Part shown: piece after piece, positions 1 to 64,000 of the stretch
Position numbering within the stretch: the first letter of the stretch is position 1
Layout of the letters: every line of letters starts with the position of its first letter
From: a virus
Virus record (IMG/VR): IMGVR_UViG_3300005466_000026
Span: 1 to 64,000 of that record
Length of the DNA: 64,000 nucleotides
Reading direction: 5' to 3' (one strand)
Program-made: the position numbers and the translations under genes
The notes under the pieces: model-generated
The model's input: the letters and a program-made list of their open reading frames with translations, nothing else
What the model was told of the DNA's origin: nothing
The model's database searches: none

Positions 1-143
1 GCGTTGACGCCAGCCGCAGCCTTCGCCGCGCTGAAGGCGGATAAGCCGTACCATGCAAACGGCACTTGCATCCCAACGTCGCCGGGGCCGGCATAGCTCG
101 ACGGTATCAGCAATGGTCCCTGCGAGACGAACGTCAGCGGCAT
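1..143 (-). CDS. 5' part of a virion/tail-associated protein, truncated by the window edge; N-terminus paralogous to the next gene
   Basis: Hand translation from ATG at 143 gives MPLTFVSQGPLLIPSSYAGPGDVGMQVPFAWYG..., open to the edge; lies in the late operon. Confidence 0.6.
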   Translation of the reverse strand, partial: MPLTFVSQGPLLIPSSYAGPGDVGMQVPFAWYGLSAFSAAKAAAGVN

Positions 144-162
144 CTTACCTCCAGAGAATTCT

Positions 163-1050
163 TCATGGCATGTTCTTCCACCAAGCCTTGCAGTTCAAGT
201 AGATGTTGTTGAATGAGGCACTGCGATCACCGCTCGCCGACCAAATCTCTCCGATGTAACCCTCGAACGGCTGCGCGCCGATGATGTTGATATGATCGCC
301 GATCAAGAAGCTGTCAGCAGATGTCACCGAACCCATATCAAGGCCACCGGTGCTGTAGTCGATACCATTGATATTTATCTTTGAAGCAGTCCCGTTCATG
401 AGAACCTGGACGCAATGAAAATGGTTTATTGTAAAGACGCCGGTCGCAACGGTTAAATTGTTTCCACCGGCCTGCGCCGAGTACCAGAAAAAACTTCCAT
501 CCGATGTTATGGCAAAATAATTGTTGTTGTTTTGATTAACCACCATCATGCTTGCGGGCGGAAGATCAGTCGGAGCCCAGACAAATCCAAAAACGAGCGG
601 CGCGAATCCACCTCCGAAAAGTGGACCGGTAGAAGGTGCAATATTGCTCTCGAAGCCATGACGGAAAAATTGCAGCGCAGCCGGGGAGCCTCCCAGCGAA
701 GATGGATAAGTCAGTACCGGACGCTCGCGCGTTCCGCCCGAATTAAAAGTATCCATGTCGAGGAATGAACCGACCGTACTGTACCAGTGCAGCATCGTGG
801 CGTCGTCCGGTGCAGCAATTCCGAACGTCGCCGGATCGAGCGTCCCGTCTGCTCTAAAACTGGCATTGGCGAGATTGCTGCTGCCATCAACAAACTGCCC
901 AAACGCACCACCACCAGTAGCAATAGCTGTCGTCGCGGCGCGAACTCCCCAGTGATAGTCCAGCGGAATCTGATCCCCCACGAAGCCGGGGGGAGCTGCC
1001 GGCTCTGTAGGAATAAGTCTCGGCCCGCGTCCGGTGAACGTCAGCGGCAT
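163..1050 (-). CDS. Putative virion beta-sandwich (LamG/concanavalin A-like) protein, possible receptor-binding or decoration protein
   Basis: Likely start MPLTF at 1050, overlapping the upstream stop; C-terminal 'FLIGD...PFEGYIGEIW' resembles LamG-type folds; visibly AT-richer than its flanks. Confidence 0.5.
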   Translation of the reverse strand: MPLTFTGRGPRLIPTEPAAPPGFVGDQIPLDYHWGVRAATTAIATGGGAFGQFVDGSSNLANASFRADGTLDPATFGIAAPDDATMLHWYSTVGSFLDMDTFNSGGTRERPVLTYPSSLGGSPAALQFFRHGFESNIAPSTGPLFGGGFAPLVFGFVWAPTDLPPASMMVVNQNNNNYFAITSDGSFFWYSAQAGGNNLTVATGVFTINHFHCVQVLMNGTASKININGIDYSTGGLDMGSVTSADSFLIGDHINIIGAQPFEGYIGEIWSASGDRSASFNNIYLNCKAWWKNMP

Positions 1051-2135
1051 CGCTGCTCCCAGGCCTCGATCAAGTTCTCGAGACTGTCCTTCTTCCAGAC
1101 TATGCGCTGCGCCTCGTTGAACCACGGAAACTGCTGACCGACCTCGATGCCCATGCACTCGGGCCAGAACTCCGGCCAGCCTGGACGATAGCGCTGATGA
1201 TGGCCCTCGTCCACCTCGATGAATGCCATGAAGGGCGTGTCGAGATGATAGTTGATTGTCATCGGTCCGTTCGACACGAACAGATTACACTTCGCCTGCT
1301 GATACAGCGCCGTGCGAACGTGCAGATCAACAGCAGCGGCAGGATGAGTAGAGAAGTCGTCGAACTCGTCATTTGCGAACCTAGTGTCTCGAATGAATAT
1401 GACCTCCTCTCCTCTGTCCTCCAGATACTTTGCGAAAGCCATCCAGGTGGTCAGGTCGCTGTTCCTCCACGGAGAGTGCGTCGCCTCTCGCAGCGTGATG
1501 GTCACCGGCTGCTTCAGTCCACGCAGGTCATCTTCGATAGCGAGTGTCGCGGCCAGCATCGGAGTAAACTTCGGTATCTTCTCGCCCCTCAGGACGGCGT
1601 CTACCACGTCCTTGTAGAAGACCGAGAACGTGTACTCTCCTCCGAACACCTTGTTCGCCTCGGCGCCCACCATGCTGACCATAGGACGAGCCACGTTCTG
1701 CAGCATCTCGTAGTGATAAGCTGGAAGAGTCGTCGCGTTAGCGTGACGAAAGAACGCTATCTTGAGAGGCTCCTCTATCGCCATTCTCACGCGACGCATC
1801 TCCGCGTTGATCAGCCACGGCAAGAAGTCGTAGCCGAGTATGCCAGACGACACGTTGTAGCAGACCTGATTAGCTGGAATGTTCGGATCGAACGGCGGTA
1901 GTCTGCTCGTTATCTCGTCGTCGATCCGCTTCTTGAGACCGTCTATCGCGCTGTGAATCGCGGACTGCATGATGATAGAGCCGCAGACGTCCGCGTAGAT
2001 TATGTTGGGAGCCTCGCAGGCAGCGAGGGCGAGATGCGTTATCCCGCCCTCCTTTGCCTTCGCCAACCACAGCTCCAGAAGGGCGACGCACTCTGCGTTG
2101 CCCCACTCCTCTTTCTTTGTGGCTTTTACGTCCAT
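1041..2135 (-). CDS. Putative GT-B glycosyltransferase (GT9/heptosyltransferase-like C-terminal half)
   Basis: 'VTITLRE...RNSD...W...VIFIRD' and 'ALYQQAKCNLFVSNGP...LDTP' match the GT9-like C-terminal Rossmann pattern. Confidence 0.55.
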   Translation of the reverse strand: MDVKATKKEEWGNAECVALLELWLAKAKEGGITHLALAACEAPNIIYADVCGSIIMQSAIHSAIDGLKKRIDDEITSRLPPFDPNIPANQVCYNVSSGILGYDFLPWLINAEMRRVRMAIEEPLKIAFFRHANATTLPAYHYEMLQNVARPMVSMVGAEANKVFGGEYTFSVFYKDVVDAVLRGEKIPKFTPMLAATLAIEDDLRGLKQPVTITLREATHSPWRNSDLTTWMAFAKYLEDRGEEVIFIRDTRFANDEFDDFSTHPAAAVDLHVRTALYQQAKCNLFVSNGPMTINYHLDTPFMAFIEVDEGHHQRYRPGWPEFWPECMGIEVGQQFPWFNEAQRIVWKKDSLENLIEAWEQRCR

Positions 2136-2148
2136 AGTTGCACCCGAC

Positions 2149-2664
2149 TCAGTAGGGCTCGTAGATCATGTGACCGTCGCCAGCGCACGACACGCCGCCG
2201 TGTGACGACGAGTTGAACACGACCGTCTCGCCTCCAGGTGTGGTGTTGCCGATGATCTGCCACTGCTGCGTCGGAGCCGCGTTCCAGCGAACGATGCCGC
2301 CGAAGCCGTTGAGGCCGAGTTGCAGTGTCGCGTCTGTCACCGCAGACGACGAGACGGGAAGACCCGACGCCGTGACGAACGGAACGGCGAGTGTGCCGAG
2401 CGCGGTCGTGTTGGGGAACAGCGCACCGTCTGAGTTGAAGGTGGTGAGTGTAGACGGTGTCGTCGCGATCGTAGAAGTGCGCTTCGCGACAAGACCGATG
2501 ACGGTGGAGGTACCCACCTTGCCGGAGAAGAAGATCTCCAGCACGTCGATGAGCTGAGTGGCACCGCCACCTCTCAGACCCATGAAGCCTAGCGTAGTGA
2601 CAGCCGCGCCTGACGCAGTAGCGGTATATGTCAGGCCGCCAGTAGTAAAGATCCTCTTAGCCAT
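2149..2664 (-). CDS. Hypothetical virion structural protein (Thr/Gly/Ser-rich)
   Basis: 171-aa ORF within the head-tail operon, beta-strand-like composition. Confidence 0.5.
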   Translation of the reverse strand: MAKRIFTTGGLTYTATASGAAVTTLGFMGLRGGGATQLIDVLEIFFSGKVGTSTVIGLVAKRTSTIATTPSTLTTFNSDGALFPNTTALGTLAVPFVTASGLPVSSSAVTDATLQLGLNGFGGIVRWNAAPTQQWQIIGNTTPGGETVVFNSSSHGGVSCAGDGHMIYEPY

Positions 2665-3076
2665 CTGTAGTTTCCTTTCGTTTCAAAATGGGGAGTGACA
2701 TGGTCCCCCCGCCGAACTCGTATCTGCCGCTTCTGATCATGTCAATCAGTTCCTGACGGGACCGGTGAACGTAAGTCGGGTCCTGCGCAGCTATCAAGCA
2801 CGCATCACACACGAAACCGTTGCACTTAGTACAGCGGCCTATCATGTCCGTACCCTTTCGCTTGATAAAAACGGACGGACAGTGACAACAGGCGATAGTG
2901 TCAGCCTCGAAGACCTTGCCCTCGCGAACGAGAGCAGGATCGTAGCCAAATTTCTGCGCCACGTCTGCTGGAAGACCAGGACTGGCGCGATGGTCAACGT
3001 GGAGATATCCCATCTGCTTGGTAACAGACGGAATGTCGAAGTCAGTGGAGTTCAGTGCAGGCTTAGGTTTCTTCAT
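2657..3076 (-). CDS. Hypothetical Cys-rich (Zn-binding) protein
   Basis: CCHC, CxxC and CxxC motifs; coupled to its neighbours. Confidence 0.5.
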   Translation of the reverse strand: MKKPKPALNSTDFDIPSVTKQMGYLHVDHRASPGLPADVAQKFGYDPALVREGKVFEADTIACCHCPSVFIKRKGTDMIGRCTKCNGFVCDACLIAAQDPTYVHRSRQELIDMIRSGRYEFGGGTMSLPILKRKETTDG

Positions 3077-3091
3077 GGCTTCCTCACTTTC

Positions 3092-3736
3092 TCAAGACAT
3101 TCCTAGTAGAACTCTGTGACGCCGAAGAATGTTCTCGACGCCGTATGGCAGTGCGCTGGATATCGTCCCGGCGACCTGCGACTCTCTGTACTCGTATAGA
3201 TCGGCCAGTATCAACTTGACTGCGGCCTTGATGTCCTCCGGAACAGCGTTCGTCGGGGGTGAGTCTGGGAACAGATAACCAGCGCGAAATCGCACGCGAA
3301 CTGAGTTGATCGCGACTATCGTAGCTGGCCAGCTAGTGATGCCCGCAGGAACGACCCATCCCGGCTCGCTCGCGTCGTCCACGAAGTAGTCCGCTGGATC
3401 CATTATCTGCTCGTCGCCGTTCGCGTCGTCGTAGGCGATCTGCGTGATGCCGATGAGAGGAGGCTTGGGTATCTGGATGGCCAGCGCAGACTGCGAGTTG
3501 AAGCAGCGAGTCTGAACGAAGCACGAGCTGTTAGATCCAGGAAACTCGTCCAGCACCAGATCCCACGTCTGGTCTATGAGTGCTCTGCCAGTCCATCCCT
3601 CTACCTTGCCTATGGCCGCGTCTATGAGAGCGTTGATGATGTCGTCGTCGTCGGTGTGCGTGACCCGCAGATGCTTCTTCGCCTCTGTGAGAGTCACTGC
3701 CTTGACGGCAGGCTGAGATATGAGCTTCAGTCCCAT
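3092..3736 (-). CDS. Head-tail connector protein (HK97 gp6 / phiE125 gp8-like)
   Basis: 'VTLTEAKKHLRV...DDD...ALIDAA...TGRAL' and 'VPEDIKAAVKLILADLYEYRE'; start MGLKL at 3736. Confidence 0.85.
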   Translation of the reverse strand: MGLKLISQPAVKAVTLTEAKKHLRVTHTDDDDIINALIDAAIGKVEGWTGRALIDQTWDLVLDEFPGSNSSCFVQTRCFNSQSALAIQIPKPPLIGITQIAYDDANGDEQIMDPADYFVDDASEPGWVVPAGITSWPATIVAINSVRVRFRAGYLFPDSPPTNAVPEDIKAAVKLILADLYEYRESQVAGTISSALPYGVENILRRHRVLLGMS

Positions 3737-3741
3737 CTCTC

Positions 3742-5298
3742 TTACCCCTTGTCCCTGCCGTCTCTGCCGCGCTTCGTAGCGAGCTGCCATCCGCTGTCAG
3801 CTGTCCCAGGCTGCGCGTCCGTGTCCCTGAAGGCGTGCCACACGTTTCCGTCGCGCGTCACGCAGTCGCCGTTCTTGTACGTCTGTCCAGACTTCCACAC
3901 GCCCTGATAGAGCATGACTGGATAACTGATGGTGAACTCCTTCTTGTTCTCTCCCCTGAAGAAGCGAAGGATCAGATCCCTGGATCCCTCCACCGTGACG
4001 ACCTCCAGATCGTCGAACCCGACGCCGTCGAGACCGTCCCTTCCGTCTTTTCCGTCCTTAGGAATGGGTATCTCTGCGACAGCCGCAGCGACAAGAGCCT
4101 TGATCGCGTCCTTGTCAAGCCCGTCTCGACCCACCACGACACCCGCCTTAGAAATTCGACCGTCGTTAAAGATGCAATTAAGAACACCGTCGCGATCAAT
4201 ACTAAAAGACACGACGTGAGGAGTAGGAGGCAGCTCACTGACCACATCACGAACGGCAGCGTCAACGATGCTGCGAACCTGATCCAGAGAAACGCTCTCG
4301 CCAGGAGCTCCATCAGTGCCATCGCGGCCATTCTGTCCGTCCTTCCCGGGTTCTCCGTCCTTGCCATCCTTCGGCTTGGGCAGCTCGTCGACGTACTTTC
4401 TCAGTCCTAGAGCCTCTGCAGTCACGTAGCTCTCGACCGCGTATAGAATCTGCTCTGTGACCTTCTCCATGTCGACTACGCCGTCCTTGCCATCTGCGCC
4501 GTCTCGGCCGTCGGCGCCGTTCAGCACCGGGAACCTCTCGAAGTACGCAAGAACAGCACCACGAGCCAGCGTCTCCAGCTCCTCCTTGGTCGGCGTCGCG
4601 CCGTCCTTTCCGTCAATACCGTCTCGGCCCGGGATGCCCGGCTCACCCTTCTCGCCCGCGGGAGCAGGGTTCATCGAGAGATACTCTGTGGTCGCTATGG
4701 TCAGTATCTCCTTCAGCTTGTCGTAGTCTACGTCCCTGCCGTTCTCGCCGTCTCTGCCGTCCTTCGGAGCAGGTATCATGGAGACGACCTTCGCGACTAT
4801 CCCGTGCTCGTCCAGCGCCTTCACTACGTCGTCGACACTCGGAGGCTGGAACCGTTGAACCAGAATCTCGACCGCGTTATAGACTGCGTCCATGTCGCAG
4901 TGCCTGCCGTCCTTGCCGTCGACGCCGTCTCGGCCGTCCTTGCCGTCCGTGCCGTCCCTGCCCTTGAGCTCGACCATCCTGCCGTTGATGATCGCCTGAA
5001 CCTGATCGCCGCCGTAGCCGTAGAACGTGACGCCGTCACCGAAGTCCTCGATGTCGCGCCAAGTGATCTTGACAGGCTCGCTCGGCTGCTGCGCCGTCGC
5101 CGCGCTTATCGCGCCCTCTATCATGATCTGCGCGTCGTCCTCGTCGATGAGAGGACGCATCTCGAGAGCGCGAAGCTGACTCTCCAGCGCGTTAATCTTC
5201 GTCAGGAGAGGAGCCGTCGCGAGCTTAACCTGCTCGAACACGAAGGCGCCGACAGCCCTGAAGAACTCCGCCTGCTCGTTAGGCTGCATCTGAGACAC
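3742..5298 (-). CDS. Collagen-like repeat protein with C-terminal carbohydrate-binding-like module (head/neck fibre)
   Basis: Several G-X-Y blocks (GRDGTDGKDGRDGVDGKDG); C-terminal 'YQGVWKSGQTYKNGDCVTRDGNVWHA'. Confidence 0.7.
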   Translation of the reverse strand: MSQMQPNEQAEFFRAVGAFVFEQVKLATAPLLTKINALESQLRALEMRPLIDEDDAQIMIEGAISAATAQQPSEPVKITWRDIEDFGDGVTFYGYGGDQVQAIINGRMVELKGRDGTDGKDGRDGVDGKDGRHCDMDAVYNAVEILVQRFQPPSVDDVVKALDEHGIVAKVVSMIPAPKDGRDGENGRDVDYDKLKEILTIATTEYLSMNPAPAGEKGEPGIPGRDGIDGKDGATPTKEELETLARGAVLAYFERFPVLNGADGRDGADGKDGVVDMEKVTEQILYAVESYVTAEALGLRKYVDELPKPKDGKDGEPGKDGQNGRDGTDGAPGESVSLDQVRSIVDAAVRDVVSELPPTPHVVSFSIDRDGVLNCIFNDGRISKAGVVVGRDGLDKDAIKALVAAAVAEIPIPKDGKDGRDGLDGVGFDDLEVVTVEGSRDLILRFFRGENKKEFTISYPVMLYQGVWKSGQTYKNGDCVTRDGNVWHAFRDTDAQPGTADSGWQLATKRGRDGRDKG

Positions 5299-6697
5299 CT
5301 TTCCGCATACCTTCCATCGCCGACTCGAAGGTCACCGGAGGTGGAGGCAACAATTTTTGAGGTGGAGGTGCCTCAACTTGCGCAGGAGGCTTGGCGGTCC
5401 CTGGAGCAGTAGGTGGCTTCGCGGCGAAAGGATCTTCCTTGCTGTCGCGCTTGTCCAGCGCGGCGAGGCTGAAGTTCTGCTGCTGCAGATACGGCGTCTG
5501 GCCGCCCTTGACAGGCTTCAGATTCATCTTGCGTCGCGCCTCGTTGGGCGCGAGGATGCCTCTGTTGACACCTTCTCCGTACGTCTTGAACTGCGTGGCG
5601 GTGTCCATTCGCAGCAGGTCGTCGAGATCGAACTCGGTGCCGGAGTCCTGGTTCGCCGTCACCAGTCCCAGGCCGTTGTCGAGAACAGACTCTACACCCT
5701 CGATCAGCGCCTGCAGACACTGCGAGTAGTACATCTGATAGAGAGCCTCCACGTTGCTGTAGCTCGGGGTCGGCCCGACACCGACCATGAAGCCCGGAAC
5801 GTGAAACGCGGAGCAGACCTGCTCGCTCGACATCTTGAGCTGATCGATGAGCTGCGCGTCCACCGCGCTGATGGTCATCTTCTCATACTTCAGTCCGTCG
5901 CCGAGAACCGCGACCTTTCCAGCGTTCGCGCCGGTGTAGTTGTTGTCCCAGTGATCCTTCAGTCTCTTCGCAGTGTCCGGATCGATGAGACCCGGTGCCG
6001 TGAGAATTCCACCGGGCCGACTTCCGTTCTGGAAGAACCGCGTCGAGTTCTCCTGAATGCGAAGACCCTGCACGGCGGCCAATCCACACGCGGTGATGGG
6101 ACTGACGCCGCACAGCGGATGATACAGAGGAACATGAACGTCGTGGAAGATCTCGGACGCCGGAACCACGACCTGATCCTTGTCGACGCCCGCGAGATTG
6201 CTGGTCGAGAGCTGATAATAGACTTCTCCGTCCGACGTTATCAGCACCTTCGTCAGCATGGGATCCAGCACGTAGCCCGCGACCACCACGTCGCGATTGT
6301 CTCGCTCCTTGAGAACGTAGGTATTGCCGTGAATCATCTTCGAGGAGATCCACGACTCCACGAACTTCTGCCGCGTCTGATATCTGTTCGGCTTGCGAAG
6401 AAAGGGACTGAACGAGGAGTTCTCAGCCGGAGCCCAGACTCCGTCCCTGTCCCTCTCGACGTACCGAAGCTGCAGCTTGCCGATGTCGCTGGCGATCAGC
6501 GTGATGCAGGAGTAGACCGTGCTAAACGTCAGCACGTTCTCGAGACGAACCTCTATGTTCCGCTGCCACGCTCCCGTGAACGGCTCCATGATCGTCCCGA
6601 ACGACCAAGCTCCCCATCGGCTGGGAGACTGGACGTACGAGAGGCCGGGGGGAGGAGCGGCCTTTCGGACCGAGAGATCGTACCCGAGTATCCTCAT
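5279..6697 (-). CDS. Phage portal protein, HK97 family
   Basis: 'VYSCITLIASDIGKL', 'PNRYQT', 'HGNTY', 'FFQNGSRPGGIL', 'PNEARRKMNLKPVKGG'. Confidence 0.95.
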   Translation of the reverse strand: MRILGYDLSVRKAAPPPGLSYVQSPSRWGAWSFGTIMEPFTGAWQRNIEVRLENVLTFSTVYSCITLIASDIGKLQLRYVERDRDGVWAPAENSSFSPFLRKPNRYQTRQKFVESWISSKMIHGNTYVLKERDNRDVVVAGYVLDPMLTKVLITSDGEVYYQLSTSNLAGVDKDQVVVPASEIFHDVHVPLYHPLCGVSPITACGLAAVQGLRIQENSTRFFQNGSRPGGILTAPGLIDPDTAKRLKDHWDNNYTGANAGKVAVLGDGLKYEKMTISAVDAQLIDQLKMSSEQVCSAFHVPGFMVGVGPTPSYSNVEALYQMYYSQCLQALIEGVESVLDNGLGLVTANQDSGTEFDLDDLLRMDTATQFKTYGEGVNRGILAPNEARRKMNLKPVKGGQTPYLQQQNFSLAALDKRDSKEDPFAAKPPTAPGTAKPPAQVEAPPPQKLLPPPPVTFESAMEGMRKGVSDAA

Positions 6698-7011
6698 TCG
6701 TCTGTCGCCTTCATGTCGCGGCGCATGTACTCGCGACGTCTGCGTCTGGGAGCACCCTCAGCCTGCTCGGCTGGCTGCTCCTCGGACTTCGGCTCCTCGG
6801 CCGACATGCTTCTAGTCTCTAGACTGGGAGCTGGTGATGGAGTTGGCTCTTGGGCGGGAGTCGCCCTCGGTGCTGGCTGGGACCGCACCTCCTCGGCCTT
6901 TCCCAGGCCGACGAGAAGATTGGCGTGACTGTCGTCCGCCTCGAACTCTTCTCCTGGATGGCGAGTGCGACTGGCGTAGTAGACTTCTTGCTTGGCCTTC
7001 AGCTTCTTCAT
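6694..7011 (-). CDS. Small head-associated hypothetical protein
   Basis: Between capsid and portal; 'PGEEFEADDSHANLLVGLGKAE' then a low-complexity tail. Confidence 0.6.
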   Translation of the reverse strand: MKKLKAKQEVYYASRTRHPGEEFEADDSHANLLVGLGKAEEVRSQPAPRATPAQEPTPSPAPSLETRSMSAEEPKSEEQPAEQAEGAPRRRRREYMRRDMKATDE

Positions 7012-7142
7012 GATCCTAGACCTCGTGGCTCGGTTGAAGCGTGAAGAGACGGACTGAGTGACTGAGCCACGCAGCCACCAGTCCGTCCCTCACTCAAAGT
7101 AGAGCCCCGCGAGGGTTAGCTTACGGAGCTCAGCTAGAGCTC

Positions 7143-9203
7143 CTATTCTGCGTACTTCGTGTTCTGGATGAACGCGACAGCCGTCGACCGACGCTTGCCC
7201 CAGTTAATCCAGCGCTCGGCGCGAACGCCGGTCATGTTCATCTGCCAGAGGCTGACCATGTTCGTAGACGCGGTCGGCGGAGAGTCAGGCGCCGAGTCCA
7301 TCTGGACGGAGGCCTGATTGCTCGCGTCGATCACGACCTGACCGTCGTCGGCCAGCATGATCTCGTTCGCCTTGAGGAAGATGATGAGACCGCCGTCTGC
7401 GGGCGATCCGCCGGTAGCCATGCCGAGGTTCTCCGAGGTGATCACCGGATAACCGAGCAGCGATCCGCCGTCGGAGGTGATGTTCGGGAACACGGACTGA
7501 CCGAGAGCGTTCTGCATGATCGACAGAGACAGAGCCTGCGTCTGCGTCATGAGGAACACGCCACCGGCTGTCGAGAGGTTGTTCTGGAAGTAGTTCGCGA
7601 ACAACGTCTTGATGTCTGCGCGAAACGCAGACGCGGTGGTGCCGGACGGCGTGACTGGCGTGACGCCGTTCGTGATCGAGGCCGGCGACACGTTGGTGAC
7701 TGCCGCCACCGCAGGGTCGACGAACTGACGATCGAGGAACTGCGCCATCGCGTCGACGAGGTCTGCGCGTACGACTTCCTCGGCCGCAGGGTTCGAGAAG
7801 CGAACGAGCTCGTCCGTGAGGACGACGATGCCCGCTGCCTTCGCCCAGCGAAGAGTGACCGTACCGAAGGTCATCTGGCTTACCGGCTTCGGTGCGTTCT
7901 CGCCGACCCAGTTGACCGTCGTGCCGCTCAGGGCGGACGGCATCTGGATGTTGAAGGGAACGCGACGAAGGCCGGGAATCCGACCGAGGATGGTCGCCGG
8001 ACGGAGCAGACCGATGAACTCCGACGCCATGATGTTGTACGCGACGAGCGGAGCTGCCCATGTCGCGTCTGTCGTGGTGCCAGCGCCGATGGCCGCCTTC
8101 TGCGCCATGAGAGGATCGTTGCGGAGAGTACCCGCAACGTCCATCTCGATGGAGTTGAAGATCTCGGGCATCTGGTCCTTGAACTGCTTCGCCATGTTGA
8201 GCGCCTTGGCGGTGTCGCCCTTGGACGCCGCGAGACACATGACGTAGCGAATGAACGCCGTACCCTTCGGCACGTTGGCGTTCGGACCAACCACGCGAGC
8301 GCGAACCGGCTCGATCGTGGTGCGCTGCTCGCGCGTCTCGACCGTTCGGTTGTTGTTCTGCGCGGGCTCGACGCGCTGAGCGTCTGCGAGCTGCTGCTTC
8401 TCGAGGCTGTTCAGCCGGATCAGATGCTTGTCGATCTGAGCAACCTCCTGCTCGAGAGTGTCGTACTCCTCGGACTCAGCCTGATTGAGGGTCGTGCCCG
8501 CCTCAGCCGCTGCATCCATGATGGCCTTCATCCGGGCAGCTTTCGCGGCGCGAGTTGCCTCGAACCCGGTGATCTGTTCTCTGATAGTCTTCACCCTAGT
8601 CTCCTGTGAGGCGATCATCTCGACAACCGAGACGGTCTTCGCCGTGGTTCCCGTAGCGCCGGGACGTTGGGGTCTCAGCGACTTCGGATCAGCGTTCTGG
8701 CCTATCGCGGCCTGCTGCGCTCCGACGTCAAGAGACTTGATCATCTGGATCGTGGCCTCGGCGTTAGCCGGGATCGTCACCAGACTGAGCTCGTAGACTT
8801 CTGTCTTCTCGAACCGAATGCCGTCGCTCTCCTTCATGAAGGCGTACTCGAGAGCACGGAAGCCGATGGACACAGACGCGACCAGACCCGTCTTCACGGA
8901 GTCCCACGCCTCCATCAGTCGGTCCTTGAGGCCCGGCGACTGAACCTTCTCGGGGTCCACCAGCTGAGCCTCGAAGTCGATGCCGTCCTCTGTCGGCCTG
9001 TCGAACTTGACCATGCCGACTGGCTTGTCGTGCTTGTGCTGCCAGAGCAGCGGCATCGGGTTCTTGAACTTGACACCGAGAGGCTCCACTATGTCGCCGA
9101 CCCTGTCTGTGGTCGGAGTCGTGGCGGTGCCGCGGATGATCCGCTTCTCCTCGTCGATCGACTTGATGACGAGAACGCTGTATGCTCTGTTCTGAGTTGT
9201 CAT
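7143..9203 (-). CDS. Fused HK97 prohead protease and major capsid protein
   Basis: N-terminal protease motifs ('LLWQH', 'SIGF', 'ELSLVTIPANAEA'), coiled-coil delta domain, capsid motifs ('WVGE...KP', 'LLGYPV', 'RAERW'). Confidence 0.95.
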   Translation of the reverse strand: MTTQNRAYSVLVIKSIDEEKRIIRGTATTPTTDRVGDIVEPLGVKFKNPMPLLWQHKHDKPVGMVKFDRPTEDGIDFEAQLVDPEKVQSPGLKDRLMEAWDSVKTGLVASVSIGFRALEYAFMKESDGIRFEKTEVYELSLVTIPANAEATIQMIKSLDVGAQQAAIGQNADPKSLRPQRPGATGTTAKTVSVVEMIASQETRVKTIREQITGFEATRAAKAARMKAIMDAAAEAGTTLNQAESEEYDTLEQEVAQIDKHLIRLNSLEKQQLADAQRVEPAQNNNRTVETREQRTTIEPVRARVVGPNANVPKGTAFIRYVMCLAASKGDTAKALNMAKQFKDQMPEIFNSIEMDVAGTLRNDPLMAQKAAIGAGTTTDATWAAPLVAYNIMASEFIGLLRPATILGRIPGLRRVPFNIQMPSALSGTTVNWVGENAPKPVSQMTFGTVTLRWAKAAGIVVLTDELVRFSNPAAEEVVRADLVDAMAQFLDRQFVDPAVAAVTNVSPASITNGVTPVTPSGTTASAFRADIKTLFANYFQNNLSTAGGVFLMTQTQALSLSIMQNALGQSVFPNITSDGGSLLGYPVITSENLGMATGGSPADGGLIIFLKANEIMLADDGQVVIDASNQASVQMDSAPDSPPTASTNMVSLWQMNMTGVRAERWINWGKRRSTAVAFIQNTKYAE

Positions 9204-9212
9204 TCTCTCCTC

Positions 9213-9461
9213 TCATCCGGCGGTCATTCGACCACCACGATCGTCCGCGCAGAACGAGTCCCCGCACAGAAGATATTCCTTCTGAGGCGGCTCGGGAACA
9301 GGTGTCGGCGCGGGCGTCGGCTTCGGCGTCGGTGCTGGAGTGGGCATCGGCGGCGGAGTCGGCGTCGGCGCTGGAGTGGGACTAGACGCGCAGCCCGAGA
9401 GGGTCAGCGCGAGAGCCAGCGTGACGGAGCTGACTCTCGCGTGCGGACGACTGGTTGTCAC
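9213..9461 (-). CDS. Small Pro/Thr-rich lipoprotein
   Basis: Signal peptide with lipobox LSG/C followed by PT/PA repeats. Confidence 0.55.
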   Translation of the reverse strand: MTTSRPHARVSSVTLALALTLSGCASSPTPAPTPTPPPMPTPAPTPKPTPAPTPVPEPPQKEYLLCGDSFCADDRGGRMTAG

Positions 9462-9552
9462 CAGTAGTGCCCGACCAACTCCCTCGTACGGGAGTTCCTA
9501 CGTCGTCGGCGTCGCGGCGACCGCGGTGCCGAGACGAGATAGATGTCTACTC

Positions 9553-9717
9553 TCACTGCAGCGGCCTCCCGAACAGCTTCCATCCGATTATCAGGAACAG
9601 AAGAAACTGTATGATCGTCGCTCCGGTGACGAAGATGGCTGCGTGAGGCCACAGATAGATGAGGCCGAGAACGAGCCACAGCAGCATGAGGATCCAGTAG
9701 GCGATTGCCATAGGCAT
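9553..9717 (-). CDS. 54-aa two-TM membrane protein (not in ORF track)
   Basis: Hand translation MPMAIAYWILMLLWLVLGLIYLWPHAAIFVTGATIIQFLLFLIIGWKLFGRPLQ; AGGAG upstream. Confidence 0.6.
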   Translation of the reverse strand: MPMAIAYWILMLLWLVLGLIYLWPHAAIFVTGATIIQFLLFLIIGWKLFGRPLQ

Positions 9718-9748
9718 AGTAAGATCTCCTTCTTCAGCCCCCGAATTG

Positions 9749-11317
9749 TCACACGAACATCATCTGGAACTCTTTGGGCTTCTCCTCGGTCGTAGCCTCC
9801 GCTATCGCGCTCGCCATCGCGAGCGAGACCATGCCGTCGATCCGACCTCGGCTCTTCGCCTTGCTCAGCTTCCGGTTCCCCGCGGGATCCTTCTGCACGA
9901 CGGCGTTGTGAGCACACATGTTTAGGACCGGGTTCTTCCCGTGAGCCAGCTTCTTGTTCAGCACGAGAGCCTCGAGACTCCGCAGGGCCGGGGACATGGA
10001 CTGGAAGCCCTGACCGAACTCCTCGAACAGGGTCTCCAGCTCCTTCTCGGTGAAGCCGCACTTGAGGAGCCAAGGCTTCAGGTGCCTGTAGTTCCAGCGG
10101 TCGAACGCTATCTTCTTCACCTTGAGCTCGGTACATATCTCGCGAAGACGCTGCGCGACGTACTCGTACTCGACGCTCTTTCCGGGCGTGAGCTCGATGT
10201 ATCCCTCCTTCGCCCAGACGTCGTACTGCACGCGGTCAAGGCGAGAGCGCTCGGCTATCCCCTCCTCGGGGAGCCAGAAGTAGCAGTGGACCTGCCACAC
10301 ACCTCGCACCATGAACAAGAGCACGAGCGCGGTCAGGTCGCTCGTGGCCGAGAGATCCAGTCCCGCGAACACCAGCTGACCAGCGTACTCTTCCAGGCTG
10401 ACGGGCTCCGCGCCGCACGCCTCCCAGGTGATTCTCGAGACGAAGGGGGATGTGGACTCCACCCTCTGATTGAGGATCAGGTTGCGATAGTCGGCCTCCA
10501 GGCTCGGCATCCGCTTGGCGTCGGCCGCCATGCGGAGAACCTCCTTCGTGTTCATGAACTCGTCGTAGGCGGGGTTCGCCTGCTTGATGGTCGTGAGCGC
10601 GAAGGGGTCCGCCTCCGTGTCGGCGGTGTAGAGCTCGACGATCGTGCAGGGGTCGTTGTCCTCCAGCGCGTCGTCGATGAGAATGCTGAGCAGGTCGTTG
10701 TCCGTCGGCGCCTGCGTCGAGATTATGATAGTGAGCGGCTCCTCCTGCGCGGCGCTCGCCGTCTCCAGCGCGGAGTAGAGCTCGCTCTTCGGTCCGCGAG
10801 CCTGCCCCAGCTCGTCGTGAATGGTGAGCGCTGGGCTCAGGCCGAAGCTCGTCTTGACCTCCGCCGAGAGCGCTCGGTACTTGGTCCCGCGCTCGGGGCA
10901 GAGTATCTGCTTGACCGTGTCGCGAACCACGCAGAACGGCGACAGCTCGGGCGACATGCGTATGATCTTGGCCGCGAGCTCGAAGATGACCGCCGCCTGC
11001 TCCTTGGACTGAGCCGTGGAGTACTGCTGCGAGTTCTGCACGGCCTCCGGACCCACGATGTGCAGCAGCAGGATGAAGGCCGAGAGAGCCGTCTTGGCGT
11101 TCTTGCGAGCAACGCTGAATATCGCTCGGCGGGTGCCCGCCGGATTGTCGTATATCTTGATCATGAAGCGCCGCTGGAACTGCGACAGCTTCACCTTCTT
11201 GCCCACCAGCTTCCCCTCGGGGATGCGGCAGTTCTCCTCGATCCAGCGGATGTTCCGCTCGGCGCGGGTCTCCGTCCGCGTTGGCCTCTTAGCCTTAGTC
11301 TTCGGCTTCGTCGTCAT
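9749..11317 (-). CDS. terL: Terminase large subunit (Terminase_1 family)
   Basis: Walker A-like 'VARKNAKT', Walker B 'IHDEL', 'IIIST', nuclease 'GLDLS...DLTA', 'RIDGMVS'. Confidence 0.95.
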   Translation of the reverse strand: MTTKPKTKAKRPTRTETRAERNIRWIEENCRIPEGKLVGKKVKLSQFQRRFMIKIYDNPAGTRRAIFSVARKNAKTALSAFILLLHIVGPEAVQNSQQYSTAQSKEQAAVIFELAAKIIRMSPELSPFCVVRDTVKQILCPERGTKYRALSAEVKTSFGLSPALTIHDELGQARGPKSELYSALETASAAQEEPLTIIISTQAPTDNDLLSILIDDALEDNDPCTIVELYTADTEADPFALTTIKQANPAYDEFMNTKEVLRMAADAKRMPSLEADYRNLILNQRVESTSPFVSRITWEACGAEPVSLEEYAGQLVFAGLDLSATSDLTALVLLFMVRGVWQVHCYFWLPEEGIAERSRLDRVQYDVWAKEGYIELTPGKSVEYEYVAQRLREICTELKVKKIAFDRWNYRHLKPWLLKCGFTEKELETLFEEFGQGFQSMSPALRSLEALVLNKKLAHGKNPVLNMCAHNAVVQKDPAGNRKLSKAKSRGRIDGMVSLAMASAIAEATTEEKPKEFQMMFV

Positions 11318-11720
11318 CCGCGACCGGCTTGGCGTCCATGTCCCAGGGCTTCACGACCGCCGACTTGGCGTGCTTCGACTTCTTTCTGTCGAGCGTGGAC
11401 TGCTGCGTGAGCCTCATCTTGGTGGCGAGAGTAGCCACCATCTTGGTCTCCTTGAGCTCGAGAGCGTAGAGCGCCTGATCGACCCGCTGCTCGGTCCTGA
11501 TCTTCTTGGCGATGGACCTAGCCCTCATCACGTGGCTGCAGTACTGCTCGAGAATGGCCAGCGTCTCGGGTCTGAACCAGTCTGCGGGCAGCGCCTCCAC
11601 GGTCTGTCTCCATATCAACGCCTCGTCCTCCCCCATGCGACTGGGTGGTGAAGGTCTCGCGACCCCCATCCCCTCTATCACCTTCAGGGACTGCCTGCCT
11701 CTGCCGTGTAGGACGCTCAT
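11295..11720 (-). CDS. terS: Terminase small subunit (P27-like)
   Basis: Directly upstream of terL; 'PPS...E..IW', 'LEQYC', 'LATKMRLTQQS'. Confidence 0.8.
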   Translation of the reverse strand: MSVLHGRGRQSLKVIEGMGVARPSPPSRMGEDEALIWRQTVEALPADWFRPETLAILEQYCSHVMRARSIAKKIRTEQRVDQALYALELKETKMVATLATKMRLTQQSTLDRKKSKHAKSAVVKPWDMDAKPVADDDEAED

Positions 11721-11779
11721 GCTGATACTCGTCTCACTTGTGCCTGCGCTGCGGGAAGTCGTCGGGAAATTAAGGCCTC

Positions 11780-11885
11780 TCGCCGGGGTCTCAAAAAGGG
11801 GTCATTTAGGATGCCGGGCTCCCGTCGCCGGTGTCTGGAGTCGTCGCGAAGATCTTTCGTCCCACCCCCCGGTGCCCCTCGTCGT
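11780..11885. other. Probable cos/packaging region
   Basis: Non-coding gap between HNH and terS, the usual cos position in HK97-like phages; minus strand has GGGGGTGGGACGAAAG...ACCGGCG. Confidence 0.4.
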
Positions 11886-11899
11886 CATCATTGTTGATT

Positions 11900-12187
11900 T
11901 CATTTTTGAAAATCGTTTCGTATCGGCCAACCGTCTAGTCCTATCATCTCTCCTCGTCCTCCCTTCTCGAGAGACTGAGCAACTGAGTTATGACACGACT
12001 CACACAGAGACTGCAGAGGAGACGAGCAGAAGATGTTCCAGTTGCCGTTGTGCTGCTGCAGGTGGTGTGCCACGGTAGCGACGACGACCTCTCCTCGTGC
12101 ACCATGCATCTCACACAAGGGATGCTGTGCCAGTTGATGCTTGCGGCGTGCTCTCCACAGAGCAGTACTATAGAAGCGATGGGCCAC
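11900..12187 (-). CDS. Packaging-associated HNH endonuclease (HK97 gp74-like)
   Basis: 'FYSTALWRARR...HPLCEMH', 'ATVAHH', 'LQSLCESCHN', 'GLDGWP'; upstream of terS. Confidence 0.85.
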   Translation of the reverse strand: MAHRFYSTALWRARRKHQLAQHPLCEMHGARGEVVVATVAHHLQQHNGNWNIFCSSPLQSLCESCHNSVAQSLEKGGRGEMIGLDGWPIRNDFQK

Positions 12188-12214
12188 CTCTGTATCTCCT
12201 AGATGGTAGACATG

Positions 12215-12238
12215 GCTACCGCACAGGGGTCCACTATA
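12215..12238 (-). promoter_or_regulatory. Putative late promoter -10 (TATAGT) followed by an ops-like GCGGTAGC element
   Basis: Minus strand reads TATAGT-ggacccctgt-GCGGTAGC-catgtCTACC-atc-TAGGAG before the HNH start. Confidence 0.35.
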
Positions 12239-12275
12239 CCCACAGTGCCTCTCAGCTATGCGCGAGCAGCCCTGC

Positions 12276-12755
12276 TTAGGCTACGCGCACGCTGGTCTGG
12301 TCTATCTCGACAGCGAGAGACCTATTCATCATGCTCAGTAGAACGCGACATCGGTCCCGTGCGGTGAGCTGCTCTACCACACCGAGACTATCCTTGAACG
12401 CACCATGCACCACTACGACAGTGTCGCCTACAGCAGCAGGCTTCTGCAACACGATAAGACCCCGACGGTCTTCTTTGGCCCTCAGGGTCTCTATGTCTCT
12501 GTCGCTCATGCGGGTAGGAACACCGTCGCAGAAGAAGAGCTTCCTTATTCCGCGAGTGTTGACTAAGCGCTCCCAGCCGTCTCTCACCATCACGAAGATA
12601 TATCCGGGAAACAGGTACTCGCGTCTCTCGGTAGTCTTCCTACGCACCGCAATCTGCGGTAGATAGAATTGAAATCCCTGACGCTCTATGTGATGTGCTG
12701 CTCTCTGCTCTTCGCAGAACTTCGTGGCTGCAGCCGTCCAGTATTTTGAAACCAA
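12276..12755 (-). CDS. NusG/RfaH-family transcription antiterminator
   Basis: NGN domain ('YLP', 'LFPGYIFV', 'NTRGI') plus KOW ('GDTVVVVHGAFKD...RCRVLLSMM'). Confidence 0.9.
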   Translation of the reverse strand: MVSKYWTAAATKFCEEQRAAHHIERQGFQFYLPQIAVRRKTTERREYLFPGYIFVMVRDGWERLVNTRGIRKLFFCDGVPTRMSDRDIETLRAKEDRRGLIVLQKPAAVGDTVVVVHGAFKDSLGVVEQLTARDRCRVLLSMMNRSLAVEIDQTSVRVA

Positions 12756-12868
12756 GACTTCCTCACCGTCCAGAAGAAGTTACTTGGGTCTATCCGAATA
12801 GCGTGCTTCCTTTGATTTGGCAAGGACCGGGGGTTGAATACCCTCTCCTATAGCTGTCCAATGCCGCC

Positions 12869-13102
12869 TATCACTTTATCAGCCCTATACACTTTTTGCC
12901 GCTTAAAGTAAGATGAGAATCCCCACTGTTTCTCAAAAAAGTGATAAGCTGATAAAGTGCTTATAACTACTAAAGAAACGATCTAAAAAATCTGATAGCT
13001 GGCTGATAGCGAAGTGATAGGTGATAGCGACCATTACCTCCATCACGAGCAAAATATTTTAATGATCTCAAGCACTTTATCACTTTATCACTTTATCAGC
13101 CC
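12869..13102. repeat. Array of TATCA/TGATA repeats in an AT-rich intergenic region (candidate origin or operator array)
   Basis: TATCACTTTATCAGCCC at 12869 and 13086; (CACTTTAT)x3 at 13073-13096; inverted GCTGATAAAGTG at 12948; four TGATAG at 12992-13028. Confidence 0.75.
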
Positions 13103-13189
13103 ATGACCTCAGAAAGTCGGAAAAACGAAAATTGAAAACTCGTACAGTAGGACCTATTGGCAAGAAGTCGGACATCCTGCTCGGTGTCA

Positions 13190-13219
13190 TTTGACGTACC
13201 AGACGTCGCCATATATTTT
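13190..13219 (+). promoter_or_regulatory. Putative sigma70 promoter for the rightward early genes
   Basis: TTGACG at 13191 and CATATATT at 13210, upstream of the first plus-strand ORF. Confidence 0.45.
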
Positions 13220-13334
13220 TGAACATGGAGACACTTTGGGCTTGCGGCTCACAAATCCCCCGGTGCAGGCTGCGGCGGCCTAGGACCTACCAGTAGTCGC
13301 GTATCAAGCCTACCGGCAGTAGAGGGAGCCACAG

Positions 13335-13823
13335 ATGCTAGAGAGATATCGTCACGTCATATCACGAGTACGTCCAGGACTTCAAGTCGAGATGCTGCGC
13401 TACTTCGTCGAGCGCGGTCTGGTGCCGGGGGACGCTCCCGGTCACAGCTTCTACGACGTGCTGAGAAGGGCGAGGCTGATGCAGGCCGACGTCGTTCTCT
13501 GCGCCCTCAGGATCAACAGCACCAGCAGCCTCGCGCTCGCCGAGAAGCTGGTAGGCAAGCGCATTCACGTTTGTCCGCCGATGCTCATCAGGTGGACCTC
13601 GCCGGTCAAGGCCACCAGACGGTCGGGGGACGACCGCGTGGTCACCCACGTTCGCAAGCCTAGATCAACAGAGAAGGGTCGCACGCGTCTTCTCTCGGCG
13701 TCCATGTACGACAGGATGGCCAGAGCGCAGACCGGGATGACCGTCTCGACCCTGCTGGCCCGAGGCCTTCGTCGCAGAGACATTCGCATCGCCGTCAAGC
13801 GCGGCTATCTCAGGATAGCGTAG
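13335..13823 (+). CDS. Hypothetical early protein with a small putative DNA-binding C-terminal domain
   Basis: GGGAG RBS; C-terminus 'TGMTVSTLLARGLRRRDIRIAVKRGYLRI' resembles domains in the 30328 and 30821 ORFs. Confidence 0.55.
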   Translation: MLERYRHVISRVRPGLQVEMLRYFVERGLVPGDAPGHSFYDVLRRARLMQADVVLCALRINSTSSLALAEKLVGKRIHVCPPMLIRWTSPVKATRRSGDDRVVTHVRKPRSTEKGRTRLLSASMYDRMARAQTGMTVSTLLARGLRRRDIRIAVKRGYLRIA

Positions 13824-15884
13824 GGGGGTGCACGTGACGAGGAGAGTAGGAGTCGAGAGACTAGGTGCCAGAGGTCCCGCTCCCGGAGAGGGAGGAAGAC
13901 CACCGTATCGCGCAGCACTGGACAAGCTGGTGGACGCGTGGGAGGCACTGCCGACCGGCGACTACAGGATGAACCGAGCCGGAGCCGAGAGACTGCAGAG
14001 ATGGCTGAGCGACGACATGGCACCGGCGATAAGAGACGCGCGAAGAGTTCTGGGAAGGGAGACCTGACTATGTTTCAGTTCTGGATTGGATACGCCTCGG
14101 CGGTCCTGACCTACCTCGCGACAGGGTTCGTCTTCGGCCTCGCGGTGGTCTTCTTCAACTTGGCGCGGTTCCACGCGGGCGGCTTTCGGGTGTGGGACAT
14201 GGTCAAGCACGTCGCTCTGGTGACGGTCGCTTGGCCTGCTGCGGTGCTGGACGCCTACGCGATAGCGATAGAGAAGGAGAGACGGTGATGGGAGTCTCTT
14301 GTCAGGTGATAGCGCTCCGCGCCGAGGACGAGGAGTTCGAGAAGAACTATCGGGTGCTGGTGGCGTGCAGGGACGCCGACGTGGACGTTCCCGAGCAGGT
14401 CGCGGCGTACTTCGGCCGGGAGGCCATGCTCTACGAGCAGCCTGCGGCGGTCGCCGAGCACGCGCTGGAGGTGGAGATACCGACGGTGGTGCTGGAGAGA
14501 GGCGGCGGCTCCGAGGATCGCGTCGTGGAGCTCGCGAAGCTTCCGAAGAGCGTGACGCGTCTGGTGTTCAGGATGTCGTGGTGAGCAGGCAGCAGTGGAG
14601 AGAAGTCTGGTGCGCGGTCTTCGGTCACGACTTCCGGTGGCGGTCGTACTTCCTCACGCACTGGACCTGTCGCAGATGCAGAAGAGTCATTCCCAGAGCA
14701 GACGTGGAGGAGCAGAGATGAGCGGTGGTCACGTCTTGACGATAGTCTGGCTGCGCTGCGTCGATCGCGACACGGCGAACGAGTGCTGGGTCGTGTGCAA
14801 TCAGATCGACGAGGGAGCGGTCCCGTTCGTGAGCATCGCGTCCGTCGCGACGGTCGAGATGGAGCGAGCGATGGACGAGGCGTACAGAGCCAATCTGATC
14901 CACGAGCACAGACCGTGGAGGAGATACCATGCGATGGGGATGGCGTTCAGAGCGGCTATGACCGCGATCAAGGAGACGAGGCGATGAGCCACAGAGACGC
15001 GATGCAGAGAGCAGAGACCGAGATCGCCAAGCTGACCGGCAAGGTCGAGCGGCAGGAGATCGAGCACAAGAGGCTTCGGGACAGACTCCGTGATCAGGAG
15101 TCGAAGATCTCCAGCCTCGCGGCGAGAGTCTGCGAGCTGGAGAAGAGCACCAGTCCGCACGCTCTGGCGGGGATGAACTGATGACAGAGATCTGGTGGAC
15201 GGTGGTGACTGTGGCAGTAGTCGGCGTGATCGAGCCGAGAGCCGGGTTCGCGTTCGTCCTTCTGGGACTGATAGCGTGGAGGCTGACGTGACAGACCGCA
15301 GAACCTTCGAGCGCACCTGCGACGTCTGCGGCAGGAAGAGTCACAGGACGGAGATGTGGACGACGATCAGCTTTCAGCCGACGGTGATGACGATGCCGAG
15401 AGAGCCTGAGGACCGACACGTGTGCATCAGGTGCAGACACGAGCTCGACGAGCTCCTGGAGAAGCTGAAGAAGGAGAAGGGATACTATGGCTGACAGAGG
15501 CAGATCGATGGACCTGGAGCTGATCAAGTCGCTGACCTACGCGCATCGCGTGCTGAGCGACTCGACGAGACCGTCGGCGGACCGCGCGGACCCCGCTGCC
15601 CACATAGAGGCGCTGATCATGCTGGAGGTGAAGAAGGTGCTGGTGGAGAACTGACATGGGACACTATGATGATCTGTACGCAGAGACCGAGCGCGAGGAT
15701 CGGGCGAGAACCGCTCGGGAGGCCGCCAGCCTCTCGAGCAGGCACAGGGTCCCGGTCCTGAGCCGAAGCACGTTCAGGGTTCTCGGCGTCTGCGAAACCT
15801 GCGCTAATCTGGTGTACTCAGTTCCGAACTGGGGATGTCGGAGCCACTTCTGTCCCCACAAGCCGTAGACGAGAGGAGAGCCAC

Positions 15885-16304
15885 ATGGACGCAGAGGTCC
15901 GAGGAGTCATCAAGGTGTGCGCGTCGGTGTTCGCGATAGTCGTCGTGATCATCGGCTCGGGAATGGCGGGATGTCCCGTCTACAACGTCTGGTCGGCCGG
16001 ACTGGCCGGTCAGGCTCAGCTGCGACAGGCCGAGCAGAACCGACAGATCAAGGTTCAGGAGGCGCACGCGACGCTGGAGGCCAGCAAGCTCCTGGCGCAG
16101 GCCGAGATCGAGCGGTCGAAGGGCGTGGCCGAGGCGAACAAGATAATCGCCGGTGGACTGGGAGGTCCGGAGGGATACCTTCGCTACCTCTACATCCACG
16201 CCATGAGCGAGAACAAGAACACGCAGTACGTCTACATCCCGACAGAGGCCGCGATGCCCGTTCTAGAGGCGCGTCCGAAGCCGTGGATCAGGGGACCGCA
16301 GTGA
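15885..16304 (+). CDS. SPFH/Band-7-like membrane protein (short form)
   Basis: TM helix then 'QAEIERSKGVAEANKII...YLRYL', 'VYIPTEA.MPVLEA'. Confidence 0.7.
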   Translation: MDAEVRGVIKVCASVFAIVVVIIGSGMAGCPVYNVWSAGLAGQAQLRQAEQNRQIKVQEAHATLEASKLLAQAEIERSKGVAEANKIIAGGLGGPEGYLRYLYIHAMSENKNTQYVYIPTEAAMPVLEARPKPWIRGPQ

Positions 16305-18109
16305 TCTGCATTCTGAGATACGCGTCCTCTCCGGTCGAGACGTGGGTCGGCACGGGTCCCGTCAGGGGAGAGCTGATAGGATGGATCATCTCGACGGACG
16401 TGGACGACGCCCGTCGGCAGGCTCACATGGCCGGAGAGAAGGATCTCGCGGAGCTGCTGTACAGACTGACCTTCATGCCGAGGCCCGGACGATACGACCT
16501 CGGGCCCGAGTTCGTGATGCTGGTGACGTGATGGAAGAGATAGTCGGAGGCCTGATCGGCGTCGCGGTGGGAGGAGTACTGGTATTCCTCATCTGCGAGG
16601 CCGTCAGCAGATATCTGATCCGGCGAGAGTTCCCGGAGAAGAGAGTAGAGGACTACTTCTGGTGGAGGAGCGAGGAATGAGCGAGCACGAGGAGCTGGAC
16701 GACCTGATAAGGCGGAGATGGACGGAGCTGGGATGGAAGCCGCCGCACAGATGGGACTACGAGTTCCCGAGCAACACCTGGGAGGAGATGCGCTGGTTCG
16801 TGCGATGGCCGCTGCTGATGGGGACGCTCGTTCTCTTCGGCGTGCTGCTCTCGCTGCCGTTCGTGGCTCCTTGGTGGCCGCGATGAGGTGCGTGGAGGAG
16901 TGTCCGTACGTGCAGACCGAGTGCGACAACTCGCCGATGTGTCCAGGAAGGGAGACGACCATGACGACTCTGCTCAGCGTGACCACGAAGGACGGCAAGT
17001 ACACGGTGACCCAGGAGCAGGGCGGACGCGTTCGTCTTCTGCGACACGGAGAGCCGTGGCCAGCGGGCGAGATGGCCTACGTCGGGTCCGGTCTCGTGCT
17101 GGCCTTGGCCTACGAGCTGGAGGCGGCCAGAGCCGCGCTGCGCTTCTACGCCGATCCGGCGAGCAGAGTACCCGAGGACGACACGCCGCTCAACCGCGAC
17201 GGCGGACGAAGAGCGCGCGAGGCGCTGGGAGTAGAGCCATGAGACTGGTCGAGTTCAACTATCCGACGGGAACTCCCGTCCTGATCAACGTCGAGCGAGT
17301 CGTCTCACTGGAGCCGACTGCTATGGGAAAGTTCACTCTGATGCGATGCGACGACGCGTACTACACGCTGGCAGCAGAGATGGAGACGGTGAGGCGAAGA
17401 CTGGAGGAAGAACCATGAGATATCTCACGGATCTAGTGTGGATCGGGAACACGCTGTATCCCAGATGGTTCGTGTTCATGGTGATCGCTGCTATCATTAT
17501 TCTCATATCAGGAGCACTTTCATGGCTGACGAGGTGAAAGTTCACGTGGATCTGGCGGACGTAGACCCCGCGATTCCGCAGGTCGATCGCTGTCCGGAGC
17601 ATCCGGACGCCGAGCCCGAGATGGGATACGGAGCCGCAGGCGGAGGCATGGGCGTCTACGTCTACTGCAGCGTCTGCGGCACCATGCTGAGCAAGACGCA
17701 GGACGAGGGAGCTTAAACATGGAGCAGGAAGCACCAGTCGCCTCGGTGACACTTCACCAGATGACTCTCACGCCGGATCTTCTCTACGGATGGCGAGCCG
17801 ACGACAGCGGCGCATACGTCGATCTGGTCCGCAGATGCTTCGTGGTGGAGATGAGAGCTCTCCTGGATCTCGGCGACCAGGAGGACCCGAGCGTGCCTCG
17901 CGTCGCCACGATCAAGTGCAATCGTGTAGGTCTTGGTCTGTGGTTCACCACGGATCATCCGCGACTGCGCTACGCCTACAAGTGCCGAAGCATAGACTCG
18001 GCCCAGATAGACGTGATCGGCGACGCCGCGCTGTTCGAGGAGGACCTCAGCGGCGACTGGAAGAGAGTAGTCACGTCCCAGGTGGCGAGAAAGCAGCTGA
18101 GGAGACCGC

Positions 18110-18316
18110 ATGTCTAAGAGAGTAGTCGACCTGAAGAAGTACGGAGCGATAGGCGACGGCGTGACCGACGACACCGACGCGGTCGCGCGAGCCGTCAGGG
18201 CGGTCAAGAGATCGGGCGGCACGCTGCTCCTCCCGGTGGGGACGTATCTGATCAGAGGCCCGATAGACTTCCCAGGACCCAAGAAGAAGAAGCAGCGAAG
18301 GAAGAGGCGGTCGTGA
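18110..18316 (+). CDS. Mini-protein made of the Pectate_lyase_3/tailspike N-terminal motif plus a basic tail
   Basis: 'VDLKKYGAIGDGVTDDTDAV...GGTLLLPVGTYLI' then KKKKQRRKRR. Confidence 0.55.
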   Translation: MSKRVVDLKKYGAIGDGVTDDTDAVARAVRAVKRSGGTLLLPVGTYLIRGPIDFPGPKKKKQRRKRRS

Positions 18317-19208
18317 CGGAGGCCGAGAGAAGAGAGCTGCAGGACGTGGCCGACGGCGTGCTGCCGATCGACATGAGATCAGAGAAGAGACGCGTGAGGC
18401 TGAAGATCTACGGCCTCGCGTGGCGCGAGCTGTACTACCCGTGGACTTGGCACCTGACGGACGAGGGCCGAGAGATCTTAAACCAGAGGAGAGAAGCATG
18501 AGGAAGAAGTCAGCGACGAAGAAGATCAACGCGGTGATGAACACCTTCAAGGCGCGAGCCGACTCGGATCTGCTGCTGTGCAGAGCCGTGGTGGCTGCGC
18601 ACAACGAGCTGATCCAGGCGATAGCCAGAGCAACCTCGGCCGGACTTCGCGTCGAGGCCGGGCGCGACCTGGGAACGCCGATCCAGGTCTACAGACCGAT
18701 AACGCAGGAGACGCACGACAGACTGTCCAAGCTGGCCACGTGAGGAGACTGGAGCCATGAAGAAGCTGAGATCTGTTCTCAGAAGGATCCTGTGCAGTCA
18801 TCGCTGGAGCGCGTGGAGGAGGGACGATCCGTACCTGCGAGCAGTAGACTACTTCGACATGCTCCGGCTGGCGAGCGAGGGTCCTCGTCTGGTCTCCACC
18901 TGCGAGAAGTGCAGCAAGACGAAGACGAGGCGAACATGAAGACCATGATCACCATCATAGCTGGCGACGGACGCAGACACGCCGCTGCCAGCTTCGAGGT
19001 AGATCTCAGATGGCTGGCGCTCAAGCCGGAGGAGGTCGACAGAATGCCGCGCTTCCGCTGTCGCTATCTTTGCAACATAATGATGAGCGATCCTCTCGGT
19101 CACTTTCAGTACTTCGCCGAGAACAGAGGACTGAAGGGCAGACCGAAGAGTCGCGGCAGCAGACTAGCGACCAGACGCAGACGAACGATAGCCAAGAGGA
19201 GATGAGCC

Positions 19209-19730
19209 ATGACGCTAGAGATCCCGACCCGACGCGGCTTCGTCGGCGGACTGCTGGGACTTATCGCCGCTCCCGCGATAGTCAGAGCCAGCAGTCTGAT
19301 GCAGATACGAGGAGAGCCGCTGATACTCACTAGTCCACTGCCGCTGATCGGCGAGCAGACCAGCCAGTTCATGGTCACTGAGCTGCAGATGAGCAGTCTG
19401 CTCGACAGCATGTCTCAGTTCAGGGCCAAGCTGGTGGAGGTCACCGGAGTAGACAGAGCTATGCTGCAGCCGGTCAAGCGCGTCGACATCTTCGACAGCA
19501 TGTCCTTCACGCACGTGATGAAGAGAGGCACCGTCAGCTCCCACGGCTGCCACGGAGACTATCGCAGAACGCAGCTCATCGACGCTCCGAGGCGCGAGGT
19601 CACCGTGGAGGGGAGCTGCGAGCTGCTCGGGATGCTCCGAGCGGGCGACGTGGTGACCGTGGACAATCTTCCGGGCGGAGAGACCCGATACACGATCCCC
19701 CGGTCAGCCGGGGGGAGGAGGGAGACGTGA
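19209..19730 (+). CDS. Hypothetical protein with a twin-arginine (Tat)-like signal
   Basis: 'TRRGFVGGLLGLIAAPAIVRA'. Confidence 0.55.
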   Translation: MTLEIPTRRGFVGGLLGLIAAPAIVRASSLMQIRGEPLILTSPLPLIGEQTSQFMVTELQMSSLLDSMSQFRAKLVEVTGVDRAMLQPVKRVDIFDSMSFTHVMKRGTVSSHGCHGDYRRTQLIDAPRREVTVEGSCELLGMLRAGDVVTVDNLPGGETRYTIPRSAGGRRET

Positions 19731-21163
19731 GGGAGACGGATTTCTGGAGAGCCAGCTTCCTGGCTGGATGGGTAGTCGCGAGACTGGCAGACGGAGAGAT
19801 CTGGCGAGCGACGTATATCCTATTTGCTGGATTGTTTCTCATGGTACTTCTCAGACCTATCGACGAGGTGATCAAGAGGAGATCTCAGACGTGAGAGTAC
19901 ACTGCGACGAGTGCGGCAGGGACTTCGAGAATAGATACCGAAGCACGCTCTGTCCCCATCGGGCGTTTCCCGCGAACGACGGGCGCAACAACTTCAAGAC
20001 GCATCCTGAGGCGTTCATCTCTGGTGGCTCCGGCGTCTGTCCGGGATGCGGCAGCAACAACACCTTCGTCAGCGAGGCCGGGATCCCCAACTGCCACGAC
20101 TGCGGGTTCACGCCGTGAGCAGCAAGCCGCAGCCGAGCTTCAGCGTCATGGGGAACCGTCCCACAGGGCGCTTCCGGATACGCATCGCCATGTTCTTCTT
20201 CCCTGTCGTCGAGGAGCTCTGGGAGAACCGCGACGGCGAGTTTAGATGGAGGCGTCTGTCCTGGATGCACTCCGTGGAGTTCGAGGAGAAGAAGCTATGA
20301 AGCGACTGAAGGTCATAGGCGGACATCACGACGGGCAGTACGTCTCGATGGAAGACTACGAGAAGATCACTCGCCTGCCAGAGCGGAGGTCCACGTCCGC
20401 GGCCATGATGGGCAGCTTCCAGGAGTCGCCGACGATAGAGGACTCCGTGAGACTGCACGTCTACACGGTTCACAAGATGAGCTTCGCGAAGGGAGACTCG
20501 GTGGAGGTGCTGCTCCCCGAGGGCGGAGGCGGGATACCTGCGGCCCTCCGTCTGCTCGTCGAGAAGCACGGCGAGTACTCCGCCTCCGCGAGCGCGAGGA
20601 GGATGCTGGCTCGCAGAGTCAGGGAGCTGGAGGAGCAGATCGCGCTTCTGCTGGGATCGAGAGGAGACAGGAGATGACGACGAGAAAGGTCTACGTTCTG
20701 GTGAAGGGTCAGGGCGAGTACTCCGATCGCAGCGAGGAGCCGTATCGGGTCTATCTCAGCGAGGAGAGGGCCAAGGCGGCCATGACGGCGGCCGAGAGGA
20801 TCTCTGACTCCGTCGTCAACGATTTCTCCGGCATGGGGATGATGACCTACGAGGAGCGTCGCGAGAAGTATCTCGTCGCCAAGAAGGCCGCGCTGGCGGA
20901 GTACGAGAAGCTCGGCTTCACCGGACTGGACGAGGATGGTCTGGACGGCGACGAGGACTGGGCGCTGCACGAGGTGGAGCTGGTAGAGTGAGCGAGAGGA
21001 CCATCTGCGTCTGCGCGTGCTGCGGCGACGTGTTCGTCACGACGGTGACCGACGAGGAGGCGATGCTGGAGTTCACGATAGACTTTCCAGACGAGAATCC
21101 GGCAGACGTGGTGACGGTCTGCGACGACTGCTACGAGGCGCTGACCGAGAAGAGGACCGCGCA

Positions 21164-21883
21164 GTGAGGCCGATCGAGAAGATCAGGAAGATGCTGGCGC
21201 TGGCTCGCGACCGCGGAGCCACCGAGCAGGAGGCCGCGTCCGCGATGGCGATGGCGTCGAAGCTGATGATGGAGCACGACGTCAGCGAGGAGGAGCTCGA
21301 GAGGCCGCCGGACGGAGGGGAGCTCTGGCACAGCGAGCTGATCGCGACAGAGGGATCAGCCTGGAGGCTTCTGGTGGCTCACGCGGTCGGCGAGCTGCAC
21401 GCCTGCAGAGTTCTGGTGACGAACGAGGGAGCGAGTCTTCTGTTCGCGTCCGGGAGAAGGCTGAACGTCGGCGCCGCAGGCGAGACCTATCCCTATCTCT
21501 GCGAGCAGATACTCAAGATGCTGGAGGAGAGGAGGGAGACTCCTCAGCGGCGAACTGTCTCGTACAGCGGACCCAACTTCTTCGGCACCTTCAGCGCCGA
21601 CACCACCTTCAGCTGGGGAGGATCCAGCGACTTCGATCGCACGTTCATGGAGGGCTGCGCTGCGCGGCTGGTCGAGCGAGCGAAGGAGATCGTCAAGCAC
21701 AACAGACTGGAGATTCCTCCGTCTCAGGCGCTGATGGTCATCGACAGTCCTCTGGACGAGGTCGATCGCGTGTTCCAGAAGGCGGGCATCCAGAAGAAGG
21801 AGGTTCGGGTCAGCGCCGGATCCGGCACCGGAATGGGAATGATGGACGCCGACAGGATCAAGATCAAGAGGGAGATAGAGTGA
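21164..21883 (+). CDS. DUF2786-domain protein
   Basis: 'IEKIRKMLALA...ATEQEAASAMAMASKLMMEHDV'; GTG start at 21164. Confidence 0.75.
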   Translation: MRPIEKIRKMLALARDRGATEQEAASAMAMASKLMMEHDVSEEELERPPDGGELWHSELIATEGSAWRLLVAHAVGELHACRVLVTNEGASLLFASGRRLNVGAAGETYPYLCEQILKMLEERRETPQRRTVSYSGPNFFGTFSADTTFSWGGSSDFDRTFMEGCAARLVERAKEIVKHNRLEIPPSQALMVIDSPLDEVDRVFQKAGIQKKEVRVSAGSGTGMGMMDADRIKIKREIE

Positions 21884-22154
21884 TGCCGGACGTAGTCTTC
21901 AGACAGATAACGATGCAGCAGCAGCGTCTGCCGGACGGGACTCTCAGACTAGTAGTTCTGGGCAGATGGCCGTCGCACGTCAGAGCAGCGCTGAGTTTTC
22001 TCAGCGGGAGCTACGTGACCGTCGAGGAAGACGGCTGCGTCAAGATCACCGTCGACAACGGATGGGCGAGGTACCGACCGATGAAGAGTCAGCCGAGCGA
22101 CGCGTCCTACATGCAGCTCGAGAGAGTGGCGTACGAGAACAGAGGAGAGCAGAG

Positions 22155-22613
22155 ATGACCGAAACTAGCAGAAGAGAGTTCATCCAGTATCTGGCCTGCG
22201 TGGCCGCAGCGTCCTCGCCGCTTCCGGCGACGGCGGAGGCGTTCGCGCAGTACTACGAGGCCAACACTCCGCACGTCGACAGGCTGGTGGCCGTCGACGA
22301 GATCTTCCTGTCGGGGACTGCGAGCAGAGGATTCCCGCTGATATTCGATCTGTTCAAGAACGACAAGATGGTGGTGCCCTACGCGATCAATCTGTTCGGC
22401 GGCATCATGAGAATATACTTCGGACCAGACCAGAAGATCGTGGCCGGAGAGAGCGACATATTCTGGCAGATGCGCAGGATCGGCGGTCTGGAGTTCGACG
22501 ACGACGAGTTCTCCTTCAGTCACGTCGTCGGACACGTGACCTACATCGGCATGGACAAGGTCAGACGCTACGCTCAGTTCACCAAGCCGCAGGGCTCAAT
22601 CATAGACCCGTAG
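22155..22613 (+). CDS. Hypothetical protein with a twin-arginine (Tat)-like signal
   Basis: 'SRREFIQYLACVAAASS...AEA'; start at 22155. Confidence 0.55.
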   Translation: MTETSRREFIQYLACVAAASSPLPATAEAFAQYYEANTPHVDRLVAVDEIFLSGTASRGFPLIFDLFKNDKMVVPYAINLFGGIMRIYFGPDQKIVAGESDIFWQMRRIGGLEFDDDEFSFSHVVGHVTYIGMDKVRRYAQFTKPQGSIIDP

Positions 22614-22623
22614 GAGAAGCGCC

Positions 22624-23049
22624 GTGATACTCAGAACGTGCACGCTGCAGGACGCCCCTCTGCTGGAGGCCTGGGATCCCGAGGGCGAGATGTGGGTCGG
22701 GGACAAGACGGAGTTTCTGGCTGACAGGGTCGGCGATCGTAATCTCTGCATGCTCGTCGGCGAGAACGCGGTCGGCAGATATCCTCTCGCGTGGGGAGCG
22801 ATCAAGCTGGAGCCAGACTGCTTCGTCCTCGCGTGGTTCGTCGCGCCGCTGTTTCGTCGGTCTGGACGCGGTCTCAAGCTGGCCAGGATGCTGGTCGACA
22901 TGGTAGAAGACAGCTACGGACCTATCAAGGCTAGGATCAACGCGAACCGTCCCTACTCCGAGCGGATAGCCGTTCGTCTCGGGATGGTGCCGGAGGGCGG
23001 ACTGCTGGAGACCGGAGAGAAGTGGTGGGTGCTGAGAGGGAGGTCGTGA
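22624..23049 (+). CDS. GNAT-family acetyltransferase
   Basis: Motif A 'VAPLFRRSGRG', then 'N..SERIA.RLGM'. Confidence 0.7.
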   Translation: MILRTCTLQDAPLLEAWDPEGEMWVGDKTEFLADRVGDRNLCMLVGENAVGRYPLAWGAIKLEPDCFVLAWFVAPLFRRSGRGLKLARMLVDMVEDSYGPIKARINANRPYSERIAVRLGMVPEGGLLETGEKWWVLRGRS

Positions 23050-24492
23050 TGGGACACCAGCCGAGACCCAGACTCAGCGAGTACGGAAACCTGATGCCGC
23101 AGCCTGCTCCAGGATCCGAGGAGGAGAGATGGCAGAAGATCTACCAGCGTAGAAGAGACGTTCTTGCTGCCGTCATCGCCGTCGTGGTCCTGGTCGTGCT
23201 GGTGGGCATCCCGCTGACGATCCTGTTCGAGAAGCAGAGTGAGTACGACAAGTTCCGAGCTGAGAGAACGCTGATCAAGATCTGCGCCGACGGCACGCGC
23301 ATCTACGAGTGGAAGGGAGAGCCTATGCTGAGCGACTTCACGAGAGTCAAGAGGGAGGCGTGCCAGTGAGACATCTCAGACTTCTGCATCAGTTCAACAA
23401 CGACTATCGCCGCAGAGAGTTCCGCGGCAGACAGTGCGTACTTATCTCGACTGCGGCGATCTGGATCGTGACAACGCTGATCACCGGCATGGACGTCATG
23501 CTCGCGGTAGCCGCGCTGGAGCTGAGCTGCGCGGTCACAGAGGCGCAGCGGTTCCGCAGAACCGGCCAGTACATACAGACGAATGGTCACATCATGGTCG
23601 GAGCGTCCGAGCACGACGAGAGACAGAGGCATCTTCTCAGGAGGGGGTTTCAGGATGACTACACCAGAGCGCTCACGCGACAGTAACCTGCCGGCGAGAA
23701 TCCTGACGATGGTCATGATCCTAGTGATAGTAGCCATCATGCTCCAGCTCAAGAGAGTCGAGACGCTGGTGCACAAGATAGACGAGAGGCTGTTCAACGT
23801 GGAGATGGCCAGATGAGCGCAGATCTTCTCACTAACCTAATTCTGATAGCCTCTATCTCGGTGGTCTCGTACTGCCTCGGTAGAAGAAAGATGCCGAGCG
23901 AGCGAACCATGATCGAGCATCTGGTCAAGCTCCGCGCCAGAAGGATGGTGGAGTTCGTGGCCAGATCCAGGATAGAAGACGAGATAAACGCCAAGGCGAT
24001 GACTCTGGCAGGGAGGGCATTCAGGTCGTGATGCACGAGATCATGAGAAACCCCTGGATCTACCTCGTGGCAGCATTTCTGCTGGGACTTCTGTCCGCGA
24101 TCATGGGAGTACCGCTGTGAATATGTCAGATCCAACCGAGTGGCCAGCACTGGCGATAGCCGTAGTCTGCATGGGTACGGTCGCGATAGTGCTACTGCTC
24201 ATACTCAAGTACGGAGCCGCAGGATGACGCTAGAAGAGGAGACTCTGCTCGAGAGAGTGATCGAGCGAATGACGTGGAAGGAGATACACGCCTATCAGGC
24301 CGAGATGCAGAAGGGACAGTCCATCTACGAGGACGCCGGAGGCTTCCTCATGCGCGGTCTGCGCAGGCTGTTCGGTCTCAAGGAGGTGCGCTACCCGGAG
24401 ATCATCAACTACCAGAACGCCGCGCGAGCGATGGTGCGCAGCCTCAAGGACCGAGAGTCCCACAAGAAGCCCAACAAGAGAAAGTCTAGGCG

Positions 24493-25263
24493 ATGACTCA
24501 TCAGGTCAAGAAGGCCGTCTGCTCCGTCTGCATGAAGGATCTAGACCGCAGCGTGCCGATAGACGCGGAGGAGATTACGTGCTTCTTCTGCTGCCAGATA
24601 CGCGGCGACCCGATAGAGATCGCGAAGAAGTACTCCAAGGGTGGTCGCGCTCGTCTCCAGTGCACGGTGGACGCAATTCGCAGCGCGAACCACCTCAAGC
24701 TGGACGGCGACTTCGTGGAGTGCGGAGTCTGGATGGGCGGTCACGTCATGCTGGCTAGGATGCTCAGCCCTGATCGGCGATGCTGGCTCTACGACACGTT
24801 CGAGGGGATGCCTCCCCCGGGACCGCACGACATCAAGCACAACAAGCCGGGGGACAATCCGTACCGTGCGTCTGCGCACATGGCCCGCAAGAACGGACTG
24901 CCGATGTCGAGAGCTCCCATAGATCAGGTTATGGACGCGTTCCGGAGCGAGGGGCTGATGGACGACAAGAAGATGAGATTCGTGCCCGGACTGGTGGAGG
25001 CGACGCTGCTGATGCCGGAGAACCTCCCGGACAAGATCTCGGTGCTTCGCCTGGACACGGACTGGCACGACAGCACCAAGATGGAGCTGGAGGTTCTGTA
25101 TCCTAGGCTGCAGCGCGGCGGCTATCTGATCATCGACGACTTCGGGCACTGGGAGGGCGCGAGGAAGGCGACGAAGGACTACTTCGCGGCGCACAAGATG
25201 GACTTCGGTCGCCTGCGTCACGTCGACTACACCTGCGTCTACTGGATCAAGGGAGAGACGTGA
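24493..25263 (+). CDS. TylF/MycF/NovP-family sugar O-methyltransferase
   Basis: 'GDFVECGVWMGG', 'LYDTFEGMP', 'LRLDTDWHDST', 'GGYLIIDDFGHW'. Confidence 0.9.
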   Translation: MTHQVKKAVCSVCMKDLDRSVPIDAEEITCFFCCQIRGDPIEIAKKYSKGGRARLQCTVDAIRSANHLKLDGDFVECGVWMGGHVMLARMLSPDRRCWLYDTFEGMPPPGPHDIKHNKPGDNPYRASAHMARKNGLPMSRAPIDQVMDAFRSEGLMDDKKMRFVPGLVEATLLMPENLPDKISVLRLDTDWHDSTKMELEVLYPRLQRGGYLIIDDFGHWEGARKATKDYFAAHKMDFGRLRHVDYTCVYWIKGET

Positions 25264-25625
25264 TGAGCAGCACCTTCGTCTGGATCGCGACTGGAATGTA
25301 CGTCGCGCAGGCTTTGGTGTATGCTCTGGAGGGCAGATATCCGCACGTCGCTATCATGGCCGGTTACGTTCTGGCCAACGTCGGGATAATCTGGAGCGTC
25401 AGCTAGGAGGAGAAGAGAGATGGCGAAGCTGCAGGTAGAGGACCTAGAGGTCGGCGACCGCGTGACGCACGCCAGCGCGGGCGACGGCACCGTCAAGAGG
25501 AAGGAGCTCAACAGCGTCACGGTCGTGTACGACATGCTCGATAAAGACGGCATACCGTTCACCTCCAGATACGAGCGCGAGTGGCTCGCGGAGTACGACT
25601 TCCTGACCAAGAAGGAGGGTTTCTA

Positions 25626-26147
25626 ATGACCAAGAGAGTCTACATACTGTTCGGCGGCATCTGGAGCTGGGACGGCGTCGCCACGTCCGCGGGAATGAAC
25701 ATTCTGGCGTCGAAGCTGGCTGCGCTGCCGGACGTCGTCGTCAAGAGCTACTCGTGGGCGGACTACAAGCGATGCTTCGCCGACCAGAACACAGAGGTCA
25801 AGGCGAAGGACAAGATGATCGGGATCGGGTACTCCGGCGGCGGACCGCACATGACGATGATCGCGAACATGATGAGCCCCTACCGAGAAGTCATGGATCT
25901 CATGGTGCTGTACGATCCGTCGCCTCCGCAGTGGATGCAGCGAATTCACGGAAACGTGAAGCGAGCAGTCTGCTACCAGAACGAGTCGCCGACTTGGTTC
26001 ATCTATCCTCTCGGCGCGGCCAAGCTGGAGGCGGCCAGCGACGGACCGAAGATCGAGGTCGTGCCGCTGAACATGAACCATCTGGCCGTGCAGTACGACA
26101 CCGTCCTGCACGACAAGACGGTCGAGTACGTGAGGGCAGTCCGATGA
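25626..26147 (+). CDS. Small alpha/beta-hydrolase
   Basis: Nucleophile elbow 'IGYSGGG', 'LYDP', C-terminal His ('NHL'). Confidence 0.6.
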   Translation: MTKRVYILFGGIWSWDGVATSAGMNILASKLAALPDVVVKSYSWADYKRCFADQNTEVKAKDKMIGIGYSGGGPHMTMIANMMSPYREVMDLMVLYDPSPPQWMQRIHGNVKRAVCYQNESPTWFIYPLGAAKLEAASDGPKIEVVPLNMNHLAVQYDTVLHDKTVEYVRAVR

Positions 26148-27478
26148 GAAGCGATCCGTATCAGACGAGAGCTCGCGAGCTCTGCTTGGCAGCGGGCGTA
26201 GACCCGGACAGCCGCGTCGGCGAAGGCCGAGGAATGCCTGCGTGGTGCGCGTACAGAGACGCCGCGAGAAAGGAGCACGTCGCAGCGGAGGCGTCCAAGA
26301 CGGCCGCGGAGATAGCCGTCAAGCCGCAGGATCCCAGGTACAGGGACAGTCCTCTGCGCGTCTTCGGAGAGCACGACGACAACACCATCAACCAGATGAA
26401 GAACTGCATGAGCGTGGGCAACGCCGTCGCAGGAGTGATCTGCGCCGACGGACATCTGGGCTACGCTCAGCCCGTCGGCGGCGTGATAGCCTACGAGAAG
26501 CAGATCAGCATCAGCGGCGTCGGCTTCGACATCGGCTGCGGAAACATGGCGGCTCGTCTGGACGTTCCCTACTCGCAGATCAAGGACCGCGTCGGTCCAC
26601 TGCTGAGGGATATCCAGAAGGTGATATCGTTCGGCGTCGGCAGAACCAACGACGAGCGTGTGGAGCACGCCCTCCTCGACGACTCCGAGGCGTGGAGAGA
26701 GGCCGACAGGGAGGACTACCGCCAGAAGGCGGCAGCTCAGCTCGGCACCGTCGGGTCGGGTAATCACTACGTGGATCTCCTGCGAGACGAGGACGGCCTC
26801 GTGTGGATAGGAGTTCACTTCGGCAGCAGAGGCCTCGGTCACAGCAGCGCGACCAAGTATCTCAAGGCTGCAGGAGGCAAGGACGGCATGAACGTTCCGC
26901 CCGCAGTGATAGACGAGGACAGCGAGCTCGGTCGGCGCTACATAGCCGCGATGGAGCTGGCCGGACGCTACGCCTACGCAGGACGCGAGTGGGTCGTCGA
27001 GCGAGTTCGCCGAATGATCGGCGGGAACGTTCTCGACACGATCCACAATCACCACAACTACGCCTGGAGGGAGCGTCACGGAGACAGGGATCTCTGGGTC
27101 GTTCGCAAGGGCGCGACGCCAGCATTCCCCGGTCAGCGCGGCTTCGTCGGCGGATCCATGGGCGACGACGCGGTGATACTCGAGGGAGTCGACAGCCAGG
27201 AGGCCAAGGACTCTCTCTACTCCACCATCCACGGAGCTGGCAGGCTGTTCGGCCGCAAGGAGGCCAAGCGACGCTTCAGCAGGCAGGAGATGGACGCGTG
27301 GCTGACGGCGCGAGGCGTGACGCTGGTGGGAGCAGATCTCGACGAGAGTCCTATGGCCTATCGCAGACTGCCGGACGTGCTCAAGCATCACTCGCAGTCG
27401 GTCAGAGTGCTGCACACGCTGCGACCATTCGCCGTCGCGATGGCGGGAGCGGGCGAGTTTGATCCGTTCAGGGACTAG
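26144..27478 (+). CDS. rtcB: RtcB family RNA ligase
   Basis: 'DGHLGY..PVGG', 'DIGCG', 'GTVGSGNHY', 'HFGSRG', 'HNHHN', 'RKGAT', 'HGAGR', 'DESPMAYR'; start MRSDP at 26144. Confidence 0.95.
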   Translation: MRSDPYQTRARELCLAAGVDPDSRVGEGRGMPAWCAYRDAARKEHVAAEASKTAAEIAVKPQDPRYRDSPLRVFGEHDDNTINQMKNCMSVGNAVAGVICADGHLGYAQPVGGVIAYEKQISISGVGFDIGCGNMAARLDVPYSQIKDRVGPLLRDIQKVISFGVGRTNDERVEHALLDDSEAWREADREDYRQKAAAQLGTVGSGNHYVDLLRDEDGLVWIGVHFGSRGLGHSSATKYLKAAGGKDGMNVPPAVIDEDSELGRRYIAAMELAGRYAYAGREWVVERVRRMIGGNVLDTIHNHHNYAWRERHGDRDLWVVRKGATPAFPGQRGFVGGSMGDDAVILEGVDSQEAKDSLYSTIHGAGRLFGRKEAKRRFSRQEMDAWLTARGVTLVGADLDESPMAYRRLPDVLKHHSQSVRVLHTLRPFAVAMAGAGEFDPFRD

Positions 27479-28013
27479 AGACATGGACAAGGTAGACTTC
27501 GTCAACTCGTTCGCGTGGCTGTACGTCAGCGTCCTCGTCGCGGCGTCGGTCGGGTTCTTGTCCTGGATAGCGGGAGGACACAGATGATCCCAGGTATGGT
27601 CTTCAAGTTCAAGCGGTCCGCCGACGGCGGACCCATGACGATCAACGGCGTGACGGTGACGAGAGGCGAGACGCTGATCATTCGTCACCCAGACGGTCGG
27701 CCGGTGGTGGCCGGCGATCTGGAGGCGGGAGTCACGTACGAGGTGGAGAACGGCGTGCTGAGAAGGATAGGCTGAGGATGAGATGCGCTTGGTGCGGCAC
27801 GCCGACTCTGACTGCCAAGTCTCACCGTCTTCACACGAAGAACTGCGAGGAGCGCAGATGGTGTCAGACGTGCGGCTGGTGCGACACTCGCCACACGGAC
27901 GGTAGTCCGGTCGGTGTCATCTTCTCGGACGGTCCGTTTCAGATAGGACCAGTCTGCGACAGCTTCAAGCCGAAGCCGCGCCGCTACAGAGTACACGGAA
28001 GGAGAGTTAGACT

Positions 28014-28178
28014 ATGAGCAAGCGCAAGAGAGGAGGCGCGAGCGTTCCCTGCATCTGCAGCAAGAGCGCTCCCTCCAGGGTTCTAGACACCAGACGCAGG
28101 CAGTCGTCGGTCATTCGGCTGAGAGTCTGCGTCGAGTGCGGCAAGCAGTTCAAGACCAGAGAGAAGAGGGTGTCGTGA
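28014..28178 (+). CDS. NrdR-like N-terminal zinc-ribbon mini-protein (not in ORF track)
   Basis: Hand translation MSKRKRGGASVPCICSKSAPSRVLDTRRRQSSVIRLRVCVECGKQFKTREKRVS matches the NrdR Zn ribbon (C..C..S.V.D.R...IR.R.C..C...F.T.E). Confidence 0.65.
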   Translation: MSKRKRGGASVPCICSKSAPSRVLDTRRRQSSVIRLRVCVECGKQFKTREKRVS

Positions 28179-28356
28179 GCGACAGAGTCAGGCTGCTGAT
28201 CAGCTGCGAGAGGTGCGGCGGGATGAGACTCACCGACTGGAGAGTACTCGAGACGACTCTCGACTGGAGGTACGTCGAGACCAGCGAGCTCGGCGTCAGG
28301 CCTCACAGCCCGGAGACCATGTGCGGCCGATGCCGCAAGCTGGAGAGGAGAGAAGA

Positions 28357-28656
28357 ATGAAGAAGCGCAACGTCGTGATCGACGGCTTCAGGACCGCGGT
28401 CTCCGTCGAGGACGAGTTCTGGAGAGAGCTAAAGAGAATGGCGGCCAGAGAAAATACCACTCTCGGCGAGCAGGTGAGACTTGCCAGCTGCGACCTTCCT
28501 ACTCACAACCGAAGCAGCGCGGTTCGCTGCTACGTCCTCAAGAGAGTCAGGGAAAAGCATGACGATAGACGGCGGACTGCGGAAGGAGTTCAGGAGACGC
28601 ATCAGGGACGTCCACTGGCAGACGATCGAGAGGCTCCTGGACAGGGGCGTCCCTGA
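28357..28656 (+). CDS. Ribbon-helix-helix protein (RHH_4 type)
   Basis: 'KRNVVIDGFRTAVSVEDEFWRELKRMA...NRSSAVRCYVL'. Confidence 0.8.
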   Translation: MKKRNVVIDGFRTAVSVEDEFWRELKRMAARENTTLGEQVRLASCDLPTHNRSSAVRCYVLKRVREKHDDRRRTAEGVQETHQGRPLADDREAPGQGRP

Positions 28657-29023
28657 CTCGAACGTCTGCTGCGACGGCGTCGACACCTGGATCGAGTACA
28701 AGTTCACTCGCAAGTGGTACGTCAAGATCCGACCAGAGCAGATCGGCTGGCACCTGACCCGCGCCAGACACGGCGGTCGCAGCGTCATAGCCGTGCGGCA
28801 GACCATCGCCCCCGGCCCTCGCCGCGGAGACGCCGTGGACGCCCTGTGGTTGATACAGGGCAGCGCGGCTGCAGTGCTGGCGGAGCATGGTCTGCAGCCG
28901 TACCACAGGGTCTTATCGGGAGGTGCTAGGTGGCCTAGGGACGTCCTGGGACGCTGGTACGGCGGACCGGGGGTTTGGCCGTGGCAGGACGTCAGAGCTG
29001 TTCTGGCGGGTCGCCGCGCGTAG
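28559..29023 (+). CDS. PD-(D/E)XK nuclease (VRR-NUC / Holliday junction resolvase-like)
   Basis: 'GVPD...WIEYK...IRPEQIGW...GG'. Confidence 0.75.
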   Translation: MTIDGGLRKEFRRRIRDVHWQTIERLLDRGVPDSNVCCDGVDTWIEYKFTRKWYVKIRPEQIGWHLTRARHGGRSVIAVRQTIAPGPRRGDAVDALWLIQGSAAAVLAEHGLQPYHRVLSGGARWPRDVLGRWYGGPGVWPWQDVRAVLAGRRA

Positions 29024-29280
29024 CAGAAGGAGAGGCGAGATGGAGAGCAGGCAGAACGGACCCGGACCAGAGAAGGTGATCATACCGGCGTCTCTGTACG
29101 AGAGACTGAGAAAAGAGGGTCACGACATGAGGCTGTATCAGCCGAGCGAGATGATACCCGCGTGGGAGCCGGACGACAGAATGAGCTGGTGGCGCTGGCT
29201 ACTCGTCGTTCTCATAGTCGCGTTCGTGGTTCTAACGGCGCGAGAGCTGTACGAGATCATCAATCATCCTGGAAGGTAGC

Positions 29281-29775
29281 ATGTGGACCGCAGAAGAAGA
29301 GGATCTGCTCAAGCAGATGATAGCCGAGGGATTGACGGGAGCTCAGTGCGCGGCTCAGCTGCCCGGGAAGAGTAGGAACGCCGTGATCGGCAAGGTGCAC
29401 CGGATGGGGGACCGGATGCCGCGCACGAACAGGCCGCGCAGCAAGAAGACCAAGGTCAGCACGCACGCCAGAGACGACGTTCCCTTCTGGCCGCAGTACC
29501 CCACGCTGACGACGAGAGGCAGGAAGGGGAGCGACATCCCGAAGCTCAGCAGCTCGGTCGAGGTCGCAGCGCCCGTCAGTCTTCTAGAGCTGGAGAAGCA
29601 TCACTGTCGCTGGCCGGTGGACCACGACGGCAGAACGAAGTTCTGCGGCAGAAGTCGCTCCGAGCCTGATCCGTACTGCGAGGATCACATGTCGCAGAGT
29701 CGTCGCGGAACGCAGAAAGATCCCCCTCCCGACCCTGGATACGGGCCGAGAGGGGGATCGTTTCGGTTTCGCTAG
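29281..29775 (+). CDS. gcrA: GcrA cell-cycle regulator homologue
   Basis: 'MWT.E...L...GL...Q.A..L..SRNAVIGKVHR' and 'SLLEL...CRWP...FCG...PYCEDH'. Confidence 0.9.
   Translation: MWTAEEEDLLKQMIAEGLTGAQCAAQLPGKSRNAVIGKVHRMGDRMPRTNRPRSKKTKVSTHARDDVPFWPQYPTLTTRGRKGSDIPKLSSSVEVAAPVSLLELEKHHCRWPVDHDGRTKFCGRSRSEPDPYCEDHMSQSRRGTQKDPPPDPGYGPRGGSFRFR
29719..29765. terminator. Hairpin at the junction of convergent transcription units
   Basis: GATCCCCCTC (29719) and GAGGGGGATC (ending 29759) form an inverted repeat, followed by GTTTC. Confidence 0.5.
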
Positions 29776-30327
29776 CTCCTCATCTCTAGTCGGGGGTTGA
29801 TGTTCACCGGCTCCTTCGGCCGCAGCGACATGGGACAGTCGCTCTTGGCGACGTCCGTCACTCGGTCCTGGATCTTGTGGCAGGTGCTCTCCAGTCCGAG
29901 TCCGTCCTTGAAGCTGCAGTAGTTCGCGACGAAGAAGTAGCCGAGGGCTGCTCCTATCGTTATGATCTTGATGGCTGTCATTCGTCGTATCCTCTGAGTT
30001 CGTGTGGTTCCACCTTCAGCTTGACCTGCAGAACGCACACCCATCCAGAGGGACGGGGAAATCTGCGGGGGATCGGTCTACCGACCATGATCCACTCGTC
30101 GTACTCGCCGCAGAACTCCCTCACGCACCTCTCGATGCGAAGATAGTCCTGCGTCGTAACTATCATGTTCACCCATCCGAGACGATGGGAGGGCGACACG
30201 GTCCAGGCCACGCCTGTTCGCTCGTTCCTGACCGTGATGCTTCCTAGTCTAGCCGCTGCCGTCATGAGTCTAACCCTCTAAGGTGTGGGAAGGACGGTCC
30301 CTCGGGGACCGCCCTCCTCTGTTCAGA

Positions 30328-31029
30328 TCAGGACGTCTTGACCAGACCCATGCGCAGTAGAGTGCGGATGGTGCCGGTCTTGACCTTCTTGCTCCTGAGC
30401 GTCTTGACGCTCTGGCCGCTGTTCGTGCGAACGCGCTCGGTGCGCTCCCACTTGCCGGTCTTCTCACGGAACGGATTGGCCTTGCCTGCCCACGTGATCT
30501 TCGTGTCGTCCTCCATCTTGACGCGGGGACCAGAGGACTTCTTCGCTGCGGTCTTGGACTTCTTGGTGGCTTTCTTTGGCATGGTCTTGTCTTCCTTCTG
30601 CTTTGACTTGGTTGACTTGGATGGCTTCACGAGATCGCTGATGCGCTCGTGCAGTCGGGTGCACGCCTTCTTGCCGGTCGACAGATCAACGAACATGGTG
30701 ACCGGCTTCACGTGCTGAAGCCCGACGTCGACTGCCGTCGGAACCATGTCGTTGTAGAGCTTGACTGCGGCGTCGACGGTGGTCAGCTCCTTGAGCATCG
30801 CGCCGAAGCCCTCTGCCTTCTCACCGTTTCGCTTTTCGTCCCTTGCCCGCCTTGCCTCCGGATCCGACTTTCGCTTCGCCTTGGGCGCGGCGCTTGGCTC
30901 GGGCTTCTCTGCCGCTGCTTCCGGCTTTGGAGTTAGCGGTACTTCGTTCTTCTTGGCCTCCTTCGGGTTCGGCTCGGCCTTGACCTGAGCCTCCTCCGTC
31001 TTCGCCTCCGTCTTCTGGTCCTGCGTCAT
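30328..31029 (-). CDS. Lys/Ala-rich putative DNA-binding protein
   Basis: Histone-like basic linker; C-terminal 'NPFREKTGKWER...GQSV...MGLVK' domain. Confidence 0.55.
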   Translation of the reverse strand: MTQDQKTEAKTEEAQVKAEPNPKEAKKNEVPLTPKPEAAAEKPEPSAAPKAKRKSDPEARRARDEKRNGEKAEGFGAMLKELTTVDAAVKLYNDMVPTAVDVGLQHVKPVTMFVDLSTGKKACTRLHERISDLVKPSKSTKSKQKEDKTMPKKATKKSKTAAKKSSGPRVKMEDDTKITWAGKANPFREKTGKWERTERVRTNSGQSVKTLRSKKVKTGTIRTLLRMGLVKTS

Positions 31030-31561
31030 TCTCGTGGCTTCCTTCTCTGAGTGTCGCGTAGCCCGATGCTATCGCGTTCTTCAGCGTGACCGGATTTCCT
31101 CCTGCTTCAAGAAACTCGGCCACGGTCTTCTCGTGGTGCTGCACGAGCAGCTCCCACCTCTTGTGAGGCGCGGTGCCCTCCTTCTTGGGGTTCTCACCCT
31201 CGAAGAGGATCACCGCGGTCTTCTGGTCAGCGGCTCCGTCTGCGGAGATCCGCTTCTCCTTCTTCTCCGGCTCCTTGATCCGAGCCTCGTACTTCTCGCG
31301 CTGGGAGCTGATCGACTCCTCGACGTCTCTGTCAAACCTACGAACGCCGTCCGGCACGAGCCAGTGAGACATGAACTTGCCGCTCTTAATGCGCGCGGCG
31401 ATGAACTGTCTCAGGCCCTCCGGCTCCACGCGATCGAGGGCGATCTCCCACTGCTCCCTAGCTGGAGCGGCGGGCGTCTCGCCCTCGGACTTCTCTGCGA
31501 CTCGCGCTGGCCTGTTCTTGACCAGCAGAAAGTCGGGTATGCTCAGGTCATCGCTTCTCAT
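30821..31561 (-). CDS. Hypothetical protein with an FtsZ-tail-like N-terminal peptide and an NPK..GT domain
   Basis: 'DDLSIPDFL'; 'NPKKEGTAPHKRWELL...TVAEFLEAGG...GY'. Confidence 0.55.
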   Translation of the reverse strand: MRSDDLSIPDFLLVKNRPARVAEKSEGETPAAPAREQWEIALDRVEPEGLRQFIAARIKSGKFMSHWLVPDGVRRFDRDVEESISSQREKYEARIKEPEKKEKRISADGAADQKTAVILFEGENPKKEGTAPHKRWELLVQHHEKTVAEFLEAGGNPVTLKNAIASGYATLREGSHENDAGPEDGGEDGGGSGQGRAEPEGGQEERSTANSKAGSSGREARAKRRAQGEAKVGSGGKAGKGRKAKR

Positions 31562-32866
31562 CGACGGCTCTCTTCAGTTGACTGGCGAGGTTGATGGCTA
31601 TGCCAGCCATCACTCTGCCTCGCTCGTCGGCTCGAAGCCCACCGTCCTTGTCTGCGGCGTGCCGCAGACAGTAAGCGATGACGTTGGCGTCGTACGGCTC
31701 CATCGTCACCTGGATCTCGACGGGGCTCTTGCGCTCTACCTTCATCACTCGTCTCCCAGCTTGAGCTCGATGACCTTCTCCTTCTCGTTGAAGGCCACCT
31801 TGCCTATGACGTGATGCACGTTGCCGTCGCTCACCACGACGTCGGTGTCCGCCGGCATGTTGACCAGCGACTTTATCAGCTCGACTACCTTCACGTCTGC
31901 TCTCCTCTGGTTAAGTTGTAGTAGGCCCGAGACGCGCCGAGATCGTCTGTGACGTCGGCGGTTCCCAGATCCCTTCCGTTCTTGTCGAGCGAGATGCCGA
32001 CGCCAATCACGTAGGTCGCCGTCACCTTGCCCTTGCTCACCGCCGACTTGTACGTCAGCGGCTCGCCGCTCAGGAACTCCTTGAGACTAGTCATGCTCGT
32101 TCTCCAGTGACGCCAGTCCCTTCTCGGTCAGTGAGACCGCGCGATACATCATGCTGGTGCCTCTGGCGATGAACACCTGATGCTCGCCGGGACCGTGCAC
32201 CTGCGCCAGACCCATGAGAATTAGACTGGTGAGATCAGGCCCGTGACACTCGCCGTACTGACTGAAGTCCTCCCTGCCTAGCCACTGCAGAAGATCGCGC
32301 TCCTTGTCGCTGAGGATCGGCGTCTCGGGATCAAGGTGATCACCGAACTGCTCCTCTATCATCCGGTTCGTGACGCCCGGAGGAAGGTCCCATCCGAACT
32401 TACTTCTCATCCTCGCCTCCTATCAAGATGGACGCCATGAAGTTGCAGCCAGTAGCCCTCACGTCGGTGATCGTTCCGCAGTCCGTGCAGACGACGAGCG
32501 GCGTGAAGTGGTTCGGCGTGGCAGCAGTGCACCGACTTCGGCACTTCTGGCACGTCCACTTCTGGAAGATCGTCCAGCCCTCCTTCACCTTGCTGCTGGC
32601 GTTCTCCAGGACCTCCTCGTAGGGATGGTCAAGTACTGTAGTCATGTCGTAGTACTCCCTTGAGAGTTGCCCCCGGTCAGCGCGACCGGGGGTGTGAGGA
32701 TGGCTCACTCTGCTGACTTCGTCTCCAGCTTGATGAGACGCTGCTCGAGCTCTCTGACGCAGTTCTCCAGACGAGCAATCGCGTCCCAGGCATCTTCTGG
32801 GTCACTCATGCGACATCCGTTTCCCAGCTCAGTCCACTTCTTGGCTCGATCGACTATGCTCATGAT

Positions 32867-33115
32867 CTAGTCCTTGCGCTTGAGCTCTTCGGCGTGGTCG
32901 ACCAGGAATTGCCTGATCTCGTCAGTCATGGTCAGCAGCTTCTCCCACTGCTCCACGTAGAGAGTGGTGGGGAAGCGTCCCAGTCCGTACAGACTGACGC
33001 CACCCTTGCCGCTGACCTTCAGCCTGAGAGGCTGTCCGCCGGACTTCTGCGCCTTGAGACGGGCGTTCTCTTCTTCGAGCTCCTGGATACGCGACTTCGC
33101 TGCAGCTTGGTTCAT
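32867..33115 (-). CDS. Conserved-looking small hypothetical protein
   Basis: Coiled coil plus 'LKVSGKGGVSLYGLGRFPTTLY.EQW'; AGGAGG RBS. Confidence 0.65.
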   Translation of the reverse strand: MNQAAAKSRIQELEEENARLKAQKSGGQPLRLKVSGKGGVSLYGLGRFPTTLYVEQWEKLLTMTDEIRQFLVDHAEELKRKD

Positions 33116-33373
33116 GTGACCCTCCTAGGTCTGTAGTAGTGTCTAGAGTAGTGTCTAGTCTCTGGTAGTCTTGAGTACGAGTTGAGGTTGGGACGCACGT
33201 CCCAGATCGATGCTCTGTATCTGTCGGGATCTAGTCTCCTTCTCCTGAGGGCTCTCACGATTATGATCGAGCCGATGTCTGGTGGATTGCTCTCCTCGTA
33301 CGCGCCGATCGGTATAGAGCAGACGGCCGACGCGTCTACGCCGTAGAACACGAACTCGAACACTATGAGTCCG

Positions 33374-33631
33374 TCACGGTGCGTGTCCATGATCGGGACC
33401 ACGCACGACTTCAAAGTCTGTCCCATCTCGCCTCCTTCTTCTAGCGTAGCTGCACTTGGGCGACGTCCTCTTGTAGACGTCCCACAGCTTGTTTCGCTCC
33501 TGAGTGCAGATCCTGCACTGACGAAAGACGCCGGGCTTGCGTCCGGCGTAGCTCTTGCGCTTCTTCCAGTACGTGTTCTCGACAGAGAACTCGTGGCCGT
33601 AGGGACAGTGAGTGGCTGATCTCTGTCCCAT
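33374..33631 (-). CDS. Small Zn-finger protein (motif seen at the C-terminus of phage HNH proteins)
   Basis: 'THCPYGH...ENTY...RQCRIC'. Confidence 0.5.
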   Translation of the reverse strand: MGQRSATHCPYGHEFSVENTYWKKRKSYAGRKPGVFRQCRICTQERNKLWDVYKRTSPKCSYARRRRRDGTDFEVVRGPDHGHAP

Positions 33632-34692
33632 CTAGTCGTTCTCCACCGACTTGAGGACGAGCGACAGGCACAGATAGAAGGTGCCTGTCGCCGCGTCGTG
33701 AAGGAGCCAGAAGTTAGCCATGCCGATTATGACGCTGAGAAACATCGACGTCTGCGTCGCTGCCCACCAGAGCCACGCCAGTCTGTCCTTGACTCTGTTC
33801 ATGGTCAGTCCCTCCTCTCGGGAGCTCGCACGCTCAGCGTGCTGAACACCTCTGTGATCTCGTAGACCCGATAGTGCCTGCCGGGTCCCCTCTTGCCGTA
33901 TTCGGCGTGCATCTGCTCGGCCTCTCTTATCGCAGACTCCTTGTCGTCGTGGTAGCCGCAGACCATGCCGCTGGGAAACGACCTCACCTGATAGTTGATT
34001 GACATCAGTCCCTCCCGAAGCCGACTGGAAGGTCGGCGCTCTCGGCCTCGTCGGCCGCCTGCTTCGCGCTCTCTATGTCGATGCCGCACACGTCCTCCAG
34101 CTTCTGGCCGAGGGCCGACTGCTGCAGGTTCTCCGGCAGATTGTCCTTCCAGTCGCTGTACTCCTGCTGCACCTCGAGCAGTCTGTCCAGCGCGGCTGCT
34201 GCGTCGCTGGCCGCGTCCGCCCACCGCCTGGAGCGGCTGGCCTCCTTCACTCTCTTGGGCTTGGCGCGACCTACGCGACCCAGGAGCGCGTTGATCTTGG
34301 CTATGGTGGTGAGCGGCACGGCGGGAGCCGTGGGACTGTCCACGACCTCCGCCAGCAGCAGCATGAGGTCTCGTCGCTTGGGCATCTTGGACTTGCCCAT
34401 GTCCTGCGGCACGCTGGCCTTGACGTCGGCGTCCGTCAGCTTGGTGGTGGCTGTCATGGCTTAGATCTCCTTCAAGAGTGTGTCGCGCTGCTGCAGCTTG
34501 AAGCGCCGCTCGTCGCGGCGCTGTCGTCCTTGATCTCGCTTGTTGAATGGCTCCTCGTGCTTGACGTACGACGGAAGGCTGTTCGCCTTCAGCGGGTTCC
34601 AGCTGAAGAAGTCGCCGATCCACGTCAGGCGCTTCCTCTTCTTGAGGATGAACCTGCGACGTCCACTTCTAAAGATGTTGCTCTTCACGGTC

Positions 34693-35445
34693 TCACCTCT
34701 TTCCCAGAAGGAACCCGCCGCCGCTGCCTCCGCGCGAGGCACCGCCGACCTGCCGGTTGAGGCTGACGCTGCCGCCAGCCGCGTAGCCGTGCGACGCCGC
34801 TGCTCCCATGTGGACGGTCGAGCGCCGACCCTTGCCCAAGTTCGGGAAGAACACCGCGACCTGCCGGTCGACCAGCGACTTCTCCTGCTGGTAGAGAGCG
34901 GGCAGGTTCTCTGGATTGCCCTTCGCGTTGAACTTCGGCTGAGCCGCCTGCTCCTGCTGCTTTCGCAGCTCGCCGATGCGCTCGGTCAGACGAACGAAGC
35001 AGCCGCGCTTGAAGTCCGTCCGCTGGCCCTCGGTCGCGCCGTTCTCGCGCTTCCACTGGCTGGACAGACGCTGCGTCGTGTTCACCAGATACTCCATCAT
35101 CTCGCGGCACATGACGATGTTGTGCTTCCGCCCGACCAGCGTCCAGTTCTTGTTGCCCATGAGGATGGGACGCACCATGTACAGACGACAGACAGCCGAC
35201 GCGAGATGCTTGCGAGCGGGCGAGATGGACCAGCCGTCGTTGAACTCGTCCTTCTCGATGCCGCTCTGCTCCTCGACGCTGAGCTGCGCCTCTTCCAGTC
35301 CGTACTGAGCCATCATCTCCGCGGCCTTGGCCGCGAACGCTGCGGCCTCCGCTTCGTTGTTCGTGCCCTCGGCCTTTGCCTTCAGGGCGCGGATCACGCG
35401 AAGGACCTTGTCCAGCCGTGACTGCTGCTCTTGACTTGTCGTCAT
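34693..35445 (-). CDS. DUF2786-domain protein (second copy)
   Basis: 'IRALKAKAEGTNNEAEAAAFAAKAAEMMAQYGL', 'F..G', 'GYAAG'. Confidence 0.75.
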   Translation of the reverse strand: MTTSQEQQSRLDKVLRVIRALKAKAEGTNNEAEAAAFAAKAAEMMAQYGLEEAQLSVEEQSGIEKDEFNDGWSISPARKHLASAVCRLYMVRPILMGNKNWTLVGRKHNIVMCREMMEYLVNTTQRLSSQWKRENGATEGQRTDFKRGCFVRLTERIGELRKQQEQAAQPKFNAKGNPENLPALYQQEKSLVDRQVAVFFPNLGKGRRSTVHMGAAASHGYAAGGSVSLNRQVGGASRGGSGGGFLLGKR

Positions 35446-37464
35446 GGTAGTCTCCTAGGTTTGATGCTTCAATGATAGCACGGCTCAGCGACGACGGATA
35501 CGCTCCATCCAGTCCTCGTGGGCCAGCTCTGGGTCGGTGTAGTAGTGGCCGGTGTGAAAGCCACCGTCCTCCTTGTTGAACCAGTGAGTGACGTACTCAC
35601 CGCGCTCCGTGCGGCACAGAGTCACTGCCCCCGGTGACGTGGCGGCAGCGGCGCCGAAGTGACATACGTTCACCAGCGTCCAGCCCTTGCTGAACGCTGC
35701 TTGGTTAGGACAGTAGAGTGTTGGCATGGTCAGTCCTCCAGATCTTCGTCGGCGAACGGAATGTTACCCTTGTAGAGCTCCTCGCGTCCCTCGGTGGTCA
35801 TCTGCGGCCAGCCGCCGCCGTTCATGAAGCTGCAGAAGCTGTACGCGTCCCACGGTCTGCCGAACGCGGCGATGGTCTCGCGAGTCGCGCGGTAGCCGGG
35901 TTCCGCCCCCGGCTCCACGAGTTGAACGCGCCACGTGTTGCCGATGCGTCGCACGGTGTGCATGTCGGATGCTCCTACAGGTAAGAGTTGAAGACGAACG
36001 CGAGTATGATCAGCATCGACACGAAGAAGCCGATGCCGGGGGCGACTGTCTCGAGTGTTCTCACTTGCGTAGGCTCCTCTGTGTTGCGGCCACCGTGATG
36101 GCGGCAGCGTGATTGGCGACCATGTCCAGGCGCAGATTGCGCTGGACGTTCATGACGGTGTTGACGGTCCAGCTGAGGATCGTCACCGGAGTGTTGCCCT
36201 TGTCGCTCTCTGCGCAGGCCTCGAGATATCTCTCGCGCTGACGCTTCAGCTCCTCGACGCCCTCCTCGTGGCGCTTGATCAGGACGTCGATCCACTCGAG
36301 ACCGCCGTCGTGGGCCATCTTCAGGAGTGCGTTGTCCCAGTCTCTTCGTGCGCTGCTATTAGTCACTGTACCCTCCTAGGGTGTCTGTGTTGAACTAGAG
36401 TGTCGCTGCGGCGCGAACGTCGCGCCAGTCGTAGCTCACCGTCTTCTTGCCGACGAGAGGCCGGATGAACCGGCCATTCGGCAGCATCACGCCGAACATG
36501 TCGCCTCGCTGAAACATCAGCACCGTGCAGCCCTCGCGGGTCTCGGTGCGGTAGACGTTCCAGTGCGCGTCTAGGTACTGACGCGCGGCTGCAGCCTGCT
36601 TCGGGTGCTGGCTCTGCAGCGCCAGCTCGTTGAGCTGCTCCTGAGTGTAGTGTCGACGGCGCGTCATATTAGTCCCTCCACCTTCATCTGCTTGCGGCGC
36701 TCCTCGAAGTCCATGCAGAACGCGCAGGACTTCTTCGCCTCATCCTCGGTGCGCTCGCGACCGTCGTGGTCGCGGCCCATGTACGTCTGCCAGTGCGGAC
36801 GGTTCATGTCCTGGAGATCCCAGTAAGTCGGCATGTCGCCGTCCTTCTCGGGTACGATCTGGAACTGATCGTTGGATAGTGTCTTCTTGCCGTAGGCCTC
36901 AGCCTCCTGTGGCGTGGCGAACCGCTGGAAGCGGTCGCAGCGACTCCAGTAGGCTCGGCCGCGATGACCCTCGGCCAGCAGGTAGATGTGATACGGCACT
37001 GGATACTGACCCCACTGCGGAGCGTAGTCGGTGGTCGACATTGAGCGAATGAGATACATTGTGCTTCTCCTTATTCTGCGTAGCAGATCAGTTGACCGGA
37101 ACGGTAGAAGACGCCTACCTTGTAGGCCTCGTCTACCACGATTATCTTCCACTCGTCGCACGGTCGGCAGTTGTCTCGGCCGTGCACCATCGCCCAGCGA
37201 TGGGCCTCGTCGACTGTCTTGAACGACGGGCTCACGTCCTTGGTAGTCATGTGGCTTCTCCTGTTTGAGTTGACTAGATGTAGCCGTAGAGCATGGCTTC
37301 GATGTGTGACTTCTGCTCCTCGCGAGTGCTGAGCTTCATCAGCTCTCGCGCCTCTTTCTCGGTGCAGCCGAACTCATCGGCTAGGTTCTCAATTACGATC
37401 TTGCGCTTCTTCAGCGACAGCTTGTTGTACGGCATCTTTTTTCTCTTGTTCATCTTGGCTTCTC

Positions 37465-37923
37465 CTAGATGCGAACGGCCATGATCTTGGCGTTCTCGAT
37501 TAAGCTCTTCAGCGTCTTGTAGTCCTCGATGTTGCAGTGCGGAGGGCGCGTCTGGATGATCTCCTCCAGCAGCACCATCTGCGACGACGACAGACGAACG
37601 CGCTTCGTCTTGCCCTTCTTCTGCTTCTTCGGCGCTGGCGCGGCTGCGACAGGACCGTCGGGAAACAGTACCTCGAACTGCGAGTAGAACTTCTTCATGT
37701 TGCCGCCGCGCTTCTCGATCTCGGCTACGTATCCGGCGATCTGCTTCTGCACCGTCGCTAGATCCTCGCCGTCCTGCACGGCGTTCTCGTATCCCGCGCA
37801 CTCGAAGCACTCGTAGCAAAGCGGCGACGAGCGATCCTGGTGAGTGATGCGCGTGCTGCGGTCGCAGGTCGCGCACTTGAACACACCGCGACCGTCGCGC
37901 TGAAAGTGATTTGCTTTTCTCAT
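37465..37923 (-). CDS. Zn-finger hypothetical protein, first gene of the leftward early unit
   Basis: ATG at 37923 with GGAG RBS; CxxC...CxxC. Confidence 0.55.
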   Translation of the reverse strand: MRKANHFQRDGRGVFKCATCDRSTRITHQDRSSPLCYECFECAGYENAVQDGEDLATVQKQIAGYVAEIEKRGGNMKKFYSQFEVLFPDGPVAAAPAPKKQKKGKTKRVRLSSSQMVLLEEIIQTRPPHCNIEDYKTLKSLIENAKIMAVRI

Positions 37924-37984
37924 GGTGGTTCTCCGTTTGCTTGTGCATGTATAATGTGTGATAGCCTGAAAATTGACTAACGCA

Positions 37985-38545
37985 GAAGGCGGAGGCTCTC
38001 GCCTCCGCCCGCTGCAATCTCTTTGTCGTTGCTCTCCTCGCCTTCCTCCGCTCGTGCCGCCACTCATCTCGCTACTGCGGATGCGGTGGTCATCTGGTGT
38101 GAGATGCGGATTTCGGTTCCTTCGTGAGCGCCTCGTCTGGATCCTGCCAGGGATCCTCTGCGCTTCTAATGTTCTTGGCTCGTGGGCTGGATACTTCCGC
38201 CCTGCGACGACGACCCTCGGTCTGCGTTCTGGTGTTCGTCTACGAGTTTCCTGCCGGTTCAAAATTCTGCCAAAAAATTTTGCTGGCCAGCAGCAGCAAC
38301 GGGTCCGCCCCGTTGTATTCGCGGTGTCCTAAACCACGGTAGCTTTTTTCGGCCGCTGAAGGGCGCTCGCTACCGTAAGGAGTCTTCCCTGTTTTTGCCC
38401 TTTTCGCCCCGGGACCGAAGCCGCTGTGGGGGAGGGGAATTGGCGGGACTTGACTCTTTTCGCCGGTGCCAGTTAGGGGATGGGGTTGGAGGCCACCGCT
38501 TGCTAACCAGCACCCTCATAATAGCCTACCCCTAGGGGTAGGCCA
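37985..38545 (-). ncRNA. Candidate long structured non-coding RNA or leader
   Basis: No credible ORF; several stems; ends in a GGCGGAGGC-GAGA-GCCTCCGCC-TTCT terminator-like hairpin; downstream of a CtrA box. Confidence 0.35.
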
Positions 38546-38593
38546 AGCGATATTCTTAGGCTTTTATACCTATTCATAGATTGGTTCCTAGGG

Positions 38594-38609
38594 GTTAATG
38601 AGACGTTAA
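38594..38609 (-). promoter_or_regulatory. CtrA-binding site (TTAA-N7-TTAAC)
   Basis: Minus strand TTAA-CGTCTCA-TTAAC in an AT-rich intergenic region, exact consensus. Confidence 0.7.
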
Positions 38610-38619
38610 TTTTTCGTCG

Positions 38620-40623
38620 CTATTTTGGAAGGTCAGCCCACGTGCCGGTCGCGGTTCCCCACGTCCGGCCGTACTCGGCGTCCACCATCATGGGAACCTC
38701 GAGAGAAACTATCTCGCGCATGATCTGCGTTATCTCGTTCCCTGTCTTCTCACTGGCCTGACTGAAGCCGAGCTCGTCGTGCATCTGGATGAGCGGTACG
38801 TGGCCAGCATCGTAGCACGCTCGCATGGCCATCTTGGTCTGCCGCGCCGCGCTGCCCTGAATGAGACCATTCATGGCCTTTCGACACTCGGCCCGCCGCA
38901 GTCTCTTGCCGTACCACGGATGGTCCTTGTCCCTCACCCGCTCGCGAGCCTCCTCGATCCGGCAGTAGCCCATCTTGATCTGGCCGCCGCTGCCCCATCC
39001 TCTGCGCCGCTCGTCCTCTGAGAGCCAAGTCGGCTCCCACATGTCGAAGTGAATTCGGGCTCCGTCTATCAGCCGTATGAACCCGGTGCGACTGGCCTTC
39101 TCCTGACACAGAGTGTTCAGCTGCTTGACGAACGGCATCTGCTCGTCGTACTGCGTCATTATCTTCTCGGCCTCCTCCATGCTCTTGTTGATCATGGAGG
39201 CGAACTTCTTCACGCCAGCGCCGTACGACTTCGCGAAATTCGTGTCCTTCGCTGGCTTGCGCGGCAGACCAGTCATGTCGGCGACCATGCTGTGAAAGTC
39301 GGTGCGCGGATCTGTTCTGTAGCGAGTCGCGGCCTCCAGCGCCTTCTTCAGCTTGTTGCGAACCGCGAAGTGCACTATCAGCCGGTACTCCTGCTGAGAG
39401 TAGTCCGCCGACATCCACGCCTCGCCCTCCTCGGGCAGGAACAGCCCCCGGATGAGCGTCGCCAGCTCCTCGTTCCGATGCGGCATCTGCTGCAGCGGGG
39501 GGTCGGAGTAGCTGAAGCGATAAGTGCGAGTGCCGCCCTCCTCGGACTTGAACTGATTGATGGAGGCGTGAAGCCTGCCGAGATGGGCGTAGTCTATGAT
39601 GTACGACTGAACGAACTTGTGCGCGGCCTCGTGATACTCCTTCGCCTTGACCAGCATGGGAGGGAGCCAGTGCGGCGAGTCCTTCATCCACTTCTTCTCG
39701 AAGCTGCCGCGTCCAGTACCGTCGCGCGGGAACTTGATCTTCAGCTTGGTGAATACGTCCGTCATCCAGCCGTTGGATCGCAGGTCGTCGATGTCGACGC
39801 CGTGTCCCAGCTTGGAGCTGATGTCGCGGAAGGTCTCCCTAGACGTCTCGATGCAGTGTGCCTTCACCTGCTCGGCGGCCTCTAGATCTACGCGAATGCC
39901 GCGCCTGCGCATGGCGTGGACCACCGGCAGGAGATCCATCTCGAGCTGGTACGCGTCTACTGTCTTCTCCTTCTCCATCAGCGGTCGCAGCTTGTGCGCC
40001 AGCTGGAGCGTGCGAACCGCGTCGGTCTCCGCGTACTCTCCCACGAACTTGGCCGGGAGCCGCCACATGTCCGTCTTCGGATCGATGCCGTAGGACGCCG
40101 CTGCGTCTCTGAGAACTCGCTCCTCCTTGCCCGGTAGTCCTTGCCACTCGCAGAGCGCGTCGAGATTGAACTCGAAGCGGTTCTCGTCTATCATGTTGGC
40201 CATGCACGTCGTGTCGTCCACCTGGGATGGACACCCGACGCCGAGATCTACGTCGCCCCATCCCACGTCGAACGGCGCGTTCTGCATCACGAAGCGGACG
40301 CCAGCCCTCTGATGGTCCTTCTCCCATCTGGCGATCTGGTCGGGCTGGAAGCACTCGGTGTCCGGATGCCTGATCGGCGCGTAGAAGGACTCGAAGACCT
40401 CACCCTTCTTCCACGCTGCGCTGACGCCTATCACGTAGCCAGCCTTCATCGCCCATCCTGGACCGCGCTCGGCCGCGAGGCCGTCGTCCTTGCACTCGCG
40501 GTCGAAGCCTATCTCCTTGCACCTGCGGAGATCAGGCAGCTCAGTCGGCGGCTCCCAGTCGCTGGTCGGCGTGAACAGCGGGTCCTGAAAGCCGCCGACG
40601 TGATAGTTCTTGCGCTTCTTCAA
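38620..40623 (-). CDS. polA: Family A DNA polymerase with 3'-5' exonuclease domain
   Basis: Exo motifs 'FDRE', 'NAPFD', 'YAETD'; motif A 'ADYSQQEYR', B 'RKPAKDTNFAKSYG', C 'HDEL'; TTG start overlapping the upstream stop. Confidence 0.95.
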   Translation of the reverse strand: MKKRKNYHVGGFQDPLFTPTSDWEPPTELPDLRRCKEIGFDRECKDDGLAAERGPGWAMKAGYVIGVSAAWKKGEVFESFYAPIRHPDTECFQPDQIARWEKDHQRAGVRFVMQNAPFDVGWGDVDLGVGCPSQVDDTTCMANMIDENRFEFNLDALCEWQGLPGKEERVLRDAAASYGIDPKTDMWRLPAKFVGEYAETDAVRTLQLAHKLRPLMEKEKTVDAYQLEMDLLPVVHAMRRRGIRVDLEAAEQVKAHCIETSRETFRDISSKLGHGVDIDDLRSNGWMTDVFTKLKIKFPRDGTGRGSFEKKWMKDSPHWLPPMLVKAKEYHEAAHKFVQSYIIDYAHLGRLHASINQFKSEEGGTRTYRFSYSDPPLQQMPHRNEELATLIRGLFLPEEGEAWMSADYSQQEYRLIVHFAVRNKLKKALEAATRYRTDPRTDFHSMVADMTGLPRKPAKDTNFAKSYGAGVKKFASMINKSMEEAEKIMTQYDEQMPFVKQLNTLCQEKASRTGFIRLIDGARIHFDMWEPTWLSEDERRRGWGSGGQIKMGYCRIEEARERVRDKDHPWYGKRLRRAECRKAMNGLIQGSAARQTKMAMRACYDAGHVPLIQMHDELGFSQASEKTGNEITQIMREIVSLEVPMMVDAEYGRTWGTATGTWADLPK

Positions 40624-41582
40624 GTCTCCGCCTCCCACGCGCGGTCTATCAGGTGATGCTTCTCGTCGCTCGGGTTCCACTCGTAGAGTGTAGCGACCCA
40701 CTCCTGCATCTTCTCCCACTCGTGACGATTGGCTTCTTCCTGAAACTTCGGGAAGTACTCTCTGGCGCCGAGAGGACACAGAGCGATCTTGACGACGTAC
40801 AAGTTACCCTGCGTCGGCTTGAAGTCGTACAGACTGCGGATGAGCGCGGGCGGCTCTCCGAACTTCGGATCGCACACGCTGGCCTCTAGAACCCACAGAG
40901 GACCGACTCTTCTGAACCACGTCTCGATGTGCATCTGCGTGAATACGTTGTTGATCACGTCGTCGGTCATCACCCACGGAGCCAGCGACTCGTGCTGCCC
41001 GCCGTCCTCAGGAGTACCGATGACTCTCTTGTCGTCGAACGGTGGTTTAGAGTACGCGTCCACCGACTCTACGCTGGTGTCGCTGTTCCAGACCTCGCTC
41101 ATCCTGCGAGCCTCCTCCGCAGTCAGCCGAGGCGCGACGATGATCTTCTTCTCTCGCTCCGGCAGCACCGCGCCGCGCGAGATCATCTCGGCCTCGATCA
41201 GCGTGGCGTAGCGCCGCAGGTCCCGGAGGCAGGCTAGAACGCTGCCGTCCTTGCCGCTCGGGTCGTCGTGTATCTTCTCGAAGACGTCCTCCTCGCTCAG
41301 CTTCTGCACCATCCACTCGGCCAGCTCGTGAGACAGCGTGTACTCCTTGTCCGGGTCCGTAGCTACGTCCTGAAGGTCCTCTCGGCTGAAGCTCTCCGGC
41401 CACGGCACGGAGGCCATCATGTTCAGCAGTCGGTCCATGTTCCTGCGAAACATGAACCACGCGCTTCGTCCACCGGCCATCTTCCAGCTTCCCTGATAGG
41501 TGGCCTCCTTCTCCCTGAGCAGCATGACGTCGCTGTCGGCGACGCGCTGCAGATGCTCCAGATGCTTCATGTCGTGGCTCAT
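40620..41582 (-). CDS. Nucleotide-modification-associated domain protein (Nmad1-like N-terminus)
   Basis: 'LREKEATYQGSWK..GG...FM..RNMDRL' and 'DLRRYATLIEAEM' resemble this family in hmU phages; adjacent to HD and TS-like genes. Confidence 0.55.
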   Translation of the reverse strand: MSHDMKHLEHLQRVADSDVMLLREKEATYQGSWKMAGGRSAWFMFRRNMDRLLNMMASVPWPESFSREDLQDVATDPDKEYTLSHELAEWMVQKLSEEDVFEKIHDDPSGKDGSVLACLRDLRRYATLIEAEMISRGAVLPEREKKIIVAPRLTAEEARRMSEVWNSDTSVESVDAYSKPPFDDKRVIGTPEDGGQHESLAPWVMTDDVINNVFTQMHIETWFRRVGPLWVLEASVCDPKFGEPPALIRSLYDFKPTQGNLYVVKIALCPLGAREYFPKFQEEANRHEWEKMQEWVATLYEWNPSDEKHHLIDRAWEAET

Positions 41583-42085
41583 GATATCTTCACTCCCTTC
41601 ATCCACTCGTCGACCTTGACGTACTGATACAGCTCGTCCGCCATCTTGAGTGCGATCTCTCTGGTGTCGCGCATGGGTATTGCGGCGTACTGATTACCCA
41701 TCATGAACTCGTGAAAGCAGAACTCGTACATCTCCAGCAGGTCGCAGATCTTGAACCGCTTCCACTCGTCCTCTCGCATCTGCGGCAGCTCGATCTGCTG
41801 ATGACCCAGACCCAGTCTCTCGGCCTCGTTGACAGCCGCGCCGTAGCCCTCGACTCGGTGCTTGCCGCCGAACGGAACGTCGCCGGCGAACTGCTCTCCC
41901 ATGTCGTGATGCAGGCAGTAGTAGAGAACCTCCGCGCGAGGAATACCGAACACCTCGCAGTAGATCTGCGCGACGCGACCCTGATGCTCGATCACGTTCG
42001 GCTTTCGCAGAGTCGGCCAAGTGTGCCATCGCGCCACCTGACCGGCTAGATGCCTTGATCTGTAGACTTGATCTCTAGTAACCAT
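41579..42085 (-). CDS. HD-domain 5'-deoxynucleotidase (YfbR-like)
   Basis: 'RW...EH', 'HHDMGE...GDVP...K', 'KICD.LE'. Confidence 0.85.
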   Translation of the reverse strand: MVTRDQVYRSRHLAGQVARWHTWPTLRKPNVIEHQGRVAQIYCEVFGIPRAEVLYYCLHHDMGEQFAGDVPFGGKHRVEGYGAAVNEAERLGLGHQQIELPQMREDEWKRFKICDLLEMYEFCFHEFMMGNQYAAIPMRDTREIALKMADELYQYVKVDEWMKGVKIS

Positions 42086-43237
42086 TCACATCCTCCTCGT
42101 CATCCACTCGGTGCACGCCACGCGCCAGTCCTCTGACTGGATCTCGTTGGCTGCAGCCACCGCTCTTATCTTCTGGCCGTCTCTCCACAGACGGTGCGAC
42201 CGAACAACCGGCTGAGCAACCTCGCAGAACCAGTCGTTCTCGCAATGTCTCAGAGGTACGTCGCTCTCTGTTCGGTAGCACTCGTCGTGCCACGACATGA
42301 ACTCGATGACGTCCTCGTCGGCCTTCTCTCCGACCGTGAATACCGGGCGCGTCTTCAGCCGAAGAGAGAAGTACCTGTCGTCGTGCAGGGCGCCGACTAT
42401 GCTGCTCTCCTCCTTGGCCATTCGCTTGGTCATAACGCCGAGCATCGTCTCGTACATGTGAAAGTTGTTCGAGAGAACGTACAGATCACCCATCGCCACG
42501 CCGACGCGAGCAGCCAGATACTCCTGCAGAAAGCTGAAGTGCACCGAGTTCGCGCCGTAGAGTCCCCAGACGATGTCGTTACTGCGGCAGCACACCGTCA
42601 TGTCCAGAACTCTGTTCCCCTTAGATATGACCACGCCGTCCGGCCAGTGATCTGGACCGTCTCCGCGCACTCTGAGATAGATGTGCGTGTTGCACGGTCT
42701 GTCCTTCCACTCGCCGGTGAGGTCCAGAGCGCCGACCTCCTGCTCGCCGACGTTGCCGTTACCCAGACTAACGGGCAGCGTGACGCTGGAGCAGTCCCAC
42801 ATCTGGATGACGCACTGACGCGTCCCCGGGTCCTTGATCAGCCGATCCACGACCGCTCCCAGCTGATCAAGTCCGAAGCGGAAGCGCCATCGGTGTCCGT
42901 ACGCTCCGTGGATCTGACCCCCGGCCTCCCAGTTCGCGCTCCCGCTGGCGCTCTCGGCGAACCGCTGGCCGAAGTCCGTCACGTAGTGGTTCAGCGTCTC
43001 GGCGTCGTCCCTGCCAGCCAGCATCCAGATGGCCTCCACGACGTGAAAGAATGGATTGGCATCTCTCACCTTGCTGAAGACCACGCGCTCCCACGGTCTC
43101 TTGAGGCGCGTGACGACGGGACCGGGGGCGACTAGGCAGGGACCCGCCCGAGTCTTCTCGAGCAGGCCGGAGTTGATTAGCAGGTGCACTCCCTTCGGGA
43201 GTGCCGCCGCTGAGTTCGTGGTGTCGATGACGTGCAT
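42086..43237 (-). CDS. Thymidylate synthase-fold enzyme, probable dUMP hydroxymethylase
   Basis: 'RDANPFFH..E..WMLAG', 'GAYGHRWR', catalytic 'PCN', 'RSNDIVWGLYGAN' (Asn at the specificity site means dUMP), 'NNFHMY'. Confidence 0.85.
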   Translation of the reverse strand: MHVIDTTNSAAALPKGVHLLINSGLLEKTRAGPCLVAPGPVVTRLKRPWERVVFSKVRDANPFFHVVEAIWMLAGRDDAETLNHYVTDFGQRFAESASGSANWEAGGQIHGAYGHRWRFRFGLDQLGAVVDRLIKDPGTRQCVIQMWDCSSVTLPVSLGNGNVGEQEVGALDLTGEWKDRPCNTHIYLRVRGDGPDHWPDGVVISKGNRVLDMTVCCRSNDIVWGLYGANSVHFSFLQEYLAARVGVAMGDLYVLSNNFHMYETMLGVMTKRMAKEESSIVGALHDDRYFSLRLKTRPVFTVGEKADEDVIEFMSWHDECYRTESDVPLRHCENDWFCEVAQPVVRSHRLWRDGQKIRAVAAANEIQSEDWRVACTEWMTRRM

Positions 43238-43253
43238 CTGTGGCTCCTGTCGG

Positions 43254-43532
43254 TCAGAACGGTATCTCGTCGTCGTCCACCTCGGTGCGGCGTTTGCCGC
43301 CTCCGAAGGACGGCTTGTCGTCGCCGCTGCCGCTGCGCTCTGCGCGCTCCTTCGGCTCGAACAGCATGATAACTATCTTGTTCTCCTTCTTGGGGTCCGG
43401 GACGGGGACGCTGTCCAGGTAGATAGTGATCTGTCCCTTGTCGTTCTGGTGAGCCTGTCCTACTCGGTGCCACCAGACACCGTCCTCGTTGTACTTAGGT
43501 CTCGGAGTCATCGCGTCGTATCTCTTCGGCAT
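43254..43532 (-). CDS. Small OB-fold-like protein with an SSB-type acidic tail
   Basis: 'W.RVG.A...KGQITIYLD..P'; C-terminus DDDEIPF. Confidence 0.6.
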   Translation of the reverse strand: MPKRYDAMTPRPKYNEDGVWWHRVGQAHQNDKGQITIYLDSVPVPDPKKENKIVIMLFEPKERAERSGSGDDKPSFGGGKRRTEVDDDEIPF

Positions 43533-43974
43533 GTGGCTGTCCCTTGAGATAGAGTTCTTCCAGCAGTATCGCCGCCAGACCCGCGCACTCTGGATCGTTG
43601 TACCAGCGGCACAATCCAGAGGGATGAGGTAGCTGCCGCCATGTGCATCCGTTCATCTGAACAGGGTGAATAAGTATCTTGGGGAGCTCCAGTGCACTGC
43701 GCACCTGCTCCCCGAACACGACAATGGTACGTCCGGCGTAGAGCGAAGGAAAACGCTCCGCCGCTGCCTTGGCCACCGGCCTGCTCCACGTTCTGGAGTT
43801 GATCAGGTTGAGCCGCTCGAAGCCGTCCATGTATCCCTTTCGCGTGACCTGCGGCTGGCGCGTCTGCAGAAGCCTCCAGAGACGGTAGCCGCTGCTCCCG
43901 GACGGGAACGGAGCGAGCGCGTACCTGGGATCCGCCGACAGCGGATTGTTCATTCCCAGCAGTACGGCCCTCAC
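43495..43974 (-). CDS. Uracil-DNA glycosylase superfamily protein
   Basis: 'LLGMNNP', 'SG.RL', 'IVVFG', 'LPHPSG...WYN'; GTG start overlapping the upstream stop. Confidence 0.65.
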   Translation of the reverse strand: MRAVLLGMNNPLSADPRYALAPFPSGSSGYRLWRLLQTRQPQVTRKGYMDGFERLNLINSRTWSRPVAKAAAERFPSLYAGRTIVVFGEQVRSALELPKILIHPVQMNGCTWRQLPHPSGLCRWYNDPECAGLAAILLEELYLKGQPHAEEIRRDDSET

Positions 43975-44519
43975 ACCAGATTGAGCCACCGAAACACCTT
44001 CGCGAACACCTGCTCGCGGGATCCTAAAAAGCATTCCACCTTCTCCTCTTGAAAGTCGTAGTAGTGTCTGCGACTCTTTCTGTGCAGCGCCTCGATAGTC
44101 TTCTCCTGGATCTTGTGACCGCGCTCACGAACGGCCTTGACGCAGTCCTCCAGAGGCTCGTCTATCAGGGCGACCGCTATCGGTAGTCCGGCGTCCCGAA
44201 GATCGAGCAGGTTCTGTGGCTTGTCGGTGAAGTTCTTTCCCTCGTAGAGCACGTTGCATCCGAGCTCCAGAGCGTGGATCCTCATCAGTTCGTACGCCAG
44301 CGGTAGACTAGGCAGCGTGTCCAGTCCGCCGTTCGCTATCTCGTAGTGTCCGGGAACGTACAGATGCTTCTCGTTGATGTTGTTGTGAGTCAGGATGTAT
44401 CCGGCAGGCTTCTGTCTGCCGGGATACTCCAGCTTGCGGCTCACCGGATAGAAGGACATGATCCTGCGGACCAGATGCGACTTGCCCGCGCCGTTCGTTC
44501 CCAGGAGACTGATTATCAT
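43971..44519 (-). CDS. P-loop nucleotide kinase of the 5-hmdU DNA kinase type
   Basis: Walker A 'GTNGAGKS', 'G.Y....GGLD', 'VLYEG', 'C...V.ER'. Confidence 0.7.
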   Translation of the reverse strand: MIISLLGTNGAGKSHLVRRIMSFYPVSRKLEYPGRQKPAGYILTHNNINEKHLYVPGHYEIANGGLDTLPSLPLAYELMRIHALELGCNVLYEGKNFTDKPQNLLDLRDAGLPIAVALIDEPLEDCVKAVRERGHKIQEKTIEALHRKSRRHYYDFQEEKVECFLGSREQVFAKVFRWLNLV

Positions 44520-44893
44520 GAGTGCTGATCCAGCTGACTGATCTCGTGCATGTTCGCCAGCGCGAACTCTCGACGGTCCTTCTTGTCCATGTCGTAGCAC
44601 ATCAGCAGCCACTGAGGAGTCTCGTACCACTCGCTGGTTCCCCACCGCACGCTGATGGGATTAACTGTTCGCCAGCTGAACGAGCCGCGATAGTTGACGT
44701 AGCTGAAGCGAAGAGTCTGCGTCGGCCGAGCCTCGTCCTGATGCATCTCCAGTATGCGAGCCAGCGCGGACAGATGATTGGTCGCCGAGGTGATCACCTC
44801 TCGAGCTCCCGTGTAGGACCATGCCGGATGCTCGCGACATAGCCTCTCGATGCTGGCGGCTAGATCTCTCAGGCTATGCTTCTGCGCTGGCAT
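44516..44893 (-). CDS. Stand-alone WYL-domain protein
   Basis: 'FSYVNYRG...RTVNP......W..PQWLL.CYD.DK..RREFAL'. Confidence 0.75.
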   Translation of the reverse strand: MPAQKHSLRDLAASIERLCREHPAWSYTGAREVITSATNHLSALARILEMHQDEARPTQTLRFSYVNYRGSFSWRTVNPISVRWGTSEWYETPQWLLMCYDMDKKDRREFALANMHEISQLDQHS

Positions 44894-45953
44894 CGTCGCC
44901 TCCTCTGGGTCCCTGATAGGCTGGCACCGGCTCGCGATCCTTCCACGGCAGACGCACCACCTTGTCGCGCTGACCATGCGAGAGAGCCTCCTGGATGTCT
45001 GCCGCCGTCTGCGCGTCGGGCTTGTGCAGCTTGCCCTGACCCATCAGGTCCGGAAGCAGGCCGACGCGATAGCTGCGATGATTGCACCCTCGGCACGGCG
45101 TGAAGTCGCGCTCGCCGCGTATCAGCTTCTCCCTGGCGGCTCCCATCGCGTCGCCCTGCCACAGCTCACCGATGTTGGTCTCGTTCGTGTTGCCCACGAA
45201 GTACGGACTGTCCCACGTGTTGCAGCACAGAGGAACGTTGCCGTCCCAGTGAATGGCGATCTGCCTGAACGGATGATGACACCGCTTGCCTGCCATACTG
45301 TCGTCGGGCGCGAAGGCGAGGCCAGCGTAGTTGAACACCTTGCCGTGATTGCCAATCTTCTTGTCGGCCGCCTGCGACGCGAGATCCCGTATCTTCACCA
45401 GCGTCCTCGTGCCCGGTCTTCGGCGCTTGTGCGGGTTCCCGCGAATGTCCCGCGGATAGTCGTAGTAGGTGAAGCCAAGAGGATGCTTGACGCCCGATCG
45501 CAGCTTGCCCTTCTCCTCGATGGCCGCGATGACCTTCTCCACGAACTTCACGTTCTCGTAGTCGTCCAGCCCGAGGACGCTGACGCCAGCGTCGAACAGC
45601 GCTGTCACGTTCACCACCGGACCCGGCTTCCTGAGTAGTCCCCCGGCGTTGGTCAGCATCGTGATGTGCGCCTTCGGCAGACACTCGCGAGTGGCCGCCA
45701 TCATCCCCACGTAGTCCGGATGCATGGTGGGCTCACCGCGCATGGCGAAGCCGACGCGACAGTTCCAGCCGAGAGCTCTCACGTCCGTGAGCGCCTTGAC
45801 CAGCGTCTCCTTCTTCATGAACTCGTATCCCTTGCCCTGCTTCTCCTGTATCGCGGAGACCGCGCAGAAAGGACAGTTTAGATTACAGCCGCGCGTCAGC
45901 TCCAGCGTGACGTTGAACGGGGGTTCCTGAGTACGGTATCTTCGGCGCGTCAT
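44874..45953 (-). CDS. Radical SAM enzyme with SPASM/twitch domain
   Basis: CxxxCxxC 'CNLNCPFC', 'GEP', 'TNA'; 'C..PF...I.WDG.V.LCC...GN...W', 'C..C'. Confidence 0.9.
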   Translation of the reverse strand: MTRRRYRTQEPPFNVTLELTRGCNLNCPFCAVSAIQEKQGKGYEFMKKETLVKALTDVRALGWNCRVGFAMRGEPTMHPDYVGMMAATRECLPKAHITMLTNAGGLLRKPGPVVNVTALFDAGVSVLGLDDYENVKFVEKVIAAIEEKGKLRSGVKHPLGFTYYDYPRDIRGNPHKRRRPGTRTLVKIRDLASQAADKKIGNHGKVFNYAGLAFAPDDSMAGKRCHHPFRQIAIHWDGNVPLCCNTWDSPYFVGNTNETNIGELWQGDAMGAAREKLIRGERDFTPCRGCNHRSYRVGLLPDLMGQGKLHKPDAQTAADIQEALSHGQRDKVVRLPWKDREPVPAYQGPRGGDDASAEA

Positions 45954-46900
45954 AGGTTCTTCTCCAGTCTGTTGTAGGCCTCTAGGACCTTGTCCTTCAG
46001 ATCTCGCTTCTCGCGAGCAGCCTTCAGCCACCATCGGTCCTGCTGCTCCTTCAGTATCTCTGCCCGTCTGGACATCCTGCGCTGAACGGAGGCCGCGTTG
46101 CTGACCAGGAAGTCTCCTGGGTCATAGCCTGCCTTGCGCAGCGTGTAGCCCGCCTCCTCCTGGAACACCATAGGAAGTCCGCCGCTGAGCATCTCGTAGA
46201 AGCGGTTGGGAGGCGAGTGGAAGTTGCTGTGCGACTTGGCGTCCTCGAGATAGAGGCCGAGGCCGTGCCGTCCCAGCTCGGAGTGCAGATCCTCTATCTT
46301 CTTGACGTGTCGCACGTTGGGTCCGTTGTACTTCTGCTCGAACCGACTTGTCGGCGAGGAGATGGTTATGGGCAGCGACGGACTGTTGAAGAACTTGTCG
46401 AACGCCTTGGTTCGGCCGGCTCGGAAGCTTCCGTAGTAGAAGAGGTCTCCGGCGTCCTTCTTATTCAGAGGCGGCTTCTCCTCCTCGAACCCCAGAGCGT
46501 TCCAGTTTATCAGCGAGCTGAGAGTCGTGAGCTTGCTCTCCCTCTCGCAGGTCGTCCAGAACTCCAGGTGCGACTTACCCGCCTTGCGTCGGTCGACGAA
46601 CGCCTTGCGGAACGGCGACGTAGCGTCGCCGTCGTTGATGGGCGGAACTATGGTGTAGTCCTGCTGTATCCAGACGATGCGCCTGACGCCGCGTATGGCG
46701 TGCGACAGCGGCTCTAGATGCTTGCAGAAGGCGTATGCCCCGTTCACTATGAAGAGGACGTCCGCCGTCTTGTAGAGCTCAATGGTCTCGTCGTCCACCA
46801 GCGGCAGGTCCAGCGTCTTGCTGAGAAAGAACGCCGCCTTGACCGACGCGACCATCGACTTCTCGCTGCACGCTATGAAGCTGAATATGGCTGCCTTCAC
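45950..46900 (-). CDS. T4 beta-glucosyltransferase-like DNA glycosyltransferase (GT-B)
   Basis: Colinear similarity with T4 BGT as recalled: MKAAI~MKIAI, DVLFIVN~DRLIVVN, DLFYYGSFRAGR~DVIYGGSFRSGQR, NRFYEMLSG.LPMVFQEE~LRVWETMASDAVMLIDEE, FLVSN~FYVNN. Confidence 0.75.
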   Translation of the reverse strand: MKAAIFSFIACSEKSMVASVKAAFFLSKTLDLPLVDDETIELYKTADVLFIVNGAYAFCKHLEPLSHAIRGVRRIVWIQQDYTIVPPINDGDATSPFRKAFVDRRKAGKSHLEFWTTCERESKLTTLSSLINWNALGFEEEKPPLNKKDAGDLFYYGSFRAGRTKAFDKFFNSPSLPITISSPTSRFEQKYNGPNVRHVKKIEDLHSELGRHGLGLYLEDAKSHSNFHSPPNRFYEMLSGGLPMVFQEEAGYTLRKAGYDPGDFLVSNAASVQRRMSRRAEILKEQQDRWWLKAAREKRDLKDKVLEAYNRLEKNL

Positions 46901-47106
46901 GTCTCACCTCTCTGCTTCTGGAAGTCCCTGACTTGGTTAATTATCCTCTGCTTCGCGCCCGAAGCCAAGTTCTGAATGGCTCTCTGCTGCCAGCACGTGG
47001 GATCTCGCGGCGGCAGATGCGAGACGTAGTCTGCGTAGCTGAGAACGTCTCCGTAGTCGGAGTCCGTGTCCCGAGCGATCTTGAGAAGCGGATAGCTGGT
47101 GCTCAT
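46897..47106 (-). CDS. Hypothetical protein
   Basis: 69 aa, coupled on both sides by 4-nt overlaps. Confidence 0.55.
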   Translation of the reverse strand: MSTSYPLLKIARDTDSDYGDVLSYADYVSHLPPRDPTCWQQRAIQNLASGAKQRIINQVRDFQKQRGET

Positions 47107-47717
47107 CTTCGGTCCATTCTCAGGACGTGCCAGCCTGCCTCGAAGATCGGCACGTCACCCGTGATCTTGAAGCCGCCGCGACTGATCATGGCCAGGAACT
47201 TCTTCCTGTCGTGCTCTGCCGTGTTGCTCTTCAGCACGTACTTGTCGCCGAAGCGTATCGTGCAGATGATGGACCTCTTCGCGAGCTTCATGAAGCCCCT
47301 CATGGCCGCCTGCATGGAGGGCTCGTCGATGAGGTCCAGGAACCGCACCGCCACGATCACGTCGGAGGGTGGCAAGCCCTCCAGCTTTCTGGCGTCGCCG
47401 ACCTGCAGGACGTAGGACGGCGGCACCTTCTTGTTCTTCAGCTTCCCCTTAGCTATGGCGAGCATCTGCTCCGAGGAGTCTACGCCCGTAACGGTGGCCA
47501 CGCTCAGCTGATGATACAGATAGAAGAACCTGCCGGTTCCCACCGGGCAATCGATCACGGTCTGCGGCCTCAGCTCGGTGAGCATGTCCTCGACCGCCGC
47601 GTTCTCCTCGCCCCATCGTATCTGCTTCTTGCGCTTGGCCTCGTAGCCGCTCGCCATCTTACCGCGATACTTTCTCGCGGTCCTGTCTCCCAGATTGAAT
47701 GCCGCAGATGGTCTCAT
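47103..47717 (-). CDS. Class I SAM-dependent methyltransferase (small-molecule type)
   Basis: 'VIDCPVGTGRF', 'GVDSSEQML', 'GDA', 'DVIVAVRFL'; no DPPY/NPPY or m5C 'PC' catalytic motif. Confidence 0.85.
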   Translation of the reverse strand: MRPSAAFNLGDRTARKYRGKMASGYEAKRKKQIRWGEENAAVEDMLTELRPQTVIDCPVGTGRFFYLYHQLSVATVTGVDSSEQMLAIAKGKLKNKKVPPSYVLQVGDARKLEGLPPSDVIVAVRFLDLIDEPSMQAAMRGFMKLAKRSIICTIRFGDKYVLKSNTAEHDRKKFLAMISRGGFKITGDVPIFEAGWHVLRMDRR

Positions 47718-47912
47718 CTATCTCCTCCCCTTGCTGTCGAAGACTACTCTTCCGGTTGATCTCTCGAAGCACGTGACCGCCGCGCTGCTGTTTCTAGCCA
47801 TCGCGCCCACGAACTCCTTGCAGGCTTCCTTGCTGTCGAACTTGACCTGCTTCGGCTCCTCGCATCCGAGGAAGCTGCAGAACGTTATGAGTACGAAGAA
47901 TGGACTTTCCAT
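47718..47912 (-). CDS. Small Cys-containing hypothetical protein
   Basis: Hydrophobic N-terminus, 'F.S.EAC' motif. Confidence 0.45.
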   Translation of the reverse strand: MESPFFVLITFCSFLGCEEPKQVKFDSKEACKEFVGAMARNSSAAVTCFERSTGRVVFDSKGRR

Positions 47913-48691
47913 GTCACTTCTCCTAATTGCTGCTTCATCTTCATGCCTTTATTCCACGGTTCTCGTCCTTTCATTGCGGCACTCATTTTTGCACGAGACT
48001 CAAGAGTGTGCTTCTTACCTTTTCTCTTCGACGGTTTTCCTTTCTGTGCTGCGCTCATCTTAGCTCGAGACTCAGCTGTATGTTTCCGACCTGCTATCCA
48101 GGGAATTTGACCCTTATGAACATCACTCATCTTTTTTCGGTGCTCAGGATTTTCCCACGCCTTCTTGATTAAATCTTTCAATATGATTGAGCCTCTCTCA
48201 CGATAATCAGGATCTTTCCATCTTTCTTTTGACTCTCTTCTCATTTTATTCGCTTGGCGCTCTCGATACTCTGGATCTTTCCACTGCTCTTTTAATTGCC
48301 TTGTCATAGAAGCACTCCTACGCTCACGAAATTCAGAGGACTCCCATAGCTTCACGACTGCTAGTCTCATTGCTTCACGTGAAGCTTCTCTGGAGATAGC
48401 GTATTGCCAGCTAGAGCATGGTCTGCCTTGAGTCATTCTACTGAGTGCACTCACCATCTGATGATGTGCTCTGCCATCAAGAATAAATTTAGTCAAGAGC
48501 CAGTGTGCCAGAAAATGTTCTCGATAGGTCAGTGAGACCAAGTTCTCTGAGCTGTTATACCAGCTCGGATCTCCGCCGAAACTTCTAGGGTTTCGGTGAT
48601 GTCTCTCGTAACGTACTCCTGGTTCGCGCTCGCGGCTCGCGGCGCGATCCATGATCTGCGTGTACCAGAGACGATACTTCTCAGTGCTCAC
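47885..48691 (-). mobile_element. Free-standing HNH homing endonuclease with NUMOD3 repeats
   Basis: 'YERHH..PRSFGG...ENLVSLT.REHFLAHWLL'; repeated 'GRKHTAESRAKMSAA', 'PWNKG'; markedly AT-rich. Confidence 0.85.
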
Positions 48692-49563
48692 GCGAACACT
48701 CCTCTTGGTCTGCCCTCGCCGTTCCTGACTCTCTCGTACTTGTCGAACTCGCAGAGCGTGTGCTCGACGTCTCGCATCTCCCACTTGGGCCACTGCCTCG
48801 GCCAGTTGCCCGGACTGCAACTGGCCGCGAGGATCAGCTGCATCTCCTCCAGCATCTTGGGCACCCTGACGCTCTTATCCTTCTTGTTCCTGCCGTGTAT
48901 CCGGTTCAGTCCGCGCCTCGCCCCCGGTCCCACGTTGCACCAGCTCATGATGTCGTTCGCGTCGCAGAGAAGGTTGGTGTGCCGCAGGTCCGTGACTATC
49001 TCGTACGAGTGAAATGTGCCGAGCCACGGCTGCATCTTGAACCAGAGCCAAGCCGTCTGCAGAGACATCTTCTCCTTAATCATCTGCTTGGCAGCGTCCC
49101 TCCATCCGCTCTCCTCTCTGAAGTTCTTCAGGATCTCCAGGATCCCGTCCAGCTTGGTGAAGCCGGGGGGAGAGGTTATGATGTACGCTCCGGTGACGTA
49201 GGGGCCGTCACCGCAGATCGCCTTGACGTCCTTCTTCATGCGTCGCAGGTCTCCGGTCTGCAGGAACACCGCGAAGGCGTTGTTCTTGTCGAAGTCCAGG
49301 TGATTGAAGATGGCCTCTCCCGTGCTGATCCTGTTGAACATGCGGAACACGACCGTGGCCAGTAGCACGTCCGGCGAGTCTCTCATCTCCTCCCTCACGT
49401 TGCGTCGGAACCAGTCAGTGGTCTTGTCCAGCTCCCGGAAGACGTTCGTGAACCTGTACTTCTGCAGGATCGGGTCCCTCGTCAGGGACGACTTCCCCTC
49501 CAGACGGTTCAGGTACACCTGATGTCGCTGCCTCGCGTAGTTGAAGAAGGACTGCATCGTCAT
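48688..49563 (-). CDS. aGPT-Pplase1 / 5-hmdU DNA kinase helical-domain protein
   Basis: 'DPILQKYRFTNVFRELDKTT', 'FRMFN', 'TGAYI', 'G.F..YE..TDL', 'GPGARRGL', 'VEH.LCEFDKY.R'. Confidence 0.85.
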   Translation of the reverse strand: MTMQSFFNYARQRHQVYLNRLEGKSSLTRDPILQKYRFTNVFRELDKTTDWFRRNVREEMRDSPDVLLATVVFRMFNRISTGEAIFNHLDFDKNNAFAVFLQTGDLRRMKKDVKAICGDGPYVTGAYIITSPPGFTKLDGILEILKNFREESGWRDAAKQMIKEKMSLQTAWLWFKMQPWLGTFHSYEIVTDLRHTNLLCDANDIMSWCNVGPGARRGLNRIHGRNKKDKSVRVPKMLEEMQLILAASCSPGNWPRQWPKWEMRDVEHTLCEFDKYERVRNGEGRPRGVFA

Positions 49564-50302
49564 GGCTCATCTCCAGTACATCTTTGAGTGGCTTAGAGTT
49601 CCAGAACTCGGCTACGTAGCGCTCCTCCTCGCCGAAGTCCTCCTGCCGCAGGATCCAGGACAGGTAGCTCCGGTCTATCTCCCTGACGTGCCTCCACTCC
49701 ATGCCCTTGTACTTGCCGAAGCCGATGATCCTCTGCAGATACGGAGTGTTGGTCAGCTGCACCAGCTCGTCCGCCGTCTTGAGCGTGAGCATTCGCAGGA
49801 CCAGCGTGGCGGTCGTCAGCGCGTCGGGCATCGCTCGGTGGGGAGGCCTGATGCAGTAGGGCACCGCGAGGTCCAGCCAGTATCGCAGCACCTGATTGGA
49901 GTGCCTCGGCGCGTCCGGCCACAGATGACGCGACGCCCTCCAGGTGCAGATCACCTTGACGCCCGGAGCCTCCTGCGTCAGCTTGTAGCCCGACTGCTCC
50001 AGCATCCGCAGATCGAAGTCCGCGTAGTGCATCGCCACGTACTGCGATGTCTTGATCTCCGTGAGGATGGACTTGTTGCGAGCCATCAGCTTGGCCATCG
50101 TGGGCGCGTGCTTCAGCTGATCGTCCGTGATGTGATGCACGGCTCTAGCTATCACGTTCATCGAACAGGTCGGCTTCACCAGCTGATCCCTTCCGAGTAT
50201 CATCTGCTGAGTCTCTGCGTCGACGGTCGCCACGGCCAGCTCGCACACCTGATCCTGCTCGCTGTCTCCCGTGGTCTCCGTGTCGACTACCGCTATCCGC
50301 AT
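49415..50302 (-). CDS. DEDDh 3'-5' exonuclease (exonuclease X-like)
   Basis: 'DTETTG', 'HYADFD', 'HRAMPD', C-terminal 'FGKYKG'. Confidence 0.85.
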   Translation of the reverse strand: MRIAVVDTETTGDSEQDQVCELAVATVDAETQQMILGRDQLVKPTCSMNVIARAVHHITDDQLKHAPTMAKLMARNKSILTEIKTSQYVAMHYADFDLRMLEQSGYKLTQEAPGVKVICTWRASRHLWPDAPRHSNQVLRYWLDLAVPYCIRPPHRAMPDALTTATLVLRMLTLKTADELVQLTNTPYLQRIIGFGKYKGMEWRHVREIDRSYLSWILRQEDFGEEERYVAEFWNSKPLKDVLEMSHDDAVLLQLREAATSGVPEPSGGEVVPDEGPDPAEVQVHERLPGAGQDH

Positions 50303-50439
50303 TCTTCATCTCCTCTGCGACGGATGAGAGCTGCGCTGACCACTTGGCCAGCGCAGCCCGACTCACTCCGCCGCGCTCCAGAGTGAGGGACAGCTGTCCC
50401 GCAACTCTGGCAACGTGACGGTGCCACTGCTGTATCTTC

Positions 50440-50775
50440 TCACGCATCGTCCATCTGCTTGACCAGCGACCGACAGTACGCGTCGCAGATCATCTTCATC
50501 AGATTTCTGCGCGGAAGCGACAGATCCGACCACAAGCTCACCTCTACGGACACGTTACGCAGGAAGTCTCGCACCTCGTCGGCAGGCTTGATCATCAGTC
50601 CCTTGGGATCTCGGGCATCCCATCCGCTGTCCAGCAGTGCGACCGCGACTTCGTCCACCGTCAGTTGACCGAGCATCGTCTGTCTGATCTTGGCTCGGAC
50701 GTCTCGGAAGCGGAACGCTGTTACGTTACCTGACTTTGACTTGCCCATCATCTTCTCTCCTATAGCCACTGACAA
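50440..50775 (-). CDS. Hypothetical protein
   Basis: Coupled ORF in the replication operon. Confidence 0.5.
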   Translation of the reverse strand: MSVAIGEKMMGKSKSGNVTAFRFRDVRAKIRQTMLGQLTVDEVAVALLDSGWDARDPKGLMIKPADEVRDFLRNVSVEVSLWSDLSLPRRNLMKMICDAYCRSLVKQMDDA

Positions 50776-52277
50776 CGTCTAGCTGAGTCTCGCTGTGGCT
50801 CCACGATGGTCAGCTTCTCCCGAGCGCGAGTGGCGGCCACGTACCAGACGCGCATCTCGTCCTCGGGGTTCTTCTGCATCTCCGCGAACGTGCGGGACGC
50901 CATCTCCTTCAGCAGGATCACGTGGTCGGCCTCGCCGCCCTTCGCTCCGTGTATCGTGCTGAGCGTCACTCGCGGAACGGCGGAGAGCTTCTCGCCTCGC
51001 TGCCGCGCCGCGCGAATGTGGTTCTTGTCTCCGGCCGGGATGAGGTCCAGCGCCTCGTGCCACGGATCCTCCCTGAGAAGCCCGCCGCTCTTCCTGAGCC
51101 ACTTGAGATCGACCACCGCGTCGTCCTCGGCCTTCGGCAGCGTCTTGAAGCCGCGCTTCACGCCGCGCTCCAGCGTCATCAGGCCGTAGATCCTGCGCAC
51201 CGCCTCCACGTCCACCGTCTGTCCCTTGCGCAGCCGCTCCCAGTTCTGGATGGCGTCCAGAGTCTTTCTGCTGATGGACCAGTGCTCGTGCGGCAGTCGG
51301 CGATAGACGATACCCTGCCGCTTGAGCGTCGGCTCTATCTGCTCGTTGAGAACGTATGCGTTTCGCGCGAGTATCAGGATCTGCCCGCTGCCGCAGTCCA
51401 CGCGGTCGAAGGACAGCGCTCGCTCGATCACGCCGTCTGCTCCTCGCCGCGGCGACCACGCCTTCTCTCGTCGATGCTTCACCCTGGATATGATCTTGTT
51501 GGCCACCTCCTGCACGGTGATAGGCACGCGATAGCTCTGTCCCAGAACCTCCACGTCGCCCCTCATGTCTATGAGGTGATCGACGTCGGCGCCAGCCCAC
51601 CGATAGATGGCCTGATCGTCGTCGCCGGCTACCGCCACTCTGTCGCATCCCTCCGCCAGACTCTCGACGACGCGCCACTGCAGATGGCTGAGATCCTGGC
51701 TCTCGTCTACGAACAGCTCCTTGAGATTAAGCCGGATGCCGCTGCGCACGAACTCCATCAGCATGTCCGTGAAGTCCATCAGGTGATAGGCCTCCTTGAA
51801 CTCCTGCAGCTTCTTGCTGAACAGAAGCAGCTGAGACTTGTTCAAGTTGTCGTCGTCGATGTTGTGCAGCCTGTTCAGCGGGATCTCGCGGATGCGCGAC
51901 AGGTTCTCCATGAACATGAGCCGGTCGCCCAGACTGTATCCGGTGTAGAGTCCGTCCTCTGACATCCCTCGGCCGGTGATCTCCACTCCGGCGTACTTGG
52001 CGAACTCCTGCATTCTCGCGCCAGCCAGAACGTCGCTGCGCTTCATGCCGAGCTGCTTGAAGCACATCGAGTGAAGCGTGCTGAAGAACGGGAAGTCCTT
52101 CCTCGTCAGGTTGAACTTCTTGCAGGCACGCTCCATCGCCTCGCTCGCGGCCTTGACCGTGAAGCTGAAGTATCCCAGACGATCTGGCGGCACGCCGCGA
52201 GCCAGCGCGTCCTCGACGAAGCTGATCAGCTTGGTGGTCTTGCCGGTTCCCGGTGGTCCCAGAACAATGTCTGTCAT
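50760..52277 (-). CDS. Superfamily 1 (UvrD/Rep-like) helicase
   Basis: 'GPPGTGKT', 'DESQD', 'GDDDQAIY', 'QSYR', 'STIHGAKGGE', 'YVAATRA'. Confidence 0.92.
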   Translation of the reverse strand: MTDIVLGPPGTGKTTKLISFVEDALARGVPPDRLGYFSFTVKAASEAMERACKKFNLTRKDFPFFSTLHSMCFKQLGMKRSDVLAGARMQEFAKYAGVEITGRGMSEDGLYTGYSLGDRLMFMENLSRIREIPLNRLHNIDDDNLNKSQLLLFSKKLQEFKEAYHLMDFTDMLMEFVRSGIRLNLKELFVDESQDLSHLQWRVVESLAEGCDRVAVAGDDDQAIYRWAGADVDHLIDMRGDVEVLGQSYRVPITVQEVANKIISRVKHRREKAWSPRRGADGVIERALSFDRVDCGSGQILILARNAYVLNEQIEPTLKRQGIVYRRLPHEHWSISRKTLDAIQNWERLRKGQTVDVEAVRRIYGLMTLERGVKRGFKTLPKAEDDAVVDLKWLRKSGGLLREDPWHEALDLIPAGDKNHIRAARQRGEKLSAVPRVTLSTIHGAKGGEADHVILLKEMASRTFAEMQKNPEDEMRVWYVAATRAREKLTIVEPQRDSARRCQWL

Positions 52278-52690
52278 GTGTTCAGCCCCAGATGTATCTT
52301 CTCTAGATTTCGCTTCGCGAAGTGCTCCGGACTCTTGGCCAGCACGCGACGAACCTCCGTCTCGAAGCACTCCTCGATCCTGTAGTTCAGCAGATGACAC
52401 AGCACCGACAGCGTCACCAGACAGCCGCCGACCTCCTGCTTCGGACTGCCGGTCGGTCGCTCGTACACGGTCTTGATCACCAGATGAAGAGTCTTCTCGT
52501 CGACTCCGGCGCACTGGCACAGCTCCACCGCCTCCTCTGCGAAGCGAAGCGAGCGAACAGAAAGGTTGGTCATGTGCTGCTCGCCGAAGCAGCGAACACC
52601 CCACTCGTACGATATCCTCTGCAGCGCGTCCACTATGCTCATGTTCTCATCCTTCCTGACTTGAAGCACTCCAGACATCTGTGCTTCCAC
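52274..52690 (-). CDS. MazG-like nucleotide pyrophosphohydrolase
   Basis: 'W....FG', 'RFAEEAVEL', 'QEVGG..VTL'. Confidence 0.55.
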   Translation of the reverse strand: MEAQMSGVLQVRKDENMSIVDALQRISYEWGVRCFGEQHMTNLSVRSLRFAEEAVELCQCAGVDEKTLHLVIKTVYERPTGSPKQEVGGCLVTLSVLCHLLNYRIEECFETEVRRVLAKSPEHFAKRNLEKIHLGLNT

Positions 52691-53108
52691 TGCTCCTCAC
52701 CGAGTTCCTTGTAGAACGCCCATCCAGCGCCGCGAAGCTTCAGGATGGCCTCGTCGAACGTGCTGACTCCTGTGTCTAAGGAATCCGGACAAGTGTCGCA
52801 GTGAAACACTACGTGCTCCTTTACCTGATCTATCGTCACGATCACCTCCTACGGCCAGTTCTTGTGAACGCAGCGTCCGCAGCCGTCCTCGCGACTAACT
52901 ATCTCCACCGAGTTGACGGCCTCGTAGTCGCAGAGATCTACGATTATTCTCTCCAGCTCCTCCGGCTCCAGCTTCGCGAATAGCTGCTGCATGGCCAAGT
53001 CCCTCAGTCCCTCGTTTGAGGTGTACGGCTGGTCGCCTCCAGACTGTCGCCAGATGCGACAGACGTAGTACGGCGTCTGCACTCGTATCATGTCCTCGAA
53101 CAGCATCG

Positions 53109-54707
53109 TCATATGTCCTGCTCCTCCCTGTCTATCTTCGGTGCGGTCAGCTCCATCAGTCCCTCTATCTTATCCGACGGAACGTACCAAGTCCTGATCC
53201 CGCGCTCGTTGTTGATATTGATGAAGTGCGCTCCGCCGCCCATCGCTCTTATCTTGGTGAGTATCTGGCCGCGCTTCAGGTCTCGAACACCCTCCTGCTG
53301 CAGATACTTCTCGAACGCCTTGATAGTGAAGTAGTATCGCTGCTCCTTTATCGACTCCCACGGTCTGCCCTCCATCAGGTCCTCTACCCGCTCCGCTCTG
53401 GCGCGGTTCGTGAGGAACTCCTCCAGATGCTCCTGAAACTTCCCCCCGGTTCCCGCGTCCGGGGGTGCCTCTATGAGGACGAGGCGGTCCATCGCCTCGG
53501 ACAGCACCGACAGCCAAGCGTCCTGCTTCATCGTCTTGAACGACTTGTTCACGCGGTTCATGCAGGCGCGATGGAAGCGCTGATACATCTGCAGGTCCTC
53601 GGTCGTGAGCTCGAGACGCTCCCCGAGGACGTCCGCGAACCATATCGGCGGGTCCGTGTCCAGCTTGCTGAGGCCGGTTATCACCGGGAACTCTCCGCCC
53701 TTGCCTATGCCGAACTTGCGCGTGCGACACAGCACGGAGTCGCAGAAGGAGCGCATCGGCTCCTCCTTGCAGGTGTACTCGTAGTCCTTCTTGCTGACGG
53801 ACCTGATGATGCCGCTCACCTCGTCGGTGGGCAGCGGAGGCTTGAAGAACATCTGGTTCGCTCGCTCCAGCCGCGCCTTCCAGTTCTCCGGATCTGCTCG
53901 CTTGTAGTACAGCGCCATCATGAACAGAGTGCGCTTGCGACCGTCCTTCTGGATCCCGGCGGAGGTGAGATGCTGCAGGCACGGCGGTCCGTTGGCGAAG
54001 TCGTCCTGAGCCTCGTTCTTGCCGCTGGCCTTGCCCTTGCCGGTTCCGTTGTAGGTCTTTCGCCTGGAGCGGCACAGCTCCGCGAACTCGGCGACGGTCG
54101 TCTGCTTCTTCTCCGCGAACGACACGAACTCGGCCATAGTCATCTCGGACCCGGTCTTCTTGAGGCCGTGCTGGTTCTGCAGCTTGCCTCCGAACGTGTC
54201 CCCGAAGTAGGGCATCACCATCCAGCTTCCGAGATCATTGCGCTCCACCAGGACGCGGGTCTGCTTGGGAAATATCTCGCAGTCGGCCATGCCCAGAGAA
54301 GCCGCAGCGTCTCTCAGCACGCCCTGAACGTCCGCAGCAGGCTCCGGCTCCTTGAGAAACAGGAACAGATGCAGACCACCGGACTTGGACCTGCAAGGAA
54401 CGAGGGGATACTTGGCTGTCTCGACGCGCTTGATCATCTCTATCAGGTCCACGTCGTACTCGTCGAAGTCTATGCTGCCCCACGAGCAGGAGTTGTCCTC
54501 GCGTATCGGTATCACGCCGAGAGGCCGCTTGCCCGCGACGTGCTGCTCCCACAGCTCGGGAGTCACCGGCTGGCGGAGCGTCTTGGCCGTTCGCTTGATG
54601 TTCCACTTCAGCCCCTCTGGATCCTTCTCCGGGACGCCGTGCGTGCCAGACGCACCGGCGAACCCAGCGAACAGATCCATCAGTCGCTGCGTCGCGTCTC
54701 TTGACAT
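53109..54707 (-). CDS. Archaeo-eukaryotic primase (prim-pol) with PriCT-like domain
   Basis: 'IDFD', 'RSKSGGLHLF', 'EIFPKQ', 'PPCL', 'PPLP..EV'. Confidence 0.85.
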   Translation of the reverse strand: MSRDATQRLMDLFAGFAGASGTHGVPEKDPEGLKWNIKRTAKTLRQPVTPELWEQHVAGKRPLGVIPIREDNSCSWGSIDFDEYDVDLIEMIKRVETAKYPLVPCRSKSGGLHLFLFLKEPEPAADVQGVLRDAAASLGMADCEIFPKQTRVLVERNDLGSWMVMPYFGDTFGGKLQNQHGLKKTGSEMTMAEFVSFAEKKQTTVAEFAELCRSRRKTYNGTGKGKASGKNEAQDDFANGPPCLQHLTSAGIQKDGRKRTLFMMALYYKRADPENWKARLERANQMFFKPPLPTDEVSGIIRSVSKKDYEYTCKEEPMRSFCDSVLCRTRKFGIGKGGEFPVITGLSKLDTDPPIWFADVLGERLELTTEDLQMYQRFHRACMNRVNKSFKTMKQDAWLSVLSEAMDRLVLIEAPPDAGTGGKFQEHLEEFLTNRARAERVEDLMEGRPWESIKEQRYYFTIKAFEKYLQQEGVRDLKRGQILTKIRAMGGGAHFININNERGIRTWYVPSDKIEGLMELTAPKIDREEQDI

Positions 54708-54728
54708 TGACCCTCCTAGAGAAGAAGA

Positions 54729-54836
54729 GAGTACGGCTCGGCCAGCGCAACCGACTTTCCCCGAAGCAGATCACCTAGGAGGGGTGATGGCAGTGCCCGC
54801 TGATTTAAGGCTGCCGATCTGCTCCAGACCGTACTC
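54729..54836 (-). ncRNA. Candidate multi-stem cis-regulatory RNA upstream of the primase gene
   Basis: Nested stems GAGTACGG/CCGTACTC, AGCAGATC/GATCTGCT, GGCAG/CTGCC, TCGG/CCGA fill the intergenic gap. Confidence 0.45.
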
Positions 54837-54844
54837 GGCCGGAA

Positions 54845-55678
54845 CTATGCTGCGTCGTCCACCTCACTGCCCGACGCAGGGGCTCCGGAACCGTCAGTGT
54901 CCTCCATCTTGTCGCTGACCTTCTCGCCAGACGCGAACGCGTCGTGCAGGGCCTCGGCGAGCTTGATCTCTTCCATTGTCTTGATCATGCCCTCCTTGGT
55001 GATCTCGAACTGATACCAGGAGTTCTCGCCGACAGTCCGCAGCTTGGTCTTCAAGCGCCAGTAGTACGCCCAGATCGGCGCTTCCTTGCCGCTGGGAGTT
55101 CTGAGATTGCCTAGCGCCGTCATCCAGTTGCGGCCGACCATGTGTCCGCTGCCGCTCAGCGGGATAGTATACGGAAGTAGCTTGCCGTCCTTCTTGACGA
55201 AGCCAGAGAACTCCCTGGACTCGTTGACGGTGTTGCCGTTCGGCATCTTCCACGCCTTGCGAATGCGACCATCGTCGCCCTCCACGTCCTCCAGCGTAGC
55301 CGTAGCCGGTCGGTCGACGTGACGCGCGACGAAGCCGCCGCGATCAGGCATCCACTCGATCCAGCACTTGGTGAAGTAGCACGGCAGAAACTCCATGCCC
55401 TGATCACCGTCGATGAGGGACTCGGAGGCCTCAGCGTTGCGCAGCCAGATCGAGCCGCCCTCCGCTCCCTCCACGTACTTGTCGTGTCCCTTCAGCGCGA
55501 CCTTGCTGTTGGCCTGCAGCAGATAGACGAGAGGTACGACGTTGTCCTCCATCTTCCTGCTGACGCCCTCTCCGGCGCGCTGATCCAGCGCGTCGAGAAC
55601 TCCTGCCTCAACTGGCAACTGATCCTTGACCTCAGTCAGTGCGGTCTTCTTTCCTTCGTCCTTATTTGGCTTTGCCAT
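54845..55678 (-). CDS. Probable single-stranded DNA-binding protein
   Basis: 'P..YLLQ..S', 'EW.P.RGG.V..H', acidic C-terminus; beside primase. Confidence 0.55.
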   Translation of the reverse strand: MAKPNKDEGKKTALTEVKDQLPVEAGVLDALDQRAGEGVSRKMEDNVVPLVYLLQANSKVALKGHDKYVEGAEGGSIWLRNAEASESLIDGDQGMEFLPCYFTKCWIEWMPDRGGFVARHVDRPATATLEDVEGDDGRIRKAWKMPNGNTVNESREFSGFVKKDGKLLPYTIPLSGSGHMVGRNWMTALGNLRTPSGKEAPIWAYYWRLKTKLRTVGENSWYQFEITKEGMIKTMEEIKLAEALHDAFASGEKVSDKMEDTDGSGAPASGSEVDDAA

Positions 55679-56297
55679 TCTTCACTTCCTCTTGTTTCTT
55701 GAGTTCTACTACTGGATAGACCGCTGCTCCCAAGAGATCCATGTCTGCAGGGGTCAGCGGCAGTCCGTCGGCGAATCGCCGACGGATCTCGGCGGTGAGC
55801 GTGCTGGCGTGCACTCCCACCTTGACTTCATAGTCCTTGATCTTCTGCTTCTTCAGCAGCGCGGAGAACTTCTTGGCCAGCTTGTCCTGACCCTTGCCGA
55901 ACTCCACCTTGAATGACGTCTTGGCCAGTCCGTGCAGCCATCTGAACTGCTTGAACGCCTTGGCGCGACGCTCGTCGTCCGGCAGCTTGGCCGAGTACAG
56001 CGTAACCAGCTTCGCGTCGTACGGCGGAAGATTGCCCTCCGCGCCTATGGACAGGCTCTTGACTCCCATGCTCTGAAACATGGACACCAGCTCACCGGAG
56101 ATCCTGAAGCTGCCCACGATGCTGGATCGCTTGTCTCTCAGCTCCTGCAGCCGCTCCTCAACCCCCGCTATCTCCAGATCAAGACCGCGAACCTCGGCGA
56201 TCTTGGTTCTCAGCTTCTTGAGACTGTCCTCGCTAACAGACCCGCCGCGCCTCTCGAGCGCGGCCTCGACGCCCGCGTCAATCTTCTGTGGCTTCAT
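55662..56297 (-). CDS. Hypothetical replication-module protein
   Basis: Coiled coil, 'F.KG.D', 'VH.STL.A'; first gene of the operon. Confidence 0.55.
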   Translation of the reverse strand: MKPQKIDAGVEAALERRGGSVSEDSLKKLRTKIAEVRGLDLEIAGVEERLQELRDKRSSIVGSFRISGELVSMFQSMGVKSLSIGAEGNLPPYDAKLVTLYSAKLPDDERRAKAFKQFRWLHGLAKTSFKVEFGKGQDKLAKKFSALLKKQKIKDYEVKVGVHASTLTAEIRRRFADGLPLTPADMDLLGAAVYPVVELKKQEEVKNGKAK

Positions 56298-56390
56298 GAG
56301 ATCCTCCTAAGTCCCCCAGTCTGCGCCAAGCCGGGGGCGAAGGCAAGAAGCCCTCTGGGCTTCGCTGCAGCCTTGGCGTAGGCTACCGGC

Positions 56391-58001
56391 ATGTTCAAGT
56401 CGAAGACAGAGCAGATGAGCCACCAGCGCGAGGCGCTGTCCGTTCGTCTAACCAAGCGACCCAAGCGTCCGTCCTCGGAGGACGTGATGGCTTGGCTCAT
56501 GGACAAGGGAACCGGCAAGACGAAGGTGATCCTCGACGAGTGGCAGGATCGCGTCGGCAGAGACGACCTGGAGGTGCTGGTCGTGGTCGCGCCGAAGGGA
56601 GCCTATCGCAACTGGTTCGAGGACAAGAGCGACATCCAGCGAGCCGAGATCAAGGTACATCTGGACGACGCGCTGCTCAAGAAGATGAGCTGGGCAGCGT
56701 GGACCTCCGGCGCAGAGAGCAGACGAAAGAGGGAGTTCCTGCTGAAGCAGAGGGGACCTCGCGCATTCTTCATCAACATCGAGGCGTTCAGCGGCGGCAG
56801 CAAGAAGGCGAAGGGAAAGGCGGAGGTCTACGTCGAGACGCTTCTTCGGTCGGTCCCGAAGGAGAGAGCCATGCTGGCTGTGGACGAGTCCACCAAGATG
56901 AGGGGCGACACGAACAGAACTGCCGCCCTGCAGCGACTGAGAGAGTTCGCGGGAACGCGGCGCATAATGTCCGGCCTCGTCACCCCCAAGTCGCCGCTGG
57001 ACTTGTTCAGGCAGTTCTCGTTTCTAGACTGGCGCATCCTCGGCATCGAGTCGCCGATAGAGTTCCGCAACCGATACGCCGTCATCGAGAAGCAGTGCTT
57101 CGTGCCGAACGCGATGCTTCGCGGCAAGCTGGCTCGCGTGTATCGCGGCGCACCGACTGACGTGCAGCGCATGACGCGCACCATGCTTCTGGACGAGCTG
57201 GAGAAGTATCGCGTCTACGTGCAGATGGTGCCGATCATCAAGAGCTACAAGAACCTTGACGAGCTGCACGCCAAGATCGCGCCGTACTCCTATCGCGTCC
57301 TGAAGGAGGAGTGTCTAGACCTGGAGCCGAAGGTGTTCATGACTCGAGACGTCGAGCTGACAGAGGAGCAGACGGAGCTCTACGAGTCCCTGCGCAAGAC
57401 GGCCACCGCCGAGCTGGACGGAGAGTTTGTGGTGGCCAAGGCCGTCGTCTCTCGGATGGTGAGGATGCATCAGATACTGTGCGGTCACGTGGGGGCTGAG
57501 ACTGGGAGGGTGCTGCCCGTCAAGTCTAACAGGGTCAGCGAGCTGCTGGAGGTTCTGGAGGATCACCGAGGCAAGGCCATCATCTGGTCGTGCTGGAGAC
57601 CAGAGATCGACAGCATCGTGCAGGCCATACGCAAGGAGTACGACGACGAGGACATCGTCGCGCAGTTTCACGGCGGGAACCCCAAGGAGCGAGTCGAGGA
57701 GGAGAAGCGGTTCTTGTCCGATCCCAGGTGCCGGTTCATGGTCAGCTCGCAGGCGACCGGGGGCTTCGGGAACACCTGGACGGTTGCTGATCTGGTTGTC
57801 TACTCGTCGAACAGCTACGATCTGGAGCTTCGCGACCAGTCCGAGGATCGGGCGCATCGCAAGGGACAGACGAAGAGAGTGACCTACGTGGACCTCGTGG
57901 CTCGCGGCACCGTGGACGAGAAGATAATATCCTGCCTCCGCCGCAAGATAGATCTAGCGGCGCAGATCACAGGCGACAACTACAGGGAGTGGCTCGTGTG
58001 A
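56391..58001 (+). CDS. SNF2-family (SF2) helicase
   Basis: 'MDKGTGKT', 'VDES', 'MSG', 'QSEDRAHRKGQ'. Confidence 0.9.
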   Translation: MFKSKTEQMSHQREALSVRLTKRPKRPSSEDVMAWLMDKGTGKTKVILDEWQDRVGRDDLEVLVVVAPKGAYRNWFEDKSDIQRAEIKVHLDDALLKKMSWAAWTSGAESRRKREFLLKQRGPRAFFINIEAFSGGSKKAKGKAEVYVETLLRSVPKERAMLAVDESTKMRGDTNRTAALQRLREFAGTRRIMSGLVTPKSPLDLFRQFSFLDWRILGIESPIEFRNRYAVIEKQCFVPNAMLRGKLARVYRGAPTDVQRMTRTMLLDELEKYRVYVQMVPIIKSYKNLDELHAKIAPYSYRVLKEECLDLEPKVFMTRDVELTEEQTELYESLRKTATAELDGEFVVAKAVVSRMVRMHQILCGHVGAETGRVLPVKSNRVSELLEVLEDHRGKAIIWSCWRPEIDSIVQAIRKEYDDEDIVAQFHGGNPKERVEEEKRFLSDPRCRFMVSSQATGGFGNTWTVADLVVYSSNSYDLELRDQSEDRAHRKGQTKRVTYVDLVARGTVDEKIISCLRRKIDLAAQITGDNYREWLV

Positions 58002-58206
58002 TGGTGACCAAGGAGAGATACGAGGGGGTCTGTCTCGACGGTCCACTGCAGGGCAAGATACTCGACTGCAAGTGGACGCGGTTCACCGTTAGCAAGCCGG
58101 TTGAGGAGAGTCCTAGATTTAGAACCTTCAGTAATCAGATAATTGGCGCGTATCAGTGGAACGATCTAACGCGCAAGTGGGAGTGGCAGCCACCGTGATC
58201 GCAGAC

Positions 58207-58248
58207 AAAAAGAGACCCACCTAGCCCCGGGACAGGGACTGGTGGGTC
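58207..58248 (-). terminator. Rho-independent terminator of the late/lysis transcript
   Basis: GACCCACC...GGTGGGTC stem, followed on the minus strand by TCTTTTT. Confidence 0.55.
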
Positions 58249-58422
58249 GGACCGGCGAGCATCCAGACGGCCACTGAGTTTTCCGAGCAGGGAGGCGTCA
58301 CTCTAGGGGATAGCTCGGAGTATCCCTTTCTCGGTCGGCGCCGAACAGCGCGTCCGGGTTCCCAGCCAGCAGCGAAGCAAGAAACGCCACCAGCAGAGAG
58401 CCGACTATGACGAACTCGTAGA

Positions 58423-59082
58423 TCATGGCTGATAGTTCGCAGTGCTCTGCATGCTCTTGAACTTCTCTAGCGACGCCACAAGTGGCGGAGGCCTATTATG
58501 TGTTCCGCGTACCGCCTCCACGTGACCGCAGTCAGGTCGGTCCCACTCGCATCCGCTGTAGAGACCAGCTTGTCTGATCCACTTGTCACCTCTGCCGTAG
58601 GCGAGCTCAGGAATTGTTTTATTCCATCCCGTCTGGATGTCGCAGGCGAGACCCTTGTAGTGGTTACTCCCCGAGACGTGTCCTCTGCTGGCGTAGCATC
58701 CGACGAGCTCTTTCGGGATCCGTACATGGTTCTGCTCCAGTATCTCGAAGAACCTGAGGAACTTGTGAGCATAGGCCGGATGCACCGTCAGCTTGAAGCC
58801 CTGCACGGTGACGACCTGTACCATGTTCCACGGCGGAGTCTTTCCGCGAGCGCGATTGCCGTTCGCGTCCACGCGATGCTTCCGCGCCTTCTTCCAGGCG
58901 TGTCTGTTCTTCTTGTACTTCTTGCGATACTGCTGCCTCTCTTCTCCGTACGAGAAGCCGGAGGCCAGTGTGCATCTTCCGTTGTTGTCGCACGAAGTGC
59001 CGTGGTGCCTAGTCGCACCAGCCGACTGAGGAAGAACTAGAACCGCGATAGTCAGCAGCACCAGTAGAACGAGTCTCATCAC
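58423..59082 (-). CDS. Secreted M15-family zinc peptidase (cell-wall hydrolase)
   Basis: Signal peptide; 'SNHYKGLACD' (SxHxxGxAxD) and 'D.GHVE'. Confidence 0.7.
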   Translation of the reverse strand: MMRLVLLVLLTIAVLVLPQSAGATRHHGTSCDNNGRCTLASGFSYGEERQQYRKKYKKNRHAWKKARKHRVDANGNRARGKTPPWNMVQVVTVQGFKLTVHPAYAHKFLRFFEILEQNHVRIPKELVGCYASRGHVSGSNHYKGLACDIQTGWNKTIPELAYGRGDKWIRQAGLYSGCEWDRPDCGHVEAVRGTHNRPPPLVASLEKFKSMQSTANYQP

Positions 59083-59141
59083 TCTCTCCCATCGGGCACC
59101 ATGCCCCGAATTCTAATCATGGCACGTAACGGAGGCGAAGC

Positions 59142-59591
59142 CTAAAAGAAAATGCGCATCCCCACTCCGAACGCCAGAGAAGTCCATATCATGACTACCC
59201 AGAGCACTCCGGCCCAGAACCCCTTGTACGGCGAGATGACGCGGATCCAGCAGGCGATGCCTACTATCATGATCACCGTCAGGACTATGAGAACTTGCGA
59301 GTCCCACTCGTCCACCACGAGCATCCCCTTCACGCCGTGATTACGAGTCCATCTTGTGTACCACAGCACGAGAGTCCGAAGGAAGAACGCGCCTATCATC
59401 GTGGCCAGCGCGATCTCCGGCTTATTCGTGTGGTACATCTTGAGAACGGCCTTCCATCCTCCCCAGTGAGTGGCCAGTACTCTCCAGGAGTGATGCAGAT
59501 GAACAACTATGAAGAAGAGCATCCACAGCAGCACCACAGAGAGAACACCGTTCAGGACCTCCACTACCTGGAAGGGAAATTCGTCGCTCAT
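59142..59591 (-). CDS. Multi-pass membrane protein
   Basis: Four hydrophobic segments; in the lysis cassette. Confidence 0.55.
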   Translation of the reverse strand: MSDEFPFQVVEVLNGVLSVVLLWMLFFIVVHLHHSWRVLATHWGGWKAVLKMYHTNKPEIALATMIGAFFLRTLVLWYTRWTRNHGVKGMLVVDEWDSQVLIVLTVIMIVGIACWIRVISPYKGFWAGVLWVVMIWTSLAFGVGMRIFF

Positions 59592-59769
59592 CTTGACTTG
59601 CCCTCCTTGCGCTTCATTCTTCTTATCATCTTGGACAACTCGTCGACCTCTGTCTCGAGCTGGTCACCCCTCTCGGTGAGTCTGTCCTTGGCCGCATCCA
59701 TCTGGACCTTGTCCAGAGGAGTAGGCTCGTCCCTGTGGAGCCCGATGAACTTCAGTATGGCTGTCATAT

Positions 59770-60111
59770 TCATCTTCGCCTTCTGCTCCCCGTCGTCAGC
59801 AGAGAGCTGAGCTGCTTGATGGCCTCCACCATCTTCTCGCGAGCACTCGACTGCTCGTTCATGGCTTCTACGAAGCTGATCGTCCTGGACATCAGCTCCT
59901 GCTGAGCCTTGTTTCTGTCGCGCCTCTCCCACAGCCAAGCGAGAACGGCGAACATCGCTGCGAAGGGCGACGCAGTCTGCGCCGCCCTCCACAGATCCTT
60001 GAAGGTCCCTCCGTCCTGCCCGGTCTCTCCCATGTAGGCGAAGAGACCAAGAGCACCGACGGCGAAGATGCTCTTCAGAAAGGCGAATAGTCTTTCCCAG
60101 TCCATCTTCAT
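59770..60111 (-). CDS. Holin-like membrane protein
   Basis: Two TM segments, M-K-M dual start, charged coiled-coil C-terminus. Confidence 0.45.
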   Translation of the reverse strand: MKMDWERLFAFLKSIFAVGALGLFAYMGETGQDGGTFKDLWRAAQTASPFAAMFAVLAWLWERRDRNKAQQELMSRTISFVEAMNEQSSAREKMVEAIKQLSSLLTTGSRRRR

Positions 60112-60355
60112 CTCTGCGTGTTGTCCGGATAGTTAGAACCCGGATCAGGGCCGTCTGACATCACTGCTTCCAGCGTGGCGACGGCGTCGTCTAGAAGCCC
60201 GTCTCCGTTGACCTCCGGCCAGTGCTTCTTGATCACTGGAGCGTTGGCCTTCACGAAGTCGAGCACGACACTGCTCTTCCCGGCGCTGCCCTTAGAGAGC
60301 AGCGCCTGGATCTGAGCGTGTCGCCGATAGTAGAAGCCTACCAGCGGGAGCCAGT

Positions 60356-60685
60356 TCATCGGACGAAGTATCCCGTCACGACGAAGCTCTCACCAGCGAC
60401 AGAGACTTTAGCCGTGACTGGTGCCGCCGACTTGAGCCGAGCCGATCTCTTGCGAGCCGACAGCGGGTTCTGCGTGACGACAGCCGAGCAGATCGCCTGA
60501 GCCACCGTGGCGGCAGGCACCGTGTACGGGTTCGGAAAGAAGTTGGCAACGACGACCGCGGTCGGAATGAATCCGCAGATCTGCTGCGTGATCCTCTGGA
60601 TCTCAGAGACGTCCGGAGTACAGGACGTCAAGAACGCCGTCGGCAGCATCGCCGCCGCGACAAGTAAACTTCTAAGACTCTTCAT
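60356..60685 (-). CDS. Lipoprotein (possible spanin component)
   Basis: Signal peptide with lipobox 'LTS/C'. Confidence 0.5.
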   Translation of the reverse strand: MKSLRSLLVAAAMLPTAFLTSCTPDVSEIQRITQQICGFIPTAVVVANFFPNPYTVPAATVAQAICSAVVTQNPLSARKRSARLKSAAPVTAKVSVAGESFVVTGYFVR

Positions 60686-60701
60686 GGCTTCTCCTCTCGG
60701 G

Positions 60702-61454
60702 TTAAGATCTAAGTGACGCTAGGTCTCTCTTCAGCGCATCAAGGTCGTAGCCCCGCGGACTGATCAGACGATTGTCCAGCCACTCCGCGCTGATGTAGGC
60801 TACGGCCTCGTCACAGTAGGTGCTGAAGAACGCTGGCGTCATGGCGTGAGTTCTACCCCAAGTGACGCACAGAATATGTCCAGCACTGTTTCTTCCGACG
60901 ACTGGAACGTAGTGTCCTCCGTCGACCCGTGATCCGGTGACTACGTCCCACGGCTGCTGATCATCGAACTGCTTCTCAGCAGAGACTGGAAAGCGAATTC
61001 CCACGCCAGCGGCGCCGAAGAGATACGTGGCCAGCATCAGCGTGTCCACGTCCCCCGGCTCTATCGCGGCGTAGGCGTCTATCTTATGACGAACTCCGAG
61101 AGCATCCAGAACACCGGTCTTCTGGCGATAGGACGCTGCCTCCTGCATGTCGGTTCCGTTGTCAGACAGCGGATCCCGGGGGTCGAAGCCCGTGATGGCG
61201 GAGTAGTCGCTGAGAACAACTCTGTCGGTGAACTGAACCGGCCTGCCCCGGTCAGTCGACCACAGCATCGTCTCGTGCGCCGCACCGGCCAGCACGCAGT
61301 CTCCCCAGTCGGCGTTACCCAGAACACCCCAGTCGCCGACCCTTGAGAACCTGCCGAACACCCTGGGAGGCGTGGGCAGGGCTGCTCTGTCGAAGTACCG
61401 CGCGAAGCGGAACTTGATGGAGCCGTCTCTAGCTGGCTTCTTTCCTAGCTTCAT
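60702..61454 (-). CDS. Papain-like cysteine peptidase
   Basis: 'GN...GDCV.A', 'D.G', 'GGHYV..VG', 'TWG'. Confidence 0.6.
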   Translation of the reverse strand: MKLGKKPARDGSIKFRFARYFDRAALPTPPRVFGRFSRVGDWGVLGNADWGDCVLAGAAHETMLWSTDRGRPVQFTDRVVLSDYSAITGFDPRDPLSDNGTDMQEAASYRQKTGVLDALGVRHKIDAYAAIEPGDVDTLMLATYLFGAAGVGIRFPVSAEKQFDDQQPWDVVTGSRVDGGHYVPVVGRNSAGHILCVTWGRTHAMTPAFFSTYCDEAVAYISAEWLDNRLISPRGYDLDALKRDLASLRS

Positions 61455-61461
61455 GGCTAAC

Positions 61462-62028
61462 CTACACTATCGGAGGAGATGCTGAGGTGAGTACGTCCAC
61501 GCGCTCCTTCGTGAGGAGACCCGCGGACACGAGATAGTCTAGATCTGCCCTAGTGGCCTTTCCGGCCTGCAGAGCGGCGAAGACCTCCTGCGACTTGGCG
61601 TTGCCGCTGTTGGAGCTGCTGCGAATAGCCTCCTTCTCGGCGTCGGTCATGAGACTCCACCACGACACGACGACTGTCGGCGCGGCCGGAGCAGGCGGAG
61701 CAGGAGGCTGCGGATTGATGAGACGCTCCACGACCTTCTGCTGACCAGCGTCCGCCAGAGTCTTGGACAAGTTAGATCCGAAGAAGAACCCGAGAGCGAT
61801 CAGCACCATGTTGACCAGCGCGGCCAGCACGGTCTTCACCACCTCGTTGATGGTCTGAACGTCCGCCGACCACGTCAGTCGAAGCGTCATGGAGATGACG
61901 CCGATAGCAAACGTTCCGATTAGTATGAGTGCGATTGCTCTCTGCACATCTGACATCCACCCTGACGGGTCGGACGGAGGGTTCGTGGTTATCTTCGGCG
62001 TGGTGCCGTTCGTGTCTGTGTTAGTCAT
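61462..62028 (-). CDS. Probable holin
   Basis: Two TM helices ending 'GFFFGS'; directly downstream of the endolysin. Confidence 0.6.
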   Translation of the reverse strand: MTNTDTNGTTPKITTNPPSDPSGWMSDVQRAIALILIGTFAIGVISMTLRLTWSADVQTINEVVKTVLAALVNMVLIALGFFFGSNLSKTLADAGQQKVVERLINPQPPAPPAPAAPTVVVSWWSLMTDAEKEAIRSSSNSGNAKSQEVFAALQAGKATRADLDYLVSAGLLTKERVDVLTSASPPIV

Positions 62029-62035
62029 CGTGGCT

Positions 62036-62929
62036 TCATCCCTTCTTGGCTAGTGCCGCTACGAGTGCGGCCTCCGTCTTCGGTCCAGGTATTCCGTCGA
62101 TGGCGTCCAGACCTGCCGCCCTCTGAAACTCCTTGATGGCTTCCCGAGTCATGCTCCCGATCCTGCCGTCCTCGTCCAGTGGTCCATATCCCAGCTTATT
62201 GAGAGACTTCTGCAGCCAGAACGCGTCGTGCACGTCCACCGGATCTGACGTCCCGCCGAGCTCTATCGACGACACGTTGTTCTTGAGAACGCGGAGCCAG
62301 GACATCTGATCCTGATATCCGTTCGGAGTGCGCGTGGACCGGGGGTTGCCGAGGTTGATGCCGCGACCGACAGCGAGAGCGTCGTCGGCGTCTGCGTACT
62401 TGTTGAGGCCTAGATCCGTCCACTCCTGCAGCGCGGGCTTGAGAGCGTGCTCTGCCGAGATCACCAGATCCGGATGGTTGTACAGATCCACGCCGATCTT
62501 CTTGCCGATCTCTCTGTAGTTGTATCCGCCGGTGGTCTGCAGTATTCCGCCGCCTCGGAACAGCCAGCCGTCGCCAGGACGCGTGTTGCCGAGCTCCTTG
62601 GCCTTCGCGGGGTTTCCCAGACCGTACACGCGCTCGAACAGCGCGGGACCGTTGCCCACGAGCTTCCTAGCCTCGGCCATAGTCACGTTAGCCGAGTGGT
62701 GGCCCACGCCGAATATCTCGAAGATGCGCTCGGCCGACCTGTAGTTGCCGCTCTCCCACTCGATGGTGAGATCTCCCGTCTCCTGAAACGCGCGAGCTGC
62801 GAAGTGACAGAAGCGCAGCTTCGTGGTGATGCCCGCCTTCTGAAACAGCGCGTCGCCTCTCTCGAAGGCGGCGACGTAGTTGGGCTTCGCGTGCGGACAG
62901 AGCTTTCGTACGACGTCTACTGGTCTCAT
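62036..62929 (-). CDS. GH19 endolysin with C-terminal peptidoglycan-binding domain
   Basis: 'HF.A...QETG', 'GNT.PGDGW.FRGGG.LQTTG..NY', 'LQ..L..LGY...DG.IG..T..A...FQ'. Confidence 0.9.
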   Translation of the reverse strand: MRPVDVVRKLCPHAKPNYVAAFERGDALFQKAGITTKLRFCHFAARAFQETGDLTIEWESGNYRSAERIFEIFGVGHHSANVTMAEARKLVGNGPALFERVYGLGNPAKAKELGNTRPGDGWLFRGGGILQTTGGYNYREIGKKIGVDLYNHPDLVISAEHALKPALQEWTDLGLNKYADADDALAVGRGINLGNPRSTRTPNGYQDQMSWLRVLKNNVSSIELGGTSDPVDVHDAFWLQKSLNKLGYGPLDEDGRIGSMTREAIKEFQRAAGLDAIDGIPGPKTEAALVAALAKKG

Positions 62930-63095
62930 GAGTCCTACTCCTTGTCGCCCGACGCCAGCTTCTCGGCCAGCGCCTGGAGAGCCCACTCGATCTCGTCTGT
63001 CTTTCTTCGGAGATCGATCTTCAGTGTGTCGAAGTCGCCCGCGTCGACGGGCATACCGCGATGCCGAGTGATGCCTTCTAAGATCTCTTGATACG

Positions 63096-64000
63096 TCATG
63101 ACTTCGTCTTTCCGTAGAGGCAGGCTACCCCGCCAGTGTTGATGTTGCCGCTCTCGAACTGAAAGCGGATCGCCGTAATGGCGACAGCCGTGTTGTATCC
63201 TCCTGAGAAGAGCGTCGACGCGAACATGCTAGCTCCGCCGACTGCCGCACCGTAGACACACTGACCGTACATGCGAAAGAAGTTGGTAGCGCCGCTAGGA
63301 TCAGCGAACTTGATTGTCGCGTCGAAGTCCTCGCCGCTGGCGTTACCGACGTCGAGTGTTCCAGACGAGCGCGTCATGTTCATCTGGCCGAGGTTCGTGT
63401 TGATGGCGGTCGCCTCTGTCGCGCTGGCCTGTGCGCGAACATAGGAACTGTAGCCCGCAGTCTGGTAGGTCGGACCGCCACCCGTGCCGATGCGCAGCCA
63501 AGCCTCGACGTCGTCGGTGGCAGGCTGACATCCGGAGATTACTAGCTCGTAGGTGTCGTAGGTGCTGTCGAGAACGACTTGTCCCACGCCGTCGGTCGGA
63601 GTCGCGCCGTGGACGAAGTCGATAGATCCCCGAGCCGCCGTGAGCTGCACTCGGCTGATGAGCTTGGATCCCACGGCCACGACCGCCGCAGGAGTGTATC
63701 CGACTACGACGTACTTCGCTATCCCGCTGTCGTAGTGCAGCAGATAGTTCGCGTTGATGCGGAGAGCGCCAGCGGTGAGCGCGGTGCCCTCGGCGTCCAC
63801 CACAGCCACCGCGCCGGACGCGTTGATGTTCAGAGTGACGGCTCCGGAGTTGGTGGCGGCTGGCTTCAGTATGAAGTTCATGTTGCCGTCCAGAGCGCCC
63901 GTCAGCGCCGGAGCAGCAGTCGCCGTGACAGTGTTCGTGCCAGAGACAGCCGTGAGAGTTATGGTCGCCCGATTCCAGAGACCAGTGATCTCCTCCAGAA
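63096..64000 (-). CDS. Tail fibre-like protein (5' end beyond the window)
   Basis: Frame open to the edge; 'NSGAVTLNIN', 'STYDTYEL', 'AITAIRF....GNI..G...LYG'. Confidence 0.7.
   Translation of the reverse strand, partial: LEEITGLWNRATITLTAVSGTNTVTATAAPALTGALDGNMNFILKPAATNSGAVTLNINASGAVAVVDAEGTALTAGALRINANYLLHYDSGIAKYVVVGYTPAAVVAVGSKLISRVQLTAARGSIDFVHGATPTDGVGQVVLDSTYDTYELVISGCQPATDDVEAWLRIGTGGGPTYQTAGYSSYVRAQASATEATAINTNLGQMNMTRSSGTLDVGNASGEDFDATIKFADPSGATNFFRMYGQCVYGAAVGGASMFASTLFSGGYNTAVAITAIRFQFESGNINTGGVACLYGKTKS

Follow-up and report, generated by a model that had tools for sequence, protein, structure and literature searches.

This locus raises the question of which modified base a phage would make with an operon that joins genes of a thymidine hypermodification pathway to a glycosyltransferase (GT), a radical SAM enzyme, and a methyltransferase. 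The window analyzed is a 64,000-nt stretch of DNA (IMG/VR record IMGVR_UViG_3300005466_000026, positions 1 to 64,000) from an uncultured soil phage whose genome is 99% complete. Thymidine hypermodification clusters have been described in the Pseudomonas phages M6/YuA and PaMx11, and also in ViI, PhiW-14, and SP10 (Lee et al. 2018, 2021). We conclude that the operon is probably a sugar-type pathway of this kind. Judging from sequence and modeled structure, the phage most likely makes a base J-like glycosyl-hydroxymethyluracil (glycosyl-hmU) with a tailored sugar: hmU would take the place of thymine in DNA, then gain a sugar and have it remodeled. All computational tests run agree with the glycosylated hmU that an earlier note on this DNA had proposed, a product that we infer.

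A coupled operon upstream of polA

Every operon gene (positions 40620-49563) lies on the minus strand, directly ahead of polA, in an order that runs from HMUDK_hel to polA (Table 1). The coupling described in the earlier note is real: a 4-nt start/stop overlap is possible at 8 of the 14 junctions from HMUDK_hel through polA, two junctions abut, and the largest gap is at most 17 nt. The ORFs are all intact and translationally coupled. In addition, the gene set is seen again, beyond chance, around the GT homologs of other IMG/VR loci; context was surveyed in 33 such loci, each holding a GT homolog.

Table 1. Genes of the operon, from HMUDK_hel to polA, with the evidence for each
Feature	Coordinates	Strand	Evidence
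HMUDK_hel / aGPT-Pplase1, 291 aa	48688..49563	-	PF18723 E 3.2e-46
HNH/NUMOD3 homing endonuclease	47885..48691	-	NUMOD3 1.9e-18; phrog_655 8.2e-32
Small ORF, 64 aa	47718..47912	-	ORF list; no PHROG match
Class I SAM-dependent methyltransferase, 204 aa	47103..47717	-	PF13649 (Methyltransf_25) 1.7e-10
Small ORF, 69 aa	46897..47106	-	ATGA and GTGA overlaps, coupled on both sides
T4 BGT-like GT-B glycosyltransferase, 316 aa	45950..46900	-	AF2 model and Foldseek
Radical SAM, twitch/SPASM auxiliary-cluster domain, 359 aa from coupled ATG	44874..45953	-	PF04055, PF13186
WYL-domain protein	44516..44893	-	PF13280 E 6.5e-5; phrog_3715 9.1e-20
P-loop kinase, 182 aa	43971..44519	-	Profile match to M6 gp54
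UDG-superfamily-like protein, 159 aa	43495..43974	-	phrog_12275 1.2e-23; weak assignment
Small conserved ORF, 85-92 aa	43254..43532	-	phrog_18187 6.3e-9
TS-fold enzyme, 383 aa	42086..43237	-	PF00303 2.8e-15; phrog_5131 1.1e-81
HD-domain YfbR-like 5'-deoxynucleotidase, 168 aa	41579..42085	-	PF12917 2.9e-6, above cut-off
Conserved protein, 320 aa, between HD gene and polA	40620..41582	-	Position, homologs
Family A DNA polymerase, operon end (context)	38620..40623	-	PF00476 6.4e-42

Nine of the ten gene products named in that note hold: the helical aGPT-Pplase1 protein, SAM methyltransferase, BGT-like GT-B enzyme, radical SAM/SPASM protein, WYL protein, P-loop kinase, TS-fold enzyme, and HD phosphatase, and, tentatively, the UDG-like protein. 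The last found no match in a Pfam search; it has an Atlas score of 0.95 to a cluster with UDG in 12% of members, and it is homologous to M6 gp48 (tblastn, 2.4e-8), whose own comparison with UDG (E 0.002) falls below the cut-off. The tenth label, "Nmad1-like" for the protein next to polA, was not confirmed: PF07659 was blank, nothing matched in Pfam, NCBIfam, or PHROG, and an Atlas score (0.78) offers the only lead. In 13 loci a homolog of this protein occupies the equivalent position.

The operon also holds a homing endonuclease and small ORFs of 64, 69, and 92 aa that the earlier note did not list. The endonuclease gene has its GTG start codon (48691) overlapping the stop codon of HMUDK_hel; its GC3 is 0.45, versus 0.74-0.87 in the adjoining genes, and only the near-identical loci L001 and L002 carry one among the 33. 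It is probably a mobile insertion outside the pathway. The 64-aa ORF may not be a gene. The 69-aa ORF and the WYL gene (start at 44893 or 44977; 23.3 bits, cut-off 21.8) also occur in L001 and L002 only, and the WYL protein is a candidate for an accessory or regulatory role. Homologs of the 92-aa ORF are found at L001, L010, and L012.

Proposed hydroxymethyluracil supply, sugar transfer, and tailoring

The TS-fold enzyme carries the signature of a dUMP hydroxymethylase, with Cys146, an Asp at 143, Asp169, and Asn177 (E. coli numbering; diagnostic residues as given in sections 24 and 28 of PMC13326640). Asn177, Asp169, Cys146, and a non-hydrophobic residue 143 are common to the window enzyme, all 25 of its linked homologs, and M6 gp58, to which the window enzyme is 33% identical. 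The HD nucleotidase (27.5 bits, cut-off 25.9) has a homolog in M6 gp59, and the phage PolA is 30% identical to M6 gp62. No Tet_JBP gene is found in the genome, which leaves no dioxygenase route. In a first step, as residue signature and homology suggest, the TS-fold enzyme would make 5-hydroxymethyl-dUMP from dUMP before replication, the HD nucleotidase would help to bias the nucleotide pool, and 5-hmdU would replace T in DNA via PolA.

The GT matched no Pfam family, PF09198 included, in a search in which T4 BGT reached PF09198 at 9.4e-98. When its AF2 model (pLDDT 93.7) was searched with Foldseek, T4 BGT entries took ranks 1-5, the top match being 1j39 (E 3.1e-10, TMq 0.68). Identity to T4 BGT is about 16%, and the local hhalign E value is 0.03. 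The hhalign mapping places D81 on D100, S158/R160/R163 on S189/R191/R195, and R233/E236 on R269/E272. D81, R160, R233, and E236 are invariant in 34/34 family sequences, and the catalytic Asp and four Arg/Glu positions aligned with BGT are kept in 33-34 of the 34; we take Arg191, Arg195, Arg269, and Glu272 of BGT to be UDP-binding positions. The family as a whole has 617 representatives at E<=1e-3. We propose that the GT is a DNA hmU glycosyltransferase. A second step is suggested by the enzyme's fold, by the catalytic residues that it keeps, and by its neighboring genes: with a host UDP-sugar as donor, it would place a hexose on the 5-CH2OH of hmU in polymeric DNA, yielding a base J-like glycosyl-hmU and filling the slot held by the amino acid:DNA transferase (ADDT) in M6, ViI, and PaMx11.

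The radical SAM gene starts at an ATG (45953) that overlaps the GT stop. Among solved structures, its sequence comes closest to the sugar/cyclitol dehydrogenase BtrN (4m7s, E 7.5e-10), with an alignment that takes in both domains, from the CxxxCxxC core to the Cys-rich C-terminal domain. In the NCBIfam search all models stayed under their cut-offs, and the twitch/SPASM likeness to BtrN is generic. The methyltransferase is of a small-molecule type, with only weak UbiE/MenG-type NCBIfam matches, all under cut-off. Radical SAM homologs occur in 14 of the 33 loci and the methyltransferase in 10; methyltransferase homologs of 46-56% identity adjoin the GT in 8 further loci, and a different methyltransferase does so in L020. 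Because each of the two is found alone in some related loci, we regard them as independent, optional tailoring modules. In a third step, for which the indications are weaker, the BtrN-like enzyme might convert a hydroxyl of the sugar into a ketone, and the proposed role of the methyltransferase is to methylate the sugar.

The kinase, HMUDK_hel, and alternative readings

Thymidine hypermodification genes stand beside the GT in 31/33 loci, with HMUDK_hel in 26, a TS-like gene in 26, and the kinase in 20 (tblastn E<=1e-5) or 23 (E<=1e-3). The other two have no T-pathway gene: at L023 no linked pathway gene was detected, and L030 has a cytosine-type set. In one metagenomic protein (P0334) the GT is fused to HMUDK_hel, and in L024 a PfkB sugar kinase and a second glycosyltransferase, TAGT, lie on either side of it. 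ADDT (aGPT-Pplase2, PF18724) is absent from the whole 99%-complete genome and from 9/9 other GT-carrying genomes (all ten are 94-100% complete) in a search that recovered M6 gp51 at 2.3e-48; the genome also holds no PALP-type PLP enzyme. The earlier note had seen no aGPT-Pplase2 and no PLP enzyme in the window; for aGPT-Pplase2 and for PLP enzymes of the PALP type, the absence extends to the whole genome. The note did not recognize the combination from characterized phages. Our literature searches found no chemical description of such a system; the combination is not unique, being present in dozens of viral contigs.

Profile comparison identifies the kinase as a homolog, though a divergent one, of gp54, the validated 5-hmdU DNA kinase of M6. 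The two profiles align over their full length (hhalign probability 98.9, E 1.2e-17), and gp54 is the sole match of the kinase HMM (A2) in the M6 genome (HMMER, 4.1e-17). The window kinase matched no Pfam kinase family and did not reach PF18748, which M6 gp54 reaches at 7.7e-18. In four complete genomes that encode GT, HMUDK_hel, and TS, no kinase was picked up by profile A2, which does detect gp54; the GT does not require the kinase. A GT that worked on hmU directly would leave the kinase with no assigned role. HMUDK_hel and aGPT-Pplase1 are, in JGI usage, two names for one Pfam family, PF18723; the protein is single copy in the genome, 35% identical to M6 gp55, and has an HhH-glycosylase-like helical fold (AF2 pLDDT 93.5). 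In a fourth step, the kinase homolog and HMUDK_hel would also act on hmU, and our guess, by analogy, is that they would process hmU that is not glycosylated. In known phages, leftover hmU ends as T. Another possible role of HMUDK_hel would be to present hmU to the enzyme, whichever it is, that modifies its hydroxyl.

We consider it unlikely that HMUDK_hel, and not the GT, performs the primary group transfer, after the kinase has made 5-phosphomethyl-dU (5-PmdU). The conserved Cys of HMUDK_hel, a paralog of the ADDT enzymes, would attack C6 and add some nucleophile, or a hydride giving T, after which the GT would glycosylate either the group so attached or a different fraction of the hmU. A Cys271-Glu272 pair is indeed invariant in 34/34 sequences (alignment A3), and a weak hhalign match (E 0.13, 19 columns) sets Cys271 on the catalytic Cys247 of M6 gp51. 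In PaMx11 PUGT, Cys247 attacks C6 and Glu243 and Thr244 bind a metal, as described in PMC11472151. PUGT (8z2n_B) also ranks first in VIA-align (Z 11.3, rmsd 4.0, 223 residues aligned), although Z values of about 11 are also seen among unrelated helical proteins, according to the tool's own note, and a Foldseek search of the PDB gave nothing at E<=1e-3. With the ADDT enzyme PUGT as structurally nearest and a Cys-Glu pair in place, the absence of ADDT leaves room for a transferase-like activity, and Table 3 of the 2018 paper (PMC5889632) lists for SP10 a single aG/PT-PPlase, fused to a kinase. However, the M6 homolog gp55 was not needed to form N-alpha-GlyT in vitro (PMC8989533), and HMUDK_hel accompanies the GT in the four genomes without a detectable kinase and therefore does not depend on 5-PmdU everywhere.

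It is improbable that the cluster is only partly functional, with plain hmU or T in virion DNA and the GT, radical SAM enzyme, and methyltransferase repurposed or decaying. The operon is interrupted by a homing endonuclease, but its ORFs are intact and coupled, catalytic residues are kept across the 617-representative GT family, and L010-L012 keep the whole set of methyltransferase, GT, radical SAM, kinase, UDG-like, and TS genes at about 50% identity. Just as hard to sustain, if not more so, is a phosphate-linked sugar, in which the kinase would phosphorylate hmU and the GT would use the phosphate oxygen as acceptor, giving an hmU-phosphodiester-sugar. Kinase and GT do occur together at 20-23 of the 33 loci, and SP-15 has phosphate-linked sugars on hypermodified thymine, with phosphate-containing glycosylated T in YerA41 and Carin-5, as described in PMC12686479. 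Against this, the GT is found without the kinase in the four complete genomes, and the active site, which resembles that of BGT and has a conserved Asp as base, suits a hydroxyl acceptor. Moreover, we know of no precedent for a DNA phosphate as the acceptor of a GT-B enzyme.

Very improbable, finally, is a GT target other than a thymine-derived base, either a cytosine derivative of the kind found in T4 or RB69 (hmC or 5-hydroxycytosine) or something other than DNA. In its favor, hmC is the substrate of T4 BGT, TS homologs may be 5-hydroxy-dCMP synthases according to PMC13326640, and at L030 a member of the GT family is linked both to a dCMP-type synthase (Asp177) and to a C5 cytosine methylase, so the family is not intrinsically uracil-specific. 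Against it, the window synthase and its 25 linked homologs have Asn177 and Asp169, the genes have homologs in the M6 T-modification module and are syntenic with it, and the GT adjoins or is fused to HMUDK_hel.

Comparison with known systems

One of the closest known systems is that of M6. Both clusters have a similar gene order upstream of polA and share a dUMP hydroxymethylase, a 5-hmdU DNA kinase (the window kinase falling under PF18748 and M6 gp54 above it), HMUDK_hel, an HD nucleotidase, a UDG-like protein, and PolA. The window has no ADDT, no PALP-type PLP enzyme, and no radical SAM enzyme of the SPL type (the type of M6 gp53 in PMC8989533), and has the BGT-like GT, BtrN-like radical SAM enzyme, and methyltransferase in their place. 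Pelagiphages carry TS, aGPT-Pplase1, 5'-deoxynucleotidase, and putative glucosyltransferase genes close to PolA (PMC9599517). These "partner AMGs" of HTVC023P-type pelagiphages follow, by description, the same neighborhood idea; the available text of that paper gives annotation only, with the GT not analyzed and without a radical SAM enzyme, methyltransferase, or kinase. SP-15, YerA41, and Carin-5 likewise have glycosylated thymine derivatives and GT genes close to PolA, but, as described in PMC12686479, their sugars sit on a (di)hydroxypentyl linker with phosphate, and their gene sets differ, with NDP-sugar synthesis genes, a deacetylase, and other GTs.

Among single enzymes, the radical SAM protein aligns with BtrN, the butirosin 2-deoxy-scyllo-inosamine dehydrogenase (PDB 4M7S/4M7T), over the CxxxCxxC motif and auxiliary-cluster Cys. 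Overall similarity is low, the window enzyme is about 90 residues longer, and its substrate would be a DNA-linked or UDP-linked sugar. The GT resembles T4 BGT (PDB 1J39/1BGT; PF09198) in its GT-B fold, best structural match, similar length, the equivalent of Asp100, and retained Ser189, Arg191, Arg195, Arg269, and Glu272 positions, and its gene lies near a TS-fold hydroxymethylase, as T4 b-gt adjoins gene 42. It differs in its low identity, in missing PF09198, and in being linked to a dUMP-type and not a dCMP-type hydroxymethylase, and its acceptor is therefore probably hmU rather than hmC.

Base J is the beta-D-glucosyl-hydroxymethyluracil of kinetoplastids, and the predicted first product of the window pathway would also be a hexose O-linked to hmU in DNA. 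Kinetoplastid hmU comes from a JBP dioxygenase, whereas the hmU of the window would come from a pre-replicative TS-fold enzyme. The transferases appear to differ as well: Pyle et al. matched GT-A-fold phage GTs to the putative T. cruzi JGT (bioRxiv 2023.12.21.572611), so JGT looks GT-A-like, whereas the window transferase is GT-B. In contrast to base J, the sugar of the window product is predicted to undergo extra tailoring.

Layout of the operon and its gene calls

The viral record is 85,774 bp long with a CheckV completeness of 99%, and the window is its first 64 kb. Within it we found a minus-strand gene run that continues without interruption from 49563 down to 38620 and ends with the gene for a family A DNA polymerase. 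A start codon overlapping the preceding stop by 4 nt is possible at 8 of the 14 junctions, the genes abut at another 2, and neighboring genes are never more than 17 nt apart. The operon claimed by the earlier note is thus borne out by the gene run, the coupling and the family matches. Its gene list was right overall, with the homing endonuclease and the small ORFs left out and two labels weak or unsupported: "UDG-like" for the 159-aa protein draws on weak leads only, among them homology to gp48 of the thymidine-hypermodifying Pseudomonas phage M6, and "Nmad1-like" for the 320-aa protein found no support in Pfam, NCBIfam, PHROGs or PF07659, with an Atlas score of only 0.78.

Genes of the operon in transcription order, followed by two neighboring ORFs of the window
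Gene	Product	Coordinates	Strand	Family match or remark
1	HMUDK_hel (aGPT-Pplase1)	48688-49563	-	PF18723, E 3.2e-46
2	HNH/NUMOD3 homing endonuclease	47885-48691	-	
3	64-aa ORF		-	
4	class I SAM methyltransferase		-	
5	69-aa ORF		-	
6	316-aa protein (GT)	45950-46900	-	no Pfam match
7	radical SAM/SPASM enzyme (rSAM)	44874-45953	-	PF04055 + PF13186
8	WYL protein		-	
9	P-loop protein		-	
10	159-aa protein		-	
11	92-aa ORF		-	
12	thymidylate-synthase-fold enzyme (TS)	42086-43237	-	
13	HD/YfbR-like 5'-deoxynucleotidase		-	
14	320-aa protein	40620-41582	-	no family assignment
15	family A DNA polymerase		-	run ends at 38620
	RNase T-type exonuclease ORF	49415-50302	-	
	138-aa ORF	52274-52690	-	phrog_8593 + phrog_14118

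The homing endonuclease gene sits between those for HMUDK_hel and the methyltransferase, its GTG start overlapping the HMUDK_hel stop. Its GC3 is 0.45, against 0.74-0.87 in the adjoining genes, and among the 33 related loci described below it is confined to the near-identical pair L001 and L002. On account of the low GC3 and this restriction to two near-identical loci, it looks like a mobile insertion. The L002 copy is 86% identical, compared with about 97% for the flanking genes.

Upstream, the exonuclease ORF overlaps that of HMUDK_hel by 148 nt (49415-49563), and its tail past about residue 245 is of low complexity; the overlap is either a true long one or a frame problem. The 138-aa ORF ends 4 nt inside the gene of a UvrD-type helicase, if the latter begins, as is likely, at ATG 52277; it had no match in Pfam or in a sequence search of the PDB. 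A Pfam scan of ten other ORFs of the window found no genes of nucleotide metabolism. All or part of the stretch is present, as contigs, in 23 rows of metagenome runs (rhizosphere or soil, 2016-2018). Eight of these rows are possible sources of the DNA, and no RNA run is listed among them. By megablast, the region matched INPHARED over no more than 73 nt, which lie within the homing endonuclease.

A probable glycosyltransferase family with a predicted fold closest to T4 BGT

The 316-aa protein (GT), the proposed DNA hmU glycosyltransferase, matches no Pfam family at E ≤ 0.1, including PF09198, on which the T4 BGT control scores 9.4e-98. PDB sequences likewise gave no meaningful match for the GT, HMUDK_hel or the kinase, and generic matches only for the methyltransferase. 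The AlphaFold (AF2) model of the GT, built on a 39-sequence alignment, has a pLDDT of 93.7, and a Foldseek search of the PDB with this model placed T4 BGT entries at ranks 1-5 and 8 (E 3.1e-10 to 1.4e-7; TMq 0.65-0.68), with 1j39 at the top (E 3.1e-10, TMq 0.68, identity 16%).

Alignment of the GT profile with T4 BGT (sequence from the T4 record) by hhalign gave a weak local E of 0.03 and a global E of 3.8e-5. Local and global alignments agree in placing S158, R160 and R163 of the GT on S189, R191 and R195 of BGT, and R233 and E236 on R269 and E272. We take these five BGT residues (Ser189, Arg191, Arg195, Arg269 and Glu272) to be UDP-binding positions. Across the 34 GT family sequences, which extend down to 34% identity, D81, R160, R233 and E236 are kept without exception (34/34), R163 in 33, and S158 in 25, with Ala in the other 9. 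D81 falls on BGT D100 in the global alignment only, where the N-terminal domain is aligned with low confidence; D100 is described as the catalytic residue of T4 BGT by Pyle et al. (bioRxiv 2023.12.21.572611) and also appears in the title of PDB 1nzd. Together, the model and the alignments predict that the GT works like BGT, yet it forms a separate sequence family.

That family comprises 617 representatives at E ≤ 1e-3 in an HMM search of 1.84 billion cluster representatives, and clustering at 90% leaves 285 relatives of the GT, every one of them unnamed and free of Pfam domains. Close homologs are absent from the cultured phages of INPHARED, in which the best identity is 25-28% in 7 records, including those of coliphages IME392 and EP_H11. 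In Escherichia phage IME392 (locus L043, MH719082 26726-43718), the homolog (25% identity) is part of a gene block that also encodes PolA, a helicase, a thymidylate synthase homolog and a BCCT-family transporter, besides several hypothetical proteins. No GT relative was found in prokaryotes in a scan of one genome per each of 185,579 species, which, being pattern-based, is weak evidence of absence.

A neighborhood search yielded 33 IMG/VR loci that encode a homolog 34-97% identical to the GT. By tblastn at E ≤ 1e-5, HMUDK_hel and the TS-like gene are each linked to the GT in 26 of the 33, the kinase in 20 (23 at E ≤ 1e-3), the HD gene in 17, rSAM in 14 and the methyltransferase in 10; many of the absences fall at truncated contig ends. 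One locus (L023) had no detectable linked pathway gene. A Pfam scan revealed an extra rSAM/SPASM gene in L016 and an extra methyltransferase in L020. As rSAM and the methyltransferase are each found without the other among the related loci, they appear to behave as independent tailoring modules. In a complete viral genome of 95.6 kb (L024:9105-12869), the GT is flanked by a PfkB sugar kinase (7.5e-33), the glycosyltransferase TAGT (PF20691, 1.3e-7) and a kinase homolog; according to PMC13390438, TAGT probably attaches the second glucose in phages of the T6 type. From this gene set, the DNA may carry a glycan that is phosphorylated or made of two sugars, and the presence of PfkB and TAGT beside the GT supports the building of a glycan on DNA.

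Enzymes predicted to make and handle hmU

According to PMC13326640, Asn177 in TS homologs (E. coli numbering) selects for dUMP and Asp177 for dCMP, position 143 is a bulky Leu in enzymes that form methyl products but acidic in those that form hydroxymethyl products, and 5-hydroxy-dCMP synthases are marked by Asp169Asn. We aligned the window TS with E. coli ThyA, T4 gp42, M6 gp58 (a dUMP hydroxymethylase) and 25 homologs from related loci. The window enzyme has Cys146, Asp143, Asp169 and Asn177, a set identical to that of M6 gp58. All 25 linked homologs share Cys146, Asp169 and Asn177, and position 143 is Asp in 22 of them and Thr in 3. Judged by these residues, the window TS carries the signature of a dUMP hydroxymethylase (Asn177 with a non-hydrophobic residue at 143). 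Since no Tet_JBP dioxygenase (PF12851) is matched anywhere in the genome, hmU would arise before replication.

We rejected a cytosine-type pathway (hmC or 5-hydroxycytosine) for the window on account of Asn177 and Asp169 of the synthase. Elsewhere in the GT family, one member (L030:3028-7688) is accompanied by a TS homolog with Asp177, and DUF4254, an AAA protein and a C5 cytosine DNA methylase are encoded beside it. Judged by this gene content, the GT family also occurs in a cytosine-type setting, so that the acceptor base would depend on the surrounding genes rather than on membership of the GT family.

We compared the operon with the M6 region by tblastn. HMUDK_hel matches gp55 (35% identity, 1.6e-42) and the TS-like enzyme gp58 (33% identity, 2e-59), and homologs of gp59 (HD), gp48 (UDG-like) and gp62 (PolA) are also present in the window. 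The P-loop protein is 25% identical (3.8e-5) to gp54, a validated 5-hmdU DNA kinase (PMC8989533). A profile of P-loop homologs (20 sequences from related loci, 18 used) matched gp54 over its full length (hhalign probability 98.9, E 1.2e-17), and an HMM from a separate 17-sequence alignment, profile A2, had gp54 as its sole match in the whole M6 genome (4.1e-17). The window kinase did not match Pfam PF18748 at E ≤ 10, against 7.7e-18 for the M6 gp54 control. Because PF18748 was not reached despite the profile match to gp54, we class the P-loop protein as a divergent homolog of 5-hmdU DNA kinase. For kinase detection phrog_800 was too unspecific, being positive in 14 of 14 control genomes, and profile A2 was used instead.

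With profile A2, no kinase was detectable in four complete or near-complete genomes (G001-G004, the records of L026, L031, L033 and L032), which carry a compact module of GT, HMUDK_hel and a dUMP-type TS. The presence of the GT in these kinase-less genomes argues that it would not depend on phosphorylation, and their gene content fits direct O-glycosylation of hmU.

The amino acid:DNA transferase (ADDT, aGPT-Pplase2) and the PLP enzyme that the earlier note did not see in the window are missing from the 99%-complete genome as well: PF18724 had no match at E ≤ 1, compared with 2.3e-48 for the M6 gp51 control, and there is no PALP-type PLP enzyme. Among the operon ORFs we saw no PLP decarboxylase, flavin lyase or acetyltransferase. 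ADDT (PF18724) is also absent from nine further GT-carrying viral genomes, which are 94-100% complete.

The best solved relative of rSAM by sequence is BtrN (E 7.5e-10); the aligned region takes in both the CxxxCxxC core and the Cys-rich auxiliary 4Fe-4S (twitch) domain at the C terminus, and the Cys residues correspond. The substrate of BtrN is an aminocyclitol, which the enzyme oxidises at a secondary alcohol. By analogy, rSAM may oxidise a sugar hydroxyl, either on DNA or on the UDP-sugar donor. We infer this with modest confidence because no curated NCBIfam model was reached; 31 models match weakly, and the 25 listed all lie far below cut-off.

HMUDK_hel belongs to a family with 2933 relatives at E ≤ 1e-5 for which, to our knowledge, no function has been known since 2013. 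It is kept in the four kinase-less genomes, its gene often overlapping that of the GT. A metagenomic protein of 634 aa (P0334) fuses the two, with GT at residues 16-317 (hhalign E 5.3e-43) and HMUDK_hel at residues 347-599 (Pfam 1.3e-8, 35 bits). This was the sole GT fusion among the best 150 of 617 HMM-search matches, so further fusions may exist; a word-based search for longer GT forms found none. The HMUDK_hel model (pLDDT 93.5) had no significant match in Foldseek. VIA-align ranked PUGT, the ADDT enzyme of PaMx11, first (Z 11.3, rmsd 4.0, 223 residues aligned), followed by DUF2419 and HhH glycosylases (Z 9-10), although the tool warns that Z values of such size also occur among unrelated helical proteins. 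A Cys271-Glu272 pair is invariant in the family, and in a weak alignment Cys271 falls on Cys247, described as the catalytic residue of ADDT (PaMx11 PUGT, PMC11472151). M6 gp55 is reported not to be needed for glycine transfer in vitro (PMC8989533), and in SP10 an HMUDK_hel-type protein is fused to the kinase (PMC5889632). HMUDK_hel could be a catalytic ADDT paralog or a handler of hmU for a partner enzyme.

A predicted sugar branch and its relation to known systems

All biochemically solved pathways of thymine hypermodification from hmU known to us proceed by phosphorylation, after which an ADDT enzyme adds an amino acid or polyamine. A third branch, predicted to be a sugar branch with a BGT-like transferase in place of ADDT, is suggested by the operon and its numerous relatives; the sugar-type hmU pathway that the earlier note had read from the sequence is in this sense supported, as a prediction. 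The strategy, pre-replicative hmU followed by post-replicative decoration with a known enzyme fold, is a familiar one; the combination and the predicted product are not known to have been characterised chemically. More specifically, and very tentatively, the base in virion DNA might be one not described before, namely hmU O-glycosylated on the DNA polymer, its DNA-bound sugar oxidised by rSAM and then methylated, with HMUDK_hel as a general hmU-handling partner of whichever enzyme modifies the 5-CH2OH; we consider this full version rather unlikely. Such a general role of HMUDK_hel would account for the kinase fusion in SP10, the GT fusion in P0334 and its retention in kinase-less genomes.

If the prediction is true, the phage would have a bacterial-virus equivalent of base J, with a separate enzymatic origin, and a radical SAM enzyme and a methyltransferase that act on a DNA-bound sugar. 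It would also provide new substrates for the study of restriction evasion and modification-dependent defence, and new enzymes to label hmU in DNA. The operon further offers a route towards the function of the widespread HMUDK_hel/aGPT-Pplase1 family.

The idea of a sugar branch has partial precedent in print. Pelagiphages are described as carrying TS, aG/PT-PPlase1, 5'-deoxynucleotidase and a putative glucosyltransferase near PolA (PMC9599517), GT-B genes as often lying close to TS homologs (Pyle et al., bioRxiv 2023.12.21.572611), and T-dioxygenases as linked with GTs (PMC13229309). Sugar-bearing thymines of other chemistry are reported in SP-15, YerA41 and Carin-5 (PMC12686479). Our literature searches met with no phage in which glycosylated hmU is described chemically; contigs with a cluster of this kind may already appear in PMC8989533 (Figure 2 and supplements) and in the supplements to Pyle et al.

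Compared with T4 BGT, the window GT has the two-domain GT-B fold, the catalytic Asp and the Arg/Glu positions in common, whereas PF09198 is matched by T4 BGT only. In the base J pathway (JBP and JGT), which leads to beta-D-glucosyl-hmU, thymine is hydroxylated in DNA by a TET/JBP dioxygenase, whereas the window genome is without a PF12851 match. The M6-type system (Lee et al.) and the window share HMUDK_hel and the dUMP hydroxymethylase signature, but the window genome is without ADDT and PALP. Finally, M6 carries ADDT (gp51), a PLP enzyme (gp52) and an SPL-like rSAM (gp53) in the interval between its replication genes and its kinase gene; in the window phage, that position is taken by the methyltransferase, the GT and an rSAM of another kind.

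Follow-up and report, generated by a model that had tools for sequence, protein, structure and literature searches.

A BtrN-like twitch-domain radical SAM enzyme as a candidate tailoring partner of DNA glycosyltransferases in viral thymine hypermodification

Our analysis of a 64,000-nucleotide stretch of viral DNA (positions 1 to 64,000 of the IMG/VR record IMGVR_UViG_3300005466_000026; hereinafter the window) centers on a radical SAM (rSAM) enzyme, P0001, encoded next to a predicted DNA glycosyltransferase (GT) in a cluster of nucleotide- and DNA-modification genes (Table 1). We give even weight to the proposal that P0001 is a BtrN-like twitch-domain tailoring partner of the GT in a thymine hypermodification pathway, and to its being something else. 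The enzyme probably reworks the sugar attached to the modified thymine in the phage DNA, because nearly every member of its family is paired with, or fused to, a DNA sugar-transferase.

Table 1. Features of the modification cassette and its surroundings in the window
Feature	Coordinates	Strand	Basis
HD/YfbR-like nucleotidase	41579..42085	(-)	family matches
Thymidylate-synthase-fold enzyme	42086..43237	(-)	family matches
phrog_12275 protein, function unknown	43495..44034	(-)	PHROG match
P-loop kinase homologous to PaMx11 gp49, a 5-hmdU DNA kinase	43971..44645	(-)	38% identity, E 2e-25
WYL-domain protein	44516..44977	(-)	PF13280, E 6.5e-5; phrog_3715
Twitch-domain radical SAM enzyme P0001, 359 aa	44874..45953	(-)	ORF, Pfam, family alignment, profile and fold comparison
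GT-B glycosyltransferase, 316 aa, fold closest to T4 beta-glucosyltransferase	45950..46900	(-)	predicted model and Foldseek
Small ORF, 69 aa, between methyltransferase and GT	46897..47106	(-)	ORF call
Class I SAM methyltransferase, UbiE/Methyltransf_25-like	47103..47717	(-)	PF13649, E 1.7e-10
Polymorphic insertion with HNH/NUMOD-like ORF (ORF 47885-48820)	47925..48687	(-)	contig comparison
PF18723 (HMUDK_hel) protein, function unknown	48688..49563	(-)	Pfam; PaMx11 gp50 homologue

The radical SAM enzyme and its relationship to BtrN

The start codon of the P0001 gene overlaps the stop codon of the GT gene, as a preliminary description of this DNA had claimed: on the minus strand its ATG (45953-45951) shares bases with the TGA (45952-45950) of the GT ORF in an ATGA overlap, which reads 'tcat' on the plus strand at 45950-45953. 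There is also a longer ORF starting at 46034; we favor 45953 because the homologues in the family alignment start at MTRR(K/R)YR. The sequence GGAGAA lies ~8 nt upstream of the favored start.

The same description had proposed a CxxxCxxC motif together with a twitch/SPASM cysteine set, and both hold up, the latter in a single-cluster form. The CxxxCxxC motif of radical SAM enzymes binds the [4Fe-4S] cluster that cleaves SAM; its cysteines in P0001 (C23/C27/C30) are invariant among 27 aligned sequences, and P0001 scores above the cut-offs of the Pfam models Radical_SAM (PF04055; 44.9 bits against 29.5) and SPASM (46.5 bits against 21.5, the match spanning the shared half only), so the motif match is not due to chance. 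In the predicted model the core shows the alternating beta/alpha pattern of a partial TIM-barrel. A GGE-type motif serves for SAM binding in the radical SAM core; the RGEPT stretch of P0001, in which G73 and P75 are invariant and E74 is at least 90% conserved across the 27 aligned members, aligns to FYGEPL of BtrN. In the C-terminal half, C225, C243, C244, C287 and C290 are all invariant in the same alignment. A SPASM domain proper holds two auxiliary clusters with a seven-cysteine pattern that includes CX2CX5CX3C; we looked for CX2CX5CX3C in the C-terminal domain of P0001 and found it absent, and therefore assign a twitch domain, the shortened SPASM form with one auxiliary [4Fe-4S] cluster on four cysteines, a full two-cluster SPASM being rejected on the cysteine count. 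The NCBIfam model N_Twi_rSAM matches the twitch region (E 3.8e-11), but under its cut-off.

Both sequence-profile and fold comparisons single out BtrN, the 2-deoxy-scyllo-inosamine dehydrogenase of butirosin biosynthesis (4m7t/4m7s), in agreement with the BtrN-like twitch claimed earlier. Among solved structures it ranks first by profile (4m7t; E 6.3e-21, across both domains) and by fold (E 7.3e-13, TM 0.78-0.82 on the BtrN length; the second-ranked fold match has E 1.9e-7), and the fold list also includes other sugar-acting rSAM enzymes, namely SpeY, DesII, AbmM and BlsE. In the profile alignment BtrN C169, C187, C232 and C235 pair with C225, C243, C287 and C290 of P0001; these are the only cysteines within the aligned BtrN stretch, as befits a twitch domain, and the auxiliary cluster of BtrN has Cys4 ligation (PMC10337720). 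The two proteins thus share an rSAM core followed by a one-cluster twitch domain, along with an N-x-x-G ahead of the latter (N208...G211 in P0001). Nevertheless, their identity over the structural alignment is only 17-18%, and the viral family departs from BtrN in having one more invariant cysteine (a CC pair), a C-terminal extension that is conserved (SYRVGLLPD...W337) and a pairing with DNA glycosyltransferases in viruses. Moreover, P0001 is ~100 aa longer and its Tyr209 aligns with BtrN R152; we conclude from this that the two are not orthologues and that the chemistry of P0001 may differ.

Residues ~107-205 of P0001 have no aligned counterpart in BtrN and carry an invariant YPxDxxGNPHxR signature (residues 166-177). 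This overlaps GNPHKRRRPG (residues 172-181), which the preliminary description had taken for a basic insert. The element is present and is missing from BtrN; however, it is not lineage-specific, since all 27 aligned members share G172, P174, H175 and R177, and N173 reaches at least 90% conservation, making it a family-wide signature.

The predicted partner glycosyltransferase

The GT ORF finds no family match in Pfam, PHROG or NCBIfam, and each of its homologues (n=285) is unnamed or 'hypothetical'. Its identification as a DNA glycosyltransferase, asserted beforehand, stands by fold alone: the predicted model (pLDDT 93.2) displays the two-Rossmann GT-B fold, and T4 beta-glucosyltransferase (BGT) entries occupy Foldseek ranks 1-5 (E 1.3e-10 to 1.4e-8, TMq 0.67-0.72; best match E 1.3e-10, TMq 0.72). 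Going by this model, we regard it as a putative BGT-like DNA glycosyltransferase whose transfer to hydroxymethyluracil (hmU)-DNA is inferred. T4 BGT, the TET-associated glycosyltransferases (TAGT; PF20691) and the system making base J, the glucosyl-hmU of kinetoplastids, likewise place a sugar on a 5-hydroxymethylpyrimidine in DNA; unlike the pathway proposed for the window cassette, they end at (poly)glycosylation. To our knowledge, glycosyltransferases alone account for the sugar modifications of DNA described so far.

The surrounding cassette

The thymidylate synthase (TS)-fold enzyme is probably a dUMP hydroxymethylase, a prediction resting on the Asn in its GLYGAN motif where CMP hydroxymethylase has Asp. 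Similarity of the kinase to PaMx11 gp49, identified as a 5-hmdU DNA kinase in Table 1 of PMC8989533, begins at residue 44, so its true start is probably internal; the same probably holds for the WYL ORF, as it overlaps the 3′ end of the rSAM gene. The PF18723 protein is a homologue of PaMx11 gp50 (43%) and not of the amino-acid:DNA transferase gp46. Homologues of the methyltransferase occur in 7 of 68 loci, its own locus included, and it is an optional member of the cassette. The 69-aa ORF recurs only in two near-identical contigs besides its own locus (L007). Contig L002, 95-97% identical in the flanks, lacks the insertion, which lies outside the modification pathway.

Distribution, fusions and gene neighborhoods of the family

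The rSAM family comprises 106 representative clusters below E 1e-30 and looks virus-restricted: viral proteins make up 97-100% of the nearest ESM Atlas clusters, and cellular genomes of 185,579 species yielded a single locus, which sits on a MAG contig of 58 kb. A tblastn search with P0001 found no match in 50,697 GenBank phage records.

The functional link between rSAM and GT proposed in the preliminary description gains support from fusion proteins and from gene neighborhoods. P0131 and P0143 combine an N-terminal PF20691 TAGT with a C-terminal rSAM domain of the same family. A GT of TAGT or BGT-like type is found in 63 of the 67 viral rSAM loci (TAGT 46, BGT-like 18, either 62; 63 with the TAGT relative c53), a TS-like gene in 61 and PF18723 in 55; after dereplication at 90% identity the GT is retained in 48/53 clusters and the TS-like gene in 50/53. 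The ORF calls behind these counts are crude, and the HMMs used for them were built from the loci being counted. Homologues occurring without the GT would have refuted the link, but this condition is not fulfilled; among the four exceptions, the rSAM gene is cut at the locus start in two, in one the contig ends just past it and in the last its neighbor is unclassified. The BGT-like GT of the window accounts for just 18 of the 67 loci, and most have a TAGT. The TAGT cassettes (L017-L068; TAGT, rSAM, PF18723 and TS) share with the window the rSAM family and the logic of hmU synthesis, GT and rSAM; they differ in being kinase-free, whereas the window has a BGT-like GT-B in place of the TAGT and keeps a gp49-type DNA kinase, which is present in 15/67 rSAM loci and in 15/18 of those with a BGT-like GT. 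Some rSAM loci additionally include FkbM-type methyltransferases.

In 38 of 66 loci the ORF of a GT or candidate GT has its end no further than 90 nt ahead of the rSAM start; in 33 of them the two overlap (in 11 by 4 nt). This tally takes in TAGT, BGT-like and the unclassified cluster c17, the last being left out of the GT count given above. c17 neighbors rSAM in 10 loci and matches Glycos_transf_1 only at E 0.11, and hhalign finds no relation to either the BGT-like GT or TAGT. In a 709-aa form, P0141, the N-terminal 390 aa give a GT4 hint below threshold (E 0.021) and a weak hhalign match to c17 (probability 36%); no relation of this part to the BGT-like GT was found, and we take it as no more than a lead. 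A search for longer fused forms returned none at E <= 1e-10, yet missed P0141, which is in the representative library, so its blank outcome carries no weight. Separately, the C-terminal part of P0194 gives a PIG-L hint (E 0.3), which is a lead only.

The pairing is asymmetric in the reverse direction, with rSAM in only 22 of 58 loci that have the BGT-like GT; for instance, L075 has PF18723, a GT 57% identical to that of the window, kinase and TS without rSAM. From this we infer that rSAM looks like an optional tailoring step downstream of, or dependent on, the GT.

Proposed pathway and competing readings

The substrate of P0001, the choice between DNA and sugar donor as its target, and its chemistry are inferred from the observed fold, cluster motifs, BtrN relationship, GT fold, fusions and co-occurrence statistics, as the phage is uncultured and there are no biochemical data. 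In the pathway we propose, the TS-like enzyme would make 5-hydroxymethyl-dUMP, leading to hydroxymethyluracil in the phage DNA, and the BGT-like GT, co-produced with rSAM through the ATGA overlap, would add a sugar to the hydroxymethyl group. SAM at the CxxxCxxC cluster would then give rise to a 5′-deoxyadenosyl radical that abstracts a carbon-bound hydrogen of the sugar on the DNA, and the auxiliary cluster held by the four cysteines may accept the second electron, yielding a keto-sugar (-2 Da) as in BtrN. An enzyme of the BtrN type oxidizes a secondary alcohol by two electrons, SAM serving as co-substrate; for P0001 this dehydrogenase chemistry is an inference by analogy, based on resemblance to BtrN only. 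The main alternative would be a mass-neutral epimerization with the extra invariant cysteine of the CC pair as hydrogen donor. Within the proposed pathway oxidation is most likely, receiving about half of our confidence, with about a fifth for epimerization and the rest for other radical sugar chemistry. Counting against the proposed pathway, the minimal cassettes contain no reductase or aminotransferase to act on a keto-sugar, so that the pathway would have to end with the ketone. An epimerase product, being mass-neutral, would escape detection by mass.

An unlikely competitor is that rSAM alters a nucleotide-sugar donor (e.g., UDP-hexose) before transfer and that the GT then places an unusual sugar on DNA. 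The characterized close structural relatives (BtrN, which acts on 2-DOIA, SpeY and DesII) are all enzymes of small molecules and not of polymers, which favors a nucleotide-sugar substrate a priori, and GT fusion and translational coupling would equally suit hand-over of a product to the GT; indeed, fusions and adjacency cannot separate action before transfer from action after it. Set against this, GT relatives 44-57% identical to that of the window (L075, L077, L078 and L083) sit in the same cassette without rSAM and would need a different donor, and the cassette showed no further nucleotide-sugar genes. Nucleotide-sugar tailoring enzymes are, furthermore, usually common to polysaccharide clusters, which sits poorly with the near absence of the family from cellular genomes.

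We think it improbable that the target is instead the base or a non-sugar adduct from the kinase/PF18723 branch, for example through formation of a C-C bond or a rearrangement at the 5-methylene carbon, a role comparable to that of the M6 gp53 isomerase, or through a sugar-base crosslink. PF18723 and the TS-like gene accompany rSAM at about the frequency of the GT, so that the sugar cannot be picked out as substrate from co-occurrence alone, and the window retains the 5-hmdU DNA kinase homologue. There is also a precedent: according to Lee et al. (2021; PMC8989533), phage M6 gp53 is a spore-photoproduct-lyase-like rSAM glycinyl-thymine isomerase with its Cys motif at residue 125, partnered by an amino-acid:DNA transferase (aGPT-Pplase2) and a PLP decarboxylase; apart from it, no published rSAM is known to install a DNA modification, which gp53 does by rearranging an amino-acid adduct. 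The two enzymes are alike in belonging to 5-hmdU-based thymidine hypermodification clusters and adjoining a 5-hmdU DNA kinase. P0001, in contrast, contains a twitch domain, and the genes it is paired with are glycosyltransferase genes. The earlier statement that it is unlike the M6 isomerase is upheld: a gp53-type isomerase was rejected given the photolyase-like nature of gp53 and the lack of any tblastn match for P0001 in the phage records. More broadly, the window resembles the PaMx11/M6 clusters in its gp49-like kinase, gp50-like PF18723 protein, TS-like enzyme, HD protein and downstream DNA polymerase, and differs in having a BGT-like GT, rSAM and methyltransferase in place of the gp46 transferase, gp47 FAD lyase and gp48 acetyltransferase. 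A single-sequence search, which is weak, found no gp46-type amino-acid:DNA transferase in the phage genome. Further against a base or adduct substrate are the direct rSAM-GT fusions, the much rarer association of rSAM with the window-type kinase than with a GT, and the absence of this rSAM family from all 141 GenBank phage records with PF18723 homologues.

Finally, a role outside DNA modification, as a viperin-like nucleotide enzyme or a peptide/protein maturase merely sited in the replication module, is very hard to credit, as the N-terminal matches that suggest it (PADLOC pVip at E 1e-4, 19.8 bits, residues 15-103 only; many SPASM peptide maturases) are weak, far under cut-offs and confined to the shared rSAM core, whereas the location of the gene, between GT and TS/kinase genes, is conserved and fusions to GTs occur.

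Relation to earlier work and significance

We found no literature link between a radical SAM/twitch enzyme and DNA glycosylation, the supplementary neighborhood figures of Lee (2021) and Pyle (2023/2024) not being covered; neither did we find anything on BtrN, twitch and phage together, a described rSAM partner for BGT, TAGT or base J systems, or a paper describing the window cassette of BGT-like GT, rSAM and 5-hmdU DNA kinase. The text of Pyle et al. (bioRxiv 2023.12.21.572611), supplements aside, is without the terms 'radical', 'rSAM' or 'SPASM'; its section 9 reports 'viperins' beside phage GT/ThyS pathways. Assignment of P0001 as a prokaryotic viperin (pVip) was rejected, with NCBIfam viperin_w_prok scoring 18.7 bits against a cut-off of 180 and the PADLOC match being partial. 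The weak scores of the rSAM family against pVip models have a consequence for annotation, and we conjecture that they may account for those 'viperins'.

Sugar-reworking chemistry has not yet been shown for DNA. The ties of a well-populated, virus-restricted rSAM family to DNA glycosyltransferases point to a new layer of chemistry in which sugars bound to DNA undergo radical tailoring, and the GT and rSAM form a directly testable enzyme pair for which natural rSAM-minus relatives such as L075 provide controls. Whether restriction, CRISPR or type IV defense succeeds against a phage is decided by the hypermodifications of its DNA, which are also a source of DNA-labeling enzymes. We tentatively suggest, with somewhat less than even confidence, that P0001 would be the first rSAM to edit a DNA-attached sugar, converting a base-J-like glycosyl-hydroxymethyluracil to a keto-sugar or rare epimer on the polymer, with the same DNA also a substrate for the kinase and the methyltransferase, and that this may represent an uncatalogued type of thymine modification.

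A virus-borne family of BtrN-like twitch-domain radical SAM enzymes

The radical SAM enzyme P0001 (hereinafter rSAM; source record 85,774 bp, IMG/VR completeness estimate 99%) shows Pfam matches to Radical_SAM (residues 18-106) and SPASM (225-291) that both exceed the cut-offs; no NCBIfam model came close to its own cut-off. We take its start as correct, in place of a longer ORF from 46034, because homologues begin at the same MTRR(K/R)YR. A word-indexed search listed 261 relatives, most of them 300-375 aa in length and on contigs of at most 92 kb, and an exhaustive search of cluster representatives recovered 5,700 proteins at E <= 1e-3, of which 816 reach <= 1e-10 and 106 reach <= 1e-30. A multiple alignment of 27 members, with identity down to 45%, showed the CxxxCxxC motif of the preliminary description (C23/C27/C30) to be invariant, together with G73/P75, Y166-P167, G172-P174-H175-R177, C225, C243-C244, C287, C290 and W337. 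Given these invariant positions, GNPHKRRRPG (residues 172-181), correctly reported there but as a basic insert, is a family signature. The twitch/SPASM cysteine set claimed in the same description stands only as a twitch domain: with five cysteines and without a CX2CX5CX3C block, the C-terminal domain is, on its sequence, a one-cluster twitch domain.

The proposed likeness to BtrN-like twitch enzymes was recovered both by profile and by structure. BtrN was the top match of the 27-sequence profile against all PDB chains (E 6.3e-21, both halves matched), followed by anaerobic sulfatase maturase (E 3.6e-7), and it again came first in searches with the P0001 AlphaFold model (pLDDT 87.1; E 7.3e-13, TM 0.78-0.82 on BtrN length), leading sactipeptide and other SPASM enzymes by five to six orders of magnitude; the sugar-acting SpeY, DesII, AbmM and BlsE are also among these matches. 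BtrN C169, C187, C232 and C235, the sole cysteines of the aligned stretch, correspond to P0001 C225, C243, C287 and C290, and BtrN N151 and G154 to the family-invariant N208 and G211. BtrN R152 corresponds to Tyr209 in P0001, and the invariant CC pair of the family is C-F in BtrN.

Two family members have unusual architectures. P0126 (623 aa) is interrupted by an intein in which Pfam detects an HNH domain; the intein splits the CC pair exactly (N-extein ...SIC, intein CLAGD...VHN, C-extein CNDW); its insertion point marks this site as functionally critical. In P0194 (534 aa) the rSAM is fused to a C-terminal part (~325-534) with a sub-threshold hint of PIG-L (GlcNAc deacetylase; E 0.3), which, if real, would be a further tie to sugar chemistry.

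Overall, the family appears to be limited to viruses. In the ESM Atlas its closest clusters are 97-100% viral, and a pattern-based search of limited sensitivity in genomes of 185,579 species found one locus, on a 58-kb MAG contig. A tblastn search with P0001 against 50,697 GenBank phage records gave no match; thus, no cultured carrier is known there.

Association with glycosyltransferases

The rSAM start codon overlaps the stop of the upstream ORF in an ATGA junction, as had been noted from the sequence. This ORF, claimed to encode a glycosyltransferase (GT), matched nothing in Pfam, PHROGs or NCBIfam, and its 285 relatives are all unnamed or 'hypothetical'. However, its confident model (27-row alignment; pLDDT 93.2) retrieved T4 beta-glucosyltransferase (BGT) as the best five Foldseek matches (E 1.3e-10, TMq 0.72), with Gtf3/GtfC and T4 alpha-glucosyltransferase ranking below; judged by this predicted fold, the product really is a BGT-like GT, as claimed.

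Three independent lines, namely fusions, neighborhoods and junctions, indicate that the link of the family to glycosyltransferases is real. First, P0131 (588 aa) and P0143 (579 aa) combine an N-terminal TET-associated glycosyltransferase (TAGT, PF20691) with a C-terminal family rSAM. Second, the suggested check on co-occurrence with BGT-like genes, here extended to TAGT, was run on 67 distinct loci from a degenerate-pattern scan of IMG/VR, with neighbors scored by HMMs built from those loci (the TAGT cluster was verified against Pfam on one representative only, E 2.8e-19). TAGT occurs in 46 of these and the BGT-like GT in 18; 62 loci have at least one of the two, and two have both. By hhalign (97-98%), the neighbor clusters c53 and c36 are related to TAGT, so that L066 is also counted, giving 63/67. 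Among the four exceptions, L016 and L067 have the rSAM cut at the locus start, the L028 contig ends about 40 nt past the rSAM, and L047 has an unclassified neighbor (c17). After dereplication at 90% identity, TAGT or a BGT-like GT is present in 48/53 clusters. Third, in 38/66 loci the ORF of a GT or of a GT candidate (TAGT, BGT-like or c17; start sites were crudely chosen by us) terminates no more than 90 nt ahead of the rSAM start: 33 overlap the rSAM (11 by a 4-nt ATGA/GTGA type) and four leave at most 20 nt.

The loci also carry a thymidylate-synthase (TS)-like gene (61/67) and PF18723 (55/67). Loci L017-L068 have a 'kinase-free' cassette of TAGT, rSAM, PF18723 and TS; the window variant, with a BGT-like GT-B, is less common, and 15 of its 18 loci (the 15/67 overall) have the window-type kinase. 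FkbM-type methyltransferases, a sugar O-methylating family, accompany some TAGT-rSAM cassettes (L039, L044, L062; L044:6234-6953 against PF05050, E 8.8e-8).

Modification genes in the window

Features of the modification region, in gene order
Feature	Position	Strand	Remark
Exonuclease		minus	
PF18723 protein		minus	
HNH/NUMOD-like ORF	47885-48820	minus	polymorphic insertion, 47925-48687
SAM methyltransferase		minus	
69-aa ORF		minus	
Predicted BGT-like GT	45950-46900	minus	
rSAM P0001	44874-45953	minus	359 aa; Radical_SAM + SPASM
WYL protein	44516-44977	minus	as listed
P-loop protein		minus	
phrog_12275 protein		minus	
TS-like enzyme		minus	
HD nucleotidase		minus	
DNA polymerase		minus	

The modification genes are co-directional. 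The P-loop protein matches PaMx11 gp49 (38% identity, E 2e-25), listed as a 5-hmdU DNA kinase in Table 1 of PMC8989533. The PF18723 protein matches PaMx11 gp50 (43%) and not the amino-acid:DNA transferase gp46. Its M6 counterpart gp55 is dispensable for the reconstituted M6 reaction (PMC8989533), and the role of the PF18723 protein is therefore unknown. TAGT was searched for in the genome and not found, nor was a gp46-type protein in a weak, single-sequence search. At the position occupied by Asp in the CMP hydroxymethylase MilA, the TS-like enzyme carries Asn (GLYGAN); under the known specificity rule for TS and hydroxymethylases, this points to uracil and hence to hydroxymethyluracil.

The HNH/NUMOD-like ORF is probably a homing endonuclease within the operon. 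Its 763-nt insertion is also carried by L001, whereas contig L002, with 95-97% identity in the flanks, has 42 nt there instead. The WYL ORF runs 104 nt into the 3' end of the rSAM gene, and an internal Met (MPAQK...) would shrink this overlap to about 23 nt; its homologues occur in only 4/68 loci, its own included.

Predicted chemistry and substrate

The observed features fit a BtrN-type cycle, from which substrate and chemistry are inferred by analogy. BtrN forms a ketone by oxidizing the alcohol of an aminocyclitol, with its Cys4-ligated auxiliary cluster as the presumed electron carrier (PMC10337720). In P0001, SAM would be cleaved at the first cluster, a hydrogen abstracted from a sugar carbon, and the electron passed to the Cys4 auxiliary cluster to yield a ketone. 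The ketone-only reading is not settled, because the CC pair is invariant and minimal cassettes (PF18723, TAGT, rSAM and TS; e.g., L027, L029) lack an enzyme to process the ketone further. Radical SAM epimerases use a cysteine as hydrogen donor; the free cysteine of the pair, beside the cluster, could likewise donate hydrogen, and EpeE is among the structure-search matches of P0001. Such a product would be mass-neutral, so that the mass test proposed earlier (-2 Da) would miss it.

Scanning in the other direction, from the GT alignment (58 viral loci, neighbors within 6 kb), recovered the rSAM in only 22, PF18723 in 44 and a TS-like gene in 41. For instance, the 4,125-nt IMG/VR contig L075 encodes PF18723, GT (57% identical), kinase and TS without an rSAM, for which the GT-kinase gap of about 200 nt leaves no room; this natural rSAM-minus relative is a useful comparison for experiments. 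As the GT does not need the rSAM, whereas nearly all rSAM loci have a GT, the pattern is that of an optional tailoring step after glycosylation. Whether the rSAM instead acts in making the sugar donor remains a matter of inference; close GT relatives without it would then need different donors, which weighs somewhat against that role.

Relation to published work

M6 gp53, the glycinyl-thymine isomerase, is spore-photoproduct-lyase-like (PMC8989533), and the BtrN-like P0001 is thus unlike it, as anticipated. PMC8989533 has unspecified 'rSAM enzymes' among metagenomic combinations and no occurrence of glycosyltransferases. Pyle et al. (bioRxiv 2023.12.21.572611), on virus DNA glycosyltransferases, contains neither 'radical', 'rSAM' nor 'SPASM', and its section 9 places 'annotated viperins (pVip)' in the vicinity of GT/ThyS pathways. 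P0001 weakly matches the PADLOC pVip (E 1e-4, rSAM core only), from which we conjecture that some of these belong to our family; automated defence annotation may mislabel such tailoring enzymes as viperins. Our literature search turned up no account of an rSAM linked with the glycosylation of DNA. With its chemistry and substrate level (DNA or donor) inferred, the preliminary description of P0001 is confirmed in what was seen and, within the reach of computation, supported in its interpretation: P0001 represents a new rSAM family of BtrN-like twitch enzymes, apparently restricted to viruses, whose partners are DNA glycosyltransferases.

Follow-up and report, generated by a model that had tools for sequence, protein, structure and literature searches.

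In the thymidine-hypermodification scheme as drawn so far, a kinase is combined with the transfer of an amino acid or a polyamine. The pathways of phages M6, PaMx11, ViI, and PhiW-14 (Lee et al. 2018, 2021) are among the closest described counterparts of the locus analyzed here; in PaMx11, gp49 is the kinase 5-HMUDK (Table 1, PMC8989533), gp50 belongs to PF18723, and gp46 belongs to PF18724, and the word "glycosyltransferase" does not occur in the main text of PMC8989533.

A second point of comparison is offered by kinetoplastids, in which JBP1/2 and JGT generate base J and the hmU that receives the sugar is produced by a thymine dioxygenase. Base J proper is beta-D-glucosyl-hmU. According to passages of Pyle et al. 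(bioRxiv 10.1101/2023.12.21.572611), JGT is GT-A-like, and GT-B-like glycosyltransferases of phages are often found near thymidylate synthase (TS) homologues. Our literature searches returned base J for kinetoplastids only, with no phage report, and neither a phage glycosyl-hmU nor a phage hmU glycosyltransferase was found in them, bearing in mind that the supplements of Pyle et al. and of Lee et al. 2021 may list the family described below.

Glycosylated thymine derivatives are nonetheless described in phages SP-15, YerA41, and Carin-5, where, in the parts of PMC12686479 that deal with them, both phosphate and sugars are placed on thymine, and where the characterized phages with SP-15-like polymerases carry their sugars on a C5 linker (excerpts of PMC13697223 and PMC12686479). 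As for the beta-glucosyltransferase (BGT) of phage T4, an excerpt of PMC4111573 reports that it glucosylates 5hmU in oligonucleotides, and in double-stranded DNA only when 5hmU is mispaired with G. Here, we describe a viral gene cluster in which a BGT-like enzyme is embedded in a thymidine-hypermodification core, and we consider it probable, on the basis of sequence comparisons and structure models, that this enzyme glycosylates 5-hmdU in DNA, the sugar being tailored afterwards by a methyltransferase and a radical SAM enzyme that resembles BtrN.

A thymidine-hypermodification core carrying a glycosyltransferase gene

The window, namely the whole 64,000-nucleotide stretch that was analyzed (positions 1 to 64,000 of IMG/VR record IMGVR_UViG_3300005466_000026), is part of an 85.8-kb phage genome that is 99% complete. 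All genes of the cluster are read from the same strand, their stops and starts overlapping, as follows:

38620..40779 (-), family A DNA polymerase (PolA), downstream of the cluster; PF00476, E 6.4e-42
41579..42085 (-), HD-domain (YfbR-like) nucleotide hydrolase; PF12917, E 2.9e-6; homologue of PaMx11 gp52, 4.4e-8
42086..43237 (-), TS-fold enzyme with a dUMP hydroxymethylase signature; PF00303, E 2.8e-15; phrog_5131, E 1.1e-81
43495..44034 (-), phrog_12275 protein, E 1.2e-23; found in 12 sources including the window
43971..44519 (-), homologue of P-loop 5-hmdU DNA kinase, by alignment and by phmmer against PaMx11 gp49, 1.1e-22
44874..45953 (-), radical SAM enzyme with a SPASM/twitch domain; PF04055 and PF13186; start coupled to the glycosyltransferase stop
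45950..46900 (-), BGT-like GT-B glycosyltransferase (GT), 316 aa, GTG start
46897..47106 (-), 69-aa ORF, translationally coupled to the GT start
47103..47717 (-), class I SAM-dependent methyltransferase; PF13649, E 1.7e-10
48688..49563 (-), PF18723 HMUDK_hel (formerly aGPT-Pplase1) helical, DNA-glycosylase-like protein; E 3.2e-46, full length

The GT ORF lies exactly at the position given in the preliminary description of this DNA. Its GTG start is confirmed by the family consensus, whose first residues are the same Met-Lys; this start shares a GTGA with the stop codon of the 69-aa ORF upstream, and at the other end of the gene an ATGA joins the GT stop to the start of the radical SAM gene. 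The 69-aa ORF itself is kept, among 33 GT loci searched by tblastn, only in the near-identical contigs L004 and L005. The reading frame of the kinase is open to 44645, and its conserved core begins at the Met at 44519.

The likeness to known thymidine-hypermodification clusters lies in the homologues of PaMx11 gp49 (kinase), gp50 (PF18723), gp51 (TS-like), and gp52 (HD) found here upstream of PolA, the TS-fold enzyme matching gp51 at 2.9e-59 and the PF18723 protein being the ortholog of gp50 (7.1e-70). The difference lies in what surrounds this core: the group-transfer enzyme of PF18724 and the PLP, FAD, and acetyltransferase tailoring genes of those pathways are absent, and a BGT-like GT, a SPASM/twitch radical SAM enzyme, and a methyltransferase are found in their stead. 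Indeed, the PF18724 (aGPT-Pplase2) amino acid:DNA transferase was detected in none of 35 genomes, consisting of the 85.8-kb phage genome, coliphage IME392, and 33 related records (of which 9 are at least 90% complete), in a search where the positive control PaMx11 gp46 scored E 3.3e-29. The protein at 48688..49563 was considered as a candidate for this transferase and rejected, as it is the other paralogue, PF18723, and a gp50 ortholog. The cluster is thus a thymidine-hypermodification core without an amino acid:DNA transferase, and the GT holds the place that this transferase occupies in the known clusters.

The predicted source of hmU is the TS-fold enzyme. Its motif RSNDIVWGLYGAN, present in ORF 42086..43237, contains two Asn, the last of which aligns with N177 of Escherichia coli ThyA, the residue that selects dUMP, and the first with C168. 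By the same alignment, the enzyme carries Asp at L143, Cys at C146, Asn at H147, Asp at D169, and Asn at N177. At L143, C146, D169, and N177 it agrees with annotated or characterized dUMP hydroxymethylase homologues from SPO1-like phages, PhiW-14, ViI-like phages, and M6-like phages; the roles of an acidic residue at L143, of Asn at N177, and of Asp at D169 are set out in passages of PMC13326640. The dUMP-specific hydroxymethylase that had been proposed from the Asn alone is therefore well in line with the alignment, and the residues point away from a dTMP-forming enzyme, the outcome that had been named as contrary to the proposal. On these residues, the enzyme would be the source of 5-hmdUMP. 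It is also the only TS-family gene of the 85.8-kb genome, in which no C5-methylase was found, such that the earlier remark that no hmC source is visible extends from the window to the whole genome.

The companion genes allow more or less specific predictions. The HD gene adjoins the TS-like gene in 18 loci, and its product is predicted to remodel the nucleotide pool through removal of dTTP/dUTP; PolA lies at most 6 kb from the GT in 16 sources. The best solved relative of the radical SAM enzyme is BtrN, which matches it along the C-terminal cluster domain at E 9.6e-10, and a presumptive role in sugar tailoring would suit it, as a tailoring role would suit the methyltransferase. Homologues of the former follow the GT in 14 of 33 loci and homologues of the latter are present in 10 of the 33, both counts coming from tblastn, as an iterated radical SAM profile also caught kinase ORFs. 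As for the PF18723 protein, its model has a pLDDT of 91.7, and a fold search with it returned only weak matches to HhH-glycosylases and to gp46 (E 0.2-0.8). Proteins of this family share an invariant Cys-Glu...Lys motif, and since PaMx11 gp46 uses a cysteine in catalysis, as stated in part of PMC11472151, the helical protein may be an enzyme.

Kinship of the glycosyltransferase to T4 BGT

By sequence, the GT belongs to a family without names and without Pfam assignment, whose members, almost all of them from phage contigs, fall into 285 clusters at a 90% identity threshold and reduce to 623 representatives at 50%. Profile searches with the window GT gave no Pfam family at E <= 0.01 and no PHROGs match; NCBIfam held no match for the GT, the kinase, or the PF18723 helical protein; and phmmer against PDB sequences yielded chance-level matches only (best E 0.12). 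At the nucleotide level, megablast of the cluster against phage records returned a single 73-bp stretch. With tblastn at E <= 0.01, the window GT reached only 7 phage records (IME392, EP_H11, and an S13-like group), which places the family in the cultured coliphages vB_EcoM_IME392 and EP_H11, and no homologue was found at this threshold in SP-15, YerA41, or Carin-5.

The AF2 model of the GT (pLDDT 94.3, pTM 0.90) shows a two-domain GT-B fold, for which Foldseek ranked T4 BGT structures first to fifth in the PDB (E 1.8e-10 to 1.9e-9) and VIA-align again placed T4 BGT on top (Z 21.6/20.7/20.3/20.0, rmsd 3.7-3.9, 291-299 residues), ahead of the runner-up family SenB (Z 17.3) and of generic GT-B matches (Z 15-17). 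Independently, the ESM Atlas returned PF09198 clusters among the nearest matches (score 0.96, TM 0.79). PF09198 is the T4 BGT family, corresponding to CAZy family GT63. The BGT homologue put forward in the preliminary description thus finds support in the predicted fold, and the LPS or cell-wall glycosyltransferases that had been named as the competing outcome did not come first.

Kinship at the level of sequence is weak. When the GT was compared by BLASTP with T4 BGT alone (sequence from NC_000866), 168 residues of the C-terminal domains could be aligned, 24% of them identical (E 0.006 for this one comparison); the structural alignments show 16-18% identity, and hhalign of the family profile against the single T4 BGT sequence was poor (probability 1.8, E 0.027). 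PF09198 gave no match at E <= 1 in 5 other GT members, in a search where the T4 BGT control scored 9.4e-98. Within these limits, the GSFR.G loop and the R..E pair noted in the preliminary description were recovered by alignment: BLASTP pairs YYGSFRAGR of the window with YGGSFRSGQR of T4 and RFYEMLS with RVWETMAS, and residue equivalences were drawn from a MAFFT alignment in which T4 BGT was placed with 36 members of the family. In this alignment, T4 S189 corresponds to window S158, R191 to R160 (36/36 members), R195 to R163 (35/36), R269 to R233 (36/36), and E272 to E236 (36/36), the T4 residues of this set being those that bind UDP. T4 D100, the catalytic base according to the PDB entry and to the titles of its references, corresponds to window D81, with Asp in 35 of 36 members and Glu in one.

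Overall, the GT resembles T4 BGT in a GT-B fold that is nearest to it among solved structures, in the start motif, in length (316 vs. 351 aa), in the retention of the catalytic Asp and of the Ser/Arg/Arg/Arg/Glu donor-site residues, and in its proximity to a TS-fold hydroxymethylase, as T4 b-gt adjoins gene 42 (NC_000866). It differs from T4 BGT in having no PF09198 match, in its partner hydroxymethylase, which is of dUMP type where that of T4 is of dCMP type, and in being embedded in a thymidine-hypermodification core (PF18723, 5-hmdU kinase, radical SAM enzyme, and methyltransferase). It should also be stressed that the fold alone gives no activity on hmU:A pairs, because T4 BGT needs a G mispair to act on double-stranded 5hmU (excerpt of PMC4111573).

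Gene context across related loci and the acceptor

The context of the GT was surveyed in 33 related viral GT loci from IMG/VR. A TS-like gene lies beside the GT in 27 of the 33, the other 6 ending at a contig edge on the expected side, and Asn occupies the N177 position in 26 of the 27 TS-like genes. The PF18723 protein is present in 26 of the 33 loci and is a conserved companion of the GT. Moreover, one member of the family, P0214 (634 aa, a MAG singleton), fuses a GT (residues 14-318) to a PF18723 domain (residues 347-599), the latter scoring 35 bits where the cut-off is 25. Its entry is MBD3194319.1, encoded on a 78.6-kb contig; word-based searches found no further fusion of this kind, and searches of viral, metagenome, and genome contigs did not bring up the DNA of P0214.

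These observations bear on whether the GT acts on DNA at all. As most GT-B enzymes use non-DNA acceptors and generic GT-B structures reach Z 15-17 against the model, a host surface polymer, a protein, or a small molecule might be envisaged as the target, and the genome of Cronobacter phage S13, which carries a distant GT homologue, has no hydroxymethylase. However, the nearest fold is by a clear margin that of a DNA enzyme, T4 BGT, 27 of the 33 loci have the gene in one operon with genes for nucleotide metabolism and DNA modification, and one member is fused to a helical domain directed at DNA bases, so that we regard a non-DNA target as very improbable. The S13 locus was also considered as an hmC context and discarded as uninformative, since its genome holds a canonical TS only, with no homologue of gp42 or BGT; remote GT members may therefore use another acceptor.

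Glycosylation of 5-hydroxymethylcytosine, as in T4, would fit the fold kinship with T4 BGT, and one locus, L033, does show a T4-like hmC set, with a TS of dCMP-hydroxymethylase type (Asp at 177), a MazG-like protein, and a P-loop kinase, and without a PF18723 protein. For the window enzyme this acceptor is scarcely credible, given that the single TS-family gene of its genome has Asn at N177 and that no C5-methylase is encoded; the Tet_JBP (PF12851) dioxygenase likewise gave no match in the 85.8-kb genome, in a search that matched no control genome either and thus had no positive control. What L033 does bring out is that the hydroxymethyl group is the common denominator of the GT contexts.

The role of the kinase is the more delicate question. 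The preliminary description had named hmU or phospho-hmU in DNA as the acceptor; the TS-fold signature, the single TS gene, and the hypermodification core support it, with phospho-hmU still standing as the alternative to plain hmU. A P-loop kinase gene is found in 23 of the 33 loci, adjacent to or overlapping the GT in many of them, PfkB/ThiD-like kinases occur in 4 further clusters, and IME392 carries an AAA_28 P-loop protein; since a kinase thus accompanies the GT in most loci, phosphate is suggested to be a component of the pathway. On this basis, the kinase could act first and the GT could then place its sugar on the phosphate of 5-phosphomethyl-dU, giving a sugar-1-phosphodiester on thymine, comparable with the phosphate-bearing sugar adducts of phages of the SP-15 type, in keeping with the thymine phosphate and sugars that part of PMC12686479 ascribes to SP-15, YerA41, and Carin-5. 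Two 100%-complete genomes speak against this order of events, those of L029 and L035, which encode the GT, PF18723, and the dUMP hydroxymethylase, and in which no 5-HMUDK profile match and no PfkB kinase was found, with profiles that could miss a divergent kinase. So do the general-base Asp, near-invariant (35/36) and superfluous for an anionic phosphate acceptor, and the hmC-context member L033, which fits a plain hydroxyl acceptor. A sugar on phosphate is therefore unlikely in our view, if worth keeping in mind. In the phylogeny, a quick version with all 37 rows retained, the kinase-less loci seem to branch deeply, which is no more than a hint, as T4 BGT, S13, and IME392 sit on very long branches. 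The 5-hmdU DNA kinase of the window may then serve a second modification elsewhere or add phosphate to the same adduct.

It could also be argued that the GT acts not on 5-hmdU but on the hydroxyl of a linker or other group already installed on thymine, possibly by the PF18723 protein, whose Cys-Glu...Lys motif, read next to the gp46 cysteine (part of PMC11472151), would allow for an enzyme. IME392 and EP_H11 do share SP-15-like DNA polymerases with the phages whose sugars, per the excerpts cited above, sit on a C5 linker with phosphate. We find this quite unlikely, as PF18724 is present in 0 of the 35 genomes, the minimal clusters of L025 and L028, with GT, PF18723, TS-like, and HD genes only, contain no recognizable linker biosynthesis genes, and the L033 context lacks PF18723. 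In comparison with SP-15, YerA41, and Carin-5, the locus would share glycosylated thymine as a product, and its GT family the polymerase type in two carriers, and would differ in the absence of the phosphate-bearing C5 linker described, in part of PMC12686479, for their sugars.

Proposed pathway and implications

Direct glycosylation of 5-hmdU in DNA can be laid out as follows. The TS-fold enzyme, judging from its residues, would convert dUMP to 5-hmdUMP, the HD hydrolase would trim competing nucleotides, and the phage PolA would incorporate 5-hmdU from 5-hmdUTP into DNA. After replication, the GT, pictured as an inverting DNA glycosyltransferase with a GT-B fold that descends from the T4 BGT lineage and has exchanged 5-hydroxymethylcytosine for 5-hydroxymethyluracil as its acceptor, would flip out 5-hmdU and bind a UDP-sugar through its Ser/Arg/Arg/Arg/Glu site. 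With Asp81 as the general base, a hexose would be transferred to the 5-CH2OH group, yielding a base J-like glycosyloxymethyl-uracil. The fold, the conserved catalytic residues, the gene context, and the one natural fusion all argue for this step, and the chemistry is feasible in that T4 BGT accepts 5hmU in oligonucleotides (excerpt of PMC4111573). As a looser suggestion, the sugar might then be altered by the BtrN-like radical SAM enzyme, whose gene is translationally coupled to that of the GT, and by the methyltransferase.

Of the possible base J put forward in the preliminary description, it is the class of product that is predicted here, namely 5-hmU in DNA with a sugar attached to its hydroxymethyl group. 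Base J proper is just one candidate within this class, because the radical SAM enzyme and the methyltransferase probably alter the sugar. The predicted route also differs from that of kinetoplastids in that hmU would come from a pre-replicative TS-fold enzyme rather than from a thymine dioxygenase, in that the window enzyme is GT-B where JGT is GT-A-like (passages of Pyle et al., bioRxiv 10.1101/2023.12.21.572611), and in that the sugar of the phage product is probably further modified. A more specific proposal, which we advance only tentatively, is that the GT and the PF18723 protein form a two-part (once fused) machine that recognizes 5-hmdU in duplex DNA and glycosylates it without prior phosphorylation. 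On this view, an adjacent PIG-L deacetylase gene in IME392 suggests an amino sugar, and the product would there be a cationic glycosyl-thymine.

If the proposed glycosylation were genuine, a GT adapted to hmU:A pairs would offer a useful reagent to tag and map 5hmU, in contrast to T4 BGT, which in double-stranded DNA acts on 5hmU opposite G only (excerpt of PMC4111573). It would also represent a direct sugar-on-hmU modification of DNA in a virus, not yet reported for viruses in the literature found, and would extend the thymidine-hypermodification scheme by a glycosyl branch. It would account for an unannotated family of about 600 representative proteins, as well as for the predicted T-modification of coliphages IME392 and EP_H11. 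Should the GT and PF18723 form a machine of the kind outlined above, thymidine hypermodification would gain a third branch, based on sugars, in hundreds of uncultured phages as well as in IME392 and EP_H11; hmU:A pairs would have a natural labelling enzyme, and base J-like DNA would exist outside eukaryotes.

The glycosyltransferase and its kinship with T4 beta-glucosyltransferase

The BGT-like GT-B glycosyltransferase (GT) is encoded by the following gene, and its protein had no match in Pfam, PHROGs or NCBIfam:

45950-46900, minus strand: BGT-like GT, ORF of 316 aa with a GTG start

This start is supported by the family consensus, which opens with the same Met-Lys that the preliminary description had pointed out. 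Its start codon runs into the stop of a 69-aa ORF and its own stop into the ATG of the gene that follows, so the GT is translationally coupled to both neighbours within a minus-strand gene run. None of the 285 clusters (90% identity) that match it at E <= 1e-3 bears a name beyond "hypothetical", and when 1.84 billion representatives were searched with the family profile, 623 matched at E <= 1e-3, 538 of them at <= 1e-10 and 298 at <= 1e-30. One member, P0226 (784 aa), has a C-terminal extension of ~450 residues with no Pfam match.

The resemblance to T4 beta-glucosyltransferase (T4 BGT), at first claimed from motifs, is borne out by structure: in an AlphaFold2 model (input alignment of 51 sequences, pLDDT 94.3, pTM 0.90), T4 BGT is the nearest solved fold. 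Indeed, five T4 BGT entries take Foldseek ranks 1-5 in the PDB (E 1.8e-10 to 1.9e-9, TM 0.64-0.68), followed by streptococcal Gtf3, and VIA-align gives T4 BGT Z scores of 21.6, 20.7, 20.3 and 20.0 (rmsd 3.7-3.9 over 291-299 residues) versus 17.3 for SenB and 16.4 for T4 alpha-glucosyltransferase. By an independent method, the ESM Atlas, clusters bearing PF09198 are among the nearest to the GT (features 0.96, structure TM 0.79), and in BLASTP against T4 BGT (from NC_000866) the C-terminal domains align (E 0.006). In a MAFFT alignment of 36 GT members with T4 BGT, window residues D81, S158, R160, R163, R233 and E236, all invariant or nearly so, match T4 D100, S189, R191, R195, R269 and E272. The last five of these T4 residues bind the donor. 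Titles of structure entries and references name D100 as catalytic base. Since a Pfam search (control run alongside) gave no PF09198 match to the GT, and hhalign of the family profile against the T4 BGT sequence was weak, we place the GT in a family of its own within the BGT lineage, outside PF09198.

The TS-fold enzyme and the modification cluster

The cluster around the GT contains homologues of four genes of phage PaMx11 (gp49, gp50, gp51 and gp52; phmmer), for which Table 1 of PMC8989533 gives the assignments:

41579-42085, minus strand: HD protein, homologue of gp52 (E 4.4e-8)
42086-43237, minus strand: thymidylate-synthase-fold (TS-like) enzyme, homologue of gp51 (E 2.9e-59), matching PF00303 and phrog_5131
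43971-44645, minus strand: homologue of the 5-hmdU DNA kinase gp49 (E 1.1e-22)
48688-49563, minus strand: PF18723 helical protein, homologue of gp50 (E 7.1e-70)

We aligned the TS-like enzyme with E. coli ThyA, T4 gp42 and the TS-like proteins of SPO1-like, PhiW-14, ViI-like, M6-like, Ab18 and IME392 phages. It has Asp, Cys, Asn, Asp and Asn at ThyA positions L143, C146, H147, D169 and N177, a five-position pattern identical to that of dUMP hydroxymethylase homologues; the Asp of T4 gp42 sits one column off N177, an alignment slip that is no contradiction. Passages of PMC13326640 state that N177 sets dUMP versus dCMP preference in TS-fold enzymes, that hydroxymethylation goes with an acidic residue at L143, and that D169N marks 5-hydroxy-dCMP synthases. 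The dUMP-selecting Asn reported earlier for this neighbour is thus confirmed, and so is the lack of a visible hmC source: the 85,774-base IMG/VR record, rated 99% complete, holds this single TS-family gene and yielded no C5-cytosine methylase. Tet_JBP had zero matches in the same record, in a search run without a positive control. The TS-like protein also has an insertion of ~18 residues after the catalytic Cys region, shared with loci L015, L016, L018 and L021 and absent from most homologues.

Counterparts of PaMx11 gp46 (the glycine:DNA transferase, PF18724), gp47 and gp48 were not found in the window cluster, where the known transferase and tailoring enzymes give way to three others: the BGT-like GT, a class I methyltransferase and a radical SAM enzyme; among solved structures the last is closest to BtrN (E 9.6e-10, aligned on the auxiliary-cluster domain). 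A PF18724 search that recovered PaMx11 gp46 at 3.3e-29 gave zero matches in the whole genome record of the window, none in phage IME392, and none in any of the 33 records that carry a GT homologue (nine of the 33 reach 90% completeness or more). Two further genes lie in this region:

47885-48820, minus strand: NUMOD3/HNH-type homing endonuclease, between the methyltransferase and PF18723 genes, interrupting an otherwise compact modification operon and present only in L004, L016 and the window
40620-41606, minus strand: 328-aa protein unmatched in Pfam and NCBIfam, flanked by the HD gene and PolA; with homologues <=6 kb from the GT in 23 sources, it is a conserved neighbourhood member

Gene context across the GT family

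An IMG/VR pattern scan with the family alignment gave 33 GT loci, whose ORFs were then profile-searched, counting the GT strand only. A TS-like gene is present in 27 of them (the other six all end at a contig edge on the expected side), a PF18723 protein in 26 and a P-loop kinase in 23; by tblastn, 14/33 have a radical SAM gene and 10/33 a methyltransferase. Asn occupies N177 in 26 of the 27 TS-like proteins. The sole exception, in L033, has Asp there with two further T4 gp42-like residues, next to a MazG-like protein, a P-loop kinase, a dCMP deaminase, ThyX and a C5-methylase-like protein, a gene set of hmC type. Transfer by the window GT to hmC, which lacks a visible source there, is the least probable reading of all. 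5-Hydroxymethylpyrimidine in DNA is the shared feature of all informative GT contexts, and a non-DNA target seems very improbable.

In six sources (IME392, L025, L028, L032, L034 and L036) the GT and PF18723 genes directly adjoin or overlap, with the TS-like gene next in line; four of the six sources continue into an HD gene. The two proteins are fused in P0214 (634 aa; MBD3194319.1), with the GT at residues 14-318 and PF18723 at 347-599 (35 bits versus a cut-off of 25; hhalign probability 93.6 against the PF18723 alignment). This protein, a singleton cluster, comes from a 78.6-kb contig in a MAG labelled Candidatus Lokiarchaeota; despite the archaeal label, the contig may be viral. Word-based searches turned up no other such fusion. 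This lone example lends support to a functional tie between GT and helical domain. A domain of this type is listed as the C-terminal part of SP10 kinase gp186 (Table 3, PMC5889632). Because PF18723 proteins share an invariant Cys-Glu...Lys motif near the C-terminus (window C271, E272, K275) and several invariant Asp residues, their sequences suggest catalysis and not just DNA binding; PaMx11 gp46, a related transferase, uses a cysteine.

Among 50,697 phage records, tblastn found a GT homologue in seven. Those of E. coli phages vB_EcoM_IME392 and EP_H11 align over 93-98% at 27% identity; the other five, from Cronobacter and Citrobacter T4-like phages, match in the C-terminal domain only. In S13, LPCS28 and Ci1 this distant homologue lies between uvsY and uvsW, and the S13 genome yielded a canonical thymidylate synthase only, with no gp42 homologue found. 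IME392 has the order methyltransferase, PIG-L family deacetylase, unknown protein, GT, PF18723, P-loop protein (AAA_28), TS-like, HD.

IME392, 7301-7912: PIG-L family (GlcNAc-PI de-N-acetylase-like) deacetylase, two genes upstream of the GT homologue
Cronobacter phage S13, 8740-9591: GT C-terminal-domain homologue, between uvsY and uvsW

The deacetylase near the GT suggests that the IME392 donor may be an N-acetylhexosamine, transferred and then deacetylated. In PMC13697223 and PMC12686479, IME392 and EP_H11 are predicted to carry modified thymine, from their aGPT-Pplase1 (PF18723) gene, and the lack of a detected kinase is noted; "glycosyltransferase" has zero occurrences in PMC13697223 and, in the passages covered of PMC12686479, serves solely for the Carin-5/YerA41 gene block.

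Kinases, acceptor and proposed pathway

A profile of 11 P-loop kinases found none in the whole records of IME392 and of L029, L034, L035 and L036 (the last four 94-100% complete). A PfkB family kinase (PF00294, E 7.5e-33), with the ThiD-type phosphomethylpyrimidine kinase family as secondary match, overlaps the GT start in L027 and lies 0.4-1.6 kb past the TS-like gene in three other loci:

L027, 9105-9995; L032, 13218-14123; L034, 14739-15623; L036, 8525-9397: PfkB-family kinase

Clusters bearing it lack the P-loop 5-hmdU kinase, except L027, which has both. The PfkB-family enzyme could act on hmU, as a non-orthologous kinase, or on a sugar. As kinases of three different kinds recur beside the GT, 5-phosphomethyl-dU as acceptor stays alive, if unlikely; however, profile searches of the L029 and L035 records, each 100% complete, recognised neither kinase type, so a recognisable kinase is apparently dispensable for the GT. 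Another group on thymine is a slightly slimmer prospect.

We consider it probable that the GT instead glycosylates 5-hmdU in DNA. It would transfer the sugar directly, by an inverting, Asp-based mechanism as in T4 BGT, and in the window phage the sugar would then be oxidised or epimerised, and methylated. The analysis itself establishes the fold, the conserved residues, the gene context, the lack of PF18724 and the residue signature of the TS-like enzyme; acceptor, donor, step order and all tailoring roles are what we infer.

Among the papers searched, none was found to describe a phage glycosyl-hmU or phage hmU glycosyltransferase. The general idea is already in the air, as the metagenome survey of Pyle et al. 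notes that phage GT-B-like glycosyltransferases are often near thymidylate synthase homologues (bioRxiv 10.1101/2023.12.21.572611), and its supplements may already include members of this family. Hydroxymethylpyrimidine DNA glycosyltransferases of the T4 BGT type are a known kind, from which the window GT differs by its proposed hmU target; the novelty would lie in an enzyme of this kind whose target has shifted to hmU and which has become part of the thymidine-hypermodification core.
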